The notes beneath the pieces are model-generated. The model worked only from the letters and a program-made list of their open reading frames with translations. It did not search any database and had not been told where the DNA came from. Below, in pieces: positions 1 through 64,000 of a DNA stretch of 64,000 bases. Origin of the DNA: Macrostomum lignano. Its lineage: Eukaryota. Within the stretch, counting starts at the first letter, position 1. The number at the start of each line of letters is the position of its first letter. The DNA is taken from positions 49,890-113,889 of the forward strand of contig NIVC01003178.1 in the NCBI GenBank assembly GCA_002269645.1. The letters are read 5' to 3'. Position numbers and translations under genes: made by a program.

Positions 1-175
1 TTATGACTATGGTCATGCCTGTTTTTATGACGATGTTCATGCCTGTTTTTATGACTATGGTCATGCCTGTTTTTATGACTGTGGTCATGCCTGTTTTTAT
101 GACTATGGTCATGCCTGTTTTTATGACTATGGTCATGCCTGTTTTTATGACTATGGTCATGCCTGTTTTTATGAC
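1..175. repeat. 24-bp minisatellite
   Basis: (TTTTTATGACTATGGTCATGCCTG)n. Confidence 0.9.
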
Positions 176-270
176 GGTTTCACAACCGTTTAAATGACTC
201 TGATCATAACCTATACAATGACCACAAAGATGACCGCTTAGAAAGCTGTCCAACAAAACCCTGTGGCCAG

Positions 271-6157
<5,887 letters not shown>

Positions 6158-6224
6158 CTGTCGGGCAGAGGCCGACCCCGGATGCGCTTCTCTAGCAACC
6201 ATGGCTGGTTTCCATGGAGATGCG

Positions 6225-6810
6225 CAATTGATAGAGCTGATCTATTGATCTCTATGATCGATTGATAGAGCTGATCCATTGATCTATGATTGATGATAGA
6301 GCTGATCGATTGATTTATGATTAATTGATAGAGCTGATCGATTGATTTATGATTAATTGATAGAGCTGATCGATTGATTTATGATTAATTGATAGAGCTG
6401 ATCGATTGATTTATGATTAATTGATAGAGCTGATCGATTGATTTATGATTAATTGTTAGAGCTGATCGATTGATTTATGATTAATTGATAGAGCTGATCG
6501 ATTGATCACTATGATTGATTGATAGAGCTGATCCATTGATATATGATTGATTGATAGAGCTGATCCATTGATCTATGATTGATTGATAGAGCTGATCCAT
6601 TGATCTATGATTGATTGATAGAGCTGATCCATTGATCACTATGATTTATTGATAGAGCTGATCCATTGATATATGATTGATTGATAGAGCTGATCCATTG
6701 ATCTATGATTGATGACAGAGCTGATCCATTGATTTATGATTAATTGATAGAGCTGATTGAGTGATCTATGATTTATTGATAGAGCTGATCCATTGATCTA
6801 TGATTGATTG
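6225..6810. repeat. ~31-bp minisatellite
   Basis: GATAGAGCTGATCGATTGATTTATGATTAATT-type units. Confidence 0.9.
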
Positions 6811-7869
6811 ATATTGATCAATTATTCTGTGATTGGTAGGTAAGAGCTGATCAATTGATTAAATTTGCGTTAATGGTGCATGACACAATGAATAATTCAT
6901 CAAGCAATTCCCTGTTGTTACTATTTCCCAAAACGCCGTATTTACGCCTCTCGTACACGCGACACGTCCGCAAGGCAAAGTCGTAATCTACATTCGTAAT
7001 CCCAAGAAAACAGCCGTTTTTCTTGTTGTCAAAGTTCTGCAGCATCGCGTTCCGCGCCCAGGAAGGAGCCCGCATTTCGATCTGTGCGCAATAGCACTAG
7101 AAATGCATATTTACTTTGCTAGTGAACGCCTGGCACTTGCAGCTGCGGAACACCTCGAGAAAAATTTACAATGCAATCATTTAAATTCGTGCGTTTTTAA
7201 CTACACACTCTACTTAAAGTAGAAGAAATCTACGTTGAAACAAAATAAAAAAGTATAAGCTACTCGGCCGAAATGTTTTATAACTAACAATTGCACCTAT
7301 ATTTGCATAGAAATGGGTTAGCAGGCTTGCGTGCATTTATTATCAATTACTATAAGTAGTTCTTGCGAGAATAACGGTTACAACAGCTAGACGATTTCTA
7401 AAGTAAGAAAATTAGGAGAACAATTAATTTACAGCGACTGGGCTACTTCGACATGCTTGCCTGGTTGACGGGGCAGATATTTGTACAGCTATTGGCATAT
7501 TGGTTCATAACAATAGGAATGCTGGATTGGATACTGTTAATTCCACTTTGAGCAGGAGCACTGTACGAGTATGAGATTGGTGCCGCTGGAGAGCAGATAG
7601 ACAAGCTAGTCTGTCTGTTTTAGTGTTTTTCTTTAGTGTCGGTCCGTCTGTCTGTCTTTGTGTCTCTCTGTCTGTCTGTCTGTCTATCTGTCTTATTGTT
7701 TGTCTTTAGTCTCTGTCCGTCTGTCTGTCCATGTGTCTGTCTGTCTGTCTGTCTTATTGTTTGTCTTTAGTCTCTGTCCGTCTGTCTGTCCGTCTGTCTG
7801 TCTGTCTGCCTGCCTGCCTGTCCATCTGTCTCCAACAAGCCAGCTAGCCACCCAGCCAGCAGGCGGTCA

Positions 7870-10800
7870 TCAGTGGTGCTGCTGCAAGGAGGCGGCAGCG
7901 GCGGAGCCCCTGGCCTTGGCGTGCAGCGCCTGCACGGCGGAGAAGAGCTCGCCGCCCAGGGAGCCGTAGTCGCGCAGGTATTCATCGAGGGAGTCCCGCG
8001 GGCCTCGCAGACTGCGCAGCAAAGGAGGCAGCTGGTCAAGCAGCTTCCGGCGGATGTGGCTGGCACTGACGCTGTCCAGACGGCCGTGGGCGGCGTCCAG
8101 TCGCTGGCTGAGGCGGGGCACGGCCGGCAGCAGAAGGTTGGCGGCGGCGTCCTGGCCGAGCTCCAGCGTGCAGACAATGCAGCCGTACAGAGAGGCCAGA
8201 TGAGGTCTGGAGCCGAGAAAATTTACAAAGACTTAGATAGAACCAAGACCTCAAACGTATGCGGATTAAATCAGAAATGGAAGACTTTAAATATCCAAAT
8301 ATTGAAATAAGTTTTACTTAAAAACTAAATCGATCAATGAGTCACGCTGAACCAAGACCCATACTGAACGAAGACTCAAACTGAGCGAAAACGCATGCTG
8401 AACCAAGACCCATACTAAACCAAGACTCATACTGAACCAAGACCCATAGTGAACGAAGACTTACACTGAACCAAGACCTGCACTGAACCGCCAAGACTCA
8501 TACTGAACCAAGACCCACACTGAACGAAGACCCACACTGAACGAAGACCCACACTGAACCAAGACCCACACTGAACCAAGACCCACACTGAACCAAGACC
8601 CACACTGAACGAAGACCCACACTGAACCAAGACCCACACTGAACCAAGACCCACACTGAACCAAGACCCACACTGAACCAAGACCCACACTGAACCAAGA
8701 CCCACACTGAACCAAGACCCACACTGAACCAAGACCCACACTGAACCAAGACCTACACTGAACCAAGACCCACACTGAACCAAGACCCACACTGAACCAA
8801 GACCCACACTGAACCAAGACCTACACTGAACCAAGACCCACACTGAACCAAGACTCATACTGAACCAAGACCCACACTGAACCAAGACTCATACTGAACC
8901 AAGACCCACACTGAACCAAGACCTACACTGAACCAAGACCCACACTGAACCAAGACTCATACTGAACCAAGACTCATACTGAACCAAGACCCACACTGAA
9001 CCGAGACCCACACTGAACCGAGACCTACACTGAACCAAGACTCATACTGAACCAAGACCCACACTGAACCAAGACTCATACTGAACCAAGACCCACACTG
9101 AACCAAGACCTACACTGAACCAAGACCCACACTGAACCAAGACTCATACTGAACCAAGACTCATACTGAACCAAGACCCACACTGAACCGAGACCCACAC
9201 TGAACCGAGACCTACACTGAACCAAGACCCACACTGAACCAAGACTCATACTGAACCAAGACTATAGTATAGTTAAAAGACCGGGAAAAAGTCAAGACCT
9301 ACGAATACCAAAGACAATAAACAAAGACACAAGATAGCCAGCTCACCTGGGCCGGGCCATATAATCCACCAGCAAGCGACAGACCCTGGCATAGAGCTGG
9401 TTGCTAGGCGAGGCGAATTTCGAGCACACGGCGCCCAGCTGCTTAGCCGAGAAGTCCCTCAGCGCCCAGTGATTGTCGGTCTCAGGCCGCTGGCACAGCT
9501 GCTTGCCCAGCACGCAGGTGAGGATGCTGGGCAGGATGAGGTGCAGGTAGCGCTCCAACTGCAGGTGAGGATTCTGCAGCAGGAACTGCAAGATGCGCAT
9601 GAGGTAGATGAGCAGGGCCAGGTTGTTAGTGAGCGAGTTCACCCGGACACCTTCGGCCACGAATACGATGAGACGAGGCAGGATCTGCTGCAGGCCGCTG
9701 TCCGTGGCCAGACTCTGCAGGGCTTCGGTCCGCCGGTCCTCCTGCGCATTGGGGTGGGGGTGGGCCAGGTTTAGCCATAGACAGGCGAGTAAAAAGCCAG
9801 CGCAATTGCTCTCTGGCAGCTCTCTGATTGGCTGCGGGAGCCATCATTATCCCACCCCTGCCCCAGCTGATCTCCCCACCCCTGCCCCAGCTGATCTCCC
9901 CACCCCTGCCCCAGCTGATCTCCCCACCCCTGCCCCAGCTGATCTCCCCACCCCTGCCCCAGCTGATCTCCCCACCCCTGCCCCAGCTGATCTCCCCACC
10001 CCTGCCCCAGCTGATTTCCCCACCCCTGCCCCAGCTGATCTCCCCACCCCTGCCCCACCTAATTTCCCCACCCCTGCCCCAGCTGATCTCCCCACCCCTA
10101 CCCCAGCTGATCTCCCCACCCCTGCCCCACCTAATTTCCCCACCACTGCCCCAGCTAATTTCCCCACCCCTGCCCCAGCTGATCTCCCCACCCCTGCCCC
10201 AGCTGATCTCCCCACCCCTGCCCCAGCTAATTTCCCCACCCCTGCCCCAGCTGATCTCCCCACCCCTGCCCCAGCTGATCTCCCCACCCCTGCCCCAGCT
10301 GATCTCCCCACCCCTACCCCAGCTGATCTCCCCACCCTGCCCCACCTAATTTCCCCACCACTGCCCCAGCTAATTTCCCCACCCCTGCCCCAGCTGATCT
10401 CCCCACCCCTGCCCCAGCTGATCTCCCCACCCCTGCCCCAGCTAATTTCCCCACCCCTGCCCCAGCTGATCTCCCCACCCCTGCCCCAGCTGATGATACC
10501 AACAGGCACTGAGGGCCTCACCTGGCTGCCAACGCAGGCCTCGGAGATCTCCCTGAAGAACATCTGCTGCTCGCGGCTCAACTCGTGGCAGACAACATCG
10601 CGCAGCCGGGCCACCTCCGGCTCCCTGGGCGCGGCGGCTGCCGATCTGGCTGACTGCCGGCCGCCCAGGACCGTCAGCTCCCACAGCGAGCGGGGCCGCA
10701 TCGGCCCAGCGGCTGCGGAAGTCGACAAGGAGGCCAGCGCCGCCGACCCGACGCCTGGCTCGACTAACGACGCGGATGAAGCCGCGGCGCCGGCGGCAGC

Positions 10801-12373
10801 GGCAGCGCCGGGAGCAGCCGGTGCAGCTGCCGCAGCGGAGGAGGTCGCAGGCCTTGGCGGCGGATTCTCAGCGATGGCGGGTTGGCAGCCGTCGATGCAG
10901 AGCCAGTGCGCTTTGAGGCAGGCACCGACTGGCAGGCGGGGCAGCGGCTGCGAGGCCAGCTCGGTGAGGTCCACCTCCTCCGACTCCTGGAAGAAGAGCC
11001 GCTTGCCGCCGGGAGCCTGCATCCGGGAGGACGGGTGATACAGGGTGGGTGAGAGCGACCGCTAGCAGAATAGGATTTGCTTTCGGAATGCAAAATACAG
11101 GATTGCGCAAGACTGGTACAGGATGGTGCACTGCTGGTACAGGATGGTGGGAAACTGGTACAGGATGGTGGGAGGCTGGTACAGGATGGTGGGAGGCTGG
11201 TACAGGATGGTGGGAGAATGGTACAGGATGGTGGGAGGCTGGTACAGGATGGTGGGAGGCTGGTACAGGATGGTGGGAGGCTGGTACAGGATGGTGGGAG
11301 GCTGGTACAGGATGGTGGGAGGCTGGTACAGGATGGTGCATTGTTGGTAAATGATGGTGGGAGGCTTGTACAGGATGGTGCATTGTTGGTACAGGATAGC
11401 AGATGGCTGGTACAGGATTGTGGGAGACTGGTACAGGATAGTGCGAGACTGGTACAGGATGGTGGGAGACTGGTACAGGATTGTGGGAGACTGGCACAGG
11501 ATAGTGGGAGACTGAACAGGATTGTGGGAAACTGGTACAGGATGGTGGGAGACTGGTACAGGATAGCGTGAGACTGGTACAGGATAGTGGGGGACTGGTA
11601 CAGGATAGTGGGAGACTGGTACAGGATGGTGGGAGACTGGTACAGGATTGTGGGAGACTGGCACAGGATAGTGGGAGACTGAACAGGATAGCGTGAGACT
11701 GGTACAGGATGGTGGGAGACTGGTACAGGATAGCGTGAGACTGGTACAGGATGGTGGGAGACTGGTACAGGATAGCGTGAGACTGGTACAGGATGGTGGG
11801 AGACTGGTACAGGATAGCGTGAGACTGGTACAGGATGGTGGGAGACTGGTACAGGATAGCGTGAGACTGGTACAGGATAGTGGGGGACTGGTACAGGATG
11901 GTGAATTTCTAGTACAGGACAACAAGTGAGGTGTTGTATAGAAGAATCCGCTCAGTATGCAATAGCAATCAGTCATGATTATGATAATCAGACAGTACGA
12001 ATACGAGGCATGAGAGCCCATCACAGCGGTCTGCAAAAATGCCGGATCTCCAACCAGCAGCCCTGGCAGGTCTCACCTGGACGCTCTGCATAGGCAGGGT
12101 GGCGGCGTACTCGTAGGCGTAGGGCGGCTCAATACGCCGCTGCCGCAGCACGGCCGCCAGATCGGCCGACCGGAGCCGGCGCCGCTTGCCATGCCTGGCG
12201 AATTTCAGGCCCTGCTGGATGAGGGTGCGCAGGCGGAAGTCCGCCTGATCTGCCAGCAGCTGGCAGGCCTCCTCGGATAGGCTGGCGATGCCGCACATCT
12301 CGGCCAGGCAGCGCATGGACTGGGCGGCTACGCAGCTGCGCCCGCTCTGCTGCTGCTCAGTGCTGCTGGCCAT
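7870..12373 (-). CDS. TAF6: TFIID subunit 6; exons 12373-12077, 11016-10522, 9741-9347, 8206-7870 (507 aa)
   Basis: Histone fold (AEMCGIASLSEEACQLLA..FARHGKRRRL), HWLCIDGCQPAIAENPPP, HELSREQQ, EALQSLATDSGLQQILPR, DNHWALRDFS, YGSLG. GT-AG junctions join in frame (1524 nt). Confidence 0.95.
8350..9260. repeat. 18-bp minisatellite in a TAF6 intron
   Basis: (ACTGAACCAAGACCCAC A)n. Confidence 0.95.
9850..10495. repeat. 24-bp minisatellite in a TAF6 intron
   Basis: (CCCACCCCTGCCCCAGCTGATCTC)n. Confidence 0.95.
11110..11900. repeat. 21-bp minisatellite in a TAF6 intron
   Basis: (GGAGACTGGTACAGGATGGTG)n. Confidence 0.93.
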
Positions 12374-12569
12374 TTTGCTTGTTCTTCTTCCACTAGTAGA
12401 TTGTTAGTTGGTGCAGTTTGACAGCGGAGATTCGCCAGTGAGCTGCGAAGACAATTGGCGGACTAATTAATGGATATCCGTATCAGAGACGCTGTACACC
12501 CTGAGTGAGCTTTTGCTTGCGTGACTGTCTACCTTCGGCCAAGATATGCCCCGGAGTCATACATGCGCA

Positions 12570-12840
12570 ACTGCTGGCCGATCTGGTCACCGTAAATTGT
12601 GGTGGACCAGGGGTAAGTCGCAAAAATGCCAACCCAAAGAATAGACGTAGTACTAATTAGATGCCGAGGCATTTGCGCCTGATAATACAGTTATAGTTAC
12701 TCCTGCCGTTTACCCAAAGTTTAATTTTGCTCTAGGGTTTCTTTCACAGGTAAGTCGTATTTTTGGTCAAAAAGTAAGTCGCGTGGCCAGTGTAAATCAG
12801 GGGGGTTGCGCATGTATGCCCTGGAGTCGTTGCAAGTAAC
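12570..12840. repeat. Dispersed repeat; diverged copies at ~49969-50137 (+) and ~52035-52250 (-)
   Basis: Shared TACTAATTAGATG..GAGGCATTT, GGTAAGTC..ATTTTTGGTCAAAAAGTA, TGGCCAGTGTAAATCA.GGGGTTGC. Confidence 0.8.
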
Positions 12841-13414
12841 ACAAGTGCAAATGGCAAAGAAGTGACTCCTAGACGACTCTAGAACAACGAAAGGTGTTCT
12901 ATTTCCTGCGACTCCGGGGCCGTACAGTCATGTTTGAGGCGTGCTGGAGTCGCTGTAGAATCAGAATGACTAGCGATTCTTGTCACGGTAACGTTTTTAA
13001 ACGGGCTTGACAGTGCTACTTGTAGTAGATAGCAAAGCAATAAAATCAAGGTCGACTGCCGCCTTGACTTGTGGCAGCGCCTGAAACCCCCTGTCACCAT
13101 AACTTAGTAATAACTAATCCTAAAGCCTGAACAAATATGGCAAAAAAGTAAGAAAAGGCCACTTTTAGGATGCTTTCGAATGTGCTTATCTGACGTATAT
13201 GATACAATTGTTCAACATTTACAAGTTTGGCACAAAAATACAAAATTGTTCTCAAGTCTAGACGCAATTGTCTGTCACGAGAAGAGCCCGGCGCGCTATA
13301 TTAACCAATCGGCCTAGGCTGGCTGCTCAGCTGAAATTAAAAGGGGGAGACGGAATTTAAAAAAATATCAAATTCAGATCAGTGCAAATACACAACTGGA
13401 GATGCGGCAGTAAA

Positions 13415-13775
13415 AGATCCCAATCTCAAGATCCCACGGGTGGATTTGATGGCAGTCAAAGATCCCAATCTCAAGATCCCAATCTCAAGATCCCATGAGT
13501 GGATTTGATGGCAGTCAAAGATCCCAATCTCAAGATCCCAATCTCAAGATCCCAATCTCAAGATCCCAATCTCAAGATCCCAATCTCAAGATCCCATGAG
13601 TGGATTTGATGGTAGTCAATGATCCCAATCTCAAGATCCCATGAGTGGATTTGATGGCAGTCAAAGATCCCAATCTCAAGATCCCATGAGTGGATTTGAT
13701 GGCAGTAAAAGATCCCAATCTCAAGATCCCAATCTCAAGATCCCAAGGGTGGATTTGATGGCAGTTAAAGATCCC
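13415..13775. repeat. Compound GATCCCAATCTCAA minisatellite
   Basis: 14-bp units alternating with GATCCCATGAGTGGATTTGATGGCAGTCAAA. Confidence 0.88.
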
Positions 13776-13819
13776 AAACACTGGCAAAGTTTTCTCCCAG
13801 CTACTCACAGCCAAGCTTC

Positions 13820-14960
13820 TCAATTAAGGCGCCTAGTCTCTGGCTCGAGAAATGCCAGCAGGTGAGCATAGGGGGTGCACCGCTTAGCAACGGTGAGAGC
13901 AGTCTCGCCGGACGAATTCACAGCGCTTGGGTCCAGCCGAGGGTGCAGCAGCAGCAGCTGGGCGGTGGCGGGGTCGCGGTTCTCGCCTAAGCACAGATGC
14001 AGGGGAGTCTGGCCGCTCTCCGTTGCAGCGTTCGGGTCGGCGCCAGCCCGCAGTAGCAGCGCCACCACCGCAGTCTGGTTCCAGAATGCCGCGCTGTGCA
14101 GCGCCGTCCAGCCCTGGCCGCTGCCGGCTGACACGTCGGCGCCGCACATCAGCAGGTGCTGGCAGTGAGGCGATTCAAGGCGATTGGCTTGGATTGGGGC
14201 GATGCTGGGGATGCTGGTGGGGGTGCTTGGGATGCTGTTGGGGCTGGGGATACTTTCAAGCGACTTTTTGGGCTGATTCTAAGTGGCATAATGGGCAGAT
14301 GTGCAACCGACAGCTCAGCCGCAGCTATTGCGCGGCGCAACTGAAGGCTGCGTCCGGCTGCTGTTCAGTCCAAGGACTGGGGGGGGGGGCTAATGCTGGC
14401 ACCCATTTTACAGCTGGGTGAACTGAAGCAATGCAGATTTACGTGTCCTTCTCAAGGACACAAATTGGGAATCGAACCTCCGACCTTTTAGTCGCGAGTC
14501 CGACGCTCTAACCACTAGACCTACAATCCCTTGGCCTTTAGATAAGGGGAAGATAATGGACGATGGAAGAGAGTCATGTGAAGTTAGAAAATTTGGCACA
14601 TTCTCACCCGGCAGATGCCAACGTGGCCATTGTAGGCAGCCCGGTGCAGCGCCCTGTAGCCGTCACTGTCAGCGGCGGCCAGCAGAGGCGACGGAGGCTC
14701 AGCAGTCGGCGGATCCGGCAGAGGCACCAGCCGGGTTACCTCGTCCAGCCGGCCGTTCTCAGCAGCCGTGATGAGCTGCTTGGCCGGGTCGGCCTCAATC
14801 TCGGCCTCGGTCCACTCCTCCACGCCCTCGGCGTCGTCCTCCAGCGGCTGACGAACATGCCAGGCGAGGCTGCCTTTGCCGCGGCCACCGCGGCGGCCAG
14901 CTCGCGGTCCGCGTCCTCGCCGCTGTCCTGCGAGGTTCGTTGATGTCCGTGGCTAGCGGC
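13820..14960 (-). CDS. ANKRD49: Ankyrin repeat protein, ANKRD49-like; exons ~14960-14608 and 14158-13820; 1-nt frameshift near 14841; start not located
   Basis: PGMFVS.W/EDD N-terminal motif, DSDGYRALHRAAYNGH, GWTALHSAAFWN, GQTPLHL ankyrin repeats; canonical splice sites at 14607 and 14159. Confidence 0.75.
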
Positions 14961-14989
14961 CAACTTCCCATTAAGTTGGAAAGGTATGG

Positions 14990-15690
14990 GATAGCCCAGC
15001 AACTGGGGATCTGGGAGCATGGGATAGCCCAGCAACTGGGGATCTGGGAGCATGGATAGCCCAGCAACTGGGGATCTGGGAGCATGGGATAGCCCAGCAA
15101 CTGGGGATCTGGGAGCATGGGATAGCCCAGCAACTGGGGATCTGGGAGCATAGGATAACCCAGCAACTGGGGATCTGGGAGCATAGGATAACCCAGCAAC
15201 TGGGGATCTGGGAGCATAGGATAGCCCAGCAACTGGGATCTGGGAGCATGGGATAGCCCAGCAACTGGGGATCTGGGAGCATGGGATAGCCCAGCAACTG
15301 GGGATCTGGGAGCATAGGATAACCCAGCAACTGGGGATCTGGGAGCATGGGATAGCCCAGCAACTGGGGATCTGGGAGCATGGGATAGCCCAGCAACTGG
15401 GGATCTGGGAGCATGGGATAGCCCAGCAACTGGGGATCTGGGAGCATGGGATAGCCCAGCAACTGGGGATCTGGGAGCATAGGATAACCCAGCAACTGGG
15501 GATCTGGGAGCATAGGATAGCCCAGCAACTGGGGATCTGGGAGCATAGGATAGCCCAGCAACTGGGGATCTGGGAGGCTGTCCCAGCAACTGAAAATCTG
15601 GGAGGCTGTCCCAGCAACTGAAAATCTGGGAGGCTGTCCCAGCAACTGAGAATCTGGGAGGTTGGCCCAGCAACTTGGAATGTGGGGGGC
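14990..15690. repeat. 33-bp minisatellite
   Basis: (GGGATAGCCCAGCAACTGGGGATCTGGGAGCAT)n. Confidence 0.93.
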
Positions 15691-16089
15691 TGGCCTAGCA
15701 ACAAAGTATTTGGGAGGGTGGCGGTAACTTGGCAAGAGAGGATCTGGGGACAAAACCCAAAGCTATGAAATAAATAAACACACGAAGATAGTCGGTTAGT
15801 AACGCCGAAACAACTGACTCACATGGGGCAGCGAGCCGGGTACGCAATTCACTGATTGTTATTTAATTAAAAGCTACGGATTCGAGGCTACAGTGCATCT
15901 TCAAGCACTCAACTACTTGGAGAGAAGGGCCAGTCGCAGACCTAAGTGCTCAAAATGTGAAAGAAAATCGATTTCAAAGAGTTTATACAGACCGACCCTA
16001 TTTATGTTCTTATACCAACTGCGGCAGACTCAGTTTAAATTACAATAAGCTTCACTAAGAGTGCACAGTAACAGCAAAGCGGTGGCTGC

Positions 16090-16935
<846 letters not shown>

Positions 16936-17042
16936 CTAAAATGCAGTAAAAGGAATGTTGTTACAGCTCTTATATTTCATAGTTTTCTTATAATAATTAA
17001 CCATAATTACTGATACTTATAATTTGGTAATCTGTAGCTAAA

Positions 17043-17715
17043 TACGAGGGGTGCCCTTTTCACATGACTTTTTTAACAGTCAGCAAGAGTAACAGCACTG
17101 CATCTCAATACATAAACAGGAACTTGGATGCTGCATATGGAGCACCAGGAAACAGTGTCTTTCAAAAAAGTTCAAATTTCTTTCTCAGTGGCAACTGAGA
17201 CCTTCTCAATATATTCATCCTTCAGTTGGATGCATTTCTTCCACCAGGTAAGCATGTCATCAATGGCATCTGTGTATGCCTGCTTTGGCATTTTGTGGAC
17301 AAGAACCTGTTGCACTTCATGGTCAAGGCAGTCAGTCCTGGATATTGTTTCAGGCCCATGAATTATGCCATTCAATGCTATACACCAGAGGGTGTAGGCC
17401 AAGCAATGCTGTGCTGTCTTTGAATGGACATCCATGGATCCACAGATTGGGAAAAAATTCTAGCCAACACTTGGCAACATCTTTGACTGCCATCAAAATT
17501 GTAGTTCAATTCTAGTTCTTGTTCATGTAGTGAGATGCAGTACCTCACTGCAATTAAGAAGGCATAAATTTTAAAAAGTTCATGATATTTTCAAAATTAT
17601 TCCATTATGTTATTTTTAAATTAAGCCACAATGAAATAAATCAGTTGCTATAACTCTTGCTGACTGTTAAAAAGAGTCATGTGAAAAGTCCTAAGACTTT
17701 TGGGACACCCCTTAA
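17043..17715 (-). mobile_element. Internally deleted mariner-like element
   Basis: Left end TA-CGAGGGGTGCCC..TTTTCACATGACTTTTTTAACAGTCAGCAAGAGT has a near-perfect inverted copy at ~17653-17715. The interior encodes a mariner transposase C-terminal fragment (AYTDAIDDMLTWWKKCIQLKDEYIEK). Confidence 0.75.
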
Positions 17716-20700
17716 TAACTTCTTATAACCTTTAATTAATGGTAAACCCATTGTTAACAACTCTTATATCAATGATTAAATTAGTAATAAAGTAGATAAT
17801 GATAGCAATAGTTTAACCAATCATTAATTAATAGACATTCATCTTAACTTTAGCCCCCTAGCATCCCAATAACACAATATGCATATGGTATTGAAAATCT
17901 GTTAACTTGAGTCTCCAATCCCAAGGACTAAAGTTACCTTCACAGAAGCTTTGAAACTAGTAACATTCATTTATTTCTATTGCTTTATGCCTTTGGCCCT
18001 ACATATAAAGGGCCCTAATGATCTTTTAAGTCTTAGCTATTGAGTGGCCAATATAATAAAACATAAAACTAGATATGGGAAATATATATTCCTATAACTA
18101 TATCTATATTTATATAAGTTTTAAAAACTTAAATTGAAAAAAGTATCATATACAAAGTAACAAAGATTACAAAATAAGTGATACTTAGGGTCACATGCGT
18201 AAGGTTAAGCCTATGAGTTAGATTTTTTAGTTGTCATTGCCAAGAATTTTTTTTATTGATTATCAACTATAAAACACATCCTACTGGCACCACTCTTAAT
18301 TTTATTAAGCTATCATATATATGCTATATAGCAATTGAGCCAATATATCAAAAAACACTTTTCCTTCCTAGGAACCTGGATGGAATTCATGCAGAAAAAT
18401 CACAACGCGTTATGCGATTGCGAGAAAAAATGCGATTTTGCGTCAAAAAATCTGGAAAAAATGTATCGCAGAATTTCAGACAAAATTGCTAATTCTTAAT
18501 ATATGCAAAAGTGTGCTTGAGATATTGGATTTTGCAAAAGATAATCCTACTAGCTAAGATCACAAAGAAAAAAAGAATAAAAAGTAAAAACTAAATAAGG
18601 CACAAAAGTAAAAATTCGAAAAAATTCTATAAAAAGTAGAAACTCGTAACATTCTCTAACATATGTATTTGGACGAAAATTCAAATCACTACATTTTCTT
18701 AGAATGCATTTTTTGTTATTGTCTTTCATTATTTCGTTATTTTGCAACGTGCTAAGTACCAAAATAAAAAATGCGACCAATAAAAAATATTTTGCGCGCC
18801 ATAAAAAAATCGCATAATTCCGTTTGACTTAAGAAATACAAGAATTCCATCCTATCCTAGGAAAGACATTTTTTTCAGATTAAGATTGGTTTATAATAGT
18901 AGATTTTTAATATATAGATATGAAAATCCAACAAACTCTATAATTTATAGGCTACTATTTTGTAAGCTAGGATGTGCATGTATTTTACCACTTAATTTGT
19001 AAAACACAAGTTGTTTTTCATTATAACATTTAACATTTAACATTTTTATCTTATTTATTGTTCATGGATAGGGACTTCAGTGAGTTATAAGAAGTGCGTG
19101 CCAATGGCAAAAAAGTAAGAAAAAAGTCCAATTTTTCAAGGGCGATTTTAAAGAAACTATAGAAGCCAGGATGAAAGTAAAATATGCATTTAAAAGGTAA
19201 AAAGGAGCTCTTTCAAATGACACCAACTGCAAGTCTAGCTTTGTTATACTTTTTGCACTGTCTATTTTTAAAGTTGACCATTTTTTAGGAGGAATATAAA
19301 ATTGAAGCCAAAATGAATAAAAAAACAGTGGTTCAGAAAATGCTTTTTCTTAGCTGCAATGTGTTTCTTATAATGGAAACAAAGGTTTTATAGTGTAAAG
19401 GGATAATTTAAAAACATTTTTCTGGTGTTAAAAAAAATTTTTTTTTCTTTTAATGCCCATATGGCTCTATGCAAAATTTCAAATCCAAAATTTTCCATGA
19501 AATCCTTTTCCTGCATTGTTTCTCTTTATATTTTTCATTACCTATTGACAATACAAGCACAGTAAAAAAAACCGCTTGCCAATAGCTATAGGCGCAAAAA
19601 TTTTGTGGAGGTTTCTTTTTTTGATACGTTTACATGTAAAATACCCATTGAAACGTGTATTTCGTGTTTTTTGTGAGACTCTGCCTTCCGGCAAACTAGT
19701 TCTCTGTGTCATTTAACTAATTCTGCTATGCTGAACACGATAGGCAAAACCGTTTTTTAATAAACCCATGCGCAAAGCCTGTACAGCACATTACATTGCA
19801 GTTGGGGTGTCTGTCATGCATTAAAAATTTAGGGCAAGAAGTAGAATAGTATTATAGTAGGTAAAAACCTGAACAAAATGACACTAGCCTTGTATAAATT
19901 AAGCAAGCAGAACAGATGCTATTGTATTTTTAAAATTGCAATCATTGCGTATCTGGTTAAAATAGTCAAAATTTCATACACCCATCCTGTTTCAATTAGC
20001 TTAGCAACTTGGGCATATAAAATAATATTAAAATATATAATTCATACAATTAACACTAAAAAACTGAACAAAATGACACCAAGCACAGTCATTTTGGTTG
20101 GCTAGAAAATTAATTACAAGTGTTCAAAGACAAAAAGCCAACTTTTTGGCCAAAAATGATCACAAACCGTAATGTAAAAATTCCATTGGCTAAAGGCACA
20201 AATCGGGGTTACTAAAATAGCTGTAGTTTCCTTATTACTCAACCAAATCACTAAAGTTTGGCCATTTTGGAAATGGGAAAGTAAGATCTATCTAGTGAAA
20301 TAGCAGCCTATAACAATTTCTGAAATTTAATTTTCTCACTGAAGTGCCTATCATGGATAGGGTCATTGATTGATTTTATTGTTTTATATTTATCTTTTTT
20401 GCCAAAGTATAAAGACACATTATTTTTGAAAATTGGCCAAAGTCTAGGACGACGGATGTAGATACTGGCTATCTACATCCAACATTGTAGATTGTCTTTT
20501 GATACAACAAATCTACAATAGCTTACCATTCCATAAGACTTGAGGTGCATGCTGCTTATTGGGCTGGTCATTTGTGAGGAAAAAAACATGGAGGAAGTGT
20601 GCATAGGCTTCAGCTTTTGCTGCATTAATACTTGTGATGTTCGATAGAAATGGGATGAAAACCTTGGTGTGCGAATTAGGAAATTCATTATTCAGTTAGC

Positions 20701-23700
20701 TTTGGAGCTTAAAAAGGTTAGTTTTTCACTATAAAAATAGCCTAGAGTTAACAAATAATAACTATGATGAGCGAGAATTATAATAAACAGCTGTGAGGCA
20801 AAGATGTTACTAGGTTAGTTAGGCCTTAATTCATGTAATTGTAAGATAATTATTTGAACTGAACATGCGTTTCAAATTTTTGCTGCCAAAAGTTGGGGTG
20901 TGTATAAAAGCTGGCACTGGCACATTGGACACATTGGACACCCCTTTTTATAACAAAATTAGATATGAAAATGCAGAATAAACTTGCGGAGATACTTTTA
21001 AATAATTTAAAAAATTGATAATAATAGAAATGACATCCTTGCTTTCGTGATAGATGATTTGTTAAATATTCTTTGTATTATCGTTTTTTGTACATGTTTA
21101 ATTTGGCATTCGATTTTTTAAAATAATCGCACATGCAAAAACTGCAGCTTGCAATGCTATTACACTGTGATTTTACTACCCGAAGGTTCTGTACTACAGG
21201 CGTACCGATTTAATGCTAAATATGTCTGATATATGAAATGATCAAACTAATAGTCAGAACTCAATTTTCCATAAAATGATGAAGCATTCTGCTCTTATAA
21301 AAAAACCACAACTTATTTTGTTAGGATTACTTCATGAAGAACGAACTTTGGATATTCCAAATTGCAAGTATTTCTATATTAAAAAAGTTAATACATTGGC
21401 AGATTATTTGATGAAAAAATTGCACCCAAAAAGTTTTTTTTTACTTTGTAAGATGATGATTAAATTAATAATTTCCAAGCTTCTTCTTTTATTAGTTCAA
21501 TTACTTTTTGTATGATTTCAACCAACAAAAAAAGGAATAGCTACTCAGTGAAAGTTCAAATTACAGTCTCTTCTTTACATACAATCCTTTTAAGAAAACA
21601 TTATTATGAATAATTTGCCAAGTCATGATATTTAAGAAATTGTGCTAATCATTTAAATTATGAGTTAAAAAATGCAAGCATATAAGTAAAAAATCTACCT
21701 CACAGACCAAGAAGTCTTTTTACTGAAAGTTTATATATGACACTTTGAAAAAACAACATATAAACCATCTTCACATAACATTTATTGTCATTTATTTCAG
21801 ACCTAAATCCTTTAGCACATAAATATTCTGCACGTATGTTGCAGGGTATACTTCCTTCTTCTAAAATCCTACAAATGCCACAAAGTTTTAATAGGCAAAT
21901 TTATTCGTATTGTTTATATTAATATTTCTATATTTATGAGAAGTTTTCCAATAAGAACAAGTTCCCAATCAGTAAAACACTATATTTTAATTCTAATGTC
22001 CAAAATTATGGCATTCTAAGGGACCAAGTGATAGGTTTTAAGCTACTATTAGCACCTGCATGATTTATTTATTTAATACCTACACATTCCTTAATGTCTA
22101 TAGTTCGCCTAATTGCCTAATTGCTAACCCTAATTCTAGCCTTCTTGGCTTACAAGTTTGAGTCTTCACAGCATATTATTCAATTCAAGCCCTACTAATT
22201 TTATTAGCCTCTCTTAATTTTATAAAATAATAATTTTCTTTAGTGTAACTGCTCCAAAAATTTCAACTTTAATTTAAGTGGTGTGCCGAAACACCACTTG
22301 CACCATTACAGCCGTCTATAATTTTTTTGTGCTAATTGGTTGACCACTTTCAATAATTTTCTTGGGTCAAGAGTGTGATATATGCATATTGCAGCATGAA
22401 TTTTTTAAAGAATCCCTAATTTTATACAAGGAATCATATATATTTATAGAAAGTTAGCTCTTAGAGTAGAGATAAAGTACATAAGACTATTAATAGCAAC
22501 TTTTCATACAATTGCTTATGGTAATGATTTCTATTGTTATAAAGTTACAAATAAATAAAAAGTTACATTGCATTTAAACTGTACTTTATGAGTTGTAAGC
22601 CTTTCAACTCAGAGTGCACTTCAATTGCTTTAATATACATTGCTAGATGTTATTTAGCATTTCTTTGTTATTTATCATTTAACTCATTGCATTGTTTAAT
22701 TGCTAATTTCATTTGCTCGGCTGCAATATTTATTACTTTTTATTAATGCCAATGTTTGTAATACTTTTTCTCCCCATTTTTAGTGTTTGTGGTATTCTTT
22801 TGTCAAATTTTAATTTTCCGCTGTATCTATCTTTACAAAAAATTGTACCTGTAAACTTATGGTTTTTTGCTTACAATGGTACTGTACTAAATTATATTTA
22901 TTTCCTTGTTAGATTCTCTAAATTGAAAAAGTAATGCACTGCTTTATTATCATGCATATTGAATATTAAGGATAGTTAGTATTCCTTCCTTGAAAAAGAT
23001 TCTAGAGTTGGATTCTATTTGATAAGAGAATAAATAATTTATTGAGTTTAAATGTTTTTAAAACATTAATTAATTGCATTTTGATTGAAATCACAACTTA
23101 AAAAAATTATTCGTTATTTTATTTAAGACACGGGGGATTTTAAAAATCCATATTAACAGCAAATCAAACATTATGGGAGAGAGAGAGAGAGAAGGATTAG
23201 ATTCACTTTCACCATTGCTGTTGATTTATGGAAAGGCAGTAAACAAGCCAGAGCAGCTGCAAATAGTCAAATATGCCATGTCCGGCAATAAAATTCTGCA
23301 ACTAGTCTGCTGCTCACTTTTTCCAACGTTTATTGAGGACAAGAAACGGCATTTAATGTTTCTATGTTTTCTGTAAGTGCACCAACTAGGTAAATGAAAA
23401 TGACGTACCGAAAGTAGTTCGACAATAAAGCAAGATAAGAAATGAATTTAAATGTAGAATAAAACTTGTTGATACTACCAATCTCATGGTTGTTAGAAGT
23501 ATATGAAAAAGTGCAATTATAAATAAATATTTACATTTTTATTTGAAAGCCAAAGTATATTTATTCAAGCAAAACAACGATCAAAACTCGATTTTTGTTA
23601 ACATAAGGGGTGTCCAATGTGCCAATGGTGCCCTGCTTTTATACAGACCCCCAAAAGTTGAATACTTTTCTATTTTTAAATTAGATTTAACAAATAAACA

Positions 23701-25016
23701 AAGTTGGACTTCATCTTCGAGTCACTGTATTATTATATACAAATTAAACAACTACTTAAATTGGACCACTTTATCAATAAAATAACCGAGGATCTGCTTT
23801 ATATTTTGGCACGAGGGACACGAGAGCTTAAAGAGGATTTTCGCATTACCAATTCCATAAGATTTGAGACGCATTCGAGGTGCATTGAAGAATCGGTTAG
23901 GGTCTTCTAAGAAAATAGTAGTAGTAGTATAACTATTTAACTTTGTTTGAAATTTGAATGCCTTATAGCAGCCTCACTTTGCGCAATTTTTCACTTTCTT
24001 GGCTATTGCCATTTAATAATTACAACTTTATAGCTATTAAAGCTTTCTAGTTTTGGAGACAAAAAGTTATACTTTACAAATTGGATTGGTAATAGAACCA
24101 GAACCAAGGACAACTTGATAACTCAGGACCGGAAACGAGCCAATTCATGGCGAAAAAAAGTATGAGGCTCGTTTAAAAGCATTGTTCTATGGCCCATCCA
24201 AAGCTACGAAAGCGAAGAAATCTGAGCTTAAAATTGAGTATCTTTACAGACAGTATGCCATACATGAATTTCGAAAATATGTGAAAGTCGACGTGTTTTC
24301 TTTTGAAAAAATGTTTGCAGGATAGCTGTGGGCAATCGTGGCGCAATAACTTCAGGGTCTCAGCGACATCATCCCACTGCCGTCGGTGCGGCAATTCTGC
24401 CAATTCCGCCGACTCCTGCATGAGCACATGCAATAGTGCGGATAATGTACGCAATAAATAATGATTTCATTAAAGAAGTAACAGTGCTCAGTTTGGACAA
24501 CAATAGCAGAGAAACAACACTTTTGTGCACGAGACAACAAAAAAGGGGCTAATTAATCAATATTAAAATTTATTTCAGCTGAATAGTGTACACAAATATT
24601 GTATGCACAATAGTCAACACAATAATTTATCATTGCAATTCAAAGGAGCACGGATAAATATTAGATATACTGAACGCAGTTTTGATCGCAAATTTAGAAC
24701 AGACTTATAATTAATTCAAATTAACAATTTTAAACAATTAAAACGCTGAGACAAAATAAAAGTGTGTTGCGGGCATATTGGACACGATTTACAAAAATAT
24801 TTGTAACTTCCGAATATCTTGTTTACATTGCAATCTGGGAGCATATAATAAGTAGTTCAAAAGAAATTTTCAAATAAAAGAGAACTAACACAGTATACCA
24901 GTGTTGCGAGAGTATAGTGCATTCCAATAGTTAATCAAAATCAGCCAGACTTATGTCAAGTAAACACAGTTTATTCACAGTTCTATCATAAATAACACAT
25001 GAAGGTCGGGCTCCGA

Positions 25017-28000
25017 TCAGCGCCTGCAGACTCTCAGCATCCAGGCTGGCGACACCAGCGAAGTGAAGAATCCGGCCAGGTTGGCCTCGACAAGGTGAAG
25101 CGACAGCAGCAGGCCAATCAGGGCGCAGGTTAGCGACACCATAATGGGCACCAGCGAGAGTAGCGGCGATGCGCTACTGTTCAGTAGAGTCTGAGGGGTT
25201 TTTAATGCAATTTTCATTTATTTTTAGGCAAAAACAGAAGCTTGGAAAATATTTTACAGACACTACTTACCAGTAGCGAGCAAAGAAGATGCGAGCCCCA
25301 CACATAAGCTAAAAAGTACAGCCGACGGTCCTCAATGCAGACAAACGTGACGACTGTCCAGCAGATGTTGAGAAAGACAAACATCAGCGCCAGCACCGAG
25401 GACACCAGCAGGAAGCCCTCGTGCTCTCCGCCGAGCCCGACGGAGCCGGGGCCGGAAATATCGGCCAGCAGGTTCACCATGGAGAAGGCGCCAGCCATGA
25501 AGCCGAAGCCCAGGCCGCAAACTGACGGATGGGCGAGTGGGATTGGTGGGTTCGAGTGAGTACTGCTCTGAAAAATTGCAAGGAACTGGAGGCTGTAGGG
25601 CTATGGAGAGAATTACTCGATTACAGGAATGAGCTGCCAGAATTGAAAAGGGAGCTGTCAGAGATGAAAAAGGCAACTGTTAGAACTGAGAAGGGAATTG
25701 TAAGAATTGGGAAGGGAACTGTCAGAATTGGGAAGGGAACTGCCAGAGTTGGGAAGGGAACTGTCAGAATTGGGAAGGGAACTGCCAGAATTGGGAAGGG
25801 AACTGTCAGAATTGGGAAGGGAACTGCCAGAATTGGGAAGGGAGCTGTCAGAATTGGGAAGGGAACTGTCAGAATTGGGAAGGGAACTGTCAGAATTGGG
25901 AAGGGAGCGGTCAGAATTGGGAAGGGAACTGCCAGAATTGGGAAGGGAACTGCCAGAATTGGGAAGGGAACTGTCAGAATTGGGAAGGGAGCGGTCAGAA
26001 TTGGGAAGGGAACTGTCAGAATTGGGAAAAGAACTGTCAGAATTGGGAAGGAAACTGTCAGAATTGGGAAGGGAACTGTCAGAATTGGGAAGGGAACTGT
26101 CAGAATTGGGAAGGGAACTGTCAGAATTGGGAAGGGAACTGTCAGAATTGGGAAGGGAACTGTCAGAATTGGGAAGGGAACTGTCAGAATTGGGAAGGGA
26201 ACTGTCAGAATTGGGAAGGGAACTGTCAGAGTTGAGAAGGGAACTGTCAGAATTGGGAAGGGAACTGTCAGAATTGGGAAGGGAACTGTGAGAATTGGGA
26301 AGGGAACTGTCAGAATTGGGAAGGGAACTGTCAGAATTGGGAAGGGAACTGTCAGAATTGGGAAGGGAACTGTCAGAATTGGGAAGGGAGCTGTCAGAAT
26401 TGGGAAGGGAGCTGTCAGAGTTGGGAAGGGAGCTGTCAGAGTTGGGAAGGGAACTGCCAGAATTGGGAAGGGAACTGCCAGAATTGGGAAAGGAACTGTC
26501 AGAATTGGGAAGGGAACTGTGAGAATTGGGAAAGGAACTGTCAGAATTGGGAAAGGAACTGTCAGAATTGGGGAAGGAACTGTTGAGAATTGGGGAAGGA
26601 ACTGTCAGAATTGGGGAAGGAACTGTCAGAATTAGGGAAGGAACTGTGAGAATTGGTAAAGGAACTGCGAGAATTGGGAAAGGAACTGTGAGAATTGGGA
26701 AGGGAACTGTGAGAATTGGGAAGGGAACTGCCAGAATTGGGAAAGGAACTGTGAGAATTGGGAAGGGAACTGCCAGAATTGGGAAAGGAACTGAGAGAAT
26801 TGGGAAAGGAACTGTGAGAATTGGGAAAGGAACTGTGAGAATTGGAAAAGGAACTGTGAGAATTGGGAAAGGAACTGTGAGAATTGGGAAAGGAACTGCC
26901 AGAATTGGGAAAGGAACTGTGAGAATTGGGAAATGAACTGCCAGAATTGGGAAAGGAACTGTGAGAATTGGGAAAGGAACTGAGAGAATTGGGAAAGGAA
27001 CTGCCAGAATTGGGAAGGGAACTGCCAGAATTGGGAAATGAACTGTGAGAATTGGGAAAGGAACTGTGAGAATTGGGAAGGGAACTGCCAGAATTGGGAA
27101 GGGAACTGTGAGAATTGGGAAGGGAACTGTCAGAATTGGGAAGGGAACTGTCAGAATTGGGAAGGGAACTGCCAGAATTGGGAAGGGAACTGCCAGAATT
27201 GGGAAATGAACTGTGAGAATTGGGAAAGGAACTGTGAGAATTGGGAAGGGAACTGTGAGAATTGGGAAGGAAACTGCCAGAATTGGGAAGGGAACTGTAA
27301 GAATTGGGAAGGGAACTGCCAGAATTGGGAAGGGAACTGTCAGAATTGGGAAGGGAACTGCCAGAATTGGGAAGGGAACTGTGAGAATTGGGAAGGGAAC
27401 TGTCAGAATTGGGAAGGGAACTGTCAGAATTGGGAAGGGAACTGCCAGAATTGGGAAGGGAACTGCCAGAATTGGGAAATGAACTGTGAGAATTGGGAAA
27501 GGAACTGTGAGAATTGGGAAGGGAACTGCCAGAATTGGGAAGGGAACTGTCAGAATTGGGAAGGGAACTGCCAGAATTGGGAAATGAACTGTGAGAATTG
27601 GGAAAGGAACTGTGAGAATTGGGAAGGGAACTGTGAGAATTGGGAAGGAAACTGCCAGAATTGGGAAGGGAACTGTCAGAATTGGGAAGGAATTGGGAAG
27701 GGAACTGCCAGAATTGGGAAGGGAACTGCCAGAATTGGGAAGGGAACTGCCAGAATTGGGAAGGGAACTGTCAGAATTGGGAAGGGAACTGCCAGAATTG
27801 GGAAGGGAACTGCCCGAATTGGGAAGGGAACTGCCAGAATTGGGAAGGGAACTGCCAGAATTGGGAAGGGAACTGCCAGAATTGGGAAGGGAACTGTCAG
27901 AATTGGGAAGGGAACTGCCAGAATTGGGAAGGGAACTGCCAGAATTGGGAAGGGAACTGCCAGAATTGGGAAGGAAACTGCCAGAATTGGGAAGGGAACT

Positions 28001-30435
28001 GTGAGAATTGGGAAGGGAACTGCCAGAATTGGGAAGGGAACTGCCAGAATTGGGAAGGGAACTGTCAGAATTGGGAAGGGAACTGCCAGAATTGGGAAGG
28101 GAACTGCCAGAATTGGGAAGGGAACTGTGAGAATTGGGAAGGGAACTGTCAGAATTGGGAAGGGAACTGTCAGAATTGGGAAGGGAACTGCCAGAATTGG
28201 GAAGGGAACTGCCAGAATTGGGAAATGAACTGTGAGAATTGGGAAAGGAACTGTGAGAATTGGGAAGGGAACTGCCAGAATTGGGAAGGGAACTGTCAGA
28301 ATTGGGAAGGGAACTGCCAGAATTGGGAAATGAACTGTGAGAATTGGGAAAGGAACTGTGAGAATTGGGAAGGGAACTGTGAGAATTGGGAAGGAAACTG
28401 CCAGAATTGGGAAGGGAACTGTCAGAATTGGGAAGGAATTGGGAAGGGAACTGCCAGAATTGGGAAGGGAACTGCCAGAATTGGGAAGGGAACTGCCAGA
28501 ATTGGGAAGGGAACTGTCAGAATTGGGAAGGGAACTGCCAGAATTGGGAAGGGAACTGCCAGAATTGGGAAGGGAACTGCCAGAATTGGGAAGGGAACTG
28601 CCAGAATTGGGAAGGGAACTGCCAGAATTGGGAAGGGAACTGTCAGAATTGGGAAGGGAACTGCCAGAATTGGGAAGGGAACTGCCAGAATTGGGAAGGG
28701 AACTGCCAGAATTGGGAAGGGAACTGCCAGAATTGGGAAGGGAACTGTGAGAATTGGGAAGGGAACTGCCAGAATTGGGAAGGGAACTGCCAGAATTGGG
28801 AAGGGAACTGTCAGAATTGGGAAGGGAACTGCCAGAATTGGGAAGGGAACTGCCAGAATTGGGAAGGGAACTGCCAGAATTGGGAAGGGAACTGCCAGAA
28901 TTGGGAAGGGAACTGTCAGAATTGGGAAGGGAACTGCCAGAATTGGGAAGGGAACTGCCAGAATTGGGGAGGGAACTGCCAGAATTGGGAAGGGAACTGC
29001 CAGAATTGGGAAGGGAACTGTGAGAATTGGGAAGGGAACTGCCAGAATTGGGAAGGGAACTGCCAGAATTGGGAAGGGAACTGCCAGAATTGGGAATCAG
29101 CTGACAAAGCAAGCCCTGAGTGTGTGACTGCTCTTACCGTAGGACAGAGAGTGCAGGTGCAAAATCTTCACGGGCCGGCCGGTCCCGGCGGTCAGAGTGA
29201 CCTGGTCAGCGTCCGTCAGCGGCTCTGAGCCGCCAGCGGAGGAGGCAGCCGCGGCCCCGCCTCCGCCTCCGCTGCTGCCACCGCCGCCGCTGCCGCCGGT
29301 CGCGTTATCGGACATGGACTGCTGCGAAGTCTCCTCAGCTGAGGCGTCCTCGGCCAGGGCGATTTTCTGCAGACCTTCTTCGGCTCGCCTGTGGGGATGG
29401 GACAGCGAATGAAGGGGAAATTGGAGGGCGATTCTTTAGGGTTGGAGGCGATTTTTCTGGACAGAGAGGCGATTTCTTAAGGGCTGGAGGGCGATTCTTT
29501 AGGGTTGGAGGGCGATTTTTCTGGACAGAGAGGCGATTTCTTAAGGGCTGGAGGGCGATTCTTTAAGGTTGGAGGCGATTTTTCTGGACTGAGAGGCGAT
29601 TTCTTAAGGGCTGGAGGGCGATTCTTTAGGGTTGGAGGGCGATTTTTCTGAACATAGAGGCGATTTCTTAAGGGATGGAGGGCGTTTCTTTAGGCTTGGA
29701 GGGCGATTTTTCTGGACTGAGAGGCGATTCCTTAAGGGCTGGAGGGCGATTTTTCTGGACTGAGAGGCGATTCCTTAAGGGCTGGAAAGCGATTCTTTAG
29801 GGTTGGAGGGCGATTTTTCTGAACATAGAGGCGATTTCTTAAGGGATGGAGGGCGTTTCTTTAGGCTTGGAGGGCGATTTTTCTGGACTGAGAGGCGATT
29901 CCTTAAGGGCTGGAGGGCGATTTTTCTGGACTGAGAGGCGATTCCTTAAGGGCTGGAAAGCGATTCTTTAGGGTTGGAGGGCTATTTTAAAAGGAGTAAA
30001 AGAATGAATATTAGAGAAAATCCTTAGGCTTAGAATGCAATCGATTCCCAAGTTAGTCATCAGGTGAACATCCTAAGGACAAGAAGGCCAATTTACTTGA
30101 TAAAAAAAGTAGAAGGCGATCCGGATAGCCTCCTGGAACAAAATTGACACGACCATGCTGAACACCAGCTGTTTCCGGAGCGGCACAACTGCGAACCATA
30201 CTATTGACGACAGTAGCAATGACAGTAGCCAGAAAAAGGCGCTGAAATGACAAATTCATAAATTCAATGATATAACACTTTATCTACAGCTGGCTAGCAA
30301 AAAGTGCAAAGTAATTAATTACCTGCAAGTTAAAATGATAATCTTAAGCGGATTATTGGCCACGGTGAAGATGAACATAATTAGCGCTGGAGAGAAGCTG
30401 ATCAGAGAGCAGCCGAAAAACTCGAGCAGGGTCAT
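25017..30435 (-). CDS. APH1: Gamma-secretase subunit Aph-1; exons 30435-30323, 30241-~30097, 29388-29138, 25521-25271, 25190-25017; extra T in the T7 run at 30102-30108
   Basis: MTLLEFFGCSLISFSP, SAFFWLLSLLLSSIVWF, FQEAIR, KRAEEGL, GLGFGFMAGAFSMVNLLADISGPGSVG, H in GSHLL; canonical splice sites. Confidence 0.93.
25680..29097. repeat. 21-bp minisatellite in an APH1 intron
   Basis: (GAATTGGGAAGGGAACTG[TC/CC]A)n, about 160 copies. Confidence 0.97.
29420..29985. repeat. Compound minisatellite in an APH1 intron
   Basis: GGAGGGCGATTTTTCTGGAC / GGCGATTTCTTAAGGGCT units. Confidence 0.85.
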
Positions 30436-30509
30436 GGCTGCTGAAGCTGGTTGGCTGGAACATGTATTCATAGCGATCGATGCAGTTGCGTATCAATAAA
30501 TATATCTGT

Positions 30510-31170
30510 TCCCTAGCCAATCAAAAATCGACCGATCTGTTCCCTAGCCAATCAAAAATCGACCGATCTGTTCCCTAGCCAATCAAAAATCGACCGATCT
30601 GTTTCCTAGCCAATCAAAAATCGACCGATCTGTTCCCTAGCCAATCAAAAATCGACCGATCTGTTCCCTAGCCAATCACAGATCGGCAGGCTGTTCCCTA
30701 TCCAATCACAGATCGGCAGGCAGTTTCCTTTCCTAGCCAATCACAGATCTACAGAAGGCTGTTCCCAAGACAGTCACAGATCTACAGAAGGCTGTTCCCA
30801 AGACAGTCACAGATCTACAGAAGGCTGTTCCCTAGACAGTCACAGATCTACAGAAGGCTATTCCCTAGCCAATCACAGATCTACAGAAGGCTGTTCCCTA
30901 GCCAATCACAGATCTACAGAAGGCTGTTCCCTATCCAATCACAGACCTACAGAAGGCTGTTCCCTACCCAATCACAGATCTACAGAAGGCTGTTCCCTAT
31001 CCAATCACAGACCTACAGAAGGCTGTTCCCTATCCAATCACAGACCTACAGAAGGCTGTTCCCTATCCAATCACAGACCTACAGAAGGCTGTTCCCTATC
31101 CAATCACAGACCTACAGAAGGCTGTTCCCTACCCAATCACAGACCTACAGAAGGCTGTTCCCTACCCAAT
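30510..31170. repeat. ~33-bp minisatellite between APH1 and AMACR
   Basis: CCAATCACAGATCTACAGAAGGCTGTTCCCTA-type units. Confidence 0.88.
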
Positions 31171-31579
31171 CACATCGGGTCATCGGATCTTAACAATCAC
31201 GAATCTACAAAAGGCAAAATAGTCAAACGGATGAGTCATAGGACGTCTTGTTTTAACAATATTCGACCGGAGTCTGAGCATAACTTTCGGTTGTATGTTC
31301 TTAACTTTCAAGCAGGAAAATCAGAATTAAAAAAATCAACAAATAAGGTCTTGCTTCAGTAATGTGAAAACAAGTACAAATTAAGGCACCTCTATAGTTA
31401 TAAAATGAATTTGCAAGAGAAGTTAATTATGAGCTGAAGCCGAAAGTTAAAGTCCTACGTTATATACTGGTAGTTTACAATAAACAGGGATATGGTTTTT
31501 GATGTTCTAATATTGAAACGAGCAGCAGCGGACTATGAAAGAGGCTTCAAAGACTGCAGACTGGAAGAAAAAAAGATTA

Positions 31580-34500
31580 TCAAAGCCGCCCCGACGGGCT
31601 GCCGTCGGTGCTGCACTGCACAGCCCGACCTTCGGCCAGCAGCTGTCGAATCTCGGCCTCTGAGTAGCCGAGCTCGGCCAGCAGGCCGCAGGTGTGCTCG
31701 CCAATCCGGGGCGACCGGCCGGGCTGGAACGGCTCGTCCGGCCCGACCCCGGAGCCGTCGGGAGCGACGCTGGCGAAGCGCGGCGGCCGGGGCAGGTGGT
31801 GGCCGGGTGTGTCTGCCGACGGGGAGAACGAGGCCCGGACAGCGGCGTGCGGGTTGGCCTGCGCCTCGGACAGCTCTTCGACTGCGTTCACGCAGGCGTC
31901 CGGCCCGAATCTGTGAGTAGATTTGGCGCCAGGGATTCGAAAAGTGAGGACTCTGGTGGAATGGATCTGGAATTTTTAGGGATTCAGGTGTGGGGATCTG
32001 GGAGGGTGGGGATTCAGGTGTTGGTGATTTGAGAGTGAGGATTCAGGTGTGGGGTCTGAGAGGGTAGGGATTCCGGTGTGGGGATCTGCGAGGGTGGGGA
32101 TTCAGGTGTGGGGATCTGGGAGGGTGGGGATTCCGGTGTGGGGATCTGCGAGGGTGGGGATTCAGGTGTGGGGATCTGGGAGGGTGGGGATTCAGGTGCT
32201 AGGAATTTGAGAGGGTGGGGATTCAGGTGTGGGGATCTGTGAGGGTGGGGATTCAGGTGTGGGGATCTGCGAGGGTGGGGATTCAGGTGTGGGGATCTGG
32301 GAGGGTGGGGATTCCGGTGTGGGGATCTGCGAGGGTGGGGATTCAGGTGTGGGGATCTGGGAGGGTGGGGATTCAGGTGCTAGGAATTTGAGAGGGTGGG
32401 GATTCCGGTGTGGGGATCTGCGAGGGTGGGGATTCAGGTGTGGGGATCTGGGAGGGTGGGGATTCAGGTGCTAGGAATTTGAGAGGGTGGGGATTCAGGT
32501 GTGGGGATCTGCGAGGGTGGGGATTCAGGTGTGGGGATCTGGGAGGGTGGGGATTCAGATGTGGGGATTTTAGAGGGTGGGAATTCAGGTGTGGGGATTG
32601 AGAGGGTAGGGATTCAGGTGTGGGGATCTGGGAGATTGGGGATTCAGGTGTGGGTATCTAGGATGTTGCGAGTTCAGATGTTGGGAATACGGAATTGGGA
32701 TTCCGAACTTCCTCTCTCACCTGGACAGCCAGTCGTCCCTAGTCCTGGTGCCGATGATCTTAGTCACTGTGGCGATGGCCCCGGCTGCATCCTCGGTGGC
32801 CTGTGGCAGCTCCGCCTCGGTGAGGCCAAGTCCGGCCACAAAAGCGGCGTAGAACTGCGGCTCCAGCGCGCCAACGGCCAGGTGGCGGCCGTCCAGGCAG
32901 CGGTAGCAGCGGTAGAAGTGCGCGCCGCCGTCCAGGATGTTCTCGCCGGGCCTGGCGCCGTCGCGCCAGACGAACAGATCGCGCGAGGCAAACAGCCAGC
33001 TGGCCAGGTAGGCGGCGCCCTCCGTCAGGTTGGCGTCGAGGATTCGGCCGAGGCCGGTGGCCTGGCGCTCGAATAGGGCGGCCACAATGCCTGCGGAGTT
33101 GGAGAGGATTTTCAATTGGGATCTGGGGAGCTGACGGTTGGGAATCAGGGTGTTGATGTAGGGACTCCAGGGTTGGGATTTGTGTGAAAAGGTTATGGTT
33201 GGTATCTGGGTGTCAGGGACTGGGTGTCAGGGACTCTGGGTTGATATCTGGGTGTCAGGGAGTCAGGGTTGGTATCTGGGTGTCAGGGACTCTGGGTTGG
33301 GATCTGGGTGTGAGGGACAATGGGTCGGGATCTGGGTGTGAGGGACAATGGGTCGGGATCTGGGTGTGAGGGAAAATGGTTGGGATCTGGGTGTGAGGGA
33401 CTCTGGGTTGGGATCTGGGTGTGAGGGACTCTGGGTTGGGATCTGGGTGTGAGGGACAATGGGTTGGGATCTGGGTGTCAGTGACACTGGGTTGGGATCT
33501 GGGTGTCAGTGACACTGGGTTGGGATCTGGGTGTCAGTGACAATGGGTTGGGATCTGGGTGTGAGTGACACTGGGTTGGGATCTGGGTGTCAGTGACACT
33601 GGGTTGGGATCTGGGTGTCAGTGACAATGGGTTGGGATCTGGGTGTCAGTGACACTGGGTTGGGATCTGGGTGTCAGTGACAATGGGTTGGGATCTGGGT
33701 GTCAGTGACAATGGGTTGGGATCTGGGTGTCAGTGACAATGGGTTGGTATCTGGGTGTCAGGGACTCTGGGTTGGGATCTGGGTGTCAGTGACAATGGGT
33801 TGGGATCTGGGTGTCAGTGACAATGGGTTGGGATCTGGGTGTCAGTGACAATGGGTTGGGATCTGGGTGTCAGTGACAATGGGTTGGGATCTGGGTGTCA
33901 GTGACAATGGGTTGGGATCTGGGTGTCAGTGACAATGGGTTGGGATCTGGGTGTCAGTGACAATGGGTTGGGATCTGGGTGTCAGTGACAATGGGTTGGG
34001 ATCTGGGTGTCAGTGACAATGGGTTGGGATCTGGGTGTGAGTGACACTGGGTTGGGATCTGGGTGTCAGTGACACTGGGTTGGGATCTGGGTGTCAGTGA
34101 CAATGGGTTGGGATCTGGGTGTCAGTGACACTGGGTTGGGATCTGGGTGTCAGTGACAATGGGTTGGGATCTGGGTGTCAGTGACAATGGGTTGGGATCT
34201 GGGTGTCAGTGACAATGGGTTGGGATCTGGGTGTCAGTGACAATGGGTTGGGATCTGGGTGTCAGTGACAATGGGTTGGGATCTGGGTGTCAGTGACAAT
34301 GGGTTGGGATCTGGGTGTCAGTGACAATGGGTTGGGATCTGGGTGTCAGTGACAATGGGTTGGGATCTGGGTGTCAGTGACAATGGGTTGGGATCTGGGT
34401 GTCAGTGACAATGGGTTGGGATCTGGGTGTCAGTGACAATGGGTTGGGATCTGGGTGTCAGTGACAATGGGTTGGGATCTGGGTGTCAGTGACAATGGGT

Positions 34501-37206
34501 TGGGATCTGGGTGTCAGTGACAATGGGTTGGGATCTGGGTGTCAGTGACAATGGGTTGGGATCTGGGTGTCAGTGAAAATGGGTTGGGATCTGGGTGTCA
34601 GTGACAATGGGTTGGGATCTGGGTGTCAGTGACAATGGGTTGGGATCTGGGTGTCAGTGACAATGGGTTGGGATCTGGGTGTCAGTGACAATGGGTTGGG
34701 ATCTGGGTGTCAGTGACAATGGGTTGGGATCTGGGTGTCAGTGACAATGGGTTGGGATCTGGGTGTCAGTGACAATGGGTTGGGATCTGGGTGTCAGTGA
34801 CAATGGGTTGGGATCTGGGTGTCAGTGACAATGGGTTGGGATCTGGGTGTCAGTGACAATGGGTTGGGATCTGGGTGTCAGTGACAATGGGTTGGGATCT
34901 GGGTGTCAGTGACAATGGGTTGGGATCTGGGTGTCAGTGACAATGGGTTGGGATCTGGGTGTCAGTGACAATGGGTTGGGATCTGGGTGTCAGTGACAAT
35001 GGGTTGGGATCTGGGTGTGAGTGACACTGGGTTGGGATCTGGGTGTCAGTGACAATGGGTTGGGATCTGGGTGTCAGTGACAATGGGTTGGGATCTGGGT
35101 GTCAGTGACAATGGGTTGGGATCTGGGTGTCAGTGACAATGGGTTGGGATCTGGGTGTCAGTGACAATGGGTTGGGATCTGGGTGTCAGTGACAATGGGT
35201 TGGGATCTGGGTGTCAGTGACAATGGGTTGGGATCTGGGTGTCAGTGACAATGGGTTGGGATCTGGGTGTCAGTGACAATGGGTTGGGATCTGGGTGTCA
35301 GTGACAATGGGTTGGGATCTGGGTGTCAGTGACAATGGGTTGGGATCTGGGTGTCAGTGACAATGGGTTGGGATCTGGGTGTCAGTGACAATGGGTTGGG
35401 ATCTGGGTGTCAGTGACAATGGGTTGGGATCTGGGTGTCAGTGACAATGGGTTGGGATCTGGGTGTCAGTGACAATGGGTTGGGATCTGGGTGTCAGTGA
35501 CAATGGGTTGGGATCTGGGTGTCAGTGACAATGGGTTGGGATCTGGGTGTCAGTGACAATGGGTTGGGATCTGGGTGTCAGTGACAATGGGTTGGGATCT
35601 GGGTGTCAGTGACAATGGGTTGGGATCTGGGTGTCAGTGACAATGGGTTGGGATCTGGGTGTCAGTGACAATGGGTTGGGATCTGGGTGTCAGTGACAAT
35701 GGGTTGGGATCTGGGTGTCAGTGACAATGGGTTGGGATCTGGGTGTCAGTGACAATGGGTTGGGATCTGGGTGTGAGTGACACTGGGTTGGGATCTGGGT
35801 GTCAGTGACAATGGGTTGGGATCTGGGTGTCAGTGACAATGGGTTGGGATCTGGGTGTCAGTGACAATGGGTTGGGATCTGGGTGTCAGTGACAATGGGT
35901 TGGGATCTGGGTGTCAGTGACAATGGGTTGGGATCTGGGTGTCAGTGACAATGGGTTGGGATCTGGGTGTCAGTGACAATGGGTTGGGATCTGGGTGTCA
36001 GTGACAATGGGTTAGGATCTGGGTGTCAGTGACAATGGGTTGGGATCTGGGTGTCAGTGACAATGGGTTGGGATCTGGGTGTCAGTGACAATGGGTTGGG
36101 ATCTGGGTGTCAGTGACAATGGGTTGGGATCTGGGTGTCAGTGACAATGGGTTGGGATCTGGGTGTCAGTGACAATGGGTTGGGATCTGGGTGTCAGTGA
36201 CAATGGGTTGGGATCTGGGTGTCAGTGACAATGGGTTGGGATCTGGGTGTCAGTGACAATGGGTTGGGATCTGGGTGTCAGTGACAATGGGTTGGGATCT
36301 GGGTGTCAGTGACAATGGGTTGGGATCTGGGTGTCAGTGACAATGGGTTGGGATCTGGGTGTCAGTGACAATGGGTTGGGATCTGGGTGTCAGTGAAAAT
36401 GGGTTGGGATCTGGGTGTCAGTGACAATGGGTTGGGATCTGGGTGTCAGTGACAATGGGTTGGGATCTGGGTGTCAGTGACAATGGGTTGGGATCTGGGT
36501 GTCAGTGACAATGGGTTGGGATCTGGGTGTCAGTGACAATGGGTTGGGATCTGGGTGTCAGTGACAATGGGTTGGGATCTGGGTGTCAGTGACAATGGGT
36601 TGGGATCTGGGTGTCAGTGACAATGGGTTGGGATCTGGGTGTGAGTGACACTGGGTTGGGATCTGGGTGTGAGTGACACTGGGTTGGGATCTATGTCAGG
36701 GAATTCAACGCACCCAGCGCGGCCAGGAGGCCCCCGCCGGCAAAGTCGGCCAGCAGATTGACTGGCGGCCGGGGCGGCGAGTCGCCATCGGCCAGGCGGG
36801 ACAGCACGCCGGACGCGGCCAGATAGTTGATGTCGTGTCCGGGACGCTGGGCCAGCGGGCCGGACTGTCCGTAGCCGCTGAGCCGGCTGTATACTAGGCG
36901 GGGATTTTTGGCCAGGAGGCGGTCGGGCCCGAAGCCGAGCTTCTCCATGACGCCGGGCCGGAACGGCTCGATGAGGACGTCGGAGGCGGCGCAGAGCCGG
37001 CGAAATGCAGCGCCGCCGCTGGGAGATTTGAGGTCGAGGGCCAGCGACTCCTTGCCGCGGGCCAGCCGGTCGACCGTGAAGGCGGCGTCCGCCCGGTCGA
37101 CGCGGACAACCCGGGCGCCGAGGTCGCGGAGCAGCAGGCCGCAGAAGGGCGCCGGCGCCAGACCGGCCAGTTCAACAACGCGAACGCCTGCCAGAGCTGA
37201 GGGCAT
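31580..37206 (-). CDS. AMACR: Alpha-methylacyl-CoA racemase (CoA-transferase III family); exons 37206-36714, 33090-32721, 31910-31580
   Basis: [83 protein letters not shown]; intron phases are consistent. Confidence 0.95.
31980..32700. repeat. 30-bp minisatellite in an AMACR intron
   Basis: GGGGATTCAGGTGTGGGGATCTGCGAGGGT units. Confidence 0.9.
33200..36690. repeat. 28-bp minisatellite in an AMACR intron
   Basis: (GGGTTGGGATCTGGGTGTCAGTGACAAT)n, about 120 copies. Confidence 0.97.
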
Positions 37207-37319
37207 GGCGGCCGAACTGGCGCAGCTGCGGGGGCGAATTCGGCAAGCTTTGCTGCTGATATAAGCTGGGCTTGGCTAGGAAATTCGGACAAGTATAAGC
37301 CTGGGGCAAGAAAAGGGTG

Positions 37320-38340
37320 CGGCGGCACATCAAAGGAGCCGGAGGCAGTGAGGGAAGGGTGCAGCGGCACATCAAAGGAAACTGAGGTTCATGAGGCAGT
37401 GAGGGAAGGGTGCGGCGGCACAGCAAAGGAACCTGAGGTAGGAAGGGAAGGGTGCGGCGGCACATCAAAGGAGCCGGAGGCAGTGAGGGAAGGGTGCGGC
37501 GGCACATCAAAGGAGCCGGAGGCAGTGAGGGAAGGGTGCAGCGGTACATCAAAGGAACCTGAAGCAGTGAGGGAAGGGTGCGGTGGCACAGCAAAGGAAC
37601 CTGAGGCAGTGAGGGAAGGGTGCAGCGGTACATCAAAGGAACCTGAAGCAGTGAGGGAAGGGTGCGGCGGCACAGCAAAGGAACCTGAGGTAGGAAGGGA
37701 AGGGTGCGGCGGCACATCAAAGGAGCCGGAGGCAGTGAGGGAAGGGTGCAGAGGCACATCAAAGGAACCTGAGGTTTATGAGGCAGTGAGGGAAGGGTGC
37801 GGCGGCACAGCAAAGGAACCTGAAGCAGTGAGGGAAGGGTGCGGCGGCACAGCAAAGGAACCTGAGGTAGGAAGGGAAGGGTGCGGCGGCACATCAATTG
37901 AACCTGAGGTAGGAATGGAAGGGTGCGGCGGCACATCAAAGGAACCTGAAGCAGTGAGGAAAGGGTGCGGCGACACATCAAAGGAACCTGAGGTAGGAAG
38001 GGAAGGGTGCGGCGGCACATCAAAGGAACCTGAGGTAGGAATGGAAGGGTGCGGCGGCACATCAAAGGAACCTGAGGTAGGAATGGAAGGGTGCGGCGGC
38101 ACATCAAAGGAACCCGAGGTAGGAAGGGAAGGGTGCGGCGGCACATCAAAGGAACCTGAAGTAGGAAGGGAAGGGTGCGGCGGCACATCAAAGGAACCTG
38201 AGGTAGGAAGGGAAGGGTGCGGCGGCACATCAAAGGAACCTGAGGTAGGAATGGAAGGGTGCGGCGGCACATCAAAGGAACCTGAGGTAGGAAGGGAAGG
38301 GTGCGGCGGCACATCAAAGAAACCTGAGGAACCTTGGAAA
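37320..38340. repeat. 36-bp minisatellite upstream of AMACR
   Basis: GAAGGGTGCGGCGGCACATCAAAGGAACCTGAGGTAGGAAGG-type units. Confidence 0.92.
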
Positions 38341-38904
38341 GGAACCTGGCATTAACCATAAGAGTTTAAAAACCACAATGAAAGCTACAGAAGAAGTGTG
38401 GTACGTACAACTTAAAACTAAAAAAGTGTTTTGACAATTGCGCATAAGGCTAAAATGTATATTTTGTAGCATTCTGTTTCAAACTTGGCGAGTAATTTAG
38501 TTGGACAAAGTCAGCCAAGTCAGCAGTTTACTGGGCCAGTTATAAGCGGCGGCTGCGTTAAATACACCGTTAGCTCTGTTTGTCGTGTGCAAAATGAATT
38601 AACAATAAAGTAAAATAAAATTTGGTAACCTATTAAATGCAGATACAAATAGAGTTGCGACCATGTGAGAAATAACTACTTATAGTAATTAGTAGACAAT
38701 CAGGCACTGGATTATCTGAGTCAAATAGTTTTTTTACGCAGCAGTGAATGAAGTGGCTGAACTACGCTCGTAGCAATTTTTAGTCTGCGCAAAAAAAGAT
38801 GAGCAAAGCGTGAATGTAAAAACGTAATGTAGACGAAACTACTTACAGTACTATAGTAAGTTTTTGCTATCTATAATTATGACTGACAAGACGTTTCACG
38901 ACTT

Positions 38905-40200
38905 ACACACAGGCTGACGCCAGTTCACACACAGGCTGACGCCAGTTCACACACAGGCTAACGCCAGTTCACACACAGGCTGACGCCAGTTCACACACAG
39001 GCTGACGCCAGTTCACACACAGGCTGACGCCAGTTCACACACAGGCTGACGCCAGTTCACACACAGGCTGACGCCAGTTCACACACAGGCTGACGCCAGT
39101 TCACACACAGGCTGACGCCAGTTCACACACAGGCTGACGCCAGTTCACACACAGGCTGACGCCAGTTCACACACAGGCTGACGCCAGTTCACACACAGGC
39201 TGACGCCAGTTCACACACAGGCTGACGCCAGTTCACACACAGGCTGACGCCAGTTCACACACAGGCTGACGCCAGTTCACACACAGGCTAACGCCAGTTC
39301 ACACACAGGCTGACGCCAGTTCACACACAGGCTGACGCCAGTTCACACACAGGCTAACGCCAGTTCACACACAGGCTGACGCCAGTTCACACACAGGCTG
39401 ACGCCAGTTCACACACAGGCTGACGCCAGTTCACACACAGGCTGACGCCAGTTCACACACAGGCTGACGCCAGTTCACACACAGGCTGACGCCAGTTCAC
39501 ACACAGGCTGACGCCAGTTCACACACAGGCTGACGCCAGTTCACACACAGGCTGACGCCAGTTCACACACAGGCTGACGCCAGTTCACACACAGGCTGAC
39601 GCCAGTTCACACACAGGCTGACGCCAGTTCACACACAGGCTGACGCCAGTTCACACACAGGCTGACGCCAGTTCACACACAGGCTGACGCCAGTTCACAC
39701 ACAGGCTGACGCCAGTTCACACACAGGCTGACGCCAGTTCACACACAGGCCGACGCCAGTTCGCACACAGGCTGACGCCAGTTCGCACACAGGCTGACGC
39801 CAGTTCACACACAGGCTAACGCCAGTTCACACACAGGCTGACGCCAGTTCACACACAGGCTGACGCCAGTTCACACACAGGCTGACGCTAGTTCACACAC
39901 AGGCTAACGCCAGTTCACACACAGGCTGACGCCAGTTCACACACAGGCTAACGCCAGTTCACACACAGGCTGACGCCAGTTCACACACAGGCTGACGCCA
40001 GTTCACACACAGGCTGACGCCAGTTCACACACAGGCTAACGCCAGTTCACACACAGGCTGACGCCAGTTCACACACAGGCTGACGCCAGTTCACACACAG
40101 GCTTGACGCCAGTTTACACACAGGCTGACGCAGGCTCACACACAGGCTGACGCCAGTTCGCACAGGCTGACGCCAGTTCACACACGGACTGACGCCACCT
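38905..40200. repeat. 22-bp minisatellite
   Basis: (ACACACAGGCTGACGCCAGTTC)n. Confidence 0.96.
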
Positions 40201-41816
40201 CACACCCAGCTAATGTCCTCCCGAGTCAGTAGACGCCTCTGACAGGTCCTGGCAGATCTGAGCAGCTCTCGCTTGTCTTCGGCAGCGGCAGCAGCTGAGG
40301 AGGTGCCGCAGGCAACCACAGACTTGGCGCGTCGAGCAGACGTCGGTCGGCGATTCTCCTTAGCGACGGCGACCACCGTCGTTGGAGGAGGCGGCGTCAG
40401 CGAGGCGGGAGAAACGGCGGCGGTGGCGGCTGCAGCCTCGGCAGCTTCCAGACGCGACCGCAGCGACTCAAACTGAGCAATCTGGGCGCTCTTGGCCTGC
40501 GAAAGTAGGAGTAAACGAACGAGATGTCATGATAAAAGTCGCTAAAGAGACTCTGAAACGACTCTAAGGCGATACACGTGACTCTGACGTAACGGTATGA
40601 CAACTCTTGGCGGTAGAGTCGATTTGAGGCGTGCTTGAGTCGCCGAAATGTGTTTTAAGCGCATTTGCGTCGCTAGCACAACGATTCCTAAACGAATCTT
40701 TCGCAACTCTTTTTACGATTCTACAACTCGAGGGACGCGTTGAGTTGTTAACCAGTCACAAGAGTCGCCAGCGAGTTGTTTACAATGACTTCACTTTGTA
40801 GCGATGCTTGTCACGCTAACATTTTCAACGGATAATTAGGCAGTCATGACCCACACGCTGAGCGGTGCTCACAGTGCTCAGGGGTCCGGAACGGGTACCT
40901 TGATCTTCTAATTATAACTCCGCAAAAATTGACGAAGAAGGCATTGCAGCTGTACTGGTAAATGAATAACTACCTGCACTCGCTGGGCCAGGTGCTCCAG
41001 CTTGCGGCACAGCCGGTCCCGCCGCTCCCGCGCTTTCTCGCCCGACTCGCCGCCGCCTGCACCGTCGTTTTCACAGTCGCCGACGTCTCGAATTCGACGG
41101 GCCAGCTCGGCGTATCGTCTGGTCAGCTCGAGCAGCTCCCGGTGCATCTCGTGCAGCAGCTCGCAGGCGCGCAGCCTGTCGCTGGACAGAGTGACGGCGG
41201 CAGCGGCAGATGCGGCGGTGTCTGCGCCAGACGAAGTCGACGCCGTCGATCGAGGCGACGCTTTGCTGCTGGCGCTCTTCGCAATGGGCGCAGCGGCTGG
41301 CTGGGTTTTGAGCAGGCCCAGCACAGTCTGCAGGTTGGCCGGCAGGTTGTGCGAGGTGCCCGGCCGGCCGGCCAGGAAGCCAGGCGGTTTCGGCCGCTGC
41401 GGCTGCGGCCGGCGCCGCCGACTCTGACCGTTGGCATCGCTGTTGGGCTTCGACGCACCATCAGATTTCGATGATAGAATTTCTAGGCGCAGCGCTTCGA
41501 GCTGCTGCTCCAGGCTGCGACAGCGGGCCTCGATGTCGGCCGATTGCCGGCTGAAGACTTCAGCTGGAGGGGGCGGCGGCGGCGGCATGGAAGGAGGCGC
41601 GGCGGGCGGGCTGGTGGTCAGCAGGTGCCGGAACCGGGCGGTCTCGCTGGCCAGCTGGCGCATGTCGGCCTCAGCCGAGTTTCTCTCGCTTTCTAATCGG
41701 CGAATTTTGTCCAATAGGCGGCTTAACGACGAGGCCACGGCCAGCTTGGGGCTGCTGGGGGATGCGTCGGTGTTGGCTCCGCTCCAGGCCGGCGCGACTG
41801 GCGCTCGCGTCGTCAT
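40200..41816 (-). CDS. CEP57: Centrosomal protein CEP57-like; exons 41816-40974 and 40496-40200
   Basis: SLSRLLDKIRRLESERNSAE and EARCRSLEQQLE resemble the CEP57 centrosome-localisation domain; ELLHEMHRELLEL..LEHLAQRVQ|AKSAQI resembles its microtubule-binding domain. Confidence 0.7.
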
Positions 41817-41989
41817 GACTTGCGACGGCAGCTGGTCGGGCTGGGGTGTTGAATGAATCAGTGATACGCAATATAGGGGAAAAAAGAAATTCAAATTAGG
41901 AAATTCCTATCTAGGATTTCAGATTTGGAGGGATCTAAAGTTGGGGATTTCATTTGGGGAGTCCCCAAACTTAAAAAAAAATTTGGGGA

Positions 41990-43115
41990 ATCCCAAGCTC
42001 AAAATACAAATATGGGCAATCCCAAGCTGAGAATTCAAACATGAGGGAATCCCCAGCTGAGGCTTCAGACATGAGGAATCCCCAGCTGAGGCTTTAGACA
42101 TGAGGGAATCCCCAGTTGAGGAATTCAAACATAAGATAATCCCCAGCTGAGGAATTCAAACATAAGATAATCCCCAGCTGAGGAATTCAAACATGAGGGA
42201 ATCCCCAGCTGAGGAATTCAAACATGAGGGAATCCCCAGCTGAGGAATTCAAACATGAGAGAATCCCCAGCTGAGGAATTCAAACATGAGAGAATCCCCA
42301 GCTGAGGAATTCAAAATATGAGGGAATCCCCAGCTGAGGAATTCAAACATGAGGGAATCCCAAACAGGGATTCAAACATGGGGGAATCTCAAACTGAGGC
42401 TTCAAACATGAGGGAATCCCAAACTGAGGAATTCAAACATGAGGGAATCCCAAACCGAGGAATTCAAACATGAGGGAATCCCAAACCGAGGAATTCAAAC
42501 ATGAGGGAATCCCAAACTGAGGAATTCAAACATGAGGGAATCCCAAACTGAGGAATCCAAACATGAGGGAATACCAAACTGAGGAATTCAAACATGAGGG
42601 AATCCCAAACAGGGATTCAAACATGGGGGAATCTCAAACGTAGGAATTCAAACATGAGGGAATCCCAAACCGAGGAATTCAAACATGAGGGAATCCCAAA
42701 CTGAGGAATCCAAACATGAGGGAATACCAAACTGAGGAATTCAAACATGAGGGAATCCCAAACTGAGGAATTCGAACATGGGGGAATCCGCAGCTGAGGA
42801 ATCCAAACATGAGGGAATCCCAAACCGAGGAATTCAAACATGAGGGAATCCCCAGCTGAGGAATTCAAACATGAGAGAATCCCCAGCTAAGGAATTCAAA
42901 CATGAGGGAATCCCCAGTTGAGGAATTCAGACATGAGAGAATCCCAAACTGAGGAATTCAAACATGAGGGAATCCCCAGCTGAGGAATTCAAACATGAGA
43001 GAATCCCAAACTGAGGAATTCAAACATGAGAGAATCCCCAGCTGAGGAATTCAAACATGAGAGAATCCCCAGCTGAGGAATTCAAACATGAGGGAATCCC
43101 CAGCTGAGGAATTCA
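41990..43115. repeat. 31-bp minisatellite
   Basis: (GAGGAATTCAAACATGAGGGAATCCCCAGCT)n. Confidence 0.93.
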
Positions 43116-43769
43116 AACGGGGGACCCCAATCCAATGTTAGAATATACGCGAATCTAATCTGAGCTAATAAAATCACTATGGTACATAAAAAGAGAACAA
43201 AGTCACAGAGACAGACACAATTTTGTTATAAACGAAATTCAAGGACACGTGCACAACAAATTTAGCAGTTTGTTATAAGATTTGCACTCAAGCGGCAAAG
43301 CAAGACCGTATTAGGACATTAATGATGTTGTGAAGGGAGACAGAACAGGCGAACACTCAAACTAATTAGCGGATAAATGCAAGCCCTGTTACCGCTAAAA
43401 GAACGTTGGAAAACTTGAAAACGCTTAACTCAAAACGTCCATCTTTACTTTAATTTTCAATGAATGCCCCTTACACTCAGAGAGATAACCTATCAGACAC
43501 TTATATGTCTAGAATTTCAATGTCGTACTGTTTGATGATGTAGAAAAATACACGGTCATCAGTATTACTATAGAGAAGGGCAGGGGCAATAGCGAACTTC
43601 ATTTATAGTCAGCTAGACATTATTGCACAGTGAAAGATGATGTCAGAAAAAAAATAGTCACAGACAATCTTCCAGTAGAGGTGAAACTGTCAATAAACTA
43701 TCGTAAATCTAAATTAGCGCCAAATAAGTAAGACAGTAAAACAAACCGGTTAGACTAGCTTGAGAAATT

Positions 43770-44655
43770 TTGAGCTCATGAAGTTTCGAGCTCATGAAGT
43801 TTCGAGCTTGTGAAGTTTCGAGCTTGTCAAGTTTCGAGCTTGTGAAGTTTCGAGCTTGTGAAGTTTCGAGCTCATGAAGTTTCGAGCTTGTGAAGTTTCG
43901 AGCTTGTGAAGTTTCGAGCTCATGAAGTTTCGAGCTTGTGAAGTTTCGAGCTTGTCAAGTTTCGAGCTTGCGAAGCTTCGAACTTGTCAAGTTTCGAGCT
44001 TGTGAAGTTTCGAGCTCATGAAGTTTCGAGCTTATGAAGTTTCGAGCTTAGGAATTTTCGAGCTCATGAAGTTTCGAGCTTATGAAGTTTCGAGCTTAGG
44101 AATTTTCGAGCTCATGAAGTTTCGAGCTTATGAAGTTTCGAGCTTGTCAAGTTTCGAGCTTGTCAAGTTTCGAGCTTGTGAAGTTTCGAGCTCATGAAGT
44201 TTCGAGCTTGTGAAGTTTCGAACTTGTCAAGTTTCGAGCTTGTCAAGTTTCGAGCTTGTGAAGTTTCGAGCTCATGAAGTTTCGAGCTTATGAAGTTTCG
44301 AGCTTAGGAATTTTCAAGCTCATGAAGTTCGAGCTTATGAAGTTTCGAGCTCATGAAGTTTCGAGCTTATGAAGTTTCGAGCTTGTCAAGTTTCGAGCTC
44401 ATGAAGTTTCGAGCTTATGAAGTTTCGAGCTTGTCAAGTTTCGAGCTTGTCAAGTTTCGAGCTTGTGAAGCTTCGAGCTTGTGAAGCTTCAAGCTTGTGA
44501 AGCTTCGAGCTTGTGAAGCTTCGAGCTTGTGAAGCTTCGAGCTTGTGAAGCTTCGAGCTCATGAAGTTTCGAACTCATGAAGTTTCGAGCTCATGAAGTT
44601 TCGAGCTTGTGAAGTTTCGAACTTGTGAAGTTTCGAGCTTAGGAATTTTCGAGCT
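43770..44655. repeat. 17-bp minisatellite
   Basis: (TCGAGCTTGTGAAGTTT)n. Confidence 0.93.
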
Positions 44656-45143
44656 ATGAAAAGGCCCCTGTGACGCTGTCTAATTTTGGCGCAAATTTAA
44701 AATTGGCGATAATTTTTCAGTGCTTTGGGGGGGGGGGGAACTGGAAAATTAGTCTCGAAAAATATTGGAACCAGCCTGTTAGCAGGTTCGAGCTGAATAG
44801 ATATCTTAGTATTTTGAATTCAGTAGAAAATATAAGCATAAATGAGAGTAAATTACAGTGTGGATATTTAAAAAAAAATAGGCCGAGCTGATGAAGCAGC
44901 TAAAACCGCTACTCGGTGTGGAAACAAATTCGGGGCCAGCATTTTGGAATCGGGAACAAACTGAATAAGTCGATTGGGGCACAACACAGACATAACGCTG
45001 CTCGATATCTATACTCAAACACAATTGAAGTACTTGATGCTCTTTTAGACGCCACAAATTCTGCAGTCCTCCATTGATTAAATTAATATCTAGAATTGCT
45101 AGCTTGATGCCAGCTCATAGTAAATACACTACTATTAGTACTG

Positions 45144-47423
45144 TCACTGGGCCTGCTGCAGAGGTGCCGCAGTTGTAGCCGCCGACGACGAAGAAGTCGA
45201 AGGATGATTTGTGGAAGATGGCGGAGGCGGAGGTGGCGGCGGCGGCTGCGCCATTGCGCCCTGCGGAGCGGCAGCCGCGCCAGCGGTGATTGGCTGGCGG
45301 CATTCCCGACAGCGGTGCTGCTGCGCCTGCGGCTCGGTGGCCGGCAGCTCCATGTCCGAGCCGGCATCGGACTCGGACAGGTTGCGGGTCAGCCGGTCCC
45401 GCTTGTCCGACTCCGTCTGAAGGCGCCGCTTCAGTCTGGTGTTCTCCTGCACCAGGCAGCGCTCCTCCTGCTCCAGCTTGCTCATCTTGAGCTGGTGCTC
45501 AGCCTGGCTCTGGTCCAACTGCTGGCGAAGGTTCTCCAGGTCCGACTTCAGCTGGTTGATGTGGCTGGCCATGGCTTCGGGATCCGTGAGGCTGCACTCC
45601 ACCTGCGGGAGCGTTAGAAGAAACAGTGTAATCACCGATCTCTACATGACTATCACCAATCTCCACATGCCTGTCACTAATCTCTACATGCCTGTCACCA
45701 ATCTCTACCTGCCTATCACCAATCTCTCTACTACTCCGTGGGTAACCTGCTCACCTGCATATCAGAGGTGCTAGACGATTGGCGACTTCGCCTTGACGTT
45801 TCGGGACCCTCCCCGCTGGAGGTGGCAGCGGCGACAGCAGCAGCGGCGAGACTGCCTTCAAGCCGACGCTGGAGACTCTTTTTCTCCGCCTCGAGTTTCT
45901 CCATCCGCTTCCACAACCGGTTCACCAGCGATTCCTGGCGTTCGGGATTGATGTCAAAACATTTAAGCTCAAGTCTGCACTGGGCTGTCACCCCCAGGTA
46001 TGTCAAAGCCAGGCAACACACGGCAGCAACATAGCGTCTCACCTGCTCTTGCTCCAGCGCGTTCTCAAGTGACACCTTCTCCTGGCGAAGCTGGTCCAGC
46101 GAGGCCTGCTTAGCGCACACGTCATTCTCCAATTTTTCAATCCGTTTGAGCAGCTTGTTCACCTGGGCCTCCTGTTCGCGTTCTAGCTCCATCTCGAGGT
46201 CCACCTTTTCCTGCGTTGAACAATTGATGTTTAAAGTTTTTTCTATAATAGAACCGATATGTATCGATAATATATAATACTCAGCCAAATTCTAAGGACA
46301 TAACAATCGTGTTTTGATCTATGAATAGTTTATTTGATGGGAGCTATGAGCTAGCTAATTAGCGCAAACCTGCTTAAGCCGGAATAGACGCCTGGTGAGA
46401 TCGTTAGTGAGATGCTCCTCCTCCTGCTCGTAGCTCTGGGCCAGGCGCTCCTTCTCTTTCTGAAGATTCTGAATCTTCTTCAGCATTGTGTTGGTAATGT
46501 ACTCCTCTTCCTGCTCGGCCTTGGCATGAATGCTCACGCTATTCCGGCGCAGTTCCAGGTTCTCCTGCTGTAAAGCTTTCACGCGCAGCTTCAAAGTTTC
46601 AACCTCCATGCGTAGGACGCGCTTCTCCTGTGGAATGAATTGAGGCGGCAATGTACAGGGGTAGATAGAAGTCGCTGTTTAGAAGGCTGGGTAGAGGTGG
46701 TGAAGTGGTGAAGTGGTGGAGTAGAGATGGCTTCCTAAAGACAACTTGGAGGGGTGGCTCACTAAAGTACAGTGGATGTGGTGACTCACTAAAGTACAAC
46801 GGATTGGGTATAGGTGGCTCAATAAAGTACAACGGATGGGTAGGGGTGGCTCACTAAAGTACAGTGGGTGGGTAGGGGTGGCTCACTAAAGTACAGTGGA
46901 TGGGTGGGGTAGGGGTGATTCACTAAAGTACAACGGACAAGTGGGGTAGGGGTGATTCCCTAAAGTACAGTGGATGGGTGGGGTAGGGGTGATTCACTAA
47001 AGTACAACGGATGGGTGGGGTAGGGGTGATTCACTAAAGTACAGTGGATGGGTAGGGGTGGCTCATTAAAGTACAGTGGATGGGTAGGGGTGGCTCACTA
47101 AAGTACAGTGAATGGGGTAGGGGTGGCTCACTAAAGTACAACGGATAAGATAGGGGTGGCTCACTAAAGTACAACGGATGAAACAGGGGTGGCTCACTAA
47201 AGTACAACGGATGAAATAGGGTTGGCTCACTAAAGTACAGTGAATGGGGTAGGGGTGGCTCACTAAAGTACAGCGGGTTAGACAGGGGAGATTGCCCTGG
47301 CACTACCTGCAGCAGAGAGTCAATACGCCGCCGCAGTGACTCCATGCCCATGCCGGCAGACACTGAGCCATCAACTGACGAAGCATCAGACTCGGACGCG
47401 CTGTCGCACTGCATTGATGACAT
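45144..47423 (-). CDS. CCDC6: Coiled-coil domain-containing protein 6; exons 47423-47307, 46627-46370, 46210-46043, 45934-45755, 45602-45144
   Basis: [49 protein letters not shown]|[18 protein letters not shown]; all introns phase 0 GT-AG. Confidence 0.93.
46740..47280. repeat. ~36-bp minisatellite in a CCDC6 intron
   Basis: GGGTAGGGGTGGCTCACTAAAGTACAGTGGAT-type units. Confidence 0.9.
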
Positions 47424-47669
47424 TTTTGGCTAAATAATCTGTTGCTAGGCAAGAGCTGAAGTTGGATTTCATGACAAATTCGTTAAAAATTTGGTCAAAA
47501 AACTTAATGAAAATGTTTTCATAGGTTTTTGTTGCTTTGATAGAGACACATATTATTTGTCTAAGTTGCAATGAATCTATTCTCCTTAGGTTGAAATTCT
47601 TTTTATTCCATAGACTCAGCTTGGATAGAATGAGAATGAGAATGAGAAATGAGAATCAAACTACTTCTT

Positions 47670-48150
47670 GATAAGGGAACTGCTGAGGCTTACTGGGGGA
47701 AGTGCTGAGATGTCAAGGCTTACTGGGGAACTGCTGAGAGGTCAAGGCTTACTGGGGGATACTGAGATGTAAGGCTTCTTGGGGGAATTGCTGGGATGTC
47801 AAGGCTTACTGGGGGAATTGCTGGGATGTCAAGGCTTACTTACTGAGGGAATTGCTGGGATGTCAAGGCTTACTGGGGGAATTGCTGGGATGTCAAGGCT
47901 TACTGGGGGAATTGCTGGGATGTCAAGGCTTACTGGGGTAATAGCTGGGATGTCAAGGCTTACTGGAGGAATTGCTGGGATGTCAAGGCTTACTGGGGGA
48001 ATGGGGGAACTGCTGAGATGTCAAGGCTTCCTGGGGGAATGGGGGAACTGCTGAGATATCAAGGCTTACTGGAGGAATTGCTGAGATGTCAAGGCTTACT
48101 GGAGGAATGGCTGGGAATGGCCAAGTCTTATGGGGGAATTGCTAAGATGT
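47670..48150. repeat. 30-bp minisatellite
   Basis: GGGGGAATTGCTGGGATGTCAAGGCTTACT units. Confidence 0.9.
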
Positions 48151-51100
48151 CAAGGCAAATAGGATACACAAATTATTTTCGTCCCTTGCTTATTGGCCGC
48201 CCCAAAGGGGGGCACAAGATTGCTAGTCAATATGCTTAGGATACATAATAAATATATTATTTCTAATACTTATTGACCAAAGGCCAAAGCAATGCATTGA
48301 ACCTTTAAATTGGAATTCAATCATTGTTTTTGCCAAACAATTGACCAAAGCTTAAAAAAGAATTGTGATTCTTTGTTTTTTTGCTTGCTATATCCTTACT
48401 TTCATTTTCTTTATCATTTAACTTCCAAATAACTATATATTAAGTTTTAATTGCTTATGGTTTCATCAGAGATCAAGATCAAACTAAAAGATAATAATCA
48501 ATTTATCAGCAACATAAAATACTTCCAGACAAATCAGTTATAATATAAGGGGCATATCCAATGTTTGTTTAATAACTGTATTTAATTAAAACAAACTATA
48601 GGAAAGTTACAGCTCTCAATAGTCCTTTGAGATAGCATTTGTTTACAATAAATACATATTGCTAGAACTTTGGCTGCTTCCAAATTCTAATGGCAATGCC
48701 AGAATCACATGTTTGTTATACAGCTTAGAAAACTATGCTAAAAAGCTCATCTTTAGGCAATAGCAGTAACAGGTTAGTGTCACATTGATTTATATCTGGA
48801 GTGTATGCTAAATAAATCAGCTTTTTTTAATAGTTTCTATATAGCCCTATAGGACTAGTACTGTCATGCAACCAAATATGGCAGGTCCCTCTTAAGAATC
48901 TAGTGTATAATCACTAATATTAATCTTAATAATCTTTATAAATTACAAAGTTCCTGACTTTATATAATATTCTTGGTTGACTATCTATCAATGACTTCTA
49001 GTTCCTATATATTAAATAGTTAGATCTACAAAAACAAGTTTTTATATTATGATATTGTTAAGCTTATCAAAAATAATATTATATAAATATATATGTATTA
49101 TCTAATATATATTAGATTATTTTAGAATATTTGATTATATTTAGATTTAGATTGAGGTAGAATATATTTGACACTAAAAACATTGGTTCAAAAAGTTAAA
49201 TTTCAGAGCAGGGATTCCTAGTTTAGCCCACAAGCCTAAAAGTGTCAATTATCTTGAGCTAATGAGTGATGCAACATGCTTTTTCAATAATGACATATTT
49301 GATATAGCTCTTACATTTTCTATCAGCTTCATACAATGCACACATGGATTCATTTATCCACTTGTCTATGCATTGCTCTCAAACAAGATAAAAAGTGTAT
49401 TTCTATTTTAAGAGATCCTATCTTTAATCCTGAGCTAATGTGTATGTCTATACTTGAGTCTATAGGAATAGATGACAGATTTTGAAGTGGCACAGAATGC
49501 TATTAATAGAGCTTTTGTATAGTAACAAATGGTTGCTTCATCTTTGCCACTGTATATATAAGAGTTATTAGTTTTAGATCAAAGTCAAGGTAAAATGAGA
49601 CAAATGGTAGGTTTGCTTTTTGGCCTGATCTTTGGCCTTTGTGCCTCCAATGGATGTTCTTAACTGTTCTATGTAACTAAATAGTACTGCAGCTTATGCT
49701 TGCTAACTATTTTGAGGACACTTGGATTGGTTATCCACATGCTAAGATTTTCAATCAAAACCTGGAATTTATGTTAATAGAAATTGGAAGGTCAAATCTA
49801 CTTGAAAGAAAACAGCACTAAAACATTGCACTATTGTTTTTTGTCTCTTCTTAAGTGTCATAGCCTAACTTTATTCAAATTGCTAAATTAGCTGAAAGCT
49901 AAGCAAGAAGCTTAGACAATAAGGTTGAACAACCTATTGCAGATATGCAGTCACAAAAATGCACATGGTACTAATTAGATGATGAGGCATTTAGCCTTAA
50001 TAATACACTTATAATTACTTTTATTGTTTACCAAAACTTACATAAAGTTTGTTGTTTCTTTGATAGGTAAGTCCCATTTTTGGTCAAAAAGTAGGTTGTA
50101 TGGCCAGTGTAAATCAAGGGGTTGCATAATATGTATGTACAAAAAACTGATGCCCAAAGTAAAGTGGTCATTAGAAGCTATGGAGCAAAAGATAACCTAA
50201 CATACAACTTGCTATGTGGTATTGACCACAATCTAAAAGTATAAGCATGTTAATTTAGTTTTTTTATTGATTCAACTTTGTTTTATTTTAGATTAAACTT
50301 CTTTGATAATTATAGGTATAGATTTTATGGTAGCAACAGTTTTTATTGTTTATTGCTATATTACTATTTAATTCTGTCTATAGTCAAATAGCCTAGAGAA
50401 TAAGTTTCTTGGCAATTGTTTTATTATGAGCATAGCAATAAAATTGCACTAGTCAATTGTTATACATCGAACAAAATAAGTTGAGCAAAAATGGATTAAG
50501 AAATCATCTCTTAGAGGTCTCTCTTCAATTCTCTCACCCTATTTTCACTCTTAAGCCTTTGTCCACTCTTAGTCTTTCTTCACTCTCAGCATCTCTCTAC
50601 TCTTGTGTAGCCTCTCTCTATTCTCAATCTCTCTCTGCTCTTAGCATTTTCTACTCTTACCCTCTTTCTACTCTCAGTGTCTTTCCATTCTCACCCTCTA
50701 CTCTTAGCATCTCTCTACTCTAATGTAGCCTCTATCTACTCTCCCCTTTCTCTACTTTCAGGCTCATTCCACTCTTAGCATCTTTCTATTCTCAGCTCCT
50801 TTCCACTTTCAACATCTCTCTACTCTCACTCTCTTTCTACTCTCAAAATCTCTTCACTCTTATGCAGCCTCTCTCCACTCACACCTTTTTTCTACTCTCT
50901 AAGAAACAGTGGGTGAGAGTGATTTTTTGACCATAAAATTCATTTTTGACAGTGGGATTGATTGCTCTTCCAAAAAGGATATAACTTTTATTGTCTGGAC
51001 ACTTATCAAATAGCAGTTATCCTGCATTGGTCCCTGCATTGGAGCTTAATAGTTTTTGATAAAGAAAAATCATTAAAATGGCAAGTGTATACCCATGTGT

Positions 51101-54100
51101 TGTGTGCATATAGTCTGTTATCAATGGAAAAGAAGCTATTAAATGCTTATAGTGTTGCAAAAGACAGCATTATGCATGCAATAGTTGCATTACGCTAGAG
51201 TAGTATGCTGCAATAAAATGAGCTTTTCTTGCTATGCAATCGATGCCTTAGGCTAATTGTAGGTATGCTTTCATCTGCACCCTAAGCTGCTCCAGTTGCT
51301 ACTATGCAGCCAACCTTTCTAGGATCAAGACTAGGTAATAAGCTTATTGACCAAGAGGAGCCATTGCTTCTAGTCTTTCATGTAGAAGTGGAAAAGAGGT
51401 TTTTATTTCATTATTTCAATTTTCTGATGCTGAACTTGTGCTCAAAGAATCCATTCACGAGCCTCCAATGTTGGCACCACCTTGTAGCCTTATCCCTGCA
51501 GGCTTTTGAGCATATTCCAAGTGCTAGATTCAGCCACAACAAAGACTTGCTAGTGCAGTATATCAGGCATGATCTTGACTACTTGCTGCATGTCAAGAGC
51601 TGGCAAAACAGCAACACTTACTATTGTTGCAATAAAACTACACCAAAATGCCTAGGCTCATATGTCAAGCATCAAGACAAAACCAATGACACCTTGAAAG
51701 AGCATACCTGCAATTCAGTTGATTAGCCAGTTGAAAAAAAGATTTATTATAGCTCAGGTAAAAGCAGAAACAAAGTGAGTGCCATTCAAATCTGCTTGCA
51801 TTTTTGTTAAGGAGAAAGTAAGAGAGATCTTAAAAGAAGTATAGACTGATTAATATAGATTCCTAAAGTTGCAATGCTAATCATTCTTATAAAAAGCCAT
51901 TCCACAGAGCTAGTAATATCCATTTTCAGGTTGATCCTAAGTGTGTGCCCTATACATGCACAACCTCCAACATTTGGTTGGCCATGCAACTTAGTTTTAA
52001 CAAAAATGCGACATAGTTTTTAGCAAAAAATGCAACTTACATGTAAAAAACCCTAAAGCAAAATTAACGCAACTTTGGGTAAACGGCAGGAGTAACTATG
52101 ACTTTCTTATTAGGTCAAAATGCCTCATCAGCTACTTAGTACTTCTACTTAAGTATTTTTTGGGTGGGAATTTTTGCAACTTCCTTGATTGGCCGCCAAA
52201 TTGGTCAGCCTGATTGGCTGACTTGGCTGACTGTTGCACATGTATGGTGTGCCCCTAGATTTTGATTGCTAAACATTATTGTCCAAGAGACAAATAGATA
52301 GCACTTTGTTTTTATGTCTACAATATAATGGGAGATCCTATCTACCCAACATATTCTGCACTATAATGGCACATTTGGCATTATCAAGGCACCTTGTATG
52401 CAGCTGCACAGCCTTCATAGAGTCATTTGCTATGACAATTGAGAAAATCTGGTACCACTGGTATTCTTTCTAATATCAGGTAAGGTTCAGGCTGAATACC
52501 AGGCCTGCTTCTAGCAGGTATGAGAGTTAACTAATAATGCACCAATCCAATTTATCTGCAACTTTGAGTTGGCCACCTAGCAAGCCATTTGGCTAGTTTA
52601 TCTAGCAGCCTAAGTTTGTGGAATGTGGTTGCTTTTTTCATTATTACCAGGCTATTTTCAGGCAAGTCCAGTCTCTTAGATTGCAGATGCAATATTTAAC
52701 TTCCCTGATAGTAAAGTTATTAGTATGTATGCTACTTTTGATTTCTTGTCTGCCACTTCTTTGTATGCTAGATGGCCTTGCAGCCTGCACTGCAATGGCA
52801 AGAGCAAATTAGCACTTTCTAGAGCTAATGGAATGTGTGTGCAACTTGGCTATAGCACCTTATATGGGACTGAGATACCATTTTCATCTTTGAGTGGTTC
52901 ACAAGTATGAAAAATACCATGGAGGCTTGACACACATAGCTCAACAAGAGTAGAAAAAAGTGCTGAATTTGTATCTTCTGCTAGCCCTACTTTAGTATAA
53001 CACACAACAGGTGCAATGTCTGCTATAGCAAGTTCACCAAGGCCACACTATCAGGCATTACTAGCAAATGTATCCTAGGTAAATGCAAGTGAATATTAGG
53101 TTTGACATTCTACCAATACCTGGGAGAGGGCACATAGTTGTTGATTGCCATATTTCTTTGGGCCTTTAGCCATATTCATGCATAACCAAAATAGCAGCAA
53201 GAGGGTAAAGATGATATATAGCAGAATTGATTAAAATCTTTCCATTTTGCCTGATTTAAGTGGCAACATTTATAATTAATCATTTTATTTAAATTGAGTC
53301 ATAAATCTAAATTCATTGTTTGCTTAGCAAATAGCTATCATTATCTTTCAGTTTATCTTTTAGTTTACAATCACCACTTAAAATTGAATAAACATGTTAT
53401 ATTTATTTAATATATATTAATACATATATATTTATTTAATTGTTTATTCAATTTTCAATTTTCATTACTGCCCTGATGATGATGACCTACAAGGGTCAAA
53501 ATATATTGGCCATAATATAAAAGGAAATAAATAAAAGTTAATGTTTGTTCTCTTATTCATAATATTTGATATGATTTAAGTTTTTGCCTAGGTTAGGTAG
53601 GATAGGCCTAATCAATACAATTTTTAATCAAGGCAAACAATAGACTGAATAATAATAAAAATTGTAATATCTCTCAAATAATATATTAATATTATTAATA
53701 AAATAGGCTTATTCTTATATTATTTTCTACTTTAGGCCCTATATTTTTATTTTTACATTATAGGCATCCCAACCCTAGCCACAGCCACAGATTTTATTAA
53801 ATTATAGGCTTAATATTTTATTATGCCAATGGGGCCATTTTATTAGGCCTATTATAATAAATAGGCATTTGGCAATAGCCTAGGCCTAGTGTATACCTAG
53901 GCCTTAATGGTGGATGACCAAGATGGCCACATACCAAGAACAAGATGGCCATACTCCATAGTTAAAATGTCTAAATAGATAGACCTAAATAATGTTTATA
54001 TATTTCTTTATTACTAATTAGTCATAATTAGTCTTGGGAATAAATCTTCAAGTCTTAAAGAGATAAATATATTATATATATATTATATATTCCATTTATA

Positions 54101-55362
54101 TATATAAATTATAAATAGAACTAGACTAGGGAGGCTAAACAAAAACTAAAGTCAAAATGATTTCAGTTGTATTATAGATAATTAGTTTCAAATCTAATAT
54201 TAGGCCTATTGGATTAATCTTTGACAATGATGATTATTTAAACATAATAATTAATATAACTTTAGTTATCAAGTTACAAAACAATGTCAATGGTAAAAAG
54301 AGAAATTTAGATATAGGCCCTAGCTCGTAATAAAGATTTAATGTTGTGGCCATCTTGGTATGTGGCCATCTAGGCCTAAAACTAGGCCTAATTGACAAGT
54401 GCTAATGGCATGCTATGGCCTATGGGTAGCTTCTTTCTAAGTCATCATATTCCTAGGACCTAGACCTAGTCTGCTAGTGCTAGTCTTTCTCTTAGCCTAG
54501 CAGTAGGCAGCCTAGGCATGGTACCACTATGGGGGGGATGGTTGAACAACTAGGCCTAGGCTGATTAAATAGTAAGCATTGGACTATGCTTCATAATGCC
54601 TAATATTGATAGCATTCACATCCAATAGGACTCTAGGAGTAGGACTATTGATTAACCTACACGGCCACTGGGCCTAGGCTACAGGCCTACAGTGTATACT
54701 GAGTAGAGCAGTATGGCCATGGGCTATATCTACTAGCCTATCTATAGAATACGTCTATAATAATAGAAATTGCATGATAAGGTTTTAAGGTTATGACGAG
54801 ACTTATTATATTTTTATTTGACTCTTCTTTGCATTTTATTTAGTATATATCATACCCGCTATAGTAAAATCCGACACATCACACATTAAAATATACTGAC
54901 AGTCTCTAAACGAGGTAGTTTCGAAGAAAGCCTAATGTCGCGCGTGATTAAATAAAAAAGGCTCAGGTAACGGTTTTAATTCGCTAGGCCTCAAAAATAC
55001 GTCTCGAAATAGGAAATTTAATTGGCTTTTAATAGTTATAACTAAAAGTTTCTGCAGAATAGGGTTATATAGTTTTGTATACTATTCTAAATAACTTTTA
55101 GTGAAAATTTTATTTTATTTTTAAATAAAAATTTTTCTTTGGCATAGATATTTTCTATTATTTATTATTTATATTTATTAATTTCGAAGATAAGGATTAT
55201 TCAATTTTATTAAAATAGCTGCTTATTAAGAATTTTGAACTGTGGGTCTGGGACGTAGGTAGGATTTTTATCATACGTAAAAATCACACGTAGGTTAGGT
55301 ATGATTTTTGAGACCCTTGATTATTTCTTCAGCGCCAGTGTCGCCAAAGCTGCTGGCATGCG

Positions 55363-55461
55363 AGTAGTAGTATGTTATAAGGGGTTGCGCCACACTTATT
55401 GCTCGGGCGCATTGCGCGCCAGCTCGCTGGATGACTCAACCCCTTATAACATACTACTACT
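55363..55461. repeat. 25-bp perfect inverted repeat enclosing two small hairpins (candidate element terminus)
   Basis: AGTAGTAGTATGTTATAAGGGGTTG (55363-55387) / CAACCCCTTATAACATACTACTACT (55437-55461); internal GCGCA-T-TGCGC and CCAGC-TC-GCTGG. Confidence 0.85.
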
Positions 55462-55886
55462 ACCAGGAGGTCATGGGTTCAAGTGGGGTGTGATAAATAT
55501 AAAAATATATAAATATACATATATCTGTGACTGAGGGTGTTGAGGGTGAGGGCATGTGGGGATCATTGGCCTGTGGTATATTTCTCAGAAGACAGAATTT
55601 CCGGATTTTTTATACTTTTAAAAAGGGGGGGTGCCCTCGCCCTCATGCCCTCACTCATTTTGAAAATCACTAAAAATAACTGAAAAATGACTAAAAACAG
55701 GTGAAAATGGTCTGAAAACAGCGATTTTTTGTGATTTTCTATTTTTTTTAAAAAGTGCAATTTTCACGATTCCAGCTCTAAAACCATGAGAAAGGTTGGA
55801 TCCTCGGGTCAATTTAATGCAATTTCAGGTATATACAATATGAAAGTGTCATCCAATTCAACGATAGTAAATTTTATATATATAAA

Positions 55887-58124
55887 ATGGCCTTCAGTAA
55901 ACCATTATTTCTAGGAAATGCTTTAGATATTCAGTCAGCTATAACAAAACTACCACCCATCTTCGCCACTGGAAAATACCCAGGAGAACTTCATATTCCA
56001 GGGTATTCTTTTGCAGGTTACGTAGTGGCCTGAGTGAGGAAGTCAATGTCCTTGCTAGTCATCAAATAAGCACTTGTTAAAGTTTCTATAGTAAAAATGG
56101 AGCAAACAATTCGAGAAATTCTTCTGAAACCAATTGATGATAAGGTTGGGCATGATCAAATTCTTCATGATCTTTTCCAAGAAGAGTTAATAATTTCACA
56201 CAAGATTAAAGTTATTCAAATGAGACTAGGCAGACTATATGAAATATTAGCAGAAAATTATTTTGGATTCGAGAAGGTAAAAAAGATAGACCTGGTTCAC
56301 GTTGAGCGAAAGATTGCATTAGAGCTTAAATCTTCTGATAACACGGACAATTCATCAAGTCGTGAAAGGAATTATCAGAAACTATTAGACTATAAAAATT
56401 CTTATCCCACCTATCAGTTGTATTATGTATGCATCAATAGAACTACAAAGGAACCTAAGAATATTTTACTAGACAATGGAATCACCCTTATAACAGGAGA
56501 ATTTGCATTGAAATTTCTTTATGGTGATCAATACAAAAACATTATAACCAACATTAAACAAGTGCTTAGTGATTGGCGACACCTTCAAATTGCGGGAACT
56601 CCGTCCGATTCTAGTACGTCAATAACAGCCTCAAGTACCACTTCAGTTGAGAAATCTTCTGAAGGAACACAGGTAATTCCTGTTCCCAATCGGACTTCGT
56701 CCGCGAACCTATGGTTCGATGGTAACAAGCTTGAGGACATGGTGGAAATCCGCAGCCAAGCTCCTAAGTCCGAACGAAGTTGACAAGGATATGGAGAAGG
56801 TTCAGAGACTTAATGGGGGTGGGGCTGAAGGATCTGGTCAATCCTGATGAAGCCTTAAGATAAAGTCCAGCCTCTTTCGAAAGATTGAGGAACAACTGCC
56901 GGGTACAAATTTAGACAAGAGACTCAATCCAATTACAGACCGGCCTCGGTATGACAGTCTACCAATTAACCCAATCGATTGGACTGCTTACTATCATGAC
57001 AAAAACTATAGAGATGCTGAAAACACTTCTTCAAATCCAGAGGAAGCTCTAGCAAAGAAGCATATAGCTGATGAAAAAATGATAGCTGATTTAGATGCTA
57101 TTCCAACCAGTGACTTGTCTGTGAAAGAGAGACTCATTCGAAATCTAGTAAAGCGTATTATCAAGGCTAAAGTTCGGTTTGGATTAGGCATTCATACTCA
57201 CAACCCCAACAATTGTATAGACTGTCTAACAATTTATGGTAAGGGTCTTAGCTATGAAGATGCAGTAAAATTGCATAAAGAATATCGAAAGCCAAGAGTA
57301 TTTAGAAAAATGATTCACTATGCAAAAGACACAATTTGGCATGCAGATATTATTATCCTTCCTCCTGAAAGAGGTTACAAATATGCTCTCACTATCATAG
57401 ATGGTTTTACACGTTACGCCTGGGCAGTTCCTTTGAAAACAAAGACGGGAGCGGAAGTTGCAGAAGCTTTCCAAAAAGTATTTAAGGAATCAGGAAGACG
57501 ATCAGAGAGACTTTGTGTAGATGAAGGCAAGGAGTTTTATAATCAGCATATGTACAAGCTATATTCGTTTTCAAAAGACAACATTAGAAAGAAGGATGAA
57601 AAGGGTGAATATATAAACAAGATGTTTTCAATTTATGGCGAGTCCAAGAATGCAATGATTGAGAGGTTCAATCGTACTCTCACAAATAAACTCTGGTTTG
57701 AATTTGATCTACAGGGTAATCAGAAGTGGCTCCACACATTGCCAGCTATTGTTGAAAAATACAACAACACAATCCATTCTGAGATTCTGATAACTCCTTC
57801 AGAAGCATCTAAACATCCTGAGCGAGTACCAAAGCCAACTTTCGAGTATTCAAATGGAAACCAAACTTCAAAGTAGGTGACAAAGTTCATATCTATAGAT
57901 ATAAGGAGCACTTTGAAAAGGGTCGAAGAGGATATTGGAAAATTTCAGAAGTGTTTAGGATAAAGAAAATAGTTTACTCCAATCCCATAACCTACATTAT
58001 TGAGGATGAGAATGGAGAAGAAATTATTGGATCATTTTACAAATCCCAGCTTCTACCAGCAAATTTTTCAACTAAAAATGAGCGCCTATCGAACAAACTG
58101 CAAACGGGCGAAAGGTCAGATTGA
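55887..58124 (+). CDS. PLA2-integrase fusion: exon 55887-56018 + exon 56899-57876; C-terminal domain continues in the -1 frame to 58124
   Basis: Spliced product reads ELHIPGYSFAG|PGTNLDKRL..PINPIDWTAYYHDKNY..ADEKM (parvovirus-type PLA2), then HTHNPNNCIDC, then DDE core (WHAD, VDEGKEF, IERFNRTL). After a frameshift near 57850 comes FKVGDKVHI..FEKG..W..EVF..NPITY..DENGEEIIGSFYKSQL. Confidence 0.88.
56019..56898 (+). ncRNA. Group I self-splicing intron (IC1-like), 880 nt, with endonuclease ORF
   Basis: 5' exon ends in U and pairs U.G in P1; the intron ends in omega-G. P/Q/R/S elements AAATTGCGGGAA, AATCCGCAGC, GTTCAGAGACTTA, AAGATAAAGTCC; P3, P4, P7, P8, P9 and P9.0 pairings are present. Removal restores the reading frame. 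Confidence 0.95.
56097..56783 (+). CDS. Intron-encoded PD-(D/E)xK endonuclease, type II restriction enzyme-like (putative homing endonuclease)
   Basis: IQMRLGRLYEIL..KKIDLVHVERKIALELKSSDNTDNSSSRERNYQKL; intact 228-codon ORF in the P2.1 loop. The last ~70 codons overlap the ribozyme core. Confidence 0.75.
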   Translation: MEQTIREILLKPIDDKVGHDQILHDLFQEELIISHKIKVIQMRLGRLYEILAENYFGFEKVKKIDLVHVERKIALELKSSDNTDNSSSRERNYQKLLDYKNSYPTYQLYYVCINRTTKEPKNILLDNGITLITGEFALKFLYGDQYKNIITNIKQVLSDWRHLQIAGTPSDSSTSITASSTTSVEKSSEGTQVIPVPNRTSSANLWFDGNKLEDMVEIRSQAPKSERS

Positions 58125-58500
58125 AACGTCTGATTCACAACTACTAGCTGATAAAGAGGGTGAAGGAATTGGTGATATGATCAGTGGTGTCACAAACTTT
58201 TTATCAAATCATGGAAGTAAAATTGTGAGTGGAGCTGATGCAATAGGTAAAACAGCTACCACAGCGAAGAACATATTCGATGCGAAGAAATCATACAGTG
58301 ACATGTCTAAAGCAGGTGAGGAACTGGAATATATTAAAAAGAAACGTAGAGATAAAGAAGCAAAGAAAAGAATGGAAGAAGAGCAACAGATAGCTTCTCA
58401 ATCAAATAAGGCTATTCAAGATATTGTTAAAAAGGCTCTAGGAACAGCAGAACAGTCTCAAGTGTCTTTGAGACAAGGCAATGGTTTGAAGAAATTCTGA
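58078..58500 (+). CDS. Small virion/core-like protein of the Polinton (unknown function)
   Basis: ATG in TAAAAATG context; amphipathic segment after EGEG|IG, Lys/Glu-rich coil, C-terminal RQGNG|LKKF. Confidence 0.6.
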   Translation: MSAYRTNCKRAKGQIETSDSQLLADKEGEGIGDMISGVTNFLSNHGSKIVSGADAIGKTATTAKNIFDAKKSYSDMSKAGEELEYIKKKRRDKEAKKRMEEEQQIASQSNKAIQDIVKKALGTAEQSQVSLRQGNGLKKF

Positions 58501-58508
58501 CCTTAAAA

Positions 58509-58960
58509 ATGAGCGAGAAAAACACTGAAGCAAGACTCAATCGATATGTTCGAGAGGGAAAACCAAGATATGTTACTGTAAATAAGCAAAAGCAATATCT
58601 TTCTAAAGAGAAGATTCGAGAATTGCAAGAGAAACAGAAAGAACATGAAGGTGGAATAATTCCTCTATTAGGCTTACTACCAGCAATTTTGGGTGGTATC
58701 GGAGCAGCCTCAGGAGTTGGTACAATGATTGCAAAAAGTGTTAATACAGCCAACAATGCTAAACTAATAAGACAATAGAAAGCATTGAACGGCAAAAACT
58801 AGAAGAGTTGAAAAAGGCTCAAGGGAGTGGAGTATTAGTTGATGCGGCTAAAAGAGTCGAACAAGTACCCAGCGAAGCAGTCAAGTGGCTGCTAAAGACT
58901 TTTAAAGTTGAAAAGGAGAAACAGGGTAATGGGATAATTCTTAGACCTCATGAAGCTTAG
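58509..58960 (+). CDS. Adenovirus pX-like core protein candidate (frameshift near 58770)
   Basis: Basic N-terminus then EGG|IIPLLGLLPAILGGIGAA, resembling the adenoviral pX GG-FLP hydrophobic segment. Continues in another frame through AQGSGV..KQGNGII to TAG 58958-58960. Confidence 0.5.
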
Positions 58961-58980
58961 TTGAAATTTCTCTTATAAAA

Positions 58981-60345
58981 ATGGAGAACAAAAAGGATAT
59001 ACTGAGCATATATGAGGACAAAACTTTTAGCTTTTTCAAAAAGAAAGAAGACTATATTAAGATTTCTCCAACTCCAGGTAGCACTAATAATCTCAATGTT
59101 GCAGGAGGTCAAATAGTTCATGAAGTCAATTCAACAGAGTCATACATTCTCATGTCAGAGGCATTCGGTTGTATAAAATACTCAATAACACAACGAGATA
59201 ACACCGACTTGAATACGAACATTACTCTAGAACATAATTGGCCTATGAGACTTTTCTCTCAACTCATAGTTGACATTGGAGGAACAAAGAAAGTCTATAA
59301 TGATCCTGGAGAGTATGACACAATCTTAAAGTCCGTAATGTACTCAAAATTAATGAATGAAGTTGGAGAAGCATACGGATGGATTCCAGACACTGGAGAT
59401 GCTGGGACTGTTTCTGATATACCTCTAGCAAACAACGCAGATGCTGAAGCTGTGAGAACTGCAGCAATCGCTATGAAAAATAGACTCAATAAGAAGGATT
59501 CGAATACTGGATACATTAGGAGGCTTGAAAATTATAACAATGTCACTAATGCTCCAAACAGAGGTGGAACAATCAAACTATCATTAACACCTCTCATTGG
59601 GTTCCTTGATTGGCAGAAGATTAGCAAAGGAATTAAATATAAATTCACATGGACAAGAAAGACTAACGATGCTGAAATTTTCTTTGGAGCTGCCGGGACG
59701 GAAGCTAAGTTAACTATTAATAGCTTTGAGATTTGGATCCCTGCTATTACTTTGTCACCCAGTGCTGAAGCAGCTTTTCTAAAATCACTCAACAAGGACA
59801 TTACAGTATCATTTCCAGAGAGGGTAACGGTTCCACCACAACTCATTCAAGGAAGTCCATATACATGGAACATAGCCAACATCTCCAATATGCCACTTGC
59901 AATCTTTGTAGCTTTCAAATATGACGTAAACAACCCATCATATATAGTTAATGATCACAAGTATGTGTCTTACAAAACTGGAGCAAATTCAGTGAAAATA
60001 ACCCAGCTTCAAGTCAGATTAAATCAGGTGATGTATCCGAATGATTATGTTGAAATTGATCCAGTAGCTCAAGACATTCACAGAGCGTATGAAATGTACG
60101 AAGACATCTGCAGCCGTTTCGGTGTAACTCCTCCATTCAATAAACAAGACTTTCTAACCATCTATCCAATCTTTTGCTTTGATCTAACAGCTCAAGATGA
60201 GTTTCTGGTCAAGAGTGGAGTGAATATTCAATTATTTATCAAGAAGTCAACAAATGTTGAGCTGACTGCTTTTGCACTAATTCTTGAACAAACAAAGAAT
60301 GTAATAAAAGTTACCAGTGAATATCAAATGACCCGCGTCGAATAA
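58981..60345 (+). CDS. Major capsid protein (double jelly-roll, Polinton/adintovirus hexon)
   Basis: Intact 454 aa, beta-rich; NWPMRLFSQL, VRLNQVMYP, YPIFCFDLT resemble Polinton MCP motifs; sits next to the ATPase. Confidence 0.8.
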   Translation: MENKKDILSIYEDKTFSFFKKKEDYIKISPTPGSTNNLNVAGGQIVHEVNSTESYILMSEAFGCIKYSITQRDNTDLNTNITLEHNWPMRLFSQLIVDIGGTKKVYNDPGEYDTILKSVMYSKLMNEVGEAYGWIPDTGDAGTVSDIPLANNADAEAVRTAAIAMKNRLNKKDSNTGYIRRLENYNNVTNAPNRGGTIKLSLTPLIGFLDWQKISKGIKYKFTWTRKTNDAEIFFGAAGTEAKLTINSFEIWIPAITLSPSAEAAFLKSLNKDITVSFPERVTVPPQLIQGSPYTWNIANISNMPLAIFVAFKYDVNNPSYIVNDHKYVSYKTGANSVKITQLQVRLNQVMYPNDYVEIDPVAQDIHRAYEMYEDICSRFGVTPPFNKQDFLTIYPIFCFDLTAQDEFLVKSGVNIQLFIKKSTNVELTAFALILEQTKNVIKVTSEYQMTRVE

Positions 60346-60366
60346 GGTCATTTTTTCTTTTTTTAA

Positions 60367-61140
60367 ATGCCCAAAGTAAAATTTCAGCATGATCCTATTT
60401 TCCCTAATCCTCTTTTATGTTGTATTATCGGCGCTACAAATACGGGTAAAACATATTTACTATTCCATATTCTTACAAGTCCTGAAAAACTAGTTGACTT
60501 TAATGAGTTAGTTTTATATGTTCCCAGAGCATCTCAAATGGATCCAGAGTATCAGTTTCTAAAGCATGGCTTTGAAAATGGTCTCCCACCTTCTCTTATC
60601 AACTCCCTCTATCATGTCTACCAGGTGAGTGAGGATGCATCTCCTGAAGATATTAAGCATATTTGTAACGAGGCAGCCGACCTTGGTGGAGTGCAAAGCA
60701 CATCAGAAAATTCAGAAGTAATAGAGAAAATTTCTGTCACTCTTTCCCATACTCCAAATGAAGAAATTTTTCATAATGGACTAAAGACATGTGTGATATT
60801 GGACGATGTTTTGGGAGAGGCTAATCAAACATTTCAGGAAAGTCTGTTTCAGAGAGGCAGGCATGGAAACTGTTGTGGTTTTTATCTAGCTCAAAATTTT
60901 ACCAAACTAGATCGCAATACTGTCAGGGAGAATACGACATGTTACATAATCTTTAAACAAAAAGATACAAACTTAAATCACATTGCTAGAAATATAGAAA
61001 CGAATTATGAACCCGCTATATTCAAGGCTAAATGTAGAGAGGCTTGGAAAAAGAAGTATGGCTATATCTATATAAATACAAGAGCTGATGAGGATGAGCA
61101 AGATTTGTATAAGGATGTTCTAACTAAAATCCCATTGTAA
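60367..61140 (+). CDS. A32/FtsK-like DNA packaging ATPase
   Basis: Walker A GATNTGKT, Walker B CVILDD, RGRHGNCCGFYLAQ, VREN; intact 257 aa. Confidence 0.92.
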   Translation: MPKVKFQHDPIFPNPLLCCIIGATNTGKTYLLFHILTSPEKLVDFNELVLYVPRASQMDPEYQFLKHGFENGLPPSLINSLYHVYQVSEDASPEDIKHICNEAADLGGVQSTSENSEVIEKISVTLSHTPNEEIFHNGLKTCVILDDVLGEANQTFQESLFQRGRHGNCCGFYLAQNFTKLDRNTVRENTTCYIIFKQKDTNLNHIARNIETNYEPAIFKAKCREAWKKKYGYIYINTRADEDEQDLYKDVLTKIPL

Positions 61141-61142
61141 AA

Positions 61143-61870
61143 ATGACTAATGAATATATAAGAGAACTCATTAATTTAGCAAAGCAGCGAGAAATGTACA
61201 AATCCAGAAATGATGCTCAACGCTATTTGAAAATTGGAGAAGAGAGTTTATATGCAAGAGTGGCTCCATTAGCTCAAAAACCTGTCACAGAAAAGCTCGA
61301 TGAATTTATTGATGTCAATGCCAACCTTGTTGATAAACTTCAGAATCAAAAAGTTCCAGTTCCGCAATCAAGTACACCAAAAGGCCGATTTGAACCCTAG
61401 AAGTATTTGACAAAATAATTGAAGAAATTGAAAGATTCAATAACTCAAAGACCAGCGCCTAGTATACGGATTCAAAAAACTGATGCTGGATATATATTTG
61501 GATCATCTGTAATAGATGTTGAATTCCATGAACAAGGTCGAGACATCATTGTCAATGAAGTTCGAATGCCATTTTCTGAAGATCTTGAAGAGTTGTTCAA
61601 AATGCCTAAAGTAACTGAAAATGGTGAAGAGCTGAAGCAATTCAAGATGCAAACATTGCAGGATTATGTTAACCTCATTGAACATTGTAAAAATCCAGCG
61701 GCCAAATCAAGTGGGAATTATAAGCAAGCAGTAAGGATATTGAAAGATAATCCACCAGGATATCGAGTAAAACCGGGATCTGGACTCAGTGAAAGAGTGT
61801 TGACATTACTAGCCGCAAAAGCAGGGACATAACAATGTTGATAAAGAGCTAGTAGAATTACTTGCTTAAA
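61143..61870 (+). CDS. Conserved Polinton protein of unknown function, split by frameshifts (ORFs 61143-61400, 61419-61832)
   Basis: PVTEKL N-terminal motif; C-terminal GSGLSERVLTLLAAKAG/NNVDKELVELL resembles a C-terminal motif I recall from Polinton proteins. Confidence 0.5.
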
Positions 61871-61871
61871 A

Positions 61872-62657
61872 ATGGAAAAAGAAATAGAAAAAGTCAACAT
61901 CCTCTTGAGTAAAAAGTTTCAACGCACATTTGACTTCTTTTCAATTAAAAACCCATTTCGACAAACTCTAGGCACTCCTATAAATTTGTATGAAGATCGA
62001 GAATACGAAGCTGGTATAAAAAAGTTTGCAGTCTTTGATGCTATTAACAATATTGAAGGAGGCAATAATGAGTTGCGATACTCGAGGGATAGTGGTAGAA
62101 CATGGAAAAAATAAAGATTCAAGGATCTTGGGAAGTTAAAAGTCTGTCAAGCGAGATTCAAAGATTGCTAACAGCTGCAAATGATTGGAAAGAGGGGGCT
62201 ATTGTTTTCAGTGCAAGCCTAGACACGCGTAGAGTTGAGTTACGGTTAGCCACAGAGTATCAAGTTGATTTCAGGGATGCACATTCCAATAACTTTAGAA
62301 GACTGTTGGGATTCAATTCGAAGTGTATTTGAAACCATTTGAGAGAGCTCCAAATCCAGCTCGGATAGACGGAGCTAGAAGTGCGATCATGGTTCGTTGT
62401 CTCAATATCAAAGGGGGTTTTATCACTGATCCAGCCAATGGAATCATTTAATTGATAAGCAAATACTTCTTTCAATTCCATCGTTCTCTGTCCCAATGGG
62501 AAGTAAAATTATTCAAGAACCTGCAAATCCTGTGTACCTACCACTAACTACAAACATGTTGAGCACATTCGACTTTGTCATCGAAGATGAGTCTGGTGTT
62601 CTATACGACTTTGATGGCGAGGAAATATTTATAAATCTACACGTACGACAAATATGA
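61872..62657 (+). CDS. Minor capsid protein (penton, single jelly-roll), with about 2-3 frameshifts
   Basis: INNI..GNN.LRYS, W..I.I..GSWEV, LLGF, and C-terminal SVPMGSKIIQEPANPVYLPL..DESGVLYDFDGEEIFINLHVRQI. Confidence 0.75.
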
Positions 62658-62666
62658 GTGTTAAAA

Positions 62667-63094
62667 ATGAGCGAAGCTGAGACATGGAATGCATTTAAAC
62701 AAAAGTTTGGACTGACACTACGACTAATATTGATCTGATAAATTGGGCAAAATATCTCAAGTTAAAACCATTTCGCTATGCCATGAGAGATGAAATTGTT
62801 GATTTACCACAGTATGGTTACTTTATGACAAATATTCACACTTCGAAGAACGGGTATACATCATTCAGCTATATTTTCAGCTCCTGATAAGGTTTATTTT
62901 TTTGATTCCTATGCACTACACCCCACACTGGAAATTATGGAAAAGTTTAATCACACAAAGAATAGAATATGTGGAGACATGGAAAAACAAATTCAAACTT
63001 TGATAAGAAATATTTGTGGTCAAATGTCGCTGTACTTTTTACACGAATCGATAAAGGAGATAGCTATAATGAAATTTTGCAGCAATTAAAATGA
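62667..63094 (+). CDS. Adenain-like cysteine maturation protease, frameshifted
   Basis: TNIDLINWAK.L, NIHTS..G.HH, YFFDSY, IQ....NICGQMSLYFL pieces (His-Asp-Gln-Cys order) spread over shifted frames. Confidence 0.7.
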
Positions 63095-64000
63095 GTTACA
63101 AGAATACTGCAATCAATTTGGTTACTCGTCAAATTCAAATGATATAGCGCCTGGAATAACAATAGCGTTAGCTGATGATCGTACATCAATGAAAATGAAG
63201 GATATAAGAGAGAGGAAATAGATAATTTATTGTTAGCAAAGAGAAATGTTGCAGACTCTTAATTCAAAGGAAGATAGTGACCAATGAATAATCAGCCATG
63301 CTACAATTAATTGACGATGCTCATGGGCGCTAAACAATGTCTACACAAAACCGAAATTGACACTAAGATGTATTCTAAAAACCGAAATTTACACTTTGTA
63401 GCAGAAAGGCAAGGTACTGTGGGGGTACAGAGAGTTCGAAATTAGTCAATATTCTTCATTACTGACTTCAACGCTTCCCATCCTGACATGAAAGTGACCG
63501 CTTCTCATAACTCTTCAGCAGCATATCATGTTGCAGATTCAAACCAGCTTCAGAATGGAGCAGTGTAGATGACTGCAGACAAGCTGGATACGATTCAATT
63601 TCTGAAAAGAGCTAGGAAAGTTGTAGAGATAAAGTTGGAAGGAGAGGTGTGGCCTGGTTGTCTGTTAGTGTGAGCCTAAATGGAAAAACTGGACACCTGT
63701 TGAACAAAGTGCACCCATTGAAGCTACGAAGAGGCAATGCACATCTTAGGAAAAAAATACCCAATCCCTCATATTATTTCCATTATTCCTCTAATTTTTC
63801 TGGTTCCGTAAAGCTTACAAAATTGAATTACTTGAGAGACAAACAGTGGTTAATGATTTAGTGTGGCCTATAGATAGACTTCAAGCTGTACCAAAGCTAT
63901 ACGTAGACAATGCACTTGAATCAGTGGAGCTGCGACTTAAGGCGGGGACTAGGTTTCAATCTTATACAGGATATATTCCCCACTAGCAACACGTCAAAAC
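63091..64000 (+). pseudogene. Fibre-like ORF remnant, heavily frameshifted, runs off the window
   Basis: Repeats of the YxKxEID type (GYKREEIDNLL, YTK.EIDTK, YSK.EIY) in shifting frames; starts at an AAAATG. Confidence 0.35.

Follow-up and report, generated by a model that had tools for sequence, protein, structure and literature searches.

An Eco47II-like nuclease inside a group I intron of an animal Polinton-like element purged of GGNCC: a candidate for homing by site avoidance

Introduction

Restriction enzymes with short sites are thought to need a methylase, and homing endonucleases have long sites of about 14-40 bp, which spare their carrier. Eco47II and Sau96I cut GGNCC. PacI is an orphan restriction enzyme of bacterial origin with an 8-bp site that its host genome is said to lack. 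In viruses, restriction-modification systems can exclude rivals, according to the available part of one report (PMC7253447), and in collaborative homing, as outlined in the available parts of two sources on the work of Bonocora and Shub (PMC2988022, PMC11296320), a free-standing endonuclease lies beside an ORF-less intron. Protist Polinton-like viruses carry group I introns with no nuclease annotated in the portion of the description at hand (PMC12220804), and a partly available account of the PLA2X adintoviruses places a PLA2-like gene in animal Polintons (PMC8502044).

Here we analyse a locus that combines an Eco47II-family nuclease, a group I intron and a viral genome purged of GGNCC, an arrangement not found in the literature that we searched. 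The original prediction read this locus as homing by site avoidance, and that reading is partly supported by the results below.

Results

The window, the whole 64,000-nucleotide stretch of DNA analysed, ends with the left 8.6 kb of a Polinton/adintovirus-like element (55363..64000); the contig stops at window position 64000, so only the left part of the element is represented. Its hallmarks are terminal inverted repeats, an rve integrase, a jelly-roll capsid protein and an A32 ATPase. The left terminal inverted repeat (55363..55943) begins AGTAGT, has a further, internal inverted repeat of 99 bp at the tip and is defined by a 581-bp match to the far end of sister copies. Exon 1 of a PLA2-integrase gene (55887..56018, + strand) ends with the Gly codon (GGT) of a Gly-Pro-Gly loop, and exon 2 (56899..57876, +), which opens with the Pro codon, encodes an rve integrase (PF00665, E 4e-10) joined to the remainder of the PLA2-like domain (PF08398, below cut-off with E 0.002); its frame stops early in this copy and is longer in sister copies. 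A double jelly-roll major capsid protein (58981..60345, +; PF21738, E 1.7e-13) and an A32-type packaging ATPase (60367..61140, +; PF04665, E 5.5e-6) follow. In a sister copy, ORFs with what we take to be polymerase motifs gave no Pfam or NCBIfam polymerase match, and a family-4 homolog matched DNA_pol_B_2 weakly (E 0.002). Host DNA borders the element copies, and a Wnt family match over cut-off (in G000) marks the host as an animal. Its genes and surroundings identify the element as an endogenous animal virus of Polinton/adintovirus-like type.

The PLA2-integrase gene is split by an 880-nt group I intron (56019..56898, +), recognised by Rfam, covariation and intron-less alleles. RF00028 matches at 56506-56889 with 88.9 bits against an Rfam threshold of 50. 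The last letters of exon 1 are GCAGGT, ending at 56018; the intron opens with TAC at 56019 and closes with CTG at 56898, and exon 2 opens with CCG at 56899. These coordinates and the intron-less copies within the same genome agree with the proposed joint GCAGGT^CCGGGT, in which the insertion splits GGTCC. The intron thus lies between the Gly and Pro codons of the PLA2 loop and breaks a GGNCC in the DNA; Gly-Pro codon pairs always contain GGNCC, so that any insertion between Gly and Pro splits one. The catalytic core (P3-P9; 56575..56898, +; Rfam, covariation) retains its pairing among copies, with 94.9% of cells paired, double changes in 10 of 21 pairs and P7, with the G-C pair of the guanosine site, paired in 8/8, for helices that we picked from the window sequence. 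A P1 helix (56014..56032, +) is predicted in the minimum-energy fold (z -1.8) and absent from the centroid; it would pair U56018 with a G at the 5' splice site, and the terminal G of the intron is G56898. A perfect 12-bp stem, read from the sequence and folded (5' arm 56067..56078, +; 3' arm 56557-56568), puts the nuclease ORF in a loop outside the ribozyme. Contigs from four runs guessed to be RNA contained two joints. One corresponds to the intron-less allele already known; the second, seen in one contig at depth 3, matched no copy compared and is not callable as splicing.

The looped ORF (56097..56783, +; 228 aa) encodes a PD-(D/E)XK endonuclease of the Eco47II family, as judged by Pfam, a structure model and fold matches. 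Its nuclease domain (56097-56579) comprises 161 aa without an extra DNA-binding module, and the tail of the ORF runs through the intron core. The family assignment of the original prediction was borne out by a PF09553 match (E 7e-7, 29.5 bits against a cut-off of 25.9) and by hhalign to an annotated member (98%), and the catalytic residues D65, E76 and K78 are invariant in the alignment. The structure model has a pLDDT of 96; fold neighbours of this predicted structure include AvaII and EcoO109I, the latter at the top (Z 9.6, rmsd 3.7, 157 aligned) with a site that we take to be RGGNCCY. A sequence search of the PDB with the nuclease returned nothing. Indirectly, from the depletion of GGNCC described below and from the fold neighbours EcoO109I and AvaII, we infer that the enzyme cuts GGNCC; its identity of about 25% to an annotated bacterial member counts against assuming that specificity. 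The purge of GGNCC and the wobble-variable flanks of the junction tentatively suggest a 5-bp site. Values of dN/dS were 0.11-0.35 in 26 of 28 pairs, 1.04 in a near-identical pair and saturated in the last, indicating that the nuclease is kept under purifying selection. Among outside homologs, 84 of 89 lie no more than 200 bp from a C5 methylase, including those on giant-virus-like contigs and bacterial plasmids. When this methylase was used as the query, 0 matches were found in 144 own-genome loci, whole elements included, which extends to the rest of the element the lack of a methyltransferase reported for the window. The homolog-bearing giant-virus-like contigs are mildly depleted of GGNCC (481 vs 580, rank 59/136).

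A recount of GGNCC in 55363-64000 (8,638 bp, 37.0% GC) reproduced the zero obtained earlier by manual scan, against expectations of 10.1 (independent bases), 10.2 (order 1), 9.2 (order 2, P 1e-4) and 5.8 (order 3, P 0.003). It is the most depleted XXNXX word of this stretch (rank 1/136; about 0.013 after Bonferroni). The spacing controls GG-N(k)-CC, with k = 0 and 2-7, occur 7-15 times each, CCNGG is not depleted in the window, and the possibility that many other 5-mers are equally absent fell away, as only 4 of 512 are missing and two of those are GGNCC words. The absence also reaches beyond the window, as had been anticipated: a terminus-to-terminus sister copy of 17.8 kb from the same family (family 1) has 0 sites vs 19.2 expected (P 5e-9). 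GGWCC and GGSCC are both purged and intron-less family-1 junctions read GGCCC in 19 of 22 copies, which disfavours the suggested AvaII/SinI-type (GGWCC) specificity. In proteins of the virus family, Gly-Pro occurs 0 times in 4,138 aa vs 7.0 expected. Synonymous shuffles that kept proteins and codon usage gave 4-6 sites vs 0 seen; in one set 6.2 were expected and 0 of 300 shuffles were as low as the observed 0. A set of 120 integrase homologs also has fewer Gly-Pro than expected (17 vs 80), but this deficit was dropped as evidence because methylase-protected nuclease homologs share it (5 vs 24.8 expected). GGNCC was gained at 3 positions among integrated copies, no fewer than control words, and this comparison is uninformative.

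The choice of control matters here. The five host sites named in the original prediction are present, but they lie in a GGCC-rich repeat, so this flank is a poor control for GGNCC counts. When the host DNA of the window is pooled, it has 84 sites vs a Markov expectation of 233 (rank 1/136), and two GC-matched host stretches are not depleted (8 vs 6.6; 8 vs 11.2). The appropriate comparison is with a different family of Polintons in this genome. One such family, without nuclease or intron, has normal counts (99 vs 111), as do all five copies taken singly (22/21.7, 18/21.3, 17/18.6, 18/21.6 and 24/28.2, observed/expected), and the depletion is in this respect specific to nuclease-bearing families. 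The HNH domain of the polymerase does not explain the purge, because this unpurged family has it too. With about 20 sites per genome, the control family gave at least 150 matches in the same host.

In family 2, a distant Polinton family of the same genome, an intron without an ORF occupies the same site and the nuclease is a free-standing gene next to it (nuclease outside the intron at 19 loci; dN/dS 0.24-0.35), and all four stretches are purged (0 vs 13.2, 0 vs 15.9, 1 vs 12.5 and 0 vs 9.4). Its introns score 58-63 bits with Rfam and end in A instead of G in 20 of 26 of the main type; the intron is kept and the nuclease lost at 16 family-2 loci, and at seven the spliced junction may not restore GGNCC. 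Related introns and nucleases are present in families with a capsid identity of 25%. In a quick tree, with support values of 89 and 87, the free-standing nucleases are nested among the intron-borne ones, tentatively suggesting that the former probably derive from the latter. A third related family (C234) is too decayed for a test; its 2.8 kb contain 6 sites vs 5.4, of which one is the junction. A single metagenome contig (L039, 1.3 kb) shares intron, nuclease and site with the element; its GGNCC count is 0, in a length too short to test. No independent long-context relatives emerged from two protein scans of viral contigs, and none of the 50 stretches from an intron-motif scan was confirmed as the same intron or element.

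Counting non-independent loci (copies are related, and nuclease-bearing family-2 loci were chosen deliberately), the intron is present in 49/49 nuclease-bearing loci with a readable junction (L228, L231, L233 and L234, whose junctions are not readable, fall outside the 49), the site is intact in 22 of 43 nuclease-free loci of families 1 and 2, and copies lacking both intron and nuclease persist at 25 of 92 loci. Only GG-CC-GG is constant across junctions, and the flanks vary at nearly every wobble position. Depletion had been expected to separate intron-plus from intron-minus relatives, and this expectation failed: in a whole-element comparison of three copies, intron-less sisters are purged too (3 vs 15.1; outside the junction 1 vs 15.2 and 0 vs 12.1), and avoidance therefore characterises the family as a whole and is not confined to intron-plus copies. 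In one lineage without the intron, each terminal repeat contains a GGNCC site, so that three cuts would be expected. In three copies exon 1 and the intron are 12-18% diverged and exon 2 is identical or one base off, which is suggestive of a recombination breakpoint at the junction.

Discussion

We favour, with moderate confidence, a model in which a methylase-free 5-bp cutter serves both homing and competitor exclusion, avoidance and intron together replacing the methylase. The nuclease would be a Type II-like endonuclease from GGNCC-type restriction-modification ancestors that lost its methylase and still cuts GGNCC. The virus family would tolerate it through the genome-wide removal of GGNCC, Gly-Pro pairs included, that we observe. 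One strongly conserved Gly-Pro is left, in the PLA2 loop, where the intron breaks the DNA site; splicing would rebuild that site in RNA only. During co-infection the enzyme would cut an intron-less sister at the PLA2 site, repair on an intron-bearing template would copy intron and nuclease, and unrelated Polintons with about 20 GGNCC sites would be shredded. Because the rest of the family genome lacks GGNCC, a 5-bp cutter could act within the family as a unique-site homing enzyme; intron loss with the nuclease kept would be suicidal, and the intron would therefore substitute for a methylase. An outside GGNCC cutter would also explain the purged copies without intron and nuclease, and a 5-bp cutter that reaches the nucleus should damage host chromosomes, so that the harmlessness of the provirus is a gap in the model.

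The same enzyme might instead be a domesticated viral weapon against co-infecting Polintons or a helper virus, or for degrading host DNA late in infection, with the intron only a shield and homing incidental. The family-2 nuclease, an ordinary gene outside the intron under purifying selection, would suit such a role, as would a co-resident Polinton family rich in sites and the Marseillevirus systems, which cut rival viruses and spare host DNA in the available part of the report (PMC7253447). We nevertheless think it unlikely, given that intron-bearing loci with the nuclease lost are the usual end of a selfish homing gene, that breakpoints are located at the junction and that related introns and nucleases span families with such divergent capsids. 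It is doubtful, too, that the nuclease is a classical homing endonuclease with a site longer than GGNCC, the purge being the legacy of a short-site stage or of an outside enzyme, for example that of a helper giant virus. The host-toxicity problem would then disappear, and the purge of nuclease-free sisters would fit; in the accessible parts of the sources, known homing enzymes need long sites against toxicity (PMC3943268) and I-Ssp6803I has the same fold with a 17-bp site (PMC3424549). However, no DNA-binding module has been added to the 161-aa domain, the site flanks vary at nearly all wobble positions, and two distant families are totally purged although a third of the same host is not; a helper with restriction-modification would presumably methylate and not require full avoidance. 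Chance or codon usage, with a compositional absence of GGNCC and a split site that merely follows from insertion into a conserved Gly-Pro, is very improbable. Every Gly/Pro insertion does split GGNCC, Gly-Pro is rare in methylase-protected homologs too, and pooled host DNA falls under its Markov expectation, but the whole-element P value, the repetition in a second family, the unaffected control family and the yield of the synonymous shuffles all speak against composition.

Beyond the homing model itself, we lean slightly towards seeing here a new form of self/non-self discrimination, in which a giant-virus-derived, methylase-free 5-bp enzyme homes through animal Polintons with a ribozyme as antidote, whole genomes and proteomes having been forced to drop GGNCC and Gly-Pro, with crossing between families and exit from the intron in one of them. 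The locus suggests a third route for small genomes, in which the site is purged and an intron breaks the last copy. If true, this would be a direct bridge between restriction and homing endonucleases, with in-intron, free-standing, nuclease-lost and intron-free states coexisting in one genome, and animal Polintons would behave as real viruses that co-infect, recombine and fight. The place and time of viral expression would be limited both by a 5-bp cutter and by a group I intron that has to work within a protein gene. The GGNCC count may provide a cheap screen for more cases.

Compared with known systems, the element shares nuclease family and fold with the Eco47II-family Type II restriction-modification systems (PF09553), including those of giant viruses; these adjoin a methylase, whereas the element has none and self would be spared by site absence and the intron. 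PacI is likewise a nuclease without a methylase, but it has neither intron nor homing. Group I introns are shared with the protist members of the element's virus class; for the PLA2X adintoviruses, the available part of the description (PMC8502044) mentions neither an intron of this kind nor the nuclease or any avoidance of a site. The PD-(D/E)XK homing endonucleases I-Ssp6803I and I-Bth0305I resemble the element in their intron-looped ORF and in an insertion into a conserved codon that disrupts the putative target, and ORF-less introns and junction breakpoints are further likenesses to a homing cycle. Against the 17 bp read by I-Ssp6803I (PMC3424549, in part), uniqueness in the element seems to derive from the genome, the Pfam family differs and the carrier is an animal virus. 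Family 2 shows exactly the layout of collaborative homing at the same site, with the order apparently reversed: if the quick tree holds, the free-standing nuclease would be nested within the intron-borne ones.

Results

From 55363 to the end of the window, the animal genome (marked by Wnt) carries a Polinton/adintovirus-like element, recognisable by its terminal inverted repeats, rve integrase, jelly-roll capsid and A32 ATPase and present in tens of copies. Because the contig stops at 64000, the element's other half was taken from sister copies, one of which codes for a D5 primase-helicase along with a polymerase-like protein that carries an endonuclease VII (HNH) domain (L012:2925-5447 and 7070-8551), as do the pPolB2 Polintons of nematodes and oomycetes in the part of their description consulted. 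The gene interrupted by the intron (56019-56898, forward strand) is a PLA2-integrase fusion. The junction is the one originally described, with GCAGGT closing exon 1 at 56018 and CCG opening exon 2 at 56899. Among 120 homologs, 37 carry Gly-Pro-Gly in their N-terminal part, many of the remainder being fragments, and any Gly-Pro codon pair reads GGNCC. Gene calls for eight homologs (P0166, P0168, P0175, P0179, P0182, P0192, P0232, P0254) begin at or just before the Pro-Gly of this loop, which suggests that more distant relatives also have an intron here.

The intron matches Rfam RF00028 at 88.9 bits. Across eight aligned introns, 94.9% of cells in five core helices are paired, double changes occur in 10 of 21 pairs, and P7 is paired in all eight with four different sequences; the nuclease ORF (56097-56783, forward strand) sits in a loop closed by a perfect 12-bp stem. 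In family 2, a distant Polinton family of the same genome, 20 of the 26 main-type introns whose junction is displayed have A as their last base rather than the canonical G (e.g. L160, L163, L166, L175), and the aligned A-ending introns retain the P7 G-C pair; a Coxiella intron is a precedent. A second intron version occupies the same site with diverged P4/P6 (L216, L221-L224, L226, L227; e.g. L222:1108-1436). The start of exon 2 differs in these loci, and ligation may fail to restore GGNCC; Rfam matches L226 at 42.9 bits, with no match for L222 and L216. An optional 30-nt double hairpin (56690-56719) is identical in the family-2 intron L218 and missing in six other aligned introns. Similar hairpins stand elsewhere in these elements, and the distribution suggests either a very small mobile element or a segment exchanged recently.

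The ORF matches PF09553 (RE_Eco47II, E 7e-7), its predicted structure is confident (pLDDT 96), and EcoO109I gives the closest fold out of 48,161 chains compared (Z 9.6, rmsd 3.7, 157 aligned); AvaII is also among the matches. Eco47II and Sau96I recognise GGNCC, EcoO109I RGGNCCY and AvaII GGWCC. Conserved residues include D65, E76 and K78. Among 28 pairs compared, 26 give dN/dS values of 0.11-0.35. ORF starts picked by eye, the nuclease's among them, share an AAATG context (55887, 56097, 58078, 58509, 58981, 60367, 61143, 61872, 63091); this resembles the poxvirus late motif and may be the intron ORF's own expression signal. Nuclease homologs at 89 outside loci share about 30% identity, and most of these loci look giant-virus-like from their collection or gene content. 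In 84 of them a C5 methylase lies no more than 200 bp from the homolog, and the remaining five end within 300 bp; the pair also occurs on bacterial plasmids. This system is widespread on giant-virus-like contigs (L029-L118), which when pooled show GGSCC halved (81 vs 166) but not GGWCC (400 vs 414). A search of 144 own-genome loci gave no methylase, in line with the earlier claim that the window contains none. A 1.3-kb metagenome contig (L039) has the same intron, nuclease and site, and the tails of twelve environmental proteins resemble, partly by eye, intron-core read-through.

The originally noted absence of GGNCC from 55363-64000 holds on recount: there is none, where a second-order Markov model leads one to expect 9.2 (P 1e-4) and a third-order model 5.8 (P 0.003). 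GGNCC ranks first in depletion among 136 gapped words, and GG-CC at other spacings occurs 7-15 times each. Being a GGCC-rich repeat, the host flank serves poorly as a control. When the host sequence in the window is pooled, it too is short of GGNCC (84 vs 233 expected), for which repeat structure may account, and two GC-matched host stretches are not below expectation. GATC-containing minisatellites are abundant in the host part (1-55362; about 1-5 kb and 32-37 kb).

A natural experiment is provided by related families. A terminus-to-terminus family-1 copy of 17.8 kb has no GGNCC against 19.2 expected; the family's long ORFs contain no Gly-Pro in 4,138 residues, against 7.0 expected, and no GGNCC, against 6.2 in synonymous shuffles. 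Family 2, whose capsid is only 25% identical to that of family 1 and whose nuclease is about 66% identical, has observed/expected counts of 0/13.2, 0/15.9, 1/12.5 and 0/9.4. Five copies of family 4, in whose examined stretches neither intron nor nuclease was found, have 99 GGNCC against 111 expected and an unsplit PLA2 Gly-Pro; family 4 shares the polymerase HNH domain despite this unpurged count. Among 92 loci with a readable junction, all 49 with nuclease have the intron, 18 have an intron or remnant alone, and 25 have neither (site intact in 22, lost in 3). The nominal P value carries no weight here, given the relatedness of the copies and the selection of family-2 loci for bearing the nuclease.

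Family 2 carries the nuclease as a gene of its own, immediately upstream of the PLA2 gene, and its intron (299-333 nt) holds no ORF, the same arrangement as in collaborative homing as described in the consulted part of PMC2988022. In a quick tree these free-standing nucleases fall within the clade of intron-borne ones (support 89 and 87), with methylase-linked genes outside it, which tentatively suggests that the family-2 nuclease escaped from the intron. In three family-1 copies, exon 1 and intron are 12-18% diverged while exon 2 is identical or nearly so, as would be expected from repeated transfer at the junction.

Discussion

Our comparison shows a split site, purged GGNCC, a conserved nuclease strictly paired with the intron, and no methylase. 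The pattern is real and well controlled in silico; the nuclease activity is predicted. We consider it probable that the system combines homing with exclusion: the nuclease would cleave GGNCC with a cut straddling the insertion point, the intron RNA would splice, intron and nuclease would home together, and unrelated viruses would be excluded. Host chromosomes (84 GGNCC in 55 kb here) could be spared by late or cytoplasmic expression, by which marseillevirus enzymes leave host DNA intact according to the part of PMC7253447 consulted.

The intron-less copies refine this picture. GGNCC stands as the predicted specificity, but GGTCC does not stand as the usual intron-less junction: intron-less family-1 alleles have GGCCC in 19 of 22. 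The enzyme must therefore accept GGNCC, and homing must also turn the final base of the exon into the U required for splicing. In a further correction to the original prediction, intron-less copies are purged too. An intron-less family-1 lineage has 3 GGNCC against 15.1 expected (the junction and one in each terminal repeat), with none against 4.7 in its unrelated replication half; two family-2 copies have 1 against 15.2 and 0 against 12.1 in homologous parts, junction excluded, one having three more in a non-homologous block. That lineage (L025, L026, L018-L024) shares its structural half at 97-98%, but its replication half is unrelated and its terminal repeats measure 902 bp; by its sequence it is a modular recombinant. 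Purged intron-less copies fit a population under repeated attack in which only genomes cut once survive; an outside cutter would fit also. Intron-less alleles with the site lost (Gly-Gln; L147-L149) and homologs reading Gly-Ala-Gln or Gly-Thr-Gly in the loop (P0173, P0181, P0186, P0227, P0213, P0220) are candidate escape variants.

The nuclease could be a domesticated weapon, a reading we regard as unlikely, and somewhat less likely still is a long-site enzyme in a genome whose purge is a legacy. With the counts of families 1, 2 and 4 side by side, chance is highly improbable. Homing with exclusion remains our preferred reading.

In the full-text literature searched, chloroviruses included and subscription papers largely outside, we found no earlier report of such a predicted intron-shielded, methylase-free GGNCC nuclease. 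Supplements aside, the consulted part of PMC12220804 describes group I introns without annotated nuclease in protist Polinton-like viruses, and PLA2X, nucleases and possible restriction systems, though not this system, are described in such viruses in the parts consulted of PMC8502044, 10.1101/2024.03.25.586562, PMC11296320, 10.1101/2023.08.22.554363 and 10.64898/2026.10.13.758929. The system would work like a homing intron, but probably differs in lacking the long site of such introns; it would likewise work like a restriction system, but one in which no methylase was found.

Follow-up and report, generated by a model that had tools for sequence, protein, structure and literature searches.

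The window (the whole 64-kb stretch of Macrostomum lignano DNA that was analysed) contains a Polinton-type element, in which a gene for a PLA2-integrase protein is interrupted by an intron that itself carries an open reading frame (Table 1). Polintons and adintoviruses are recognized by terminal inverted repeats and a target duplication of 5-8 bp (bioRxiv 2023.08.22.554363, available text). Inverted ends (AGTAGT) and a 6-bp target duplication are both found in C944, an intron-less copy of the element, and the left repeat of the window copy has a terminal hairpin (arms 55363-55411/55413-55461). Together with an rve integrase, a jelly-roll capsid protein and a packaging ATPase, these features bear out the proposal of an earlier note on this DNA that the gene belongs to a Polinton or adintovirus. 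No polymerase or protease family match was found among the element ORFs in any library scanned. An endonuclease VII domain marks another, large ORF of the element, which is 28% identical to the large ORF of L293 (an adintovirus-like contig) and which, from its motifs, may be pPolB2. Scans of viral contigs by integrase, by integrase alignment and by ATPase found no relatives.

The interrupted gene had been called an integrase, and its rve domain is indeed there; the domain that is interrupted, however, is a parvovirus-type PLA2 domain fused to the integrase. The uninterrupted natural protein matches Phospholip_A2_4 (E 4e-9, from residue 34), and the PLA2 part is 40% identical to PLA2X of a Hydra adintovirus. 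The insertion separates the Gly and the Pro of a Gly-Pro pair of the PLA2 domain that is invariant in four aligned homologues; because Gly-Pro must be encoded by GGN-CCN, the joined junction reads GGNCC. In the window copy the frame stops early (325 aa, as compared to 408 aa in 10 of the 28 copies).

Table 1. Features of the element and its intron (window positions)
Feature	Position	Strand	Details
Left terminal inverted repeat	55363..55685	+	starts AGTAGT; 91% match to inverted right end of copy C944
Exon 1, PLA2-integrase gene	55887..56018	+	44 codons, the last for Gly; final 5 nt form P1
P1, P2 (56033-56056) and 5' strand of P2.1	56014..56062	+	fold z -2.3; P2 covaries among intron types
Split target	56016..56900	+	GGT (56016-18) and CC (56899-900); GGNCC when the intron is absent (sequence)
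Intron ORF, 228 aa	56097..56783	+	putative Eco47II-family PD-(D/E)xK nuclease, ~160 aa; E49, D65, E76, K78
Ribozyme core, P3-P9	56569..56898	+	P5abc-like extension; GAAA loop 56651-54; receptor-like motif in P6a/b
Exon 2, remaining PLA2 and rve integrase	56899..57876	+	Pfam rve E 4e-10, PLA2 E 0.002
Double jelly-roll major capsid protein	58981..60345	+	PF21738 E 2e-13
A32-type packaging ATPase	60367..61140	+	PF04665 E 6e-6

The insert is a group I intron of 880 nt (56019-56898, forward strand) whose last base is omega-G. Rfam model RF00028 matches it at 56506-56889 with 88.9 bits (E 2e-21; gathering cut-off 50 bits), and there is no second RF00028 match in the 64-kb window. This score and compensatory changes in P3, P4 and P7 uphold the earlier note, which had called a group I intron at these very positions; every helix it had named was recovered in place, except that G56755 belongs to P6, not P4, in the covariance model. 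The end of exon 1 pairs with the guide sequence in P1, where 56018/56028 form the U.G wobble, and this pair at the 5' site and the omega-G at the 3' site both agree with the exon junction. The predicted P1 and P2 folds are shared by the window intron and three related introns, and P2 pairing is kept among them despite differing stem sequences.

In a set of six related intron cores of three sequence types, 7 of 31 core pairs (in P3, P4, P7 and P9) are altered on both sides. In this alignment 95% of the cells pair, as compared to 34-50% in slid controls, and none of 500 shuffles reaches the observed level of covariation, which is not a p-value because the rows are related. P7 is GACUU/AAGUC in the window, GACUA/UAGUC in the metagenomic sequence L069 and GAGCA/UGCUC in a second intron family of the same host (family B), in accordance with the earlier description of the window's P7 as a variant of GACUA/UAGUC. 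Subclass IC1 is defined by a periphery of P2.1, P5abc and P9.1/9.2. The window intron has P2.1 and a P5abc-like extension, and there is no room for P9.1/9.2. A spliceosomal intron was also considered and ruled out because the 3' end is not AG.

Natural alleles fix the junction between exons 1 and 2 exactly. In the 30 exon-1 loci that we fetched (drawn from 40 scored exon-1 matches; 135 candidates), exon 1 is followed by the intron in 19 and directly by exon 2 in 3, and the match breaks off into other DNA in 8. The database protein P0166 is likewise uninterrupted at the junction, and these joined forms place the junction where the earlier note had put it for excision. The intron-less alleles carry GGNCC at the insertion site. 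Exon 1 of every examined intron-bearing allele with an intact 5' end closes with the five bases that P1 needs, and the three intron-less alleles differ from the intron-bearing ones at those five bases. Splicing out of the ribozyme would restore the PLA2-integrase frame. No RNA run was listed as containing the stretch. Among the contigs of four runs that we only guess to be RNA, the sole joined form is the intron-less allele and intron-bearing alleles gave no spliced junction, so these runs speak neither for nor against splicing.

The genome has 86 Wnt exon matches, and a M. lignano protein matches one of these exons with 100% identity (next matches 38-42%). Intron copies are found together with Wnt exons on contigs C67, C506 and C952. 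From both observations it follows that the intron resides in the nuclear genome of a flatworm, a bilaterian; this answers the concern, raised in the earlier note, that the contig might be chimeric with symbiont DNA. The 5' motif of the intron has 141 matches of three types on many contigs, with copy numbers inflated by duplicated regions, as Wnt exons also occur 2-4 times. The search of related copies that had been proposed earlier thus gave, besides the 3 intron-less alleles in 30 loci, 28 intron copies scored with Rfam, all of one family, of which 27 are at the same site and the remaining one is 5'-truncated. Family B introns lack the nuclease ORF and occupy the same insertion site in the same host as those of the window's family (family A), with a capsid protein 24% identical to the family A capsid. 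Family C consists of 150 scored PLA2 genes in the same genome, all uninterrupted. Sequence comparison thus supports the view that 56019-56898 is a group I intron, that it interrupts a protein gene of a Polinton-type element, and that this element is integrated in the nuclear genome of a bilaterian.

The intron ORF sits in the loop of P2.1, and its tail is the ribozyme core read through as protein. It matches Pfam RE_Eco47II (PF09553) with 29.5 bits (cut-off 25.9). A structure model of the ORF (164 aa) has a pLDDT of 90; its best Foldseek match is EcoO109I (E 9e-5), which is also the best VIA-align match (Z 9.8, rmsd 3.7, 158 aligned) and the sole chain of 48,161 with Z >= 8. According to these models, the product looks like an Eco47II-family restriction-type nuclease with a fold nearest to EcoO109I. 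The 164-aa model shows no additional DNA-binding domain, and PADLOC and PHROGs gave no match for the ORF. EcoO109I cleaves RG^GNCCY (PMC3089450, available text) and Eco47II homologues have been assigned GGNCC (PMC10305163, available text); by analogy, GGNCC is the likely recognition site of the intron nuclease. Its specificity may have drifted, since it shares just 13% identity with EcoO109I and some 30% with the methyltransferase-paired relatives, and since it belongs to a separate clade. We note that the earlier note had overlooked both the 228-aa ORF and the purge of its likely site described below.

The distant homologues (27-41% identical) are ordinary restriction-modification (R-M) enzymes, with a C5 methyltransferase motif in 81 of 89 loci (7 of the 8 loci without the motif are shorter than 2.6 kb). 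The close relatives form a clade apart from the methyltransferase-paired ones (support 93/93, not starred). The ribozyme read-through tail is found at the end of 12 of the 34 best homologues. L069, an independent metagenomic sequence whose ORF is 55% identical, is itself an intron of group I (80.6 bits) and occupies the same position in PLA2; it is the sole close relative with DNA and the sole intron among the 17 nuclease-homologue loci scanned. Nuclease-methyltransferase pairs are present on giant-virus contigs, which also have many introns with the same core motif, and neither the nuclease nor PLA2 was found in 80 viral loci having this motif. No methyltransferase match was found among the scanned element ORFs when the window copy (cut by the contig end) and C944 (without the ATPase region) were read together.

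The ORF is long in 15 of the 28 copies and truncated in 13. All 15 long-ORF copies retain E49, D65, E76 and K78, residues that vary little or not at all among 18 aligned proteins. With the window copy as the common member of all ten pairs compared, dN/dS is 0.15-0.27 in 7 pairs and 0.56-1.29 in 3 pairs of low divergence; judging from these values, the ORF is under purifying selection. Its start context, AAAATG, is the same as that of the element genes, which may be a mere translation context.

The element is free of the likely target. Its DNA in the window (55363..64000, 8.6 kb) contains no GGNCC as compared to 10.2 expected, and 15.7 kb of non-overlapping family A DNA contains none as compared to 17.7 expected. 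The window's last GGNCC lies in host DNA, at 54670. GGNCC is the most depleted of 64 palindromic patterns in family A, with both its W and S variants absent and near-cognates common. The family A proteins (2,814 residues) have no Gly-Pro and five Pro-Gly. The intron-less C944 has a single GGNCC in about 14 kb, namely the insertion site. Family B has one in 9 kb as compared to 11.1 expected, despite its ORF-less intron. Across 69.7 kb from the 28 copies there are five, three in foreign DNA and two in copies with a broken ORF. Codon-order shuffles reach the family A level in 0 of 1000 cases (P 0.012 for family B), and synonymous shuffles with the proteins held fixed give modest values (P 0.02 for family A, 0.053 for family B). 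Because the ORF-less family B is purged and intron-less family A copies persist, the purge need not stem from the intron ORF.

Depletion is not seen in L293 (uninterrupted PLA2, no intron; 11 GGNCC as compared to 12.9 expected), the one outgroup control. The host Wnt loci have 61 as compared to 68 expected, and AT-rich flanks have 8 as compared to 8.5 and 8 as compared to 6.0. The 55 kb of flank in the window has 84 GGNCC, and the repeat-rich host DNA of the window is itself about 2-fold low (83 as compared to 156). A shuffle of the whole window (84 as compared to 214) was set aside as inflated by skewed repeats, and local models were used instead. For the family B test, L291 (9 kb beside a family B intron, with 33 GGNCC) proved to be mostly host DNA, and L292 was taken. 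The intron-less L151 has 20 GGNCC in 10 kb: the insertion site, 15 within a segment (5021-7940) that splits the alignment with the element, and 4 elsewhere in element genes. L151 is a decayed copy and weighs partly against a strict purge. Two other patterns are low, though not absent, in family A: CTNAG (34 as compared to 57) and TTAA (100 as compared to 148).

Copies of the element are mosaic, with breakpoints at the intron edge in exon and intron trees. In L024, exon 2 falls in the clade of the window copy (100/100) and the intron and exon 1 fall in another clade (100/99, 95/93); L027 is the reverse mosaic. Intron-less alleles are interspersed with intron-bearing ones in the exon trees, which are weakly resolved. 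In a small set chosen by exon-1 score, three deletion junctions of independent origin are found no more than 3 nt from the site, as compared to three in the next 1.5 kb. The mosaics and deletion junctions are suggestive of breaks at the site, and general recombination would fit them as well. Given the predicted recognition site, the ORF lies within the intron and its target spans the insertion and is broken by it, as in homing.

We consider it probable that this is a mobile group I intron which homes by means of a type II restriction enzyme that it has captured, in an element that is immune by loss of sites. The nuclease would have been captured from an R-M system of the kind found on giant-virus contigs, and the ribozyme would excise itself, restoring the PLA2-integrase reading frame. 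The ORF product would cleave unmethylated GGNCC, and the element, having no methyltransferase, would protect itself by shedding all its GGNCC sites; the one at the conserved Gly-Pro of the PLA2 loop, which no silent change can remove, would be filled by the intron. An intron-less sister genome would be cut once, at the insertion site, and either be repaired from an intron-bearing copy or be lost; such repair would amount to homing, and the end of exon 1 required for P1 would be co-converted along with the intron. Competitors that had kept their sites would suffer many cuts. An enzyme reading just five bases would in this way owe its single-site specificity to the make-up of the target genome, not to a long recognition site, and the intron probably acts like a homing intron with an inverted logic of specificity. 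Because GGNCC abounds in the host chromosomes, free expression of the nuclease would kill the cell; its production would have to be restricted, for example to the lytic phase, or the protein would have to be kept outside the nucleus. A wider claim, which we hold to be evenly balanced between true and false, is that an animal DNA virus carries a self-splicing intron with an unmodified five-base restriction enzyme, owes its immunity to erased sites and a plug, spreads the intron by homing and destroys unpurged rival or helper viruses. If so, this would suggest that these animal Polintons multiply as genuine viruses during co-infection, perhaps outside the nucleus.

The purge could also have been driven from outside, e.g. 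by the R-M system of a giant helper or competitor virus, with the intron hiding the one site that cannot be lost by mutation and the nuclease gene gained from that system later. This would explain why family B is purged without an ORF and why intron-less family A copies are purged, and giant-virus contigs offer both the nuclease-methyltransferase pairs and the many introns with the same core motif; yet the ORF is conserved within introns of distant elements and is under purifying selection, a helper virus was not found for this host, and family B could be cut in trans by family A, with which it shares the host. We regard an external driver as unlikely on balance. It is compatible with the favoured model, as an earlier stage of it. 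Rather improbable, in our judgement, is that the ORF has become a conventional homing endonuclease with a long site around the junction and that the absence of GGNCC is the relic of an earlier stage. Host toxicity would then disappear as a problem, I-Ssp6803I (a restriction-enzyme fold reading 23 bp; PMC3384342, available text) sets a precedent, and the intron clade does stand apart from the R-M clade; against this, young copies that are nearly identical are fully purged, the purge extends to family B despite its distant capsid (24% identical), GGNCC returns in homologous DNA in just two of the 28 copies, in each of which the ORF is broken, and the 164-aa model lacks an added DNA-binding domain.

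Truncation of the ORF in 13 of 28 copies, the ORF-less introns of family B and the lack of visible expression (in the four runs only guessed to be RNA) might suggest that the ORF is no longer a nuclease, being a splicing aid or a decaying passenger of a fixed, vertically inherited intron. The four catalytic residues are nevertheless intact in all 15 long-ORF copies, and intron-less alleles sit among intron-bearing ones in the exon trees, so that we give this very little credence. An assembly artefact or DNA of a protist symbiont, which might be thought of as protist Polinton-like viruses are known to have group I introns, is hardly credible at all: the 141 matches of the 5' motif are spread over many contigs, three of which also have Wnt exons, an intron-less copy with its 6-bp target duplication lies in host DNA, and the stretch is present in 20 of 24 listed runs from 8 studies under one organism label.

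The earlier note had held the intron to be undescribed. Our searches of the open-access literature, supplements aside, turned up neither a group I intron described from an animal Polinton nor an intron nuclease of the Eco47II type, and the available text of PMC8502044, PMC11296320 and bioRxiv 2023.08.22.554363 reports no such intron; Polinton-like viruses of protists (Rhodomonas lacustris, Paulinella, Desmodesmus), however, do have RF00028 introns (PMC12220804, available text). Because these have already been reported, the novelty of the intron itself is its animal host. In both cases RF00028 introns reside in small integrating DNA viruses. According to the available text of PMC12220804, the protist introns are 309-376 nt long and lie in a short gene ahead of the capsid gene, with no identified endonuclease; unlike them, the flatworm intron has an animal host, a PLA2 loop as its site and a nuclease ORF. 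The earlier statement that animal group I introns are known mainly from mitochondria of non-bilaterians broadly agrees with a review in which they are absent from metazoans except non-bilaterians, to which the review adds putative introns in five sharks (PMC10964413, available text); mitochondrial introns, of whichever class, are also described from bryozoans (PMC9240083, available text). With at least 141 motif matches in the chromosomes of a laboratory flatworm, self-splicing from a bilaterian nuclear locus is now testable.

Bodo saltans virus has endonuclease-bearing homing introns in essential genes and endonuclease-less offspring introns, with a proposed role in virus competition; it differs in being a giant virus of a protist whose intron enzymes are of the HNH and GIY-YIG types, and neither a restriction-type enzyme nor a site purge is described in the available text (PMC5871332). 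Homing, purifying selection and a genome-wide purge all need element genomes that meet and compete, and so bear on animal Polintons as active viruses; the same evidence bears on whether they depend on larger viruses. I-Ssp6803I likewise uses a PD-(D/E)xK restriction fold as a homing endonuclease, but it is cyanobacterial and PvuII-like with a 23-bp site (PMC3384342, available text), whereas the flatworm ORF is of the Eco47II/EcoO109I kind with a predicted 5-bp site. With Eco47II-type R-M systems and EcoO109I the ORF has in common the Pfam family, fold, catalytic residues and putative GGNCC core; unlike them, it is intron-encoded, no methyltransferase partner was found for it among the element ORFs scanned, and self-protection is apparently by site loss. 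If our reading is true, the locus preserves in living form a stage between restriction enzyme and homing endonuclease, and site loss with an intron plug is a third route to self-immunity. As for the host protein, adintovirus PLA2X (PMC8502044, available text) likewise is a parvovirus-type PLA2 with a conserved Gly-Pro in Polinton-type animal viruses, and the flatworm PLA2 differs from it in being fused to an integrase and interrupted by an intron.

A second Polinton family in the flatworm genome (family B) carries a group I intron at the same insertion site as the element in the window (family A), namely between the Gly and Pro codons of the PLA2 domain. The family B introns are about 320-350 nt long, lack the nuclease and score 60-66 bits against Rfam. 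In the integrase region the two families are about 65% identical at the nucleotide level, the capsid of family B is 24% identical to that of family A, and their gene orders differ. The last intron base is G in L166 and L168, while in L165 and L167 the reading frame implies A instead. In a third abundant family (family C; 150 scored of 426 candidates) PLA2 is uninterrupted, and a capsid frame of 432 codons is located about 11 kb away from it.

The P5 extension of the window intron contains an optional 30-nt double hairpin with UUCG loops. Because this double hairpin is also found in the family B intron L165 and is absent from L069 (a metagenomic intron at the same PLA2 site) and from L166, L167 and L168, the sequences hint at exchange between families A and B.

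Deletion derivatives were also identified, in which the left end and exon 1 are kept and the switch to other DNA occurs no more than 3 nt from where the intron inserts; one of their three junctions has been amplified (6/30 loci). Within the intron, a contig from sequencing run X11 has a 36-nt insertion directly after the 5' strand of P2.1, at window 56063-56069. Loose ends in run X3 were seen at these positions as well.

Locations of the features discussed
Feature	Location	Strand	Remark
Family B introns	L165, L166, L167, L168		contigs C22, C10, C374, C826
Family C examples	C2606:4628-16511, C4945, C66		same genome
Double hairpin	window 56688-56717		approximate
Deletion derivatives	L044, L046, L047, L055, L056, L057; L054; L058		three independent junctions
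865-aa ORF, LRAT-like domain	L152:7236-9830		directly outside intron-less family A copy C944
Class C GPCR transmembrane domain	window 2980-3504	+	host gene piece
Cep57-like domain	window 40911-41816	-	host gene piece

Beyond the flatworm, tail-to-tail pairs of Eco47II-type nuclease and C5 methyltransferase genes are widespread in giant-virus and metagenome contigs (L059-L148), and the two are fused in one database protein (P0033). An 18-base group I core motif is common to at least 122 viral stretches (L169-L248 among them), many of which lie on giant-virus contigs.

The element also encodes an endonuclease VII domain within a putative polymerase, and a primase-D5 helicase (L150:8272-9999 and L152:1312-3605). 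G-skewed tandem repeats are abundant in the host DNA that flanks the element in the window.

What the first reader, a model, noticed from the sequence alone, without database searches (positions are those of the whole stretch)
56097..56783. Intron-encoded nuclease that looks like a type II restriction enzyme, not a classical homing endonuclease
Seen: an intact ORF is looped out of P2.1 and clamped by a perfect 12-bp stem, TAAGCACTTGTT (56067-78)/AACAAGTGCTTA (56557-68). It has no LAGLIDADG, GIY-YIG, HNH or His-Cys box motif. Instead it has Q..LG..YE.L followed by ID-x9-ELKS.DNTDNSSS, a PD-(D/E)xK pattern. Inference from memory: this resembles the Eco47II-type restriction endonuclease family (E.K.K.NT.NSSS) and REase-like ORFs of large DNA viruses. 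Established: PD-(D/E)xK homing endonucleases exist (e.g. I-Ssp6803I), but they are rare. The ORF has no frameshift although many neighbouring viral genes do. It runs ~70 codons into the ribozyme core, so that stretch serves as both RNA structure and coding sequence.
Basis: partly seen in the sequence, partly recalled or inferred. Interest (0 to 1): 0.9.

Follow-up and report, generated by a model that had tools for sequence, protein, structure and literature searches.

The report
Restriction-type nuclease inside a viral intron
A self-splicing intron in the integrase gene of an integrated polinton-like virus carries a gene for a restriction-enzyme-type nuclease, and the sequence evidence suggests that it cuts GGNCC, a site these viruses have removed from their genomes everywhere except where the intron sits.

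Summary
Window 56019-56898 is a group I intron (Rfam 88.9 bits). It splits the Gly|Pro codons of the phospholipase-A2 loop of a PLA2-integrase gene in an integrated polinton-like virus (PLV). A 75%-identical intron-less allele lacks exactly these 880 bases. The 228-codon intron ORF passes Pfam's threshold for RE_Eco47II. Its predicted fold is closest to EcoO109I, and its D65/E76-x-K78 align with the catalytic residues of AvaII. All three enzymes cut GGNCC-type sites. The 12-bp clamp is present in all six related introns, each time with a different sequence. The last ~65 residues are read-through into the ribozyme and are predicted to be disordered.

New here:
- Any Gly-Pro codon pair spells GGNCC, so the intron sits inside a GGNCC site.
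- PLVs that carry the nuclease have 1 GGNCC where 34.5 are expected.
- Relatives whose nuclease gene is free-standing have replaced the Pro.
- Relatives without the nuclease keep a single GGNCC, at the intron site.
- Giant-virus homologues sit next to a C5 methylase. The PLVs have none.

Best reading: a methylase-less restriction enzyme that works as a homing endonuclease. Cleavage itself is untested.

The parts
55887..56018 (+). Exon 1 of the PLA2-integrase gene. It encodes 44 aa and ends ...YSFAG.
   Evidence: The uninterrupted homologue P0221/L124 reads ...GELHIPGYSFAGPGTNLDKRLNPI.
56019..56898 (+). Group I intron, 880 nt. A U.G pair sits at the 5' splice site (T56018.G56028) and the terminal G is at 56898.
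   Evidence: Rfam RF00028, 88.9 bits, E 2.2e-21. The intron-less allele L124 aligns to the window with a gap that matches these bounds. The core has 22 compensatory pairs across six introns.
56014..56032 (+). P1. The end of exon 1 pairs with the internal guide sequence GGCCTG.
   Evidence: Read from the sequence. Exon C/IGS G in the window corresponds to exon T/IGS A in L002-L004, a compensatory change.
56034..56055 (+). P2 hairpin, 7 bp.
   Evidence: The stem differs between lineages but still pairs. This was read by eye, not with a counting tool.
56067..56078 (+). 5' strand of the P2.1 clamp.
56092..56099 (+). TAAAAATG gene-start motif of the intron ORF.
   Evidence: The motif occurs 7 times on the + strand of the element and 0 times on the - strand. 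Each occurrence is at the ATG of a homology-supported gene.
56097..56783 (+). Intron ORF, 228 aa. Residues 1-165 (to about 56591) form an Eco47II-family PD-(D/E)xK nuclease domain. The rest is a disordered read-through tail.
56557..56568 (+). 3' strand of the P2.1 clamp. It lies inside the ORF at codons 154-158.
56580..56890 (+). Ribozyme core P3-P9, with a P5abc-type extension at 56629-56736 and the ORF stop codon in the P6a loop.
56899..58124 (+). Exon 2. It begins PGTNLDKRL and encodes the rest of the PLA2 domain, the rve integrase core and a C-terminal domain. The gene carries one frame break.
   Evidence: Pfam rve E 3.8e-10 and Phospholip_A2_4 E 0.002. tblastn of intact relatives gives two frames.
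58981..60345 (+). Major capsid protein gene (double jelly roll), intact. It identifies the element as a PLV.
   Evidence: PF21738, E 1.7e-13.
60367..61140 (+). Packaging ATPase gene (Pox_A32 type), intact.
   Evidence: PF04665, E 5.5e-6.
54675..64000 (.). Tract free of GGNCC. It covers the whole part of the element that the window holds.
   Evidence: There are 0 sites where 8.8 are expected. The 7 kb to the left has the same GC content and 8 sites.

Best explanation
The window holds the left ~8 kb of a polinton-like virus (PLV) integrated in a eukaryotic genome. Its PLA2-integrase gene is split by a group I intron between the Gly and Pro codons of the Ca-binding loop YxG|PG.

The loop of intron helix P2.1 carries a gene with the same TAAAAATG start signal as the other PLV genes. 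It encodes a ~165-residue PD-(D/E)xK nuclease of the Eco47II/AvaII/EcoO109I group.

I infer that the nuclease cuts GGNCC-type sites. Gly-Pro is always spelled GGN-CCN, so every uninterrupted allele of the integrase gene carries such a site exactly where the intron sits, and the intron destroys it.

Elements that carry the nuclease have no methylase. They protect themselves by having no GGNCC at all.

A rival element that still has the Gly-Pro site would be cut there. Repair from an intron-bearing copy would then copy in the intron and the nuclease gene. That is homing, done by an enzyme that is in essence a restriction enzyme.

Shown here:
- the intron and its exact bounds;
- family membership of the protein;
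- the predicted fold;
- purifying selection on the domain;
- the presence/absence polymorphism of the intron;
- GGNCC depletion;
- the link between nuclease carriage and loss of the Gly-Pro site.

Inferred:
- cleavage and its specificity;
- homing;
- expression from the internal start signal.
For: Intron. Rfam gives 88.9 bits. The gap in the intron-less allele L124 is precise. P1, P3-P8 and P2.1 all covary. The insertion point is the same in six loci, exon ...AGGT | CCNGGTAC... (and, for L043).

Protein.
- PF09553 is above the gathering cut-off, and 33 of 36 relatives hit it.
- The AF2 core is confident, and Foldseek's top hit is EcoO109I, which cuts RG^GNCCY.
- A local profile match to AvaII (PDB 6g3b, cuts G^GWCC) places D65 and E76-x-K78 on AvaII D147 and Q161-x-K163. 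It also shares the motif KN-x-DNT(D/E)NSSS (residue roles from PMC7337904).
- Eco47II homologues cut GGNCC (PMC10305163).
- dN/dS of the domain is 0.13-0.27.

Target.
- In 46.5 kb of pooled nuclease-carrying PLV sequence there is 1 GGNCC where 34.5 are expected (z = -5.7). It is the most depleted of all 136 XXNYY patterns.
- CCNGG, with the same composition, occurs 54 times against 35 expected.
- Host flanks in the same loci have normal GGNCC density.

Association.
- Six of six intron-bearing alleles have the Gly|Pro pair split.
- Three of three alleles with Pro replaced (L007 and L125 GTG, L128 GAQ) have a free-standing nuclease homologue next to the integrase. L128 was fetched as a test of this prediction, and the prediction held.
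- Both uninterrupted Gly-Pro alleles examined (L124, L127) have no nuclease in the DNA held (only 473 bases upstream of the gene in L124), and their only GGNCC is the intron site.

No methylase. Eight of eight giant-virus homologues sit next to a C5 methylase, E 1e-75 to 1e-85. No called PLV gene has a methylase hit.
Against: No cleavage, splicing or expression data exist for this protein.

The Pfam score is only 3.6 bits above the threshold, and identity to characterised enzymes is low. The AvaII match alone has E 0.76.

A 5-bp specificity is far shorter than that of known homing endonucleases. It would hit the host genome often (84 GGNCC sites in this window), so expression must be restricted in some way that I cannot show.

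The association rests on 11 loci that are not phylogenetically independent.

L127 has no nuclease, yet apart from the homing site it also lacks GGNCC. The depletion therefore cannot be credited to the element's own nuclease alone.

This copy is decaying and may no longer be active.
Confidence: 0.6

Rival explanations
1. The nuclease is a general PLV weapon or defence gene, a solitary restriction enzyme aimed at giant-virus or rival DNA. Its gene cassette merely landed in a tolerant loop of an intron that was already there. On this view the intron is not moved by it.
For: Free-standing homologues next to the integrase are more diverse than the intron-borne clade: 23-46% identity to the window protein against 45-63%. 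The ORF has the ordinary PLV gene-start motif. Giant viruses carry homologous R-M pairs.
Against: The intron sits exactly inside the one GGNCC that coding constraint preserves. Intron-plus and intron-minus alleles coexist among close relatives and in a single assembly, ERZ25070786. That is the pattern homing produces. The two readings do not exclude each other.
Confidence: 0.2
2. GGNCC avoidance is imposed from outside, by giant viruses with Eco47II-type restriction-modification systems in whose factories PLVs replicate. The PLV's own nuclease may then have another, perhaps longer, specificity.
For: Eight of eight giant-virus loci tested pair the homologue with a C5 methylase. L127 has no nuclease, yet has no GGNCC in 7.2 kb apart from the homing site.
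Against: This does not explain why the last site at Gly-Pro is lost in 9 of 9 nuclease carriers but kept in both non-carriers. The closest characterised relatives by family, fold and motif all cut GGNCC-type sites. GGNCC patterns in the giant-virus loci are mixed.
Confidence: 0.15
3. In this copy the ORF is a relic. The element is a decaying endogenous insertion, and the reading frame is open only because too little time has passed.
For: At least four genes of the element carry frame breaks: one in the integrase, one in the homologue of a 147-aa gene, and at least one in each of two downstream genes. Truncated relatives of the nuclease exist (P0011, P0015).
Against: All family-invariant residues are kept. 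The family as a whole is under purifying selection. This rival concerns the state of one copy, not what the gene is.
Confidence: 0.1
4. The protein is mainly a maturase that helps the intron fold, and has lost nuclease activity.
For: Such dual roles are known for other intron proteins (established knowledge). The ORF is physically entangled with the ribozyme.
Against: The catalytic E49, D65, E76 and K78 are conserved. Free-standing and giant-virus homologues have no intron. The part of the ORF that overlaps the RNA core is predicted disordered and is read in two different frames in two clades.
Confidence: 0.03

Closest known systems
Eco47II, AvaII, SinI and EcoO109I: type IIP PD-(D/E)xK restriction endonucleases that cut G^GNCC-type sites
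   Same: The window ORF is a Pfam family member (PF09553). Its closest fold is EcoO109I. It shares a catalytic D...(E/Q)xK and the motif KN-x-DNT(D/E)NSSS with AvaII. The inferred target is GGNCC. Giant-virus homologues keep the classical pairing with a C5 methylase.
   Different: The PLV protein is shorter (about 165 residues of domain). It has no methylase partner. It lies inside a self-splicing intron of a eukaryotic virus-like element. Self-protection appears to come from the absence of sites, not from methylation.
I-Ssp6803I, a PD-(D/E)xK homing endonuclease in a cyanobacterial tRNA group I intron (PF11645; PMC3424549)
   Same: It has a restriction-enzyme fold and is encoded in a group I intron. 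Its target spans the intron insertion site.
   Different: It belongs to an unrelated sequence family, and Pfam gives no hit to it here. It is bacterial. Its site is long (17 bp per PMC3424549), whereas the apparent core site here is 5 bp.
Free-standing homing endonucleases beside their target gene, and the proposed route by which they enter introns (Bonocora and Shub 2009; Zeng et al. 2009; both cited in PMC11296320)
   Same: The same nuclease family is found free-standing next to the integrase gene (L007, L125, L128) and inside an intron of that gene (window, L005, L043, L002-L004). These are the two states that this model links.
   Different: The known cases are in phages and involve GIY-YIG or HNH enzymes with long target sites. 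Here the elements are eukaryotic PLVs and the enzyme is of the restriction type.
Group I introns reported in polinton-like viruses (PMC12220804, Microbiome 2025)
   Same: That survey found RF00028 hits in PLVs of Paulinella micropora, Desmodesmus armatus and Rhodomonas lacustris, close to the capsid gene.
   Different: It left the associated protein unannotated. In the text and in the two supplementary files held, it does not mention Eco47II, the PLA2-integrase host gene, the target site or site avoidance.

Membership tests
Group I intron (RF00028) | Covariance-model score at or above the curated threshold | tested here: met
   88.9 bits against a threshold of 50, with the full model matched. 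L005 scores 65.3 bits. L001-L004 fall below the threshold but are homologous by nhmmer, L001 only over part of the core.
Group I intron (RF00028) | U.G pair at the 5' splice site in P1, and a terminal G | tested here: met
   T56018 pairs with G56028, and the intron ends in G56898. P1 covaries between clades.
Group I intron (RF00028) | Conserved P3-P8 core supported by covariation | tested here: met
   67 pairs are predicted, 22 of them with compensatory changes. P3, read by eye, also covaries.
Group I intron (RF00028) | Precise absence from intron-less alleles | tested here: met
   L124 aligns up to 56017 and resumes at 56898, within a base of the splice sites. At least 54 uninterrupted GPG alleles were found.
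Group I intron (RF00028) | Self-splicing activity | not testable with these tools
   No transcript data are available here.
RE_Eco47II (PF09553), PD-(D/E)xK clan | Profile score above Pfam's gathering cut-off | tested here: met
   29.5 bits against 25.9, E 7e-7, covering model positions 54-186 of 202. 33 of 36 relatives match, best E 8.2e-10.
RE_Eco47II (PF09553), PD-(D/E)xK clan | PD-(D/E)xK fold with conserved acidic and Lys residues | tested here: met
   This rests on a predicted structure only. The core has pLDDT above 90, and EcoO109I is the top match, probability 1.0. K78 is invariant, and E76 and D65 are conserved in at least 90% of the 36 sequences. E49 is that well conserved only among the 16 closest.
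RE_Eco47II (PF09553), PD-(D/E)xK clan | Recognition of GGNCC | tested here: inconclusive
   The support is indirect but specific. There is 1 site against 34.5 expected in carriers, and GGNCC is the most depleted of 136 patterns. No cleavage data exist.
Type II restriction-modification system | Cognate methyltransferase encoded alongside | tested here: not met
   No methylase family hits any gene of the window element or of L002, L004, L007, L127 or L128. The feature is met in 8 of 8 giant-virus homologues.
Homing endonuclease (functional class) | Encoded inside a self-splicing intron that is present in some alleles and absent in others | tested here: met
Homing endonuclease (functional class) | Target site spans the insertion point in intron-less alleles and is destroyed by the intron | tested here: inconclusive
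   GGNCC is present at the junction in L124 (GGGCC) and L127 (GGGCC), and it is split as GGT|CC in all six introns (and, for L043). That the enzyme cuts this site is inferred.
Homing endonuclease (functional class) | Long recognition site (about 14-40 bp) | tested here: inconclusive
   Depletion of the bare 5-mer suggests that 5 bp matter. Extended contacts cannot be excluded.
I-Ssp6803I family (PF11645) | Sequence membership | tested here: not met
   No hit at E <= 10.
LAGLIDADG, GIY-YIG, HNH and His-Cys box homing endonucleases | Family motif or profile | tested here: not met
   RE_Eco47II is the only Pfam family found at E <= 10. NCBIfam finds none.

The most novel reading that the evidence does not exclude
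Polinton-like viruses carry a methylase-less GGNCC restriction enzyme, and their only self-protection is having purged every GGNCC from their genomes. The one site that coding forces on them is the Gly-Pro in the PLA2 loop of the integrase. It is neutralised either by replacing the proline or by a group I intron that houses the nuclease gene.

The same enzyme would then be both a weapon against unmethylated rivals (other PLVs, perhaps giant viruses) and the homing endonuclease of the intron. That would be a direct evolutionary bridge between restriction enzymes and homing endonucleases, seen with both the free-standing and the intron-borne state still extant.
Probability: 0.45. Interest if true: 0.9.

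Novelty: new variant of a known kind. Interest (0 to 1): 0.8.

Why it matters
Homing endonucleases and restriction enzymes share folds, but extant intermediates between them are scarce.

Here one nuclease family appears in three states:
- as classical restriction-modification pairs in giant viruses;
- as solitary genes beside the integrase of polinton-like viruses;
- inside a group I intron of that integrase.

It comes with a clear and checkable target-site logic and a very strong site-avoidance signal.

It also assigns a host gene, a protein and a mechanism to the group I introns recently counted in PLVs but left unannotated.

It suggests that sequence-specific nucleases take part in conflicts among PLVs, giant viruses and their protist hosts.

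Complete loss of Gly-Pro dipeptides from a virus's proteins would show unusually clearly how nuclease pressure can shape coding sequence.

Tried and rejected
Searches that gave nothing useful:
- NCBIfam gave no hit for the ORF.
- A sequence search of the PDB with the single protein gave nothing significant.
- Foldseek against viral predicted structures gave only weak, uninformative matches.

Limits on finding relatives:
- Rfam did not call the introns of L001-L004 or any intron in L006-L010. nhmmer with a profile of the six cores settled which loci have the intron.
- A scan of IMG/VR with the integrase found one distant locus, so this PLV clade is nearly absent there.
- The metagenome scan returned mainly giant-virus homologues.

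Readings considered and rejected:
- Alternative targets at the junction, CCNGG and CCGG, which the Pro-Gly codons also create, were rejected because neither is depleted.
- GGNCC avoidance across the whole nuclease family was rejected. Giant-virus loci are mixed, some enriched and some depleted, which fits their having methylases.
- An ORF in frame with exon 1 was rejected, because a stop follows four codons after the splice site.
- A functional C-terminal tail was rejected as the default view. It is predicted disordered, some relatives lack it, and the P3/P4 stretch is read in two frames, as LQIAG or as FKLRE.

Technical points:
- I did not run the pair-counting tool on the 5' alignment, because MAFFT placed a gap that shifts P2 out of register.
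Full report
**What is at the locus**

The window is heterogeneous. Bases 1-48000 are GC-rich (0.4-0.6). The last ~8 kb has GC 0.36-0.38 and encodes, all on the + strand, an rve integrase with a parvovirus-type PLA2 domain, a double-jelly-roll capsid protein (58981-60345) and an A32-type ATPase (60367-61140). This is the left part of a polinton-like virus (PLV) integrated in a eukaryotic genome, and the window ends inside it. Related copies lie next to LTR and non-LTR retrotransposons in metagenome assemblies. One complete relative extends to a protein-primed DNA polymerase gene.

**The intron**

Rfam finds one family in the window, a group I intron at 56506-56889 (88.9 bits against a threshold of 50). 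Reading the flanks places the splice sites.

- Exon 1 (55887-56018) ends ...YSFAG with GGT.
- The next bases form P1 with the guide sequence GGCCTG, with a U.G pair at T56018.
- The intron ends in G56898.
- Exon 2 starts CCG GGT ACA (PGT...).

The prediction is borne out by an uninterrupted relative. Protein P0221 (75% identical) reads ...GELHIPGYSFAGPGTNLDKRLNPI. Its DNA (L124) aligns to the window up to 56017 and again from 56898, with nothing in between.

Five further loci (L005, L043, L002, L003, L004) carry the homologous intron at the identical point, always ...AGGT | CCNGGTAC... (and, for L043). Across the six introns, RNAalifold recovers P4, P5, a P5abc-type extension, P6, P6a, P7 and P8, with 22 compensatory pairs. 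P1 and P3 also covary.

At least 54 uninterrupted GPG alleles exist among the top 120 integrase homologues. Intron-plus copies (L001, L003) and an intron-minus copy (L127) occur in the same assembly.

**The clamp**

All six introns have a perfect 10-14 bp stem between a point 41-54 nt into the intron and codons 154-158 of the ORF. The sequences are unrelated between lineages. In the window and in L004 no shuffle of 2000 gave a complement as long as the observed one; in the other four introns 1 to 29 of 2000 did. The stem follows P1 and a 7-bp P2 hairpin, so calling it P2.1 is reasonable. The 5' strand has evidently tracked changes in coding sequence on the 3' strand.

**The protein**

- The ORF (56097-56783) hits only RE_Eco47II in Pfam, above the curated cut-off. 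33 of 36 relatives do the same, and one also touches RE_SinI.
- 42 relatives were found in the 90%-identity protein collection, and 317 clusters in the 50%-identity collection.
- Invariant or nearly invariant residues include D65, E76, K78 and the run T83-D-N-S-S-S88; E49 is nearly invariant among the 16 closest relatives.
- AlphaFold2 gives pLDDT above 90 for residues 1-165 with an alpha-beta-beta-beta-alpha-beta core, and below 50 for residues 167-228.
- Foldseek's three significant PDB matches are all EcoO109I.
- A weak local profile match to PDB 6g3b aligns ..iDl..(x10)..eLKnsdnTDnsss with ..VDF..(x13)..QVKNRDNTENSSS. PMC7337904 identifies 6g3b as AvaII (G^GWCC) and names D147, the residue before K163, and K163 as its catalytic set. 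The alignment therefore falls on the active site.
- Eco47II homologues cut GGNCC (PMC10305163). EcoO109I cuts RG^GNCCY.
- dN/dS of the domain is 0.13-0.27 wherever dS is not saturated.

**The tail**

From 56557 onward the ORF runs through the ribozyme as far as the P6a loop, about 75 codons.

- Two clades read the conserved P3/P4 stretch in different frames, as LQIAG or as FKLRE.
- The stop codon lies 51-156 nt before the 3' splice site in the five full-length intron ORFs.
- Some relatives, including the free-standing L007 gene, end at about 170-180 residues.
- The tail is predicted to be disordered.

I therefore treat the tail as read-through constrained by the RNA, not as part of the enzyme.

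**Expression signal**

TAAAAATG occurs seven times on the + strand of the element and never on the - strand. Each occurrence is at the ATG of a gene supported by homology, including the intron ORF. Relatives show the same habit. The nuclease gene thus looks like an ordinary PLV gene unit placed in the P2.1 loop. That it is transcribed on its own is an inference.

**The target-site argument**

Gly is GGN and Pro is CCN, so any Gly-Pro pair spells GGNCC. The intron sits between those two codons, inside the site. If the enzyme cuts like its relatives, the insertion point lies within the 3-nt stagger.

Counting GGNCC gives the following.

- The window element has 0 sites where 8.8 are expected. 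The 7 kb to its left, with the same GC content, has 8.
- Over 46.5 kb of nuclease-carrying PLVs there is 1 site against 34.5 expected. GGNCC is the most depleted of all 136 strand-merged XXNYY patterns (z = -5.7). CCNGG is 54 against 35, and no other G/C-only pattern is depleted.
- In every locus the sites stop where the PLV begins. L002 has none over its last 13.2 kb, and L128 none over its last 13.3 kb.
- A distant element with a related integrase and no nuclease (L123) has normal density.

**Three states of the Gly-Pro site**

1. In the six intron-bearing alleles the pair is split.
2. L007 and L125 read G-T-G, and L128 reads G-A-Q. None of them has GGNCC there. Each has a free-standing homologue of the nuclease directly beside the integrase gene: upstream in L007 and L128, downstream in L125. 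I fetched L128 specifically to test this prediction. The 177-aa upstream gene matched the family profile at E 7e-41.
3. L124 and L127 keep an uninterrupted Gly-Pro and have no nuclease in the DNA held, which for L124 is only 473 bases upstream of the gene. Their single GGNCC is that site.

**Giant-virus relatives**

About 30%-identical homologues are common in giant-virus MAGs. In all eight loci examined, the adjacent gene is a C5 cytosine methylase. These are classical restriction-modification pairs, and their GGNCC content is mixed. No PLV gene examined has a methylase hit.

**Interpretation**

The simplest account is a GGNCC-type restriction endonuclease, probably derived from a giant-virus R-M system. 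PLVs carry it without a methylase and tolerate it because they have no sites. Where the gene sits in the intron it would act as the intron's homing endonuclease on Gly-Pro alleles.

The main alternative for the depletion is pressure from giant-virus enzymes of the same specificity. That probably contributes, since L127 is also depleted. It does not explain why the last site is lost only in carriers.

Still open:
- how the host genome, which is rich in GGNCC, escapes;
- whether the recognition site extends beyond 5 bp;
- whether this decaying copy is still active. Against intact relatives, the integrase shows one frame break, the homologue of a 147-aa gene shows one, and two downstream genes show at least one each. 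The capsid, ATPase and nuclease genes are intact.

**Prior knowledge**

A 2025 survey counted RF00028 hits in PLVs of three protist groups and stated that the associated protein remained unannotated (PMC12220804). The text and the two supplementary files held do not mention Eco47II. PD-(D/E)xK homing endonucleases are known (I-Ssp6803I and the Vsr-like I-Bth0305I; PMC3424549), but they belong to other families. I found no paper that links Eco47II-type enzymes to introns or to PLVs.

Noticed in passing
window 55700-64000; also L005, L007, L128: TAAAAATG marks gene starts. It occurs 7 times on the + strand and 0 on the - strand, each time at the ATG of a homology-supported gene. This looks like a promoter or initiator signal shared by these PLVs.
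   Followed up: partly
L011, L012, L016, L023, L045, L071, L076, L101: Giant-virus homologues of the nuclease (about 30% identity) each lie next to a C5 cytosine methylase, in seven of the eight loci on the opposite strand and convergent (PF00145, E 1e-75 to 1e-85). They look like complete Eco47II-type restriction-modification pairs in giant-virus MAGs.
   Followed up: partly
window 56703-56732: A 30-nt in-frame insertion is present only in the window copy. It forms two small hairpins inside the P5abc extension and adds ten residues to the ORF tail.
   Followed up: partly
window 55546-55739: Just upstream of exon 1 there are inverted repeats (55546-55560/55640-55654 and 55662-55682/55719-55739) and two tandem 21-mers (55663-55704). 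They may be the end of the element or a regulatory region. Homology to relatives starts only at about 55865.
   Followed up: no
window 54675-64000 and the PLV parts of L002, L004, L005, L007, L128: Because GGNCC is absent, no protein of these elements can contain a Gly-Pro dipeptide read in frame. This is a constraint on the protein sequences of the whole virus.
   Followed up: no
window 26000-38000 and 46600-48250: The host part has blocks of extreme GC skew (up to 0.6). It also has ORFs made of short peptide repeats (PLYFSEPPL-like and GIAGMSRLTG-like). These look like simple-repeat DNA unrelated to the finding.
   Followed up: no
L001, L003 and L127 (assembly ERZ25070786): Intron-bearing and intron-less copies of the same PLV family occur in one assembly, beside retrotransposons. 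Some copies carry truncated nuclease ORFs (P0011, P0015).
   Followed up: partly
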